The position numbers and the translations under genes were made by a program. 24,000 nucleotides of DNA from Candidatus Nanopelagicaceae bacterium. Lineage in GTDB: Bacteria > Actinomycetota > Actinomycetes > Nanopelagicales > Nanopelagicaceae. The notes below the pieces were generated by a model that was not told the DNA's origin, did not search any database, and worked only from the letters and a program-made list of their open reading frames with translations. Below are positions 1-24,000 of this stretch, one piece after another. The first letter of the stretch is position 1; each line of letters begins with the position of its first letter. The stretch covers positions 113,944-137,943 of the forward strand of contig SHVK01000001.1 of the NCBI GenBank assembly GCA_009694285.1, given 5' to 3'.

Positions 1-1
1 A

Positions 2-547
2 GGATTTGCAGGAATTGCAGCTGGTGCCATGTCTATGGCTACTGGCGAGTACGTCTCTGTTAGTTCGCAAACAGATATTGAAGATGCCGATCGCAAAATC
101 GAGGCAGACCACTTAGCTCTAGATCCAGATGGCGAGCTTGAAGAGTTAGCCGAAATTTATGTTGCGCGGGGATTAGCAAAAGAGTTAGCGCTGCAAGTTG
201 CTAAACAGATGCATGATCATGATGCGCTAGCCGCACATTTGCGAGATGAGCTCGGTCAACATCACAAGACCAGGGCTCGGCCCACTCAAGCAGCGCTAGC
301 GTCCGCGGCGGCATTCACATTAGGTGGATTAATTCCAATGCTAGGTATGTTCGCTCCAACTCCAAATGGGCGCACAACAACAATTGTGGCAATCACCTTA
401 ATTGGCCTGATAATTGCGGGGATTGCTGGGGCAAAGATTGCCGGAACTGGGGCTTTGCGCCCGACCGTTCGGATTTTGCTTGGGGGATCACTAGCAATGG
501 CAGTAACCGCTGGGATCGGTCAATTAGTACATATAACCATCTTGTAA
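2..547 (+). CDS. VIT1/CCC1-family (DUF125) iron/manganese transporter, C-terminal part; the 5' end lies outside the window
   Basis: The frame is open from the window edge (nt 2: GFAGIAAGAMSMATGEYVSVSSQ...), so ATG 29 is internal. It has the family motif GEYVSVSSQ, an acidic helical cytoplasmic segment and C-terminal TM helices. Stop TAA 545-547. Confidence 0.8.
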   Translation, partial: GFAGIAAGAMSMATGEYVSVSSQTDIEDADRKIEADHLALDPDGELEELAEIYVARGLAKELALQVAKQMHDHDALAAHLRDELGQHHKTRARPTQAALASAAAFTLGGLIPMLGMFAPTPNGRTTTIVAITLIGLIIAGIAGAKIAGTGALRPTVRILLGGSLAMAVTAGIGQLVHITIL

Positions 548-581
548 GGCTTGTAAGGCTTGTAAGGCTTGTAAGGCTTGT
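541..581. repeat. Perfect 9-bp tandem repeat CTTGTAAGG x4 plus a partial fifth copy (CTTGT)
   Basis: Read directly: copies at 541-549, 550-558, 559-567, 568-576, then 577-581. The first copy contains the TAA stop (545-547) of the VIT1 gene. The array lies 116-156 nt upstream of the gltB start. Confidence 0.95.
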
Positions 582-696
582 CATATTCTGGAAATCGCAC
601 GCTAGAGATATTCCGGCTATAATTTCCTTCTCGGGCCAGCGCTGTCCCGCTTCGGAAGCAGTTACTTAATAATCTAGAAGGACAGGCGCAAATTTA

Positions 697-3600
697 ATGG
701 CAAGCATGAAAAGCAAATTCTCAAATTTCCCATCAGCATCTGGGTTGTACAACCCTGAAAATGAGCGGGATTCTTGCGGCGTTGCAATGGTGGCCACCCT
801 TACTGGGAAAGCCACTCATGAAATTGTGGCGCAAGGGTTAACGGCGCTGCGTAACTTAGAGCATCGTGGTGCATCTGGTGCTGAAACGGATAGCGGCGAT
901 GGTGCTGGAATTCTAATTAAAATTCCGGATTTATTTTTGCGTGCCGTAACTGATTTTGATTTACCAGCCGCTGGCTCATATGCCGCGGGAATTGCATTTT
1001 TAGCATCTGATGCGCCGATAGCACGGATTGAAGAGATTGCAAAAGAAGAGGGTTTAAAAATTCTTGGGTGGCGCGACGTCCCAGTAAATTCTGCAATTCT
1101 TGGCAATACCGCAAAATCTGTAATGCCGATTTTTAGGCAACTCTTCGTCTCAGGTTTAAAAAATGAAAGTGAATTAGTTCTTGAACGCTTAGCATTTGCA
1201 CTTCGTAAAAGGGCAGAACATGAACTAGCTGTTTATTTTCCATCCCTATCTTCCAGAACCCTTGTCTATAAAGGAATGCTTACCACTGGGCAGTTAGAAG
1301 AGTTTTTTCCAGATTTGTCAGATGAGCGGTTGCACTCACCACTTGCGTTAGTGCACTCACGCTTTTCAACAAATACGTTCCCTTCATGGCCGCTTGCGCA
1401 TCCATATCGTTATATCGCGCATAACGGTGAAATCAATACAGTCAAAGGAAATCGAAATTGGATGAAGGCACGCGAAAGCTTGCTAGAAAGTGATCTCATT
1501 CCTGGTGATTTAAAACGGTTATTCCCGATTGTTGCCGAAGGTGGATCTGACTCTGCTTCATTTGATGAGGTACTAGAACTGTTATATCTAGGTGGTCGTT
1601 CGTTGCCACATGCAATGTTGATGATGATTCCTGAAGCGTGGGAAAATAACACAAATATCTCGCAACTAAGACGGGATTTCTATTCATTCCACTCGACATT
1701 GATAGAACCATGGGATGGACCTGCTTGTGTAACTTTTACTGACGGAAATCAAATTGGCGCTGTTTTAGATCGTAATGGGTTACGCCCATCTCGATATTGG
1801 GTGACAAAAGATGGATTAGTTGTATTAGCAAGTGAGGTTGGCGTATTAGATTTCAAACCAGAAGATGTTGTACGTAAAGGCAGATTGCAACCTGGTCGAA
1901 TGTTTCTGGTAGATATAGAACAAGGTAGAATTGTTGAAGATGAAGAGATTAAGGATGGCCTGGCAAACGCTGCTCCGTATGGAGAATGGTTACAAGCTGG
2001 GATGGTGCGATTAGAGGATTTACCAGCACGTGAACACATTATTTATCCACATTCATCCGTAGTTAGAAGGCAACGTGCATTCGGTTATACCGAAGAAGAG
2101 TTGCGGATAATTTTGGCGCCAATGGCAAAATCTGGACTTGAACCACTTGGATCAATGGGTTCTGATACCCCAATAGCTGTTTTGTCGAAACGGCCAAGAT
2201 TGCTTTTTGATTATTTTGCCCAAATTTTCGCTCAAGTGACAAATCCTCCACTTGATGCCATTCGTGAAGAATTAGTTACCAGTTTAGGCTCTTCACTTGG
2301 ACCTGAACAAAATCTTTTAGATCCAACAGCTGCTTCTTGTCGCCAGATTCAGCTGCCATTTCCGGTTATAGATAATGATGAGTTGGCAAAAATTATTCAC
2401 GTAAATGCGGATGGAAACCAAGCGGGATTCGCGTCTCATATCGTGCGTGGATTATTCCAAGTTTCAGAGGGTGGTGAAGGATTACGTGCCCGAATTGAAG
2501 AGATTAGACGTGAAGTTAGTGATGCAATAAAAGATGGTGCACACATTATTGTCCTTTCAGATCGTGATGGAGATTCTGAGAACGCTCCTATCCCTTCATT
2601 GCTGTTAACTTCAGCGATCCACCATCATTTAATTCGCGAAAAAACACGAACCCGAGTTGGATTAGTAATAGAAGCTGGGGATGTGCGCGAAGTTCACCAT
2701 GTTGCACTTTTGATTGGTTATGGAGCAGCAGCAGTTAATCCATACCTCGCGATGGAAAGCGTTGAAGATCTGGTACACCAAGGTGTGATTAGCGGAGTTA
2801 CCCCTGAAAAAGCGGTGCGGAACTTAATCAAGGCCCTTGGTAAGGGAGTCTTGAAAGTTATGTCAAAGATGGGAATCTCAACCATTGCCTCATATACCGG
2901 AGCTCAAGTTTTTGAAGCAGTCGGTTTATCGCATGAATTAGTCGATGAGTATTTCTCAGGAACCACTTCTCGTCTTGGTGGAATAGATCTTGAAACTGTC
3001 GCTGATGAAGCTATTGCTCGCCATCACATTGCCTATCCTCCAGGCGGTGAAATTCCTGGTGCTAAAAAACTTTTGACTGGCGGTGAGTATCAATGGAGAA
3101 GAGATGGAGAGCCGCACCTTTTCGATCCAGAAACCGTCTTCTTATTGCAACACTCAACCCGAAATAAACAGTATGAACTATTCAAGAAATACACGACGAA
3201 AGTTGATGTACGCACTAAAGATTTAATGACTCTGCGCGGACTATTTACATTTAAGAGTTCAAACAAAACTGCTATTTCAATCAATGAAGTGGAGCCAATT
3301 TCAGAGATTGTAAAGAGATTCTCAACCGGTGCGATGTCTTATGGTTCGATCTCCCAAGAAGCCCACGAGACATTAGCAATTGCGATGAATAGATTAGGTG
3401 GAAAGTCCAATACTGGTGAAGGTGGAGAAGACCCAGATCGCTATCTTAAAATTGCAAATGGTGACTCAAAGAGATCTGCAATTAAGCAGGTCGCCAGTGG
3501 TCGTTTTGGTGTGACAAGTGAATACCTTGTTAACGCTGATGATATTCAGATCAAGATGGCGCAAGGAGCCAAGCCAGGCGAGGGCGGACAGTTGCCTGGT

Positions 3601-5217
3601 CAAAAAGTTTATCCGTGGATCGCAAAAACCAGATATTCAACTCCTGGAGTTGGGTTAATTTCACCTCCGCCTCACCATGACATTTACTCAATTGAAGATT
3701 TAGCTCAATTAATTCACGACTTAAAAAATGCAAATGACAAGGCACGCATTCACGTGAAATTAGTTGCTGAAGTTGGAGTAGGTACCGTTGCTGCTGGAGT
3801 TAGTAAAGCTCATGCTGACGTTGTCTTAATCTCTGGCCATGATGGTGGAACTGGAGCATCTCCGCTGACATCTTTGAAACATGCAGGAGCACCATGGGAG
3901 TTAGGACTTGCCGAAACTCAACAAACTTTGATGTTAAATGGTTTGCGTGATCGGATTGTGGTTCAGGCAGATGGACAACTTAAAACTGGGCGCGATGTTG
4001 TTATTGCGGCATTGCTGGGTGCTGAAGAGTATGGCTTTGCGACTGCTCCATTAGTAGTTTCAGGGTGCGTAATGATGCGCGTATGTCACCTTGATACTTG
4101 CCCAGTCGGAGTTGCAACCCAAAATCCAAAATTGCGTGAAAAATTCAATGGTAAGCCAGAGTTTGTGGAAACATTCTTTGAATACATTGCCGAAGAGGTC
4201 CGTGAAATATTGGCATCCTTAGGTTTTAGAACGCTGAAAGAAGCAATTGGCCAAGTTGAAGCGCTTGAAACCAAAGCTGCTGTTGATCATTGGAAAGCCA
4301 GTGGATTAGACCTTTCACCACTACTTGCTGATGTACCAGCAGGTCCAAGATTAAGTTCCATCACTCAGGATCACGGCTTGAATAAAGCGCTGGATAAAGA
4401 GTTAATTAAATTAGCAGCACCGGCTCTCGAAGACGCAACACCAGTTCGGATCGAGATGGCGGTTAGAAATGTTAACCGCACAGTTGGAACGATGCTGGGC
4501 TCTGAAATCACGCGACGTTTTGGTGGCGCGGGATTGCCAGAGGGAACCATCGATATCTCACTTCATGGTTCTGCTGGACAATCACTTGGAGCATTTATTC
4601 CAAAAGGATTATCAATCCGCCTATATGGTGACGCAAATGATTATGTAGGCAAAGGGTTATCTGGTGGCAAAATTGTTGTTCGTCCAGACGAGAAAGCAAC
4701 TTTTGCAGCAAATGAGAATGTAATCGCAGGTAACGTAATTGGATACGGAGCAACGTTCGGCGAAATTTTCATTAGCGGAGTTGTTGGTGAGCGATTCTGT
4801 GTTCGGAACTCAGGTGCTACTGCTGTTGTTGAAGGCGTTGGAGATCACGCATGTGAGTACATGACTGGTGGATCTGTTGTAATTTTAGGAAAAACTGGTC
4901 GAAATATTGCAGCAGGTATGTCTGGTGGAAGAATATTTATTCTTGATTTAAATCCAGCTCTAGTTAATGGCGAGATGGTGGATGTGCTTGTGATGCCTGA
5001 GGCACAAAAAGAATTAGTGCATAAAATTATTTCAAACCACTTTGTCGAAACTGGCTCATTAGTTGCGAAAGAGTTATTGGATGATTGGAAATCTGGAAGT
5101 GATCGCATCTCTATGGTGATGCCAAGAGATTACGCTCGCGTGCTTGCCGCCATGGATCGTGCGGAAGCTGAAGGATTGCCACGCGAAACTTATGTAATGG
5201 AGGCAACTCATGGCTAA
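697..5217 (+). CDS. gltB: Glutamate synthase (GOGAT) large subunit
   Basis: 1506 aa. Ntn-amidotransferase Cys follows a short propeptide ([11 protein letters not shown]). FMN/Fe-S core motifs are present ([27 protein letters not shown]), as is the C-terminal GXGXG beta-helix region. SD-like GAAGGA at 677-682. Confidence 0.97.
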
Positions 5218-6667
5218 TCCAACTGGTTTCATGAAAACCGAGCGGGAAACACCAACTAGACGTCCAGTTGATGTTCGGATTCGGGATTGGAAAGAGGTTT
5301 ACGAAGAGCAACCTTTTGAAGATTTGCAAAAACAAGCTGGCCGTTGCATGGATTGCGGTATTCCGTTTTGTCACCAAGGCTGCCCGCTCGGAAATCTAAT
5401 TCCAGAGTGGAATGATTTGATTTGGCGTGGAGAAAAAGAAGAAGCAATTGAACGATTGCATGCAACTAATAATTTTCCAGAATTTACCGGCAGGCTATGT
5501 CCGGCACCTTGCGAAACTGCTTGCGTAGTAGCAATCAATTCGGATGCAGTAACGATTAAGCAGGTAGAACTAAGAACGATTGAGGAAGCATTCGGTAGTG
5601 GATCAGTTAAACCGCTGATTCCAGATCGCCTAACCGGTAAAACGGTTGCAGTTGTTGGATCAGGTCCTGCAGGATTGGCAGCCGCGCAGCAACTAACTCG
5701 CGCTGGCCATACAGTCGCAGTTTATGAGCGGGCTGAGAAGATCGGCGGATTACTTCGTTATGGAATCCCTGAGTTTAAGATGGAGAAAAGTATTGTGGAT
5801 CGGCGTCTGGATCAGATGAAAGCCGAAGGAACCAGATTTAGACCTGGCGTTGATGTTGGTGTTGAGATAACTGGATCAGATCTACGCACTAAATATGACG
5901 CGGTAGTTCTTGCTATTGGTGCAACTAATTGGCGCGACCTTCCAGTACCAGGACGTGAATTAAATGGAATTCATCAAGCCATGGAATACCTACCTTGGGG
6001 CAACAAACAGGGGTTAGCTGAATTAAGTGGACCACCTCCAATAAATGCAAATGGAAAACATGTTGTAATTTTGGGTGGAGGAGATACTGGCGCGGATTGT
6101 TTAGGCACTGCGATCCGCCAAGGAGCGGCCACTCTTACCCAACTTGAGATTATGCCGCGCCCAACAGGGGAGCGACCATCTTCACAACCTTGGCCGACTT
6201 ATCCAATGATTTACCGGGTATCTAGTGCACATGAAGAATCAGGTGAGCGCTTATTTGCAGTTTCAACTGAATCTTTCCTTGGTGATGAAAATGGAAATGT
6301 AAAAGCATTACGTCTGGTCGAAACAGAGTTCAAAAACGGAAAATTTGAAAAAGTCGAAGGATCTGAAAAAGAGATTCCAGCTGATTTAGTTCTTCTTGCA
6401 ATGGGATTCACTGGAGTAGAAAAATCTCCTTTAGTAACTCAATTAGAAGTTGAATTAGATGACCGTGGCAATATTGCCCGTAATGAGAATTTTGAAAGCA
6501 CTTCTGAAGGTGTTTACGTTTGCGGTGATGCTGGGCGTGGTCAATCACTCATAGTTTGGGCTATTGCTGAAGGTCGTGCGGCAGCTGCAGCAGTTGATCG
6601 ATCCTTAATGGGACGTACGCAATTACCTGCACCGATTGAGCCTACGGATCGATCTTTAACTGTTTAA
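5210..6667 (+). CDS. gltD: Glutamate synthase small subunit (NAD(P)H-dependent)
   Basis: 485 aa. N-terminal Cys clusters ([17 protein letters not shown]; CPAPCETAC) and two dinucleotide-binding motifs ([14 protein letters not shown]; [13 protein letters not shown]). 8-nt overlap with gltB. Confidence 0.96.
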
Positions 6668-6731
6668 CTGAATTTAACTCTTTTGAGCAATTTTCATCAA
6701 TGAGGCACTAGTAAAGAAGTAGAATTGTCTC

Positions 6732-8171
6732 ATGCGTCGAGCCAAAATAGTTTGTACTTTAGGACCGGCCACTGGTGATGCTGCAATGATCGATCGGATG
6801 ATCGCTGCTGGAATGAATATGGCGCGGCTGAACCTGTCACATGGGGCCCGTAAAGATCATGAAAAGACTTTCGAAATGGTACGACAAGCTGCATTAAAAG
6901 CCGATGTCGCGGTCGCCATTGTTGTTGATCTGCAAGGACCAAAGATTAGGTTAGGTAAATTCAAAAATGGTTCCCATGAAATTACAAAAGGTGCGAAGTT
7001 CACAATCACTACCGAAGCTATCGAAGGAGATGAAAATATCTCCTCTACAACATATTTGGGATTACCAGGGGATTGCAAAGTTGGCGATCGGATATTGATT
7101 GATGATGGACGAGTGGCTTTAGAAGTAACTTCTGTCAAAGCACCAAAAATAGAAACTGTTGTTATTGAAGGTGGGATGGTAAGTAACAATAAAGGCTTAA
7201 ATTTGCCAGGTGCTGCGGTATCCGTGCCGGCGCTTTCTGAAAAAGATGAAGAGGATTTGAAATGGGCGATTGAGATGGGTGCTGATTTTATTGCACTCTC
7301 GTTTGTTCGCGATGCAGCAGATATTAAACGCGTGCATCAAATCATGGATAGTGCTGGAGTTCGGATACCGGTAATTGCAAAAATTGAAAAACCCCAAGCA
7401 GTCGCAAATTTGGAAGAGATAGTTGCAGCATTTGATGCAATCATGGTTGCGCGTGGTGATTTGGGAGTAGAACTTCCGATGGAAGAAGTTCCATTGGTTC
7501 AGAAACGTTGCATTACTCTTGCCCGTGAAAATGCAAAACCTGTAATTGTTGCGACTCAGATGCTTGATTCAATGATGACAAATTCTCGTCCAACACGTGC
7601 TGAAGTAAATGATTGCGCCAATGCGGTACTAGATGGCGCAGATGCTTTAATGCTTTCTGGTGAAACAAGTGTTGGAAAATTCCCGATTGAAAGTATTGAG
7701 ATGATGGCCAGAATCATCGCTAAAACTGAAGAAGAAGCTTTGGATACGGTTGCTCCACTCCGTCATAATCCACATACAACCGCCGGTGCAATTACAAAGG
7801 CGGCTGCCGAAGTCGGCGAAGTGGTTGGCGCAAAATTCTTAGTTGCTTTTACTCAAAGTGGAGATTCGGCAAGAAGAATGTCGCGTTTACGTTCTGCGAT
7901 CCCTATGTTGGCGCTTACTCCTGATGTGCGCACCTCTCGCGTTCTGGCACTTAGTTGGGGAGTTGAATCGATCGTGATTCCACCTGCGAGCCATACTGAT
8001 GAAATGGTCAAGCAGATCGATAGCAAATTGATTGAGAGCAAGAGAGCAAACATAGGCGATTTCATTTTGATTGTGGCCGGAAGTCCTCCTGGAATACCGG
8101 GCTCAACTAACGCCATGCGGGTTCATCGAGTCGGGGATGCTGTTGCGGGAGTTGTACCTGCTTATCGTTGA
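6732..8171 (+). CDS. pyk: Pyruvate kinase
   Basis: 479 aa. Canonical N-terminus MRRAKIVCTLGPA, the MVARGDLGVE motif and a C-terminal regulatory domain. Confidence 0.96.
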   Translation: MRRAKIVCTLGPATGDAAMIDRMIAAGMNMARLNLSHGARKDHEKTFEMVRQAALKADVAVAIVVDLQGPKIRLGKFKNGSHEITKGAKFTITTEAIEGDENISSTTYLGLPGDCKVGDRILIDDGRVALEVTSVKAPKIETVVIEGGMVSNNKGLNLPGAAVSVPALSEKDEEDLKWAIEMGADFIALSFVRDAADIKRVHQIMDSAGVRIPVIAKIEKPQAVANLEEIVAAFDAIMVARGDLGVELPMEEVPLVQKRCITLARENAKPVIVATQMLDSMMTNSRPTRAEVNDCANAVLDGADALMLSGETSVGKFPIESIEMMARIIAKTEEEALDTVAPLRHNPHTTAGAITKAAAEVGEVVGAKFLVAFTQSGDSARRMSRLRSAIPMLALTPDVRTSRVLALSWGVESIVIPPASHTDEMVKQIDSKLIESKRANIGDFILIVAGSPPGIPGSTNAMRVHRVGDAVAGVVPAYR

Positions 8172-8223
8172 GATTAAGTCCTAGACTTAGACGTAGTAGC
8201 GCGGGAGTTGTACGGGGAGCCAA

Positions 8224-9906
8224 ATGAGAAATAGCATGAAAATAATTTGTGCACTTCTGCTCTCATTTAGCATTATTGGATCTGCTATTGGTGAAAGTAT
8301 TCCCGCTCATTCTTCAACCTCGGGACTACCAAGCACGTGGCCGACAGTTCCTTCAATAGGATTTTCAGCGAGTGATGACAGCTTGATAGAAACAAGGTCA
8401 TATGTGACCGGATTTTCTTATGCGGAAGGCGCCACTAGTGGCCTCTACGCACGCACGGTTGTATGCACTTCTGTCGACGATGTTGCATGTGCCAGTGCAG
8501 ATTCCATCTTTGCGCAACTGATCCTGCCGCCATGTTCGGCTTCCGTGACTGAAATGTGCGTTGAATCTTTAGAGGTTTCAGATACAAAAGGCGTATTGAA
8601 AAAGGCAACATACGGTTATGAATTGCCAGGGCAGAAGTATCCAGCGAGCAAAGTTCGAAATTCACCGGCTGGTGGTACACCAAGTGTATGGAACGCTAAG
8701 GAATCGCCTAACTCATCTGGGTCGGATACATATGCAGTCGTTGTTAGCACAACTTTTCAGAACTATCAGAATAAAGGCTGCACTCAGTTCGTAACTGCAC
8801 CCTGTGCTTTTAATCGAGGATTCAGGGCCAGGGTGTATCCGATTAATCTAGTTTCGAACACTGGAGCAAACTCAAATTGCCTATGGTACGAAGGTCAAAA
8901 GTGTGCCCAGAAAGTTGATTTTTCTCCCGTAGCGCGCGCAGCCCTTACGGTGCGAATCGATAATTTGCTAACCGGTTTTCTTTTTGGACGAATTAAAAAT
9001 GTGAACCTAGATTTAACTCCACTCTCACCTTCGACAAATTTACTTAGAGTTGAAGCTGATCCGATTGATGTTCCTAAAATTTATGCCTACGTAGCCAAAA
9101 GTGATTTAAGCAGGTATCCGAAAATCGTGGAGTATTGGAAAGATCGCAGGAAACAGTTAGCCGAAAGCGATTTCACTAGTAAGGACACTGTAGATACCGG
9201 TCCCTCCCCAGAATGGGCAATGGGTGATTTTCAGGCTTTCGAAGATCTGGTTAAGTCAGGTCCACTCGTGAGTTCGATCTGGCGATTTGGCACGCAAACA
9301 GGAACTGGATCTGCATCTGGCAGTAAATGCTTTGACGATAAAAGCAAACTACAAGGTTTAGTCACCACGAATGCACCTACTTATTTTCCGAATCCACCTG
9401 AATTTGTGAATGGCGAATTAACCTACAAAGTAGCAGGGGCGCACCACTTAGCGGATGGTGTGACCTTATTCAAGGGTTTGTACGATCTAGTGCTACGCAG
9501 TGATTTTGCCCGATGCTTATATGGTTTCTCGAATGCACCGATTAGTGCAAAAATTTCAGTTGTTTCCACAGATGGTTCTACGCAAGATATTGCGACCGAA
9601 TCATTGCGGGAGGATGCAGCTCGTCAATGGCTCTATCTCAGTGCTAAGAATTTCACTTTTTCCTCACCAACTATTAAAGTGAAATTGGTGCAGGATAAAC
9701 CTTTGGTTGCGGTTAAAGAAGTGAGTCCAGTGGTACCTGAAAAAGTAGCACCTAAGCAAGAAGCTGCAGCAACAAATACGACAACTGCTGCGCCAGTTGA
9801 GGTAAAGAAAATTGTTATTAAATCGATTAGCTGTGCAAAAGGAAAGATTATCCGAAAAATAAGCGGCACAAATCCAAAATGTCCTGCTGGATTCAAGAAA
9901 AAGTAA
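8224..9906 (+). CDS. Secreted Cys-rich protein of unknown function, with an Ala/Pro/Thr/Glu linker and a basic C-terminal Cys-x16-Cys tail
   Basis: 560 aa. Signal peptide MRNSMKIICALLLSFSIIGSAIG|ES. 14 Cys, mostly in closely spaced pairs. Low-complexity linker PVVPEKVAPKQEAAATNTTTAAPVEV. Tail KSISCAKGKIIRKISGTNPKCPAGFKKK. I recognise no enzymatic motif. Confidence 0.7.
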   Translation: MRNSMKIICALLLSFSIIGSAIGESIPAHSSTSGLPSTWPTVPSIGFSASDDSLIETRSYVTGFSYAEGATSGLYARTVVCTSVDDVACASADSIFAQLILPPCSASVTEMCVESLEVSDTKGVLKKATYGYELPGQKYPASKVRNSPAGGTPSVWNAKESPNSSGSDTYAVVVSTTFQNYQNKGCTQFVTAPCAFNRGFRARVYPINLVSNTGANSNCLWYEGQKCAQKVDFSPVARAALTVRIDNLLTGFLFGRIKNVNLDLTPLSPSTNLLRVEADPIDVPKIYAYVAKSDLSRYPKIVEYWKDRRKQLAESDFTSKDTVDTGPSPEWAMGDFQAFEDLVKSGPLVSSIWRFGTQTGTGSASGSKCFDDKSKLQGLVTTNAPTYFPNPPEFVNGELTYKVAGAHHLADGVTLFKGLYDLVLRSDFARCLYGFSNAPISAKISVVSTDGSTQDIATESLREDAARQWLYLSAKNFTFSSPTIKVKLVQDKPLVAVKEVSPVVPEKVAPKQEAAATNTTTAAPVEVKKIVIKSISCAKGKIIRKISGTNPKCPAGFKKK

Positions 9907-9947
9907 GAACTTCTGCACTTTCCTGAATACTTTGGCACAATTGCGTC

Positions 9948-10664
9948 ATGTCATTAATAATTGTCACTGGGGGCTCGCGCGGACTTGGCTATGAATCTGC
10001 CAAAGCGTTGCGAGCCCAAGGACATCAACTTGTTTTAGTCGCTAAAGATAAAGATCGATTAGTCGAAGCAGCGGCGCAATTAGATTGTGAATATAGAGCG
10101 GTTGATTTAGCAGATTTAGATGCAGCCAAGAGAACGTTCGAAGAGATATTAGGTAGCTTTGGTGTACCAGAGATTTTAATATTGGCGCACGGAGTCATGA
10201 GTGCAAAAATGTCAAAGACTTTAAAGAGTGACAATGAAGAGTGGCGTCGAGTTCTGGCCATTAATCTTGATTCCGTATTTTGCGCTGTGAATACCTTGGC
10301 GGCACCAATGGCTGAAGCGCGAAATGGACGAGTAGTTATTTTCTCTGCTTGTTTAGGCCGGATGTCTGGACCAGGAAATGCGGGAGGGTTAGCTCCTTAT
10401 CGAATTAGCAAAGCAGGAGTAAATGCATTAGTCCGAAATTTGGCACATGAAACTGGATTGGGGCGTCGAGGGTTTCTAGTTGATGCCGTGTGCCCCAACC
10501 ATTCACGAACGGATATGGGCGGACCAGATGCCCCACTATCGGCAGAGGAAGGAGCTCGCACTGCGCTGTGGTTGGCTACGCGAAACTTTGACCTGAATGG
10601 ATCATCTGATCAAGAGAAATTAACAGGGGTGCTTTGGGAAGAGATGAATGTAGTTCCTTGGTGA
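9948..10664 (+). CDS. Short-chain dehydrogenase/reductase (SDR) family oxidoreductase
   Basis: 238 aa. Cofactor motif TGGSRGLG at the N-terminus and catalytic YxxxK (YRISK). Substrate unknown. Confidence 0.85.
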   Translation: MSLIIVTGGSRGLGYESAKALRAQGHQLVLVAKDKDRLVEAAAQLDCEYRAVDLADLDAAKRTFEEILGSFGVPEILILAHGVMSAKMSKTLKSDNEEWRRVLAINLDSVFCAVNTLAAPMAEARNGRVVIFSACLGRMSGPGNAGGLAPYRISKAGVNALVRNLAHETGLGRRGFLVDAVCPNHSRTDMGGPDAPLSAEEGARTALWLATRNFDLNGSSDQEKLTGVLWEEMNVVPW

Positions 10665-10751
10665 TTTTGAGGTCGCACTTTTCATATTTTGAATTAAAAT
10701 AAGACAGTGGCGAATTTTTTGCCTCTTACTTAATCAGAAAATGGTGTTTTC

Positions 10752-11126
10752 ATGGATGAAAAGAAATTACTCTCACTTTGGAACAAAATGCGTTCGCACA
10801 TAATTGCGGCGCAATTCGGTCCAACATTGATGCTTGTTGCTATTTTTGTTGTGGCAAGTTTTGGGAAGTTTCAAATGGCTTCAGATGGAATAAAGTATTT
10901 CACCCTTGGAGTGGCAGCCGCTACAGGAATTCTTGCACTCATCAGCCAGTATGCAGCGATTCGTGAAGCAGAAGCACTTGTTGTTGATCTACAAAAGCTC
11001 GATAAGCCATCAGCATTGGCAAAAAAGGTTGGACAGTCAACATCTTTCCTACAATTAACAGCAGTAGCAATTGTTGCCATGGGTATTGGAACATTTGGCT
11101 TAGCCGCTTGGGCAGTTCTAGGTTAA
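10752..11126 (+). CDS. Hypothetical integral membrane protein (about 3 TM helices)
   Basis: 124 aa. Hydrophobic stretches LMLVAIFVVASF, LGVAAATGILALISQYAAI and LQLTAVAIVAMGIGTFGLAAWAVL. No recognisable family. Confidence 0.55.
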   Translation: MDEKKLLSLWNKMRSHIIAAQFGPTLMLVAIFVVASFGKFQMASDGIKYFTLGVAAATGILALISQYAAIREAEALVVDLQKLDKPSALAKKVGQSTSFLQLTAVAIVAMGIGTFGLAAWAVLG

Positions 11127-11128
11127 AT

Positions 11129-11254
11129 ATGAAAGGCCTTTTAGTTGCAGTAGTTATTTTCACCGTAATTATTGCTTTATTAATCATCAGCTACGAGGCT
11201 CCAGCGCGAAGTAAAAAAAAGTTATCGGGTCGTGGCGGGGATTTTGAAAGTTAA
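11129..11254 (+). CDS. Possible 41-aa single-pass membrane mini-protein (not in the supplied ORF track)
   Basis: ATG at 11129 lies 2 nt after the previous stop. Translation: MKGLLVAVVIFTVIIALLIISYEAPARSKKKLSGRGGDFES*, one TM helix plus a basic tail. Support is limited to ORF shape and tight spacing. Confidence 0.3.
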   Translation: MKGLLVAVVIFTVIIALLIISYEAPARSKKKLSGRGGDFES

Positions 11255-11289
11255 GCCCTGCCTCGACGCACATTAAATTTTTACAACGT

Positions 11290-12762
11290 TCAAATATTTC
11301 CCGCCTCTAAGCCTTCAAGAACTTCTTTTGCCCGCTCCTTAAGCTCGGACAAATCACTCAATCGGTTTAAGCCAAATATTTGTTGACTCATTCGATGGTT
11401 TTTGATGAAGGTTTCTTTATGGCGTTCAAGAAAATCCCAATACAAAGTTGTGAATGGGCAGGCCTTTTCACCTATACGCAACTTAGGATCATAAACACAA
11501 GGCTTGCAGTAGTTAGACATTCGTGAAATGTATGCACCACCTGCCGCATAAGGCTTAGTCATCATGGTCCCACCGTCGGCATGTACGCCCATTCCAATTA
11601 CATTTGGAACCATTACCCATTCGGATGCATCAATAAATACCTCACGCATCCACTCTAAAAATTCTTGCGGATTTGTACCTGTAATCAGAGCAAGATTTGA
11701 AAGCAACATCAGGCGCGGGATGTGGTGAACCCAAGCACGATTATTTATGTCAGTCACGGTCTCTTTTATGCAATTCATCCGGGTTTTATCCGGGTCACTA
11801 AACAAAGGCAGCAGTTTTTTGGTGGCATTTAACTGATTGTTCTCACGGTAATTAGGGCCTAGGAACCAATACATGCCGTTTACATATTCACGCCAACCGA
11901 TAACTTGCCGGATAAAACCTTCGGCGGATTCGATTGGGATTGAGCCCGTGTTAAATGCTTTCACAGCAGCTCTGATTACTTCACTTGGGTGGAGCAGTCC
12001 ATTGTTCAAATATGGAGAGAGTAAAGAATGATGAAGCGCCCAATTGTCAGTGGTCATGGCATCTTCAAGTGGACCAAATTGCGCAAAATGATTATCAATA
12101 AAGTTTTTCAACTGGCTCAGGGCACCTTTGCGAGTAGTAGCCCAGGTGGTTGTAGGTGCATAAGAAATTTCAAGGGCTACTTGATTATCAATCTCATCTC
12201 TCTGGTGCTTGAGGTATTTCGGTCCTTCATATTTCTTAGGAGGCGGCAAACGGTTCTCTTTGTCGAAGTTCCACGAGCCACCTACAGGTTCACTGCCATC
12301 CATCAATATGTTTAAACGTGTCCTTTGTTTTCTATAGAAGCTTTCCATTAAATAACTTTTTTGATTATTAGCCCATGATTGAAATAGTGGTCTCGGCGTT
12401 AGAAAGAAATCGTTGTCAACGAAACTAACTCCATACGCTTTAAGTGCTTCAAATTGCCGAAAGGATGAAGGCTCGGCACAGATAATTGGAAGTTTTGGAT
12501 AGTTGTTTTCAATACCCTTGAGACCATCTATTGTGGTGGCAGCTTTTACATACTCAACTGTAAATCCTTCATCTTCAAGAGATTTTGCAAAGTGACGGGC
12601 GCTAGAGATTAGAAAGAAGAGTCGTTCTTTATGCCAATTTCGCCCTGTAGTCATACGAGCACTTTCGATTAAGGCAATTAAATCTTCTTTTGGATCTGCC
12701 TCTTTGAGGGCGCCAAAGTTACGGTGTAAATGATCAAAAGGAATATAGATAATTCGCTTCAT
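11290..12762 (-). CDS. Fe-S bacterial cryptochrome/photolyase (FeS-BCP / CryPro class; PhrB-like (6-4) photolyase)
   Basis: 490 aa. Cys331, Cys419, Cys422 and Cys435 have spacings of 88/3/13, matching as I recall the [4Fe-4S] ligands of Agrobacterium PhrB (C350/C438/C441/C454). HHxxR motif (WVHHIPR). Overall COG3046-like photolyase-related architecture. Confidence 0.88.
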
Positions 12763-12902
12763 TTATTTTCTCGACAACGATCGCTACAATATTTCACTTC
12801 ATTCCAGTTCTTGGCCCATTTTTTGCGCCATTCAAATTCAAGATTGCAACGGACGCAGATTTTTGGTGGAAACCCATTCTTATCTTTTGCGAACCGTGGC
12901 AT
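12759..12902 (-). CDS. 47-aa Cys4 zinc-ribbon-like mini-protein (DUF2256-like), translationally coupled to the photolyase gene
   Basis: Hand-translated; below the ORF-track length cutoff. [47 protein letters not shown], with CxxC-x19-CxxxC. Its TGA (12759-12761) overlaps the photolyase ATG (12760-12762) as ATGA. Confidence 0.7.
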
Positions 12903-13087
12903 AGCGCAAAGAATAGTCTTGAATAGCTAAAAATTCAGAGCGAAGGATTGCGAACTACAACGGCTTGCCTCAAGTGATGAAACCCACTTGTTTATTTGCG
13001 CAATAAATTAAACAAGCAGGTCAAGAGATAATGTTGGCAGCATAAGCAGAAATAATGCAGAAGCACCAAAGACAACCGAGCCTGCTC

Positions 13088-14134
13088 TTACAAGATTGTC
13101 GTGATTTTGCTGATTTGGCGGAACTTGCCAGGCTCATCACCTTTACGATTAGCCAATACTAAAGTCAGAATCTGCATAACAATTATTTCACTTATTGGCC
13201 GAGCGAGTTGAGATGTTAATTGAGGAGCTGAAATGCCCGGATGTAAAGGTTGGGCTTCTGCAGAAATCCAGACTGGATTTGCTTTTAGCTTAATTAAATC
13301 TTTAAACATCAATGAATTGAGCGAACGTTGATTGTCATAGCCTTCGAGAATAAGAACCGCCACTCCTTCTGAAGCCATTTCTAGCGGACCGTGTCGGAAC
13401 TGCGCTGTTGTGAGGCTTTCCAAACTTTCGCGTGCCGCTTCTTTGATAATTAGTGAACCGGTACGAGCTGCAGCCATTGATTCGCCGCGGCCAACTATAA
13501 AAATAGTTTTTTGCTGAATAGCGGAATCTAGAGCTTCATAACACTCTGCCCAATTTTCTAAATATGTTTTTAAAATTTTTGAGAGTTGGGATATCTCTGG
13601 ATCTATTTCTTCAGACAAAGCAACAGAGGTTGCCATTCCTGCAGCAAGAAGTGTGTTGAGGTAACTTTTTGCGCTGACCGTATTTTCTGACCCACATTGG
13701 ATATTAAAAAGAAAATTAGATCTAGACCCAAGTTTGCTCTCTGGATAATTAGTGAAACCAAGAATCGTGACATCGCCTTTGACGGACTCCAATTCATTTA
13801 GCAACTGAGCAACCTCAGCAGACTCGCCTGATTGAGATGCGATCCAGAAAAGTGTTCTGCCTTTTATACGTCCCTTGATATTTATGAGCAGTTCAGCGGT
13901 GTCCTCATGCCACACTGGAAATCCAGCTGAAACTAACCGTAGATAGCTTGGATAAAGCGCATTTAAGGAAGAACCCATTCCGGTCAAAATTATGCGATCA
14001 AAGTTAGCCATGTCATCCAGCAGAGATTTTGTTTTAGTAGAAATACCCGCGGAGATTAATTTCTCAACTGCTTCCGGCTGGGCCTGGATATCAGCAAAGT
14101 ACGGAGCGTTCTCAATGAGTTGGAATCTGGGCAT
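13088..14134 (-). CDS. Double-SIS-domain sugar-phosphate isomerase/deaminase (GlmS C-terminal-like, AgaS/NagB-II type)
   Basis: 348 aa with no glutaminase domain. Two SIS-like halves (ILTGMGSSLNA...; FIVGRGESMAAARTGSLIIKEA...). Divergent from a ROK kinase gene. Confidence 0.75.
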   Translation of the reverse strand: MPRFQLIENAPYFADIQAQPEAVEKLISAGISTKTKSLLDDMANFDRIILTGMGSSLNALYPSYLRLVSAGFPVWHEDTAELLINIKGRIKGRTLFWIASQSGESAEVAQLLNELESVKGDVTILGFTNYPESKLGSRSNFLFNIQCGSENTVSAKSYLNTLLAAGMATSVALSEEIDPEISQLSKILKTYLENWAECYEALDSAIQQKTIFIVGRGESMAAARTGSLIIKEAARESLESLTTAQFRHGPLEMASEGVAVLILEGYDNQRSLNSLMFKDLIKLKANPVWISAEAQPLHPGISAPQLTSQLARPISEIIVMQILTLVLANRKGDEPGKFRQISKITTIL

Positions 14135-14267
14135 GAGCGAATAATATCATCCAGAGTTTTAGGTAAACACTGGACTAAGTTAAACCTAACAATTACTCTC
14201 AATTGGTAAGTCAAACCCGACGAATCACAAAGCTGCAGAGGATCTGCATAAAGGTTGCGAGGATTAA

Positions 14268-15182
14268 TTGCTCGACTGGGCTGTAGGTATTGACCTTGGT
14301 GGCACGAACATTCGTGTCGCTAAGGTTGACGTCTTGGGCAAAGTTTCACAGCCAATTTTTGTAGAAATAGATAAGAGCTATGCGGATTCGCCAAACTTTG
14401 CTCAGATAATTTCAATTGTCGAGGGGATCATTTCAAGTAATCAAGAGCATCCACCACTTGGTATTGGTTTTGGAGTTACGGGGCCAATTAATGTGAAAAC
14501 CGGAATTATTGATAATCCATTTACCTTACCTGCATATTTTCAAGGCAATATTAAGAAAACCTTAGAAGACAAATTTAACCTCAAAGTAGTGGTTGAAAAT
14601 GATGCAAATGCGGCTTGTATTGGTGAAGCAATCTTTGGAGCTGGTGAGGGCGCAGAGATGGTCGCGTGCTTGATTTTAGGTACGGGCGTAGGGGTTGGTG
14701 TCATCAATAATGGAGTTGTCTACAGAGGTGCTAATGGTGCGCATCCCGAAGCAGGGCACGTGCACGTTGATGCAACAGGTCCGTTTTGTTACTGTGGCAG
14801 AAATGGCTGCTTAGAAGCTTTAGTTTCAGGCACAGCATTGAAAAATATCGGAGTTGAGCGTGGAGTTCTAACTGCTGAACAAAATGCGAAAGATCTTGTT
14901 CACCTTGCCGAGACAGGTAATAAGGATGCGGTTCGGATAATGCAGGAAGCACAACAGGCACTGGGTTTGGGAGTCATAAATTTAATTTATACATATGGGC
15001 CAGAAAAAATCATTATTACCGGTGGTGCCTTGAGCCGCACGGATTCACTCCTCATTGAATTACAAGCTATTGCGGATGAGGCGTGTACTTACACAAAGTT
15101 AAGGAGCGAAATTAAATTCGGATCACTTGGGGATTGGGCCGGAACAATTGGCGCGGCCACTCGAATAATCAGATCCTGGTAA
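14268..15182 (+). CDS. ROK-family sugar kinase
   Basis: 304 aa. N-terminal ATP motif GIDLGGTNIRV and the ROK zinc motif GHVHVDATGPFCYCGRNGCLEA. TTG start preceded by GAGGA (14259-14263). Confidence 0.88.
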   Translation: MLDWAVGIDLGGTNIRVAKVDVLGKVSQPIFVEIDKSYADSPNFAQIISIVEGIISSNQEHPPLGIGFGVTGPINVKTGIIDNPFTLPAYFQGNIKKTLEDKFNLKVVVENDANAACIGEAIFGAGEGAEMVACLILGTGVGVGVINNGVVYRGANGAHPEAGHVHVDATGPFCYCGRNGCLEALVSGTALKNIGVERGVLTAEQNAKDLVHLAETGNKDAVRIMQEAQQALGLGVINLIYTYGPEKIIITGGALSRTDSLLIELQAIADEACTYTKLRSEIKFGSLGDWAGTIGAATRIIRSW

Positions 15183-15196
15183 GAAAATTATTGAGT

Positions 15197-15964
15197 TTAA
15201 GGCAATGGAATCAAGGTATTTGCAAAGATCTGCCAAGCTAGAGCGGATTTTGCAACCAACGAAAGAGTTATATAGGTACGTTCTCCACGCAAGTAATTGC
15301 TCCACTTGCCCACTTTCTTGTATTGCACCCATTGAACTAAAGCAAAAGAGTTAAAGAAAATAAAGATCGTAAAAACAATTCCATAGACAAAGGCTGGGGC
15401 TGAGGTATCACTAACTCCGCCAATTGAAAGCACATAAAAAGCAAGTGCGATCCAAGGAACAATTCCAGTGATGCAACCAAAAATAAATGGCAGCCATCCA
15501 CCATTTCCTGGTGCCTCATACTTTTCTTGCAACCAACCAAACAAAATCATTGAAGCATTAACTCCAAAGATTGAGATGAGTGCTGTTATATCTGCGATAC
15601 CAGTTACTTGAGCGATCAATACAATCATCACTGAAGAGCTAATTGAGTATTCAACCCATCTGAAATAATTTCGTTGAGCTGATAAGCCAGCGCTGTAACG
15701 AGGAAAAAATTGTGGGCTAGCAACAATGAAATGGAAGAGCGCGGAAAGTCCTAAGAAGAGCGCAACTGCTAGTCCGATCGGCGTGCTAAAAAGAATCACT
15801 GATGGAGCAAATGAGGAACCTGGCGGACCGGCCATGTAAGTGGCAGTTACTGGCAATGCAAAATCACTGCTTAACGCTAAGACTGCGGCCATTTGCACTA
15901 AGTGCAAAATTCCAGCCAAGATATTTACTTTGCGAAGTCGGGCCATCGTTAGGTCTTTGCTCAT
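15197..15964 (-). CDS. Heliorhodopsin (7-TM retinal-binding protein with inverted topology)
   Basis: 255 aa. Seven predicted TM helices (approx. residues 15-32, 56-82, 100-120, 126-145, 158-179, 192-213, 230-251). Lys239 (codon 15248-15250) sits mid-TM7 in SLVAKSALAWQ. Glu105 (codon 15650-15652) sits in TM3, FRWVEYSISSSVMIVLIAQ. His21 and His78 are present. The K/R-rich N-terminus implies N-in topology. Long blocks match my memory of heliorhodopsin 48C12 (GLAVALFLGLSALFHFIV, FGVNASMILFGWLQEKY, FFNSFALVQ, KWSNYLRGER). Confidence 0.93.
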   Translation of the reverse strand: MSKDLTMARLRKVNILAGILHLVQMAAVLALSSDFALPVTATYMAGPPGSSFAPSVILFSTPIGLAVALFLGLSALFHFIVASPQFFPRYSAGLSAQRNYFRWVEYSISSSVMIVLIAQVTGIADITALISIFGVNASMILFGWLQEKYEAPGNGGWLPFIFGCITGIVPWIALAFYVLSIGGVSDTSAPAFVYGIVFTIFIFFNSFALVQWVQYKKVGKWSNYLRGERTYITLSLVAKSALAWQIFANTLIPLP

Positions 15965-16015
15965 AAATGAAACGTACCTCAGATATCAAGGTAAATAGAT
16001 AGATCGGCGGTTGGG

Positions 16016-16088
16016 TGCCTCGAGTCGGATTTGAACCGACACTATGCAGTGTTTGAGACTGCCCTCTCTACCGTTGGAGTACCGAGGC
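16016..16088 (-). tRNA. tRNA with anticodon CAA (Leu by anticodon) but class-I architecture (5-nt variable loop); isotype uncertain
   Basis: Folded by hand. Acceptor GCCUCGG/UCGAGGC (one G-U pair), U8, D arm CUC-C-AACGGUAG-A-GAG with a GG dinucleotide, anticodon stem GCAGU/ACUGC, loop CUCAAAC, variable loop AUAGU, T arm GUCGG-UUCAAAU-CCGAC, discriminator A, followed by CCC (no encoded CCA). Confidence 0.85.
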
Positions 16089-16137
16089 CGGTAGTGCAAT
16101 TCAAATCTTATCGGGGTCGAGTGAGTACCCTTAGCAA

Positions 16138-16755
16138 GTGACTAATTCACCCAATGCTCAGCAAGTGGCTCCAAGGATCGCGCCAAGAATTATTGTTGCT
16201 GAAGACGAGGCGATTATCCGAATGGATCTAATTGAGATGTTGCGCGAGGCTGGATATAACGTCATTGGCGAAGCGGCAAATGGTCGTGAGGCGATCTCAT
16301 TGGCCCGCCATTTAAAACCGGATTTGGCGATTTTAGATGTGAAGATGCCGGAGATTGATGGCATTTCAGCGGCTGAACTAATCGTCAGTGAGAAATTGGC
16401 TGCCGTCTTGATGCTGACCGCTTTCAGTCAAAGAGAGTTAGTCGAGCGGGCCCGAGATGCTGGGGCAATGGCTTACCTAGTTAAGCCATTTTCGATTAGC
16501 GACCTGACCCCAGCGATCGAGATGGCCCTTGGCAGATACGCCCAGATTCAGGCCCTAGAGGCCGAGGTTGGCCAGCTTGGGGAGAGATTGGAAGCCCGAA
16601 AGTTGGTGGATCGGGCCAAAGGGGTTTTGATGGCTAATTTGGGGATCACCGAGCCAGAGGCATTTAAATGGATCCAAAAGGCGGCCATGGATCAACGCAG
16701 CTCAATGAGCGCGGTGAGCGAGGGGGTCCTCGCCCATTATCAGCCGGGGAGTTAA
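16138..16755 (+). CDS. pdtaR: PdtaR-like response regulator (receiver domain plus ANTAR RNA-binding domain)
   Basis: 205 aa. Receiver: IIVAEDEAIIRMDL...DLAILDVKMPEIDG. ANTAR: LEARKLVDRAKGVLMANLGITEPEAFKWIQKAAMDQRSSM. The GTG start is uncertain; an alternative GTG lies at 16165. Confidence 0.88.
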   Translation: MTNSPNAQQVAPRIAPRIIVAEDEAIIRMDLIEMLREAGYNVIGEAANGREAISLARHLKPDLAILDVKMPEIDGISAAELIVSEKLAAVLMLTAFSQRELVERARDAGAMAYLVKPFSISDLTPAIEMALGRYAQIQALEAEVGQLGERLEARKLVDRAKGVLMANLGITEPEAFKWIQKAAMDQRSSMSAVSEGVLAHYQPGS

Positions 16756-16892
16756 CGGTCTGTTAATTTAATATTTTGCTTTTTGGGGTGTCGAAATTGG
16801 GCAACTGCTGGCATACTCGGCTGGTCAAAGCGCTTATCTCGGGGGTCTTTTTCGAGAAAGCTGACAATCTGAAAATATCCGAAAGGGAAATA

Positions 16893-18158
16893 ATGCAAAT
16901 TTCAAAGAAACTTAAGGTTGTTGCTGCATTTGCAGTTGCAAGCTTGGTCTTTGCTGGTTGCTCAAAGTCCGCTTCTGAAGAAGAAGCTGCACCAGCTGAG
17001 GAAGCTGCTGTAGTAAAAGGGACTGGACCATTAAAGATCGGCTCACTACTTCCAGAGACCGGCAGCCTCGCATTTCTCGGACCTCCTGAGTTTGCCGGCG
17101 TTGACCTAGCTGTTGCTGAAATCAACGCAGCAGGTGGCGTTCTTGAACAACCAATCGAGCACATTCGTGGCGATTCCGGAGATACAAGTACAGACATTGC
17201 ACAACAGACTGCTGATTCACATATCGCAGCTGGAGTAGGCGCAATTGTTGGTGCTGCATCTTCAGGTGTTTCATTAACTGTTATCGATAAAATCTCAGGT
17301 GCTGGCATTGTTCACTTCTCACCAGCAAACACCTCCCCAGATTTGACCAGCTATGCAGACAATGGCTTCTACTTCCGTAGCGCTCCTTCAGATACATTCC
17401 AAGGTGCAGTTCTCGGACAGTTGATGGCGGCTAACGGCGCAAAGAACGCTGTTTTCCTAAACCTTGATGATGCATACGGAAACGGTCTTGCTAAGTACGG
17501 TATTGCTGGATTCACCGGGACCTCAACACAGGTTGTGTACAACCCACAAGCTGCTGAGTTTTCTGCTGATGTTTCAAAGGCAAAGGCTGCAAAGCCAGAT
17601 GCAATTGCAATCATCGGATTCGATGAGACCACAAAAGTTCTCACCGAATTGATCAAGCAAGGCATTGGACCAAACAAGGTTAAGACCTACCTTGTTGATG
17701 GAAACCTTTCATCAGGTGCATACAAGGATCTTCCAAAGAACATCATGAAGGGCGTCAAGGCAACACTTCCTGGCGTATTCACAAATGATGAACTAAAGAA
17801 GCGTCTACTTGGTGTAGATCCTAAATTAACCGACTTCTCATACGCTCCAGAGTCATATGACGCTGTAGTGCTAATTGCGCTCGCTGCTGAGCAGGGTAAG
17901 GGAACTGATGGAACAACCATCAGAGATAACCTCACATCTGTTTCATCAGGTGGAACAAAGTGCACCACATTCGCTGATTGCAAAGCATTGATCGCTGCTG
18001 GTACCGATATCGATTACGACGGAGTTTCTGGCGCAATTGAATTCGATGCTAACGGAGATCCATCTGTAGCAACAATGGGTGTCTATGAGTACGTAGCAAA
18101 TGACAAGTACGAAGCTCGTGCCGCTGAATTCATCACCGGTGCCGTACCTGCCGCTTAG
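16893..18158 (+). CDS. livJ: Branched-chain/hydrophobic amino-acid ABC transporter substrate-binding lipoprotein (LivJ/LivK family, type I PBP)
   Basis: I chose ATG 16893 (MQISKKLKVVAAFAVASLVFAGC, lipobox LVFAGC) with SD GAAAGGGA upstream. The track start at 16776 adds 39 unlikely residues. Typical motifs: LKIGSLLPETGSLAFLG and AVAEINAAGGVL. Confidence 0.88.
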   Translation: MQISKKLKVVAAFAVASLVFAGCSKSASEEEAAPAEEAAVVKGTGPLKIGSLLPETGSLAFLGPPEFAGVDLAVAEINAAGGVLEQPIEHIRGDSGDTSTDIAQQTADSHIAAGVGAIVGAASSGVSLTVIDKISGAGIVHFSPANTSPDLTSYADNGFYFRSAPSDTFQGAVLGQLMAANGAKNAVFLNLDDAYGNGLAKYGIAGFTGTSTQVVYNPQAAEFSADVSKAKAAKPDAIAIIGFDETTKVLTELIKQGIGPNKVKTYLVDGNLSSGAYKDLPKNIMKGVKATLPGVFTNDELKKRLLGVDPKLTDFSYAPESYDAVVLIALAAEQGKGTDGTTIRDNLTSVSSGGTKCTTFADCKALIAAGTDIDYDGVSGAIEFDANGDPSVATMGVYEYVANDKYEARAAEFITGAVPAA

Positions 18159-18196
18159 TAGTCATAAAGTTCACGCACTTTTACTTTTAAAGTGAA

Positions 18197-18961
18197 GTGC
18201 AAGAAAGAGCCCCGCTTAACGGTGGGGCTCTTTCTTATTCCCACGACAGATACTTATACTTACGTTGGTTTGATAGAAGGGAGAAAAGTTTCATAGAACA
18301 TAACCAAGAGCACGCTGGTCATGAATACTTTTCGCAACTCTATGGCGCAACTTCATCAGAAGGTGATCCACAACAAACTATTTTCGATAAGTGGCGCGAC
18401 AAAATGCTGGTAAAGGCATTTAGAAAGTACAGCTATCACAATCTTTCAACTTCAGATGTTCTAGATGTTGGCTGTGGCTACGGCTGGCTGCTCGACGCAT
18501 TTGAGGGCGCGCAAAGTTTGTGCGGAGTGGATATTGCTCACCATGCTGTAGAAGTTGCCGCAAAACGAAAACCAGAAAGATTTTTCAAACAAGGGGATCT
18601 GCATGATCCAAATCCTTTTGAGCAAAAATTTGATTTGATTTTGGCGATCAACATTATTGAACACCTTAGTAATCCTGTTGCTGGCATCGAATCAATAAAA
18701 AATGCGGCAAAACCTGGAGCGATCGTCTTGGTACATATGCCAACAATTAGCAATTGGTTGACTCGATGGGAATACTCAAAACTCTATGATTCAGACCCCA
18801 CCCATATATATCGTCCATCAGGTAAAACAGTTCGCAAATTATTTGAAGCTAATGGGTTTGAAACTTTGCGAGATTCGTATTTGCCACATTTCCCAGCATT
18901 TCTGACCAAGATTTGGCCGATCCACCCAGCTTATTTAGCGGTCTTTAAACGCAATTCGTAA
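18197..18961 (+). CDS. Class I SAM-dependent methyltransferase (start codon uncertain)
   Basis: Motif I VLDVGCGYGWLL, followed by FDLILAINIIEH. The stop is secure. The only canonical upstream start, GTG 18197, abuts the livJ terminator hairpin (see findings). Confidence 0.8.
   Translation: MQERAPLNGGALSYSHDRYLYLRWFDRREKSFIEHNQEHAGHEYFSQLYGATSSEGDPQQTIFDKWRDKMLVKAFRKYSYHNLSTSDVLDVGCGYGWLLDAFEGAQSLCGVDIAHHAVEVAAKRKPERFFKQGDLHDPNPFEQKFDLILAINIIEHLSNPVAGIESIKNAAKPGAIVLVHMPTISNWLTRWEYSKLYDSDPTHIYRPSGKTVRKLFEANGFETLRDSYLPHFPAFLTKIWPIHPAYLAVFKRNS
18201..18239 (+). terminator. Rho-independent terminator downstream of livJ
   Basis: AAGAAAGAGCCCC (18201-18213) pairs perfectly with GGGGCTCTTTCTT (18224-18236) around a 10-nt loop. 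The GC core GAGCCCC/GGGGCTC is followed by TTTCTTATT. The A-tract on the 5' side makes it potentially bidirectional. Confidence 0.8.
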
Positions 18962-18964
18962 AAT

Positions 18965-19714
18965 TTAAGCGTTTGCCGCAAGAGTTCCCAGGTACAACTC
19001 AATTACTTTCGGATCATGAGCGAGAGATTTTCCAGTTCCAGTGTAAGCATTTCTACCTTGGTCGAGGACATATCCACGATCAACAATTTGCAGACAGCGC
19101 CTGGCGTTTTGCTCAACCATAATTACAGTTACTCCAGTGCGATTAATCTCGCGCACTCTGACAAATACCTCATCTTGCAAAGCCGGGGATAAGCCCGCAC
19201 TTGGTTCATCTAACAACAGAACTGATGGGTTCATCATTAATGCCCGGCCCATAGCAACCATCTGGCGTTCACCTCCAGAGAGGGAACCAGCTCTTTGTTT
19301 ACGACGATCGCCAAGGGTTGGAAAGAGAGAGGTAACAAAATCAAACCGTTCATTAAATTGATCAGCGGCTTGATAGGCACCCATTTGCAGGTTCTCTTCA
19401 ATTGTTAGGGATGGGAAAACATTATTTGTCTGTGGCACAAAACCGATTCCTTTTTTAACTAACTCATCGGCACGTTTATTTGTAATCTCTTCTCCACGCA
19501 ACTTCACAAAACCATCTCTTACTTTGACTAGACCGAAGAGTGCCTTCAATAAAGTTGATTTTCCAGCGCCATTTGGACCAATGATGCCTACCAATTCACC
19601 TTCATTTGCGTACAGATCACACCCATTAAGAATATTTATCCCAGGAAGATAACCAGCGATTATGCCGCCAGCTTCAAGTAATAGATCATCACCAGCTAAT
19701 TTTGTAGGTTCCAT
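18965..19714 (-). CDS. livF: Branched-chain amino-acid ABC transporter ATP-binding protein LivF
   Basis: I chose the start at ATG 19712-19714 (MEPTKLAGDDLLLEAG...), 4 nt after the livG stop. The track start at 19822 would overlap livG by about 100 nt. Walker A GPNGAGKST, signature LSGGERQM, Walker B LLLDEPS. Confidence 0.9.
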   Translation of the reverse strand: MEPTKLAGDDLLLEAGGIIAGYLPGINILNGCDLYANEGELVGIIGPNGAGKSTLLKALFGLVKVRDGFVKLRGEEITNKRADELVKKGIGFVPQTNNVFPSLTIEENLQMGAYQAADQFNERFDFVTSLFPTLGDRRKQRAGSLSGGERQMVAMGRALMMNPSVLLLDEPSAGLSPALQDEVFVRVREINRTGVTVIMVEQNARRCLQIVDRGYVLDQGRNAYTGTGKSLAHDPKVIELYLGTLAANA

Positions 19715-19718
19715 TTGG

Positions 19719-20594
19719 CTAGCCTCGATCCTGTTCAAGAGTGGAATCATGATGTGCGCCAAGGTATGCGTCAATGACAGCTTTGTCGCGCATGACGATA
19801 TTTGGTGGACCTTCAGCAACAATTACACCTTGGGCCATAACAATTACCCAGTCACTTATATCTCGCACCATATCCATGTCGTGCTCAACAAATAAAACTG
19901 TCATTCCATCTTCGCGCAAATCCTTAATATGACCAAGAAGTGATTGCTTAAGAGCAGGGTTAACGCCTGCCATTGGTTCATCAAGCATCACCAACTCTGG
20001 CTCAACCATTAACGCTCTGGCCATCTCAAGAAGTTTGCGTTGACCACCAGAGAGGGCAGCAGCAAAATCATCGCGCTTGTCAATCAATTTAAATCTAGTT
20101 AGCAACTCTTCACTTCTTGCAGTTGCCGCTTTCTCCTGCGCATTCCATAGAAAAGGAAGTGCAGCCCGTAAAATAGATTCACCTTTTTGTTTTGTCGCCG
20201 CTAGACGCATATTGTCAATCACAGTTAAACGGTAAAGCGCTTTAGTTAATTGAAAAGTCCGCACCATTCCCATTCGTGCAACTTTATGAGGGGGAGTTCC
20301 CGAGATCTTCACTCCATTAAAACTCCATGAACCTTCATTAACTTGATCAAAGCCGGTCAATAAATTAAAGAAAGTTGTTTTTCCAGCACCATTAGGACCA
20401 ATCAGTGCAGTGATCGCACCTCTTTGAATTTCAAGATGGCTAACATTTACTGCGGTTAAACCACCAAATTTACGTACAACATGGTCGGCAACGATTATTG
20501 GATCAGGCTTGCTTACTCCCGGGGTCGGGGTAATTCCAGCAAGAGCGGCTAAAGCAATATCGCGACGTGAAGTATTTTGACTAGGCGCGGGCAT
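19719..20594 (-). CDS. livG: Branched-chain amino-acid ABC transporter ATP-binding protein LivG
   Basis: 291 aa. FGGLTAVN...GPNGAGKTTFFNLLTG, LSGGQRKLLEMARAL, VMLDEPMAG. 14-nt overlap with livM. Confidence 0.9.
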   Translation of the reverse strand: MPAPSQNTSRRDIALAALAGITPTPGVSKPDPIIVADHVVRKFGGLTAVNVSHLEIQRGAITALIGPNGAGKTTFFNLLTGFDQVNEGSWSFNGVKISGTPPHKVARMGMVRTFQLTKALYRLTVIDNMRLAATKQKGESILRAALPFLWNAQEKAATARSEELLTRFKLIDKRDDFAAALSGGQRKLLEMARALMVEPELVMLDEPMAGVNPALKQSLLGHIKDLREDGMTVLFVEHDMDMVRDISDWVIVMAQGVIVAEGPPNIVMRDKAVIDAYLGAHHDSTLEQDRG

Positions 20595-21576
20595 CTAGAG
20601 CCAACTCCTTTCGGTCACCAAAAATTCCTTGTGGTCTGAAGATCATTAGCATCATCAATCCAAGACCAACCAACATAAAGCGAATCTGCCCTACTTGATT
20701 AACACCAATTAGCCATTCAGGAATGTACCCAGCGCTCACCGCTTGGCGCAACATCTGTTCAATAAAGACGAGCAAAAACCAAAAAATAATTGAACCGGCT
20801 ATTGGCGCAAAGACGCGAGCCGCTCCACCAAGAATCAAAACGGTATAAGCAAAAAAGGTAAGTGCAGTTCCGTAATTATCAGGCTGCACAGATTGACGAG
20901 AAAGAGCATAAACAAAGCCTGCAAAGGAGCCCACAATGCCACCAATAATTAATGATTGCATTTTGTAGAGGTAAACATTTTTACCTAACGAGCGAACTGC
21001 TTCCTCATCTTCGCGGATAGATTTAAGCACCCGTCCCCAAGGAGAGCGAACTAGAAGCCACATCACAAAAAGAACTACGATTACTAATGCCCAGCCAGTC
21101 ACTACGACCCACAGATCGTTGCCGTTATAACGCAGGAATGGGGTATTTAGTCCACTTTTAAAGGGATTTAGAGCAAAGAAATCTTTTCCAAATTTTCCAG
21201 TAATTCCATCTGAACCACCAAGATATTTATTGAATGTAGCCGAGCGTGCAATCTGCCTAATAATTTCAGCAGCCGCAATGGTAACAATCGCTAAATAATC
21301 CGCACGTAATCTTAAAGTCGGCAAACCAAGTAGTAGAGCAAGGATCACTGAGTTAAGTATTCCAGCTAATAGAGCAGCCCAAAGTGGAAAATTAAAGGAG
21401 ACTACAAGAGTGGCAACGCTGTAAGCACCAACTGCTAGAAATCCGGCTTGGCCGAAGTTAAGTAATCCGGTATATCCAAAATGCATATTTAAACCAATTG
21501 CCGCCAGTGCAAAAATTATTGTATTAACTCCTAATGCCGCACTAAATGATTGTTGCGCGATAAATATAAAATCCAT
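20581..21576 (-). CDS. livM: Branched-chain amino-acid ABC transporter permease LivM
   Basis: 331 aa, polytopic. LGLNMHFGYTGLLNFGQAGFLAVGAY is typical of LivM. The start overlaps the livH stop (TAATG). Confidence 0.88.
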   Translation of the reverse strand: MDFIFIAQQSFSAALGVNTIIFALAAIGLNMHFGYTGLLNFGQAGFLAVGAYSVATLVVSFNFPLWAALLAGILNSVILALLLGLPTLRLRADYLAIVTIAAAEIIRQIARSATFNKYLGGSDGITGKFGKDFFALNPFKSGLNTPFLRYNGNDLWVVVTGWALVIVVLFVMWLLVRSPWGRVLKSIREDEEAVRSLGKNVYLYKMQSLIIGGIVGSFAGFVYALSRQSVQPDNYGTALTFFAYTVLILGGAARVFAPIAGSIIFWFLLVFIEQMLRQAVSAGYIPEWLIGVNQVGQIRFMLVGLGLMMLMIFRPQGIFGDRKELALDARA

Positions 21577-22865
21577 TATCCAACCCGCTCTTTCCGGCCG
21601 AGGATGCCTTGCGGGCGAACTAATAAAATTATGATCAAAATTAACAGTGCACCAACATATTTAAGTTCTGTTGGAATAATTAAAGTTGAAAGTTGAATCA
21701 ACACGCCAATAACCAGAGAGCCAACTAGCGCTCCATATGCAGTTCCTAACCCACCAAGAGTTACTGCTGCAAAAATCAGCAACAACATATCCTGACCCAT
21801 CAAGAAACTGACACCTTGATTTAAGGTGACCATGATTCCGGCAAAACCCGCCAAGAATGCACCTAAAATCCAAACAGATCTAATTACTGCTTCAACTTCA
21901 ATTCCAGAGGCAGCAGCAAGGGCGGGATTATCGGCAACTGCTCGACTTGCTTTACCCATTTTGCTGCGCAATAGCCAAAGTGTGGCGCCAATAAGCAAAA
22001 GTAATCCAACAGATGTGCTCATGATTGATTTAGGGGTGATGCTGACTAGCCCAATTTCTAGCCCTGCTTGTCCAGCAAATTGAGGTAATTGTCTGGTGTC
22101 TCCACTAAATATAAATAGGAAAACATATCTGACAAAAATTGCAAATCCGATTGACACAACAAGCATTGCGATCAAGCCAGTGCCACGTTTTCGCAACGGT
22201 TTCCAGAGTAATCGATCCTGTAAATAACCGCCGATGAGCGCAGAGAGTGCAACCGCTACAGGAATCGCAGCAAAAACTGGCAATCCAGCAACAGCGCTAA
22301 AGAAGTAAGTAAGCAATCCACCAAGAGTTAAAAGTTCACCATGTGCAAAGTTGGTTAATCCAGTTGTTCCAAATACTAAATTTAAACCAAGTGCAGCGAG
22401 TGCAATAATGATGCCAAGAATCAATCCGTCGGCAAGTAATTGCGCCGATTGATCAAGGATGGGAGTTTTTTCGGTGCCTGGTCCGATCGGAAATAAAACT
22501 GTGAGAGTGGTACCGAGCATTAATACATTTATTTTGCGCGTTGCTTTTGTTACATCAGTTAATGCTTGTCCACTGGGCAGCGATGTTTGATCAAGAGTGA
22601 CGTCATAGATTCCGGTTGAAGTGACTTTGACTTGCCATTTACCCATTTGATCAGAGGTAAGTTGTGTTGCAAAACCATTTGGTCCGGTCAGCTTGATCCT
22701 CACCCCTGGTAATGGAGTTGAAGTTGAATCTTTAATCTCGCCGGCAAGAATTGATGATGTGCCGGCGGCAAGTGCCGACCCTGAAATTGAAAATGAGCTA
22801 ATTAGGAAAAAGCCAGCCAATCCAAGTGCAATCTTGCGCATCAATTGAGCCTTTCCCATCTTCAC
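21576..22865 (-). CDS. livH: Branched-chain amino-acid ABC transporter permease LivH with an extra N-terminal signal peptide and beta-sandwich-like domain
   Basis: 429 aa. The core from about residue 140 (LILGIIIALAALGLNLVFGTTGLTNFAHGELLTLGG) is LivH-like. Residues 1-35 form a signal/anchor sequence. Residues 36-135 carry PLPGVRIKLTGPNGFATQLTSDQMGKWQVKVTSTGIYDVTLD. Confidence 0.88.
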   Translation of the reverse strand: MKMGKAQLMRKIALGLAGFFLISSFSISGSALAAGTSSILAGEIKDSTSTPLPGVRIKLTGPNGFATQLTSDQMGKWQVKVTSTGIYDVTLDQTSLPSGQALTDVTKATRKINVLMLGTTLTVLFPIGPGTEKTPILDQSAQLLADGLILGIIIALAALGLNLVFGTTGLTNFAHGELLTLGGLLTYFFSAVAGLPVFAAIPVAVALSALIGGYLQDRLLWKPLRKRGTGLIAMLVVSIGFAIFVRYVFLFIFSGDTRQLPQFAGQAGLEIGLVSITPKSIMSTSVGLLLLIGATLWLLRSKMGKASRAVADNPALAAASGIEVEAVIRSVWILGAFLAGFAGIMVTLNQGVSFLMGQDMLLLIFAAVTLGGLGTAYGALVGSLVIGVLIQLSTLIIPTELKYVGALLILIIILLVRPQGILGRKERVG

Positions 22866-22920
22866 TCATTCCCTTTAATTTGATTGGTAGCGTACACAGA
22901 GAAGTGCAAAATAGTCTGGT

Positions 22921-23379
22921 CTAATTCTCCTTTTTCGGCTCCGGCTTTTCCGATTTAGCATCACTTAAAATTAAACAGGTAATCCGTGCGGTGCAGGTCC
23001 GCACCCCTTCCTCATCGGTGATTACAACTTCATAGCTAGCCAAAGTCCGGCCTAGAGATATTGCGGTGGCGACCCCGGTAACAATTCCACTTTTGGCGGC
23101 ACGATGATGGGTCGCACTTACTTCGATTCCAACAATGCGGCGATCGAGGCCGGCATGTAGGTGAGCGCCAATTGATCCCAAGCTCTCAGCCAGGACCACA
23201 TTGGCGCCGCCATGCAACAACCCAAAGGGTTGCGTATTTCCACTTACCGGCATAGTGCCGACCATTCTCTGGGCGGAGGCTGCAATGATTTCAATACCCA
23301 TTTTTTGATCCAAGGCTCCGCGGCCACGCTCATTTAAAGCAGCCAAATTTTCATTACTTAATTTGTTAAGTGCGCTCAT
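22921..23379 (-). CDS. PaaI-family hotdog-fold acyl-CoA thioesterase
   Basis: 152 aa. MGIEII...PFGLLHGGANVVLAESLGS is typical of the PaaI/DHNA-CoA thioesterase family. Lys/Glu/Pro-rich C-terminal tail. Confidence 0.82.
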   Translation of the reverse strand: MSALNKLSNENLAALNERGRGALDQKMGIEIIAASAQRMVGTMPVSGNTQPFGLLHGGANVVLAESLGSIGAHLHAGLDRRIVGIEVSATHHRAAKSGIVTGVATAISLGRTLASYEVVITDEEGVRTCTARITCLILSDAKSEKPEPKKEN

Positions 23380-23414
23380 CTGCTTATCCTACGCGCTCAA
23401 CCTAGGATTCAGTT

Positions 23415-24000
23415 ATGGGGAAATCCAACTCACCGAGTGAGCGGCGGCTGCTTTTGCTTGATGGCCACTCAATGGCATATCGGGCATTTCATGCTTTGCC
23501 GGTAGAAAACTTCAAAACTACATCAGGTTTTCCAACAAACGCTGCATATGGATTCACCACTATGTTGCTCAACTTATTGCGAGATGTTGCACCAACTCAC
23601 ATTGCGGTTGCATTTGATGTATCGCGAAAAACTTTTCGCTCGGAACGTTTCCCAGAGTACAAAGCGAATCGTGCAAAAACTCCAGATGAGTTTAGATCTC
23701 AGATGCCGGAAATTTTTGCAGTTGTGGATGCCTTAGGGATTAAAAGAATTCAGAAAGAAGGTTTTGAGGCCGATGACCTTATTGCGACCTTAGCAACCAA
23801 TGCCGTAGCAAAACAATTTGAAGTAGAAATTTGTTCGGGAGATCGTGACACATTTCAATTAGTGACAGATCACATCACAGTTCTATATCCGAAAAAGGGT
23901 GTCAGCGAATTAGCCAGAATGACTCCTGAAGCTGTCTTTGAAAAGTATGGTTTAACTCCTAAACAGTATCCAGATTTTGCAGCATTGCGTGGAGATCCAA
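23415..24000 (+). CDS. polA: DNA polymerase I, N-terminal 5'-3' exonuclease domain (3' end outside the window)
   Basis: Hand-translated; absent from the ORF track because no stop falls within the window. MGKSNSPSERRLLLLDGHSMAYRAFHALP...FEADDLIATLA...SGDRDTFQLV...FAALRGDP. Confidence 0.93.
   Translation, partial: MGKSNSPSERRLLLLDGHSMAYRAFHALPVENFKTTSGFPTNAAYGFTTMLLNLLRDVAPTHIAVAFDVSRKTFRSERFPEYKANRAKTPDEFRSQMPEIFAVVDALGIKRIQKEGFEADDLIATLATNAVAKQFEVEICSGDRDTFQLVTDHITVLYPKKGVSELARMTPEAVFEKYGLTPKQYPDFAALRGDP

Follow-up and report, generated by a model that had tools for sequence, protein, structure and literature searches.

A canonical heliorhodopsin of the acI actinobacteria, probably relocated away from glnA and probably acting as a light-dependent regulator

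The stretch of Candidatus Nanopelagicaceae DNA analysed here (24,000 nucleotides, in the following the window) encodes what is, judging from its sequence, an intact, canonical and full-length heliorhodopsin (HeR) of subfamily 1 from the acI lineage (Nanopelagicaceae), actinobacteria that abound in fresh water. The explanation that best accounts for the evidence as a whole, with a probability of about 0.7, is that this protein is a non-pumping, light-dependent regulator with glutamine synthetase (GS) as its likeliest partner, and that its gene has been relocated. The relevant features are compiled in Table 1.

Table 1. Position, strand and supporting evidence of the heliorhodopsin gene, its key codons and its surroundings, numbered from the first nucleotide of the window
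Feature	Positions	Strand	Evidence
gltB, gltD (GOGAT) and pyk; backbone, upstream of the block	697..8171	plus	Pfam
7.8-kb lineage-specific block between pyk and tRNA-Leu	8172..16013		Backbone comparison
FeS-BCP (6-4) photolyase, PhrB/CryB family	11290..12762	minus	PF04244; PhrB 4DJA, E 3e-112; CryB 3ZXS, E 2e-102
ROK-family sugar kinase; its stop codon is 14 bp from that of the convergent HeR gene	14268..15182	plus	PF00480; TIGR00744 below cut-off
HeR coding sequence, 255 aa plus stop, ATG start	15197..15964	minus	Open reading frame; PF18761; NF038020; 48C12 alignment; dN/dS
K239 codon (AAA), retinal Schiff-base Lys of helix 7, S235-x-x-x-K239	15248..15250	minus	Alignment to 48C12 K241 and the TaHeR TM7 Lys
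K216-K217-V-G-K220 codons, positive patch of cytoplasmic loop 3 (ICL3)	15305..15319	minus	Equivalent AbHeR positions needed for GS binding (PMC9529153)
E105 codon (GAA), single counterion of helix 3	15650..15652	minus	Alignment to 48C12 E107
49-bp spacer from tRNA-Leu to HeR start; GAGG at 15977-15980, 12 nt before ATG	15965..16013	minus	Sequence; conserved in L001 and L081
tRNA-Leu(CAA), immediately upstream of HeR, conserved backbone	16014..16088	minus	ARAGORN; Rfam, 54 bits
REC-ANTAR response regulator, divergent from tRNA-Leu/HeR, backbone	16138..16755	plus	PF00072 and PF03861

The family assignment is carried by a match to the Pfam heliorhodopsin profile PF18761 that covers positions 1-242 of 242 with 325.5 bits (cut-off 26.7; E 2e-97), and by the NCBIfam HeR equivalog NF038020 with 345.1 bits (cut-off 100). 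Since PF18761 was the sole Pfam family found at E<=10, there is no match to the type-1 profile Bac_rhodopsin. The original prediction of a heliorhodopsin, together with the comparison of these two Pfam profiles that it had proposed as a check, is thus upheld by full-length matches far above the curated cut-offs and by the aligned key residues, and so is its reading frame of 255 residues, ATG-started and with the stop included, to which the minus strand, left unstated there, can be added. The subfamily 1 markers of the Kovalev classification, as applied in PMC9529153, are present as I140, P170, I200 and Q211, while position 166 is T in the window protein and A in AbHeR, a heliorhodopsin of the same bacterial lineage. 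The closest loci and the exact-match database record stem from Candidatus Nanopelagicaceae, a monoderm host (Actinomycetota). With a dN/dS of 0.05 at a dS of 0.45 (versus the related loci L001 and L081) and a reading frame free of stop codons in nine relatives, the gene is by these sequence measures intact and under strong purifying selection.

Heliorhodopsins were first described in 2018, and the exact window protein is in NCBI as MSO32912.1 with the annotation 'hypothetical protein'. As HeR is moreover encoded by all Nanopelagicales isolates surveyed in PMC12817590, the discovery value is low. The family had been called described, not new, from the outset, and this is right: the exact protein is public, as are the structures of 48C12 and the function of AbHeR. 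Gene, family and the tested function of a related protein are published, so the identification is correct and nothing new in kind.

The closest structural reference is 48C12 from a Lake Kinneret actinobacterial fosmid (PDB 6SU3, 6SU4, 6UH3, 9LJJ), to which the window protein aligns without gaps (query 9-253, chain 11-255 of 6SU3; E 6e-111); this E value and that of the Pfam match exclude chance similarity. Identity amounts to 170 of 245 residues (69%), such that the near identity of long blocks, stated in the original prediction, holds for several blocks but not for the protein overall. Because the alignment is gapless with an offset of +2, K239, E105, H21 and H78 correspond exactly, as had been proposed, to K241, E107, H23 and H80 of 48C12. 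Both proteins are of equal overall length and share the Schiff-base lysine, the counterion glutamate, the histidine pair, the SxxxK motif and the fenestration residues; the differences lie mostly in the loops and the N-terminus, and the ICL3 motif reads KKVGK in the window HeR and KGKGK in 48C12. TaHeR of a Thermoplasmatales archaeon (PDB 6IS6, E 1e-57) is of the same fold family, with the lysine, the glutamate and both histidines aligned and an identical TM7 sequence, LSLVAKSALAWQ, but it is distant, differs by several loop indels and has an archaeal host. In both references K239 falls on the Schiff-base lysine and E105 on the counterion, the outcome foreseen for this alignment. Type-1 rhodopsins such as the actinorhodopsin of acI have seven helices and a Schiff-base lysine in helix 7 in common with the window HeR, but their profile is unmatched at E<=10, their orientation is opposite and their D/T/D-type pump motif is missing in HeR.

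Among the aligned related HeRs K239 (context LVAKSAL) is invariant, one of the 81 having an alignment gap there, and E105 (context RWVEYSI), H21 and H78 are invariant in 81/81. H21 and H78 are the only histidines of the window protein, and all four residues named in the original prediction occupy the positions assigned to them, E105 being, as claimed, the sole acidic residue within helix 3. The SxxxK motif that serves to recognize HeRs in PMC12817590 is reproduced by S235 and K239, the counterparts of S237 and K241 in 48C12, and the alignment to TaHeR matches these two positions as well. At the equivalents of bacteriorhodopsin D85/T89/D96, located by the AbHeR mapping of PMC9529153 with its identical numbering, E105/S109/L116 are found instead of a D/T/D-type pump motif, in agreement with the transport motif reported missing from helix 3.

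Seven helices had been read from the sequence, whereas a naive 19-residue hydropathy scan resolves only six peaks, as one hydrophobic stretch of 49 residues (98-146), broken at G122-D125, comprises both helix 3 and helix 4. Topology was therefore read via the alignment to 48C12, and from the full-length gapless match to this crystallised protein follow the seven helices. In the resulting seven-helix model, the lysines and arginines other than K239 lie 13 on the N-terminal side (3, 9, 11 and 12, that is K3, R9, R11 and K12 of the N-terminus; 89, 98 and 102; 148; 216, 217, 220, 226 and 229) and 0 on the opposite side. This positive-inside distribution and the homology to 48C12, whose membrane orientation has been determined experimentally, support a predicted inverted topology with the N-terminus in the cytoplasm, as the same rule had suggested before.

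What such a protein may do is best approached through AbHeR (acI IMCC26103), which absorbs at 553 nm, does not pump, and binds GS, the activity of which is raised by light (Cho et al., 2022, PMC9529153). Mutagenesis and isothermal titration (ITC) revealed loss of GS binding upon K216Q, K217Q and K220Q and a binding tightened 2-3 fold upon E151Q and D223N, with the AbHeR-GS affinity, as measured in one laboratory, being weak at a Kd of 100 uM in detergent (PMC9529153). The window HeR has the same residue numbering, shares E105/S109/L116 and the pocket residues Y106, F204, F207, Q211 and S235, and keeps K216, K217, K220, R226, E228, E147, K148 and E150; besides position 166, it differs at 151 (E in AbHeR, A in the window) and 223 (D and N respectively), both neutral in the window protein. 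Loci with the AbHeR gene order (panB, nadE, glnA, HeR, Gfo/Idh/MocA, leuA) encode HeRs that are approximately 75% identical to the window protein, from which a similar identity to AbHeR itself is inferred.

The residues for GS binding were considered as a means to separate GS-linked from unlinked HeRs, and were discarded as such: K216, K217 and K220 are nearly invariant across the related HeRs in both groups, and the ICL3 residues are kept equally in 35 HeRs away from GS. They are therefore permissive and do not discriminate between partners. Position 151 alone differs by group, with E/Q in GS-linked and T/N in unlinked proteins and A in the window, a difference that probably tracks phylogeny.

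The gene order is more telling with respect to history. In 28-29 of the 81 related loci glnA, its identity confirmed by Pfam, directly precedes HeR in the same orientation at a median distance of 40 bp, and in a neighbour-joining tree (midpoint-rooted, no bootstrap) the GS-adjacent HeRs are found in several deep clades with the window clade nested among them. This suggests that the nadE-glnA-HeR operon, in which also the AbHeR gene resides, is ancestral and that the HeR of the window lineage has probably been relocated out of it, the gene now standing alone in a variable block. Within the 24,000 nt of the window glnA is absent and HeR is flanked by tRNA-Leu and the convergent ROK gene, so that the link to GS is drawn for the window HeR by homology alone. 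GS is nevertheless its most likely partner, with roughly one chance in three.

The surroundings are consistent with an insertion into an otherwise conserved backbone, for the comparison of which the REC-ANTAR regulator served as anchor. A metagenome scan with this regulator retrieved a single close relative, L081, the matches being otherwise mostly from actinobacteria of soil (61-69% identity); the set so anchored defines the backbone, the gap between pyk and tRNA-Leu in other acI genomes lying outside its coverage. Diverse Actinobacteria share the gene order VIT1-gltB-gltD-pyk-tRNA-Leu-regulator, and the same tRNA-Leu stands directly upstream of the regulator in all 10 backbone loci examined. 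From the start of pyk to the regulator 9.4 kb are spanned in the window versus 1.5-3.5 kb in 10 actinobacterial loci. The block that makes up the difference encodes a 560-aa secreted protein, an SDR, the small membrane protein unk124 with a micro-ORF, the FeS-BCP photolyase, a SIS protein, the ROK kinase and HeR, and is common only to L001 and L081 among the loci compared. Two window reading frames belong to no family, of which one encodes a secreted and the other a small membrane protein, and the end of the window encodes PolA.

Around HeR, a promoter scan gave one promoter-like site versus 2.7 expected from shuffled sequences and none in the 49-bp spacer, and a terminator scan gave one site, inside the coding sequence, versus 1.6 expected; the 3' junction of HeR shows no folding beyond that of shuffled sequences (z 0.04), and Rfam detected only tRNA. 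A 16-nt att-like repeat (14/16; 8119-8134 versus the tRNA 3' end at 16013-16028) was considered as a sign of an integrated island and rejected as probably a chance match, since its first copy lies within the pyk coding sequence, about 9 such pairs are expected in 8.1 kb by estimate and the window holds no integrase. Of the retinal-synthesis genes blh, crtB, crtI and crtY none was found among all window reading frames of at least 110 aa, in accordance with the original prediction.

That prediction had left the native role open, which is partly outdated, as roles have been published for several HeRs (PMC9529153, PMC9769723, PMC11109279), and partly still justified: the role is debated (preprint 10.1101/2025.11.27.691015), and the function was called a mystery in a 2025 preprint. 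By analogy to 48C12 and AbHeR, the window HeR would bind all-trans retinal, absorb near 550 nm and go through a slow photocycle without pumping of ions, the retinal coming either from the surroundings of the cell or from a pathway encoded in another part of the genome. Expressed alone or by read-through from tRNA-Leu out of its variable 7.8-kb block, it may exert light-dependent regulation, as its relatives are proposed to do, through intracellular loops that touch a cytoplasmic enzyme. With GS as the partner, HeR in its illuminated state would use the K216/K217/K220 patch to attach to the dodecamer, whose biosynthetic activity would increase, and nitrogen assimilation would thereby be coupled to daylight.

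A function that may add to such a regulatory role is that of a two-antenna protein, in which a lateral fenestration recruits exogenous xanthophylls that pass energy to retinal. The fenestration motif of 48C12 (F162, C166, G169, F206, N207, A210), reported in 91% of HeRs (Kornilov et al., 2025, preprint), is fully kept as F160, C164, G167, F204, N205 and A208, that is, with the opposing aromatics F160/F204, the small residues C164/A208 and G167 (162/206, 166/210 and Gly169 in 48C12) by which a carotenoid-type HeR can be recognized in sequence. The case for the antenna is however built on a crystal structure, docking and bioinformatics in a preprint, carotenoid binding or energy transfer having been shown for no HeR, and as 48C12 and AbHeR do not pump, an antenna leaves the output unspecified; this reading is accordingly held to be rather unlikely.

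The neighbouring photolyase, the second gene of the block with a relation to light, offers another possible partner, which the illuminated HeR would bind to enhance DNA repair. The window enzyme is PhrB-like, and the partner of TfHeR is reportedly a photolyase of a different type. TfHeR was described to bind and assist its photolyase (Shim et al., 2022, PMC9769723), and 'Photolyase' is listed among ten groups of genes that recur beside HeR (Cho et al., 2024, PMC11109279), a group in which however photolyase and HeR share an operon. In the window the photolyase lies on the HeR strand within the same lineage-specific block, and the same photolyase family occurs less than 5 kb from HeR in two further loci (L012 and L013); yet the distance of 2.4 kb contains the SIS gene and, on the opposite strand, the ROK gene, so photolyase and HeR are not co-transcribed. 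Furthermore, in the nearest relative L081 the photolyase is mostly deleted, with a stub left that matches window positions 12596-12940, whereas HeR is retained at 96% identity and a dN/dS of 0.05, and a photolyase is found near HeR in just 3 of 81 loci and also adjoins unk124 where no HeR lies within 10 kb. TfHeR and OcHeR thus resemble the window HeR in family and proposed logic, an illuminated HeR that binds a partner and raises its activity (PMC9769723, PMC11109279), but their partners are encoded in the HeR operon, while the window photolyase is on a separate transcript and dispensable in L081. Photolyase as the partner is consequently judged improbable.

A role of the small membrane protein unk124 (10752-11126) as partner or transducer of HeR was likewise considered, as it is near HeR in 7 of 81 HeR-anchored loci, and was rejected: HeR lies within 10 kb at none of 9 places when three unk124 homologues on long contigs serve as anchors, and L081 deleted unk124 and kept HeR. 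The genes that truly accompany unk124 encode the FeS-BCP photolyase and TspO, together with a 41-aa micro-ORF.

In another reading the relocated HeR, now placed between GOGAT/pyk on one side and the ANTAR regulator and its amino-acid ABC genes on the other, would have acquired a different partner or output, with GOGAT, the pathway of the ANTAR regulator and the FeS-BCP photolyase as candidates, an instance of partner switching by a promiscuous photosensor to which little likelihood is attached. A modulation by HeR of the ANTAR regulator or of the ABC transporter of Liv type encoded nearby is very improbable. The genes for livFGMH and an ABC binding protein are found at 0.8-7 kb from HeR, the regulator is 174 bp away and divergent, and there is the precedent of OcHeR, by which an ABC exporter is up-regulated upon illumination (PMC11109279); but the partner of OcHeR is a heterodimeric multidrug exporter of the same operon and not, as the window system, a backbone importer on other transcripts. 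The Liv and ANTAR genes are conserved backbone that stands beside the regulator also in Actinobacteria without HeR there, so their adjacency to HeR is a by-product of the insertion site of the block, and they recur near HeR in none of the other 79 HeR-anchored loci. Least of all is HeR expected to move ions, whether driven or gated by light. Proton transport is described for viral V2HeR3, but the transporting viral HeRs are of subfamily 2 without the fenestration motif. The window HeR groups with 48C12 and AbHeR in subfamily 1, and ion transport was assayed in these two proteins with negative results.

In practical terms, MSO32912.1 can be re-annotated from 'hypothetical protein' to heliorhodopsin. 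The context of the gene, relocated and unlinked from GS, is a modest curiosity, which provides a natural comparison for the role of HeR, as the gene is strongly conserved though away from glnA and the neighbouring photolyase is lost in L081. Whether or not the window HeR binds GS would separate a general function of acI heliorhodopsins from an operon-specific one.

By every sequence criterion tested, the protein encoded beside tRNA-Leu(CAA) is a member of the heliorhodopsin (HeR) family. Of the two profiles which the original prediction had proposed to compare, the Pfam family PF18761 (Heliorhodopsin) covers all of its 242 positions with 325.5 bits (E 2e-97) and is the sole family reported at E<=10, a level at which type-1 Bac_rhodopsin gives no match; the NCBIfam equivalog NF038020 'heliorhodopsin HeR' scores 345 bits (cut-off 100). 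The best solved-structure matches are entries of the founding member 48C12 (6SU3, 6UH3, 9LJJ; E about 6e-111), followed by the archaeal TaHeR (6IS6; E 1e-57) and the eukaryotic Cv06 (9VFC; E 5e-34). As the alignment with 48C12 is gapless (HeR 9-253 versus chain 11-255), K239 (within LVAKSAL), E105 (within RWVEYSI), H21 and H78, all located where predicted and the latter two the sole histidines of the protein, correspond exactly to K241, E107, H23 and H80, as proposed. The same four residues are aligned in TaHeR, of which the LSLVAKSALAWQ segment is identical. Near identity to 48C12, as claimed, applies to blocks, but not to the whole protein (170/245, 69%). Residues E105, S109 and L116 take the places of D85, T89 and D96 in bacteriorhodopsin. 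The protein agrees with AbHeR, an acI heliorhodopsin with common numbering, at the pocket residues Y106, F204, F207, Q211 and S235, and the subfamily-1 markers I140, P170, I200 and Q211 are all found, with T instead of A at position 166.

A simple 19-residue hydropathy scan recovers six peaks and not the seven helices expected, with helices 3 and 4 forming a single 49-residue hydrophobic stretch (98-146) with a turn at G122-D125, whereas the full-length gapless alignment to the crystallised homologue supports seven. The Lys/Arg-rich N-terminus is present (K3, R9, R11, K12) and, in the seven-helix model, 13 of 13 Lys/Arg residues besides K239 are on the N-terminus side and none opposite, a clean positive-inside signal for the proposed inverted orientation.

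Confirmed relatives in species-representative genomes number at least 397; of the best 80, almost all come from MAGs and isolates of freshwater acI/Nanopelagicaceae. The highest identity among these species-representative matches is 96% (locus L001), with IMCC26077 at 81%. Versus the closest relatives dN/dS is 0.05 (dS 0.45, unsaturated), and none of nine compared relatives has a stop codon in the gene. Nothing about the protein falls outside existing knowledge; its exact sequence is deposited at NCBI as 'hypothetical protein' MSO32912.1 of a Candidatus Nanopelagicaceae MAG, in a cluster of 265 members at 90% identity. In a 2025 survey, all new Nanopelagicales isolates encoded actinorhodopsin and heliorhodopsin, and Nanopelagicus was noted to be without blh (PMC12817590). 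The statement that the window encodes no retinal synthesis holds, since blh, crtB, crtI and crtY are absent from it, two family-less ORFs having also been searched at permissive thresholds.

Features of the window (positions in nt)
Feature	Position	Strand	Remark
VIT1-family gene	start-547	+	cut by window edge
gltB, gltD (GOGAT)	697-6667	+	
pyk	6732-8171	+	
560-aa secreted protein	8224-9906	+	no Pfam or NCBIfam family
SDR	9948-10664	+	
unk124, 124-aa membrane protein	10752-11126	+	no Pfam or NCBIfam family
41-aa micro-ORF	11129-11254	+	single TM
PhrB/CryB-type FeS-BCP (6-4) photolyase	11290-12762	-	4DJA, E 3e-112
SIS-domain protein	13088-14134	-	
ROK kinase	14268-15182	+	
HeR	15197-15964	-	255-aa ORF, ATG start
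tRNA-Leu(CAA)	16014-16088	-	
REC-ANTAR regulator	16138-16755	+	
181-aa ORF	16763-17308	-	antisense to binding-protein gene, no family match; looks spurious
Liv-type binding protein, methyltransferase, livFGMH	16776-22865	+/-	
livF/livG ORFs	18965-19822 / 19719-20594		104-nt overlap as listed, so upstream start probably over-extended
thioesterase	22921-23379	-	
polA start (DNA polymerase I 5'-3' exonuclease N-terminus)	23381-24000	+	cut by window edge

For synteny, the ORFs lying up to 7 kb from HeR in 80 related loci and the window were all clustered, and the main clusters were named with Pfam. The prevailing arrangement is panB(-) nadE(+) glnA(+) HeR(+) [Gfo/Idh/MocA] leuA recO uppS, with the glutamine synthetase (GS) gene glnA upstream on the same strand at a median of 40 bp in 29 loci; nadE-glnA-HeR is the operon studied by Cho et al. 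2022 (PMC9529153). Further recurring arrangements are UbiA-HeR-S51 and the OYE, C27/C36 and SDR-C14 types. In the UbiA type (L053, L060, L061, L071, L074, L080), a UbiA-family prenyltransferase gene lies directly upstream on the same strand and peptidase-S51-like, DCC-type thiol-disulfide and glutaredoxin-like genes lie downstream of HeR, itself at about 10001-10753 in L060 and L071.

The ROK, SIS, regulator, binding-protein and gltBD neighbours recur near HeR only in L001 and L081, a metagenome contig, owing to the position of a lineage-specific block revealed by regulator-anchored comparison. The backbone order VIT1-gltB-gltD-pyk-tRNA-Leu-regulator is kept at ten loci of diverse Actinobacteria, where 1.5-3.5 kb, including the tRNA, separate the pyk start from the regulator versus 9.4 kb in the window; window 8172-16013 (7.8 kb) is therefore a lineage-specific block, common to L001 and L081 only, which interrupts this backbone between pyk and the 3' side of tRNA-Leu(CAA), with HeR as its last gene. 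Closeness of HeR to GOGAT, the regulator and the Liv system is thus a by-product of block position, not a conserved association. No integrase is encoded in the block. An imperfect 16-nt direct repeat (14/16; 8119-8134 and 16013-16028) brackets it, probably by chance, as by estimate about nine pairs of this kind would occur in 8.1 kb and one copy lies inside the pyk coding sequence, the other being the tRNA-Leu 3' end. HeR, encoded on the tRNA-Leu strand, starts 49 bp past this tRNA and is preceded by GAGG, 12 nt ahead of the ATG; at its other end, 14 bp separate its stop codon from that of the convergent ROK gene. Scans around HeR bring out no conspicuous promoter or terminator, and the gene is monocistronic or read through from tRNA-Leu. 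In other lineages HeR often abuts tRNA genes (L012 10827-10901, a tRNA-Val 68 bp past HeR; L017 10863-10936, a tRNA-Ala about 100 bp past it; L013 12371-12445; L041 9848-9922), which fits a tendency toward variable, tRNA-flanked spots. In L022 (IMCC26077), two ARAGORN 'tRNA-???' calls (4656-4730, 5333-5407; four-base anticodons aacg, cacg) beside tRNA-Val(aac) reflect either unusual anticodon loops or an artefact of the caller.

The photolyase gene, the second light-related gene of the block, is variably present among close relatives. L081, the nearest relative, retains SDR, SIS, ROK and HeR (96% identity) and lacks window 10666-12595, with a stub at 3044-3200 matching window 12596-12940, the photolyase gene 5' end and upstream region; most of this gene and unk124 have hence been deleted there. 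The unk124 protein, predicted to have three TM helices and represented by at least 527 homologues, and the micro-ORF, which carries an invariant C-terminal KKKxxGRGGDFE motif, form a conserved two-gene unit with a 2-nt gap that recurs in acI contigs (L161-L169) beside FeS-BCP photolyase and TspO, near lexA/nrdR. The 560-aa protein carries a signal-like hydrophobic segment at its N-terminus and is rich in Lys at the C-terminus; it has a 75% identical counterpart in L081 and a 29% identical ORF in L022.

While family membership, intactness, topology and conservation are established for the window HeR, we infer its function from relatives. Neither 48C12 nor AbHeR pumps, and both bind retinal, with AbHeR absorbing at 553 nm. 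For AbHeR, Cho et al. reported binding to GS (in detergent the Kd is 100 uM; the abstract gives 6 uM), lost in K216Q, K217Q and K220Q and tighter with E151Q and D223N, and light-dependent GS stimulation in vitro and in vivo (PMC9529153). The window HeR keeps all three of these lysines (K216, K217, K220), with uncharged residues at 151 (A) and 223 (N). As the lysines hardly vary, whether HeR adjoins GS (28 loci) or lies apart from it (35 loci), they do not diagnose the partner; their conservation is consistent with a conserved cytoplasmic interface. We consider it probable (about 0.7) that HeR acts as a non-pumping photosensor whose loops would regulate a cytoplasmic enzyme, for which GS would be the single most likely, still tentative, partner.

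A carotenoid antenna, proposed in a 2025 preprint, may complement such a regulatory role; the motif F160/C164/G167/F204/N205/A208 is intact, although the proposal is based on docking and leaves the output undefined. Partnership with the photolyase, as for TfHeR, is made less likely by separate transcription of both genes, the loss of most of the photolyase gene from L081 and the existence of places where photolyase accompanies unk124 in the absence of HeR. A role in regulating the Liv ABC system or the ANTAR regulator is likewise weakened since both belong to the backbone, and ion transport is counted against by subfamily membership.

The window HeR falls outside the 'GS-group' by gene order, yet keeps its binding residues, and outside the 'photolyase-group' by operon structure. 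In a neighbour-joining tree without bootstrap, GS-adjacent HeRs occupy several deep clades with the window clade nested among them, which suggests that GS linkage is ancestral and that HeR was relocated in this lineage. This relocated, GS-unlinked context is the only mildly unusual aspect of the window HeR and makes its lineage useful for testing how general the regulation of GS by acI heliorhodopsins is.
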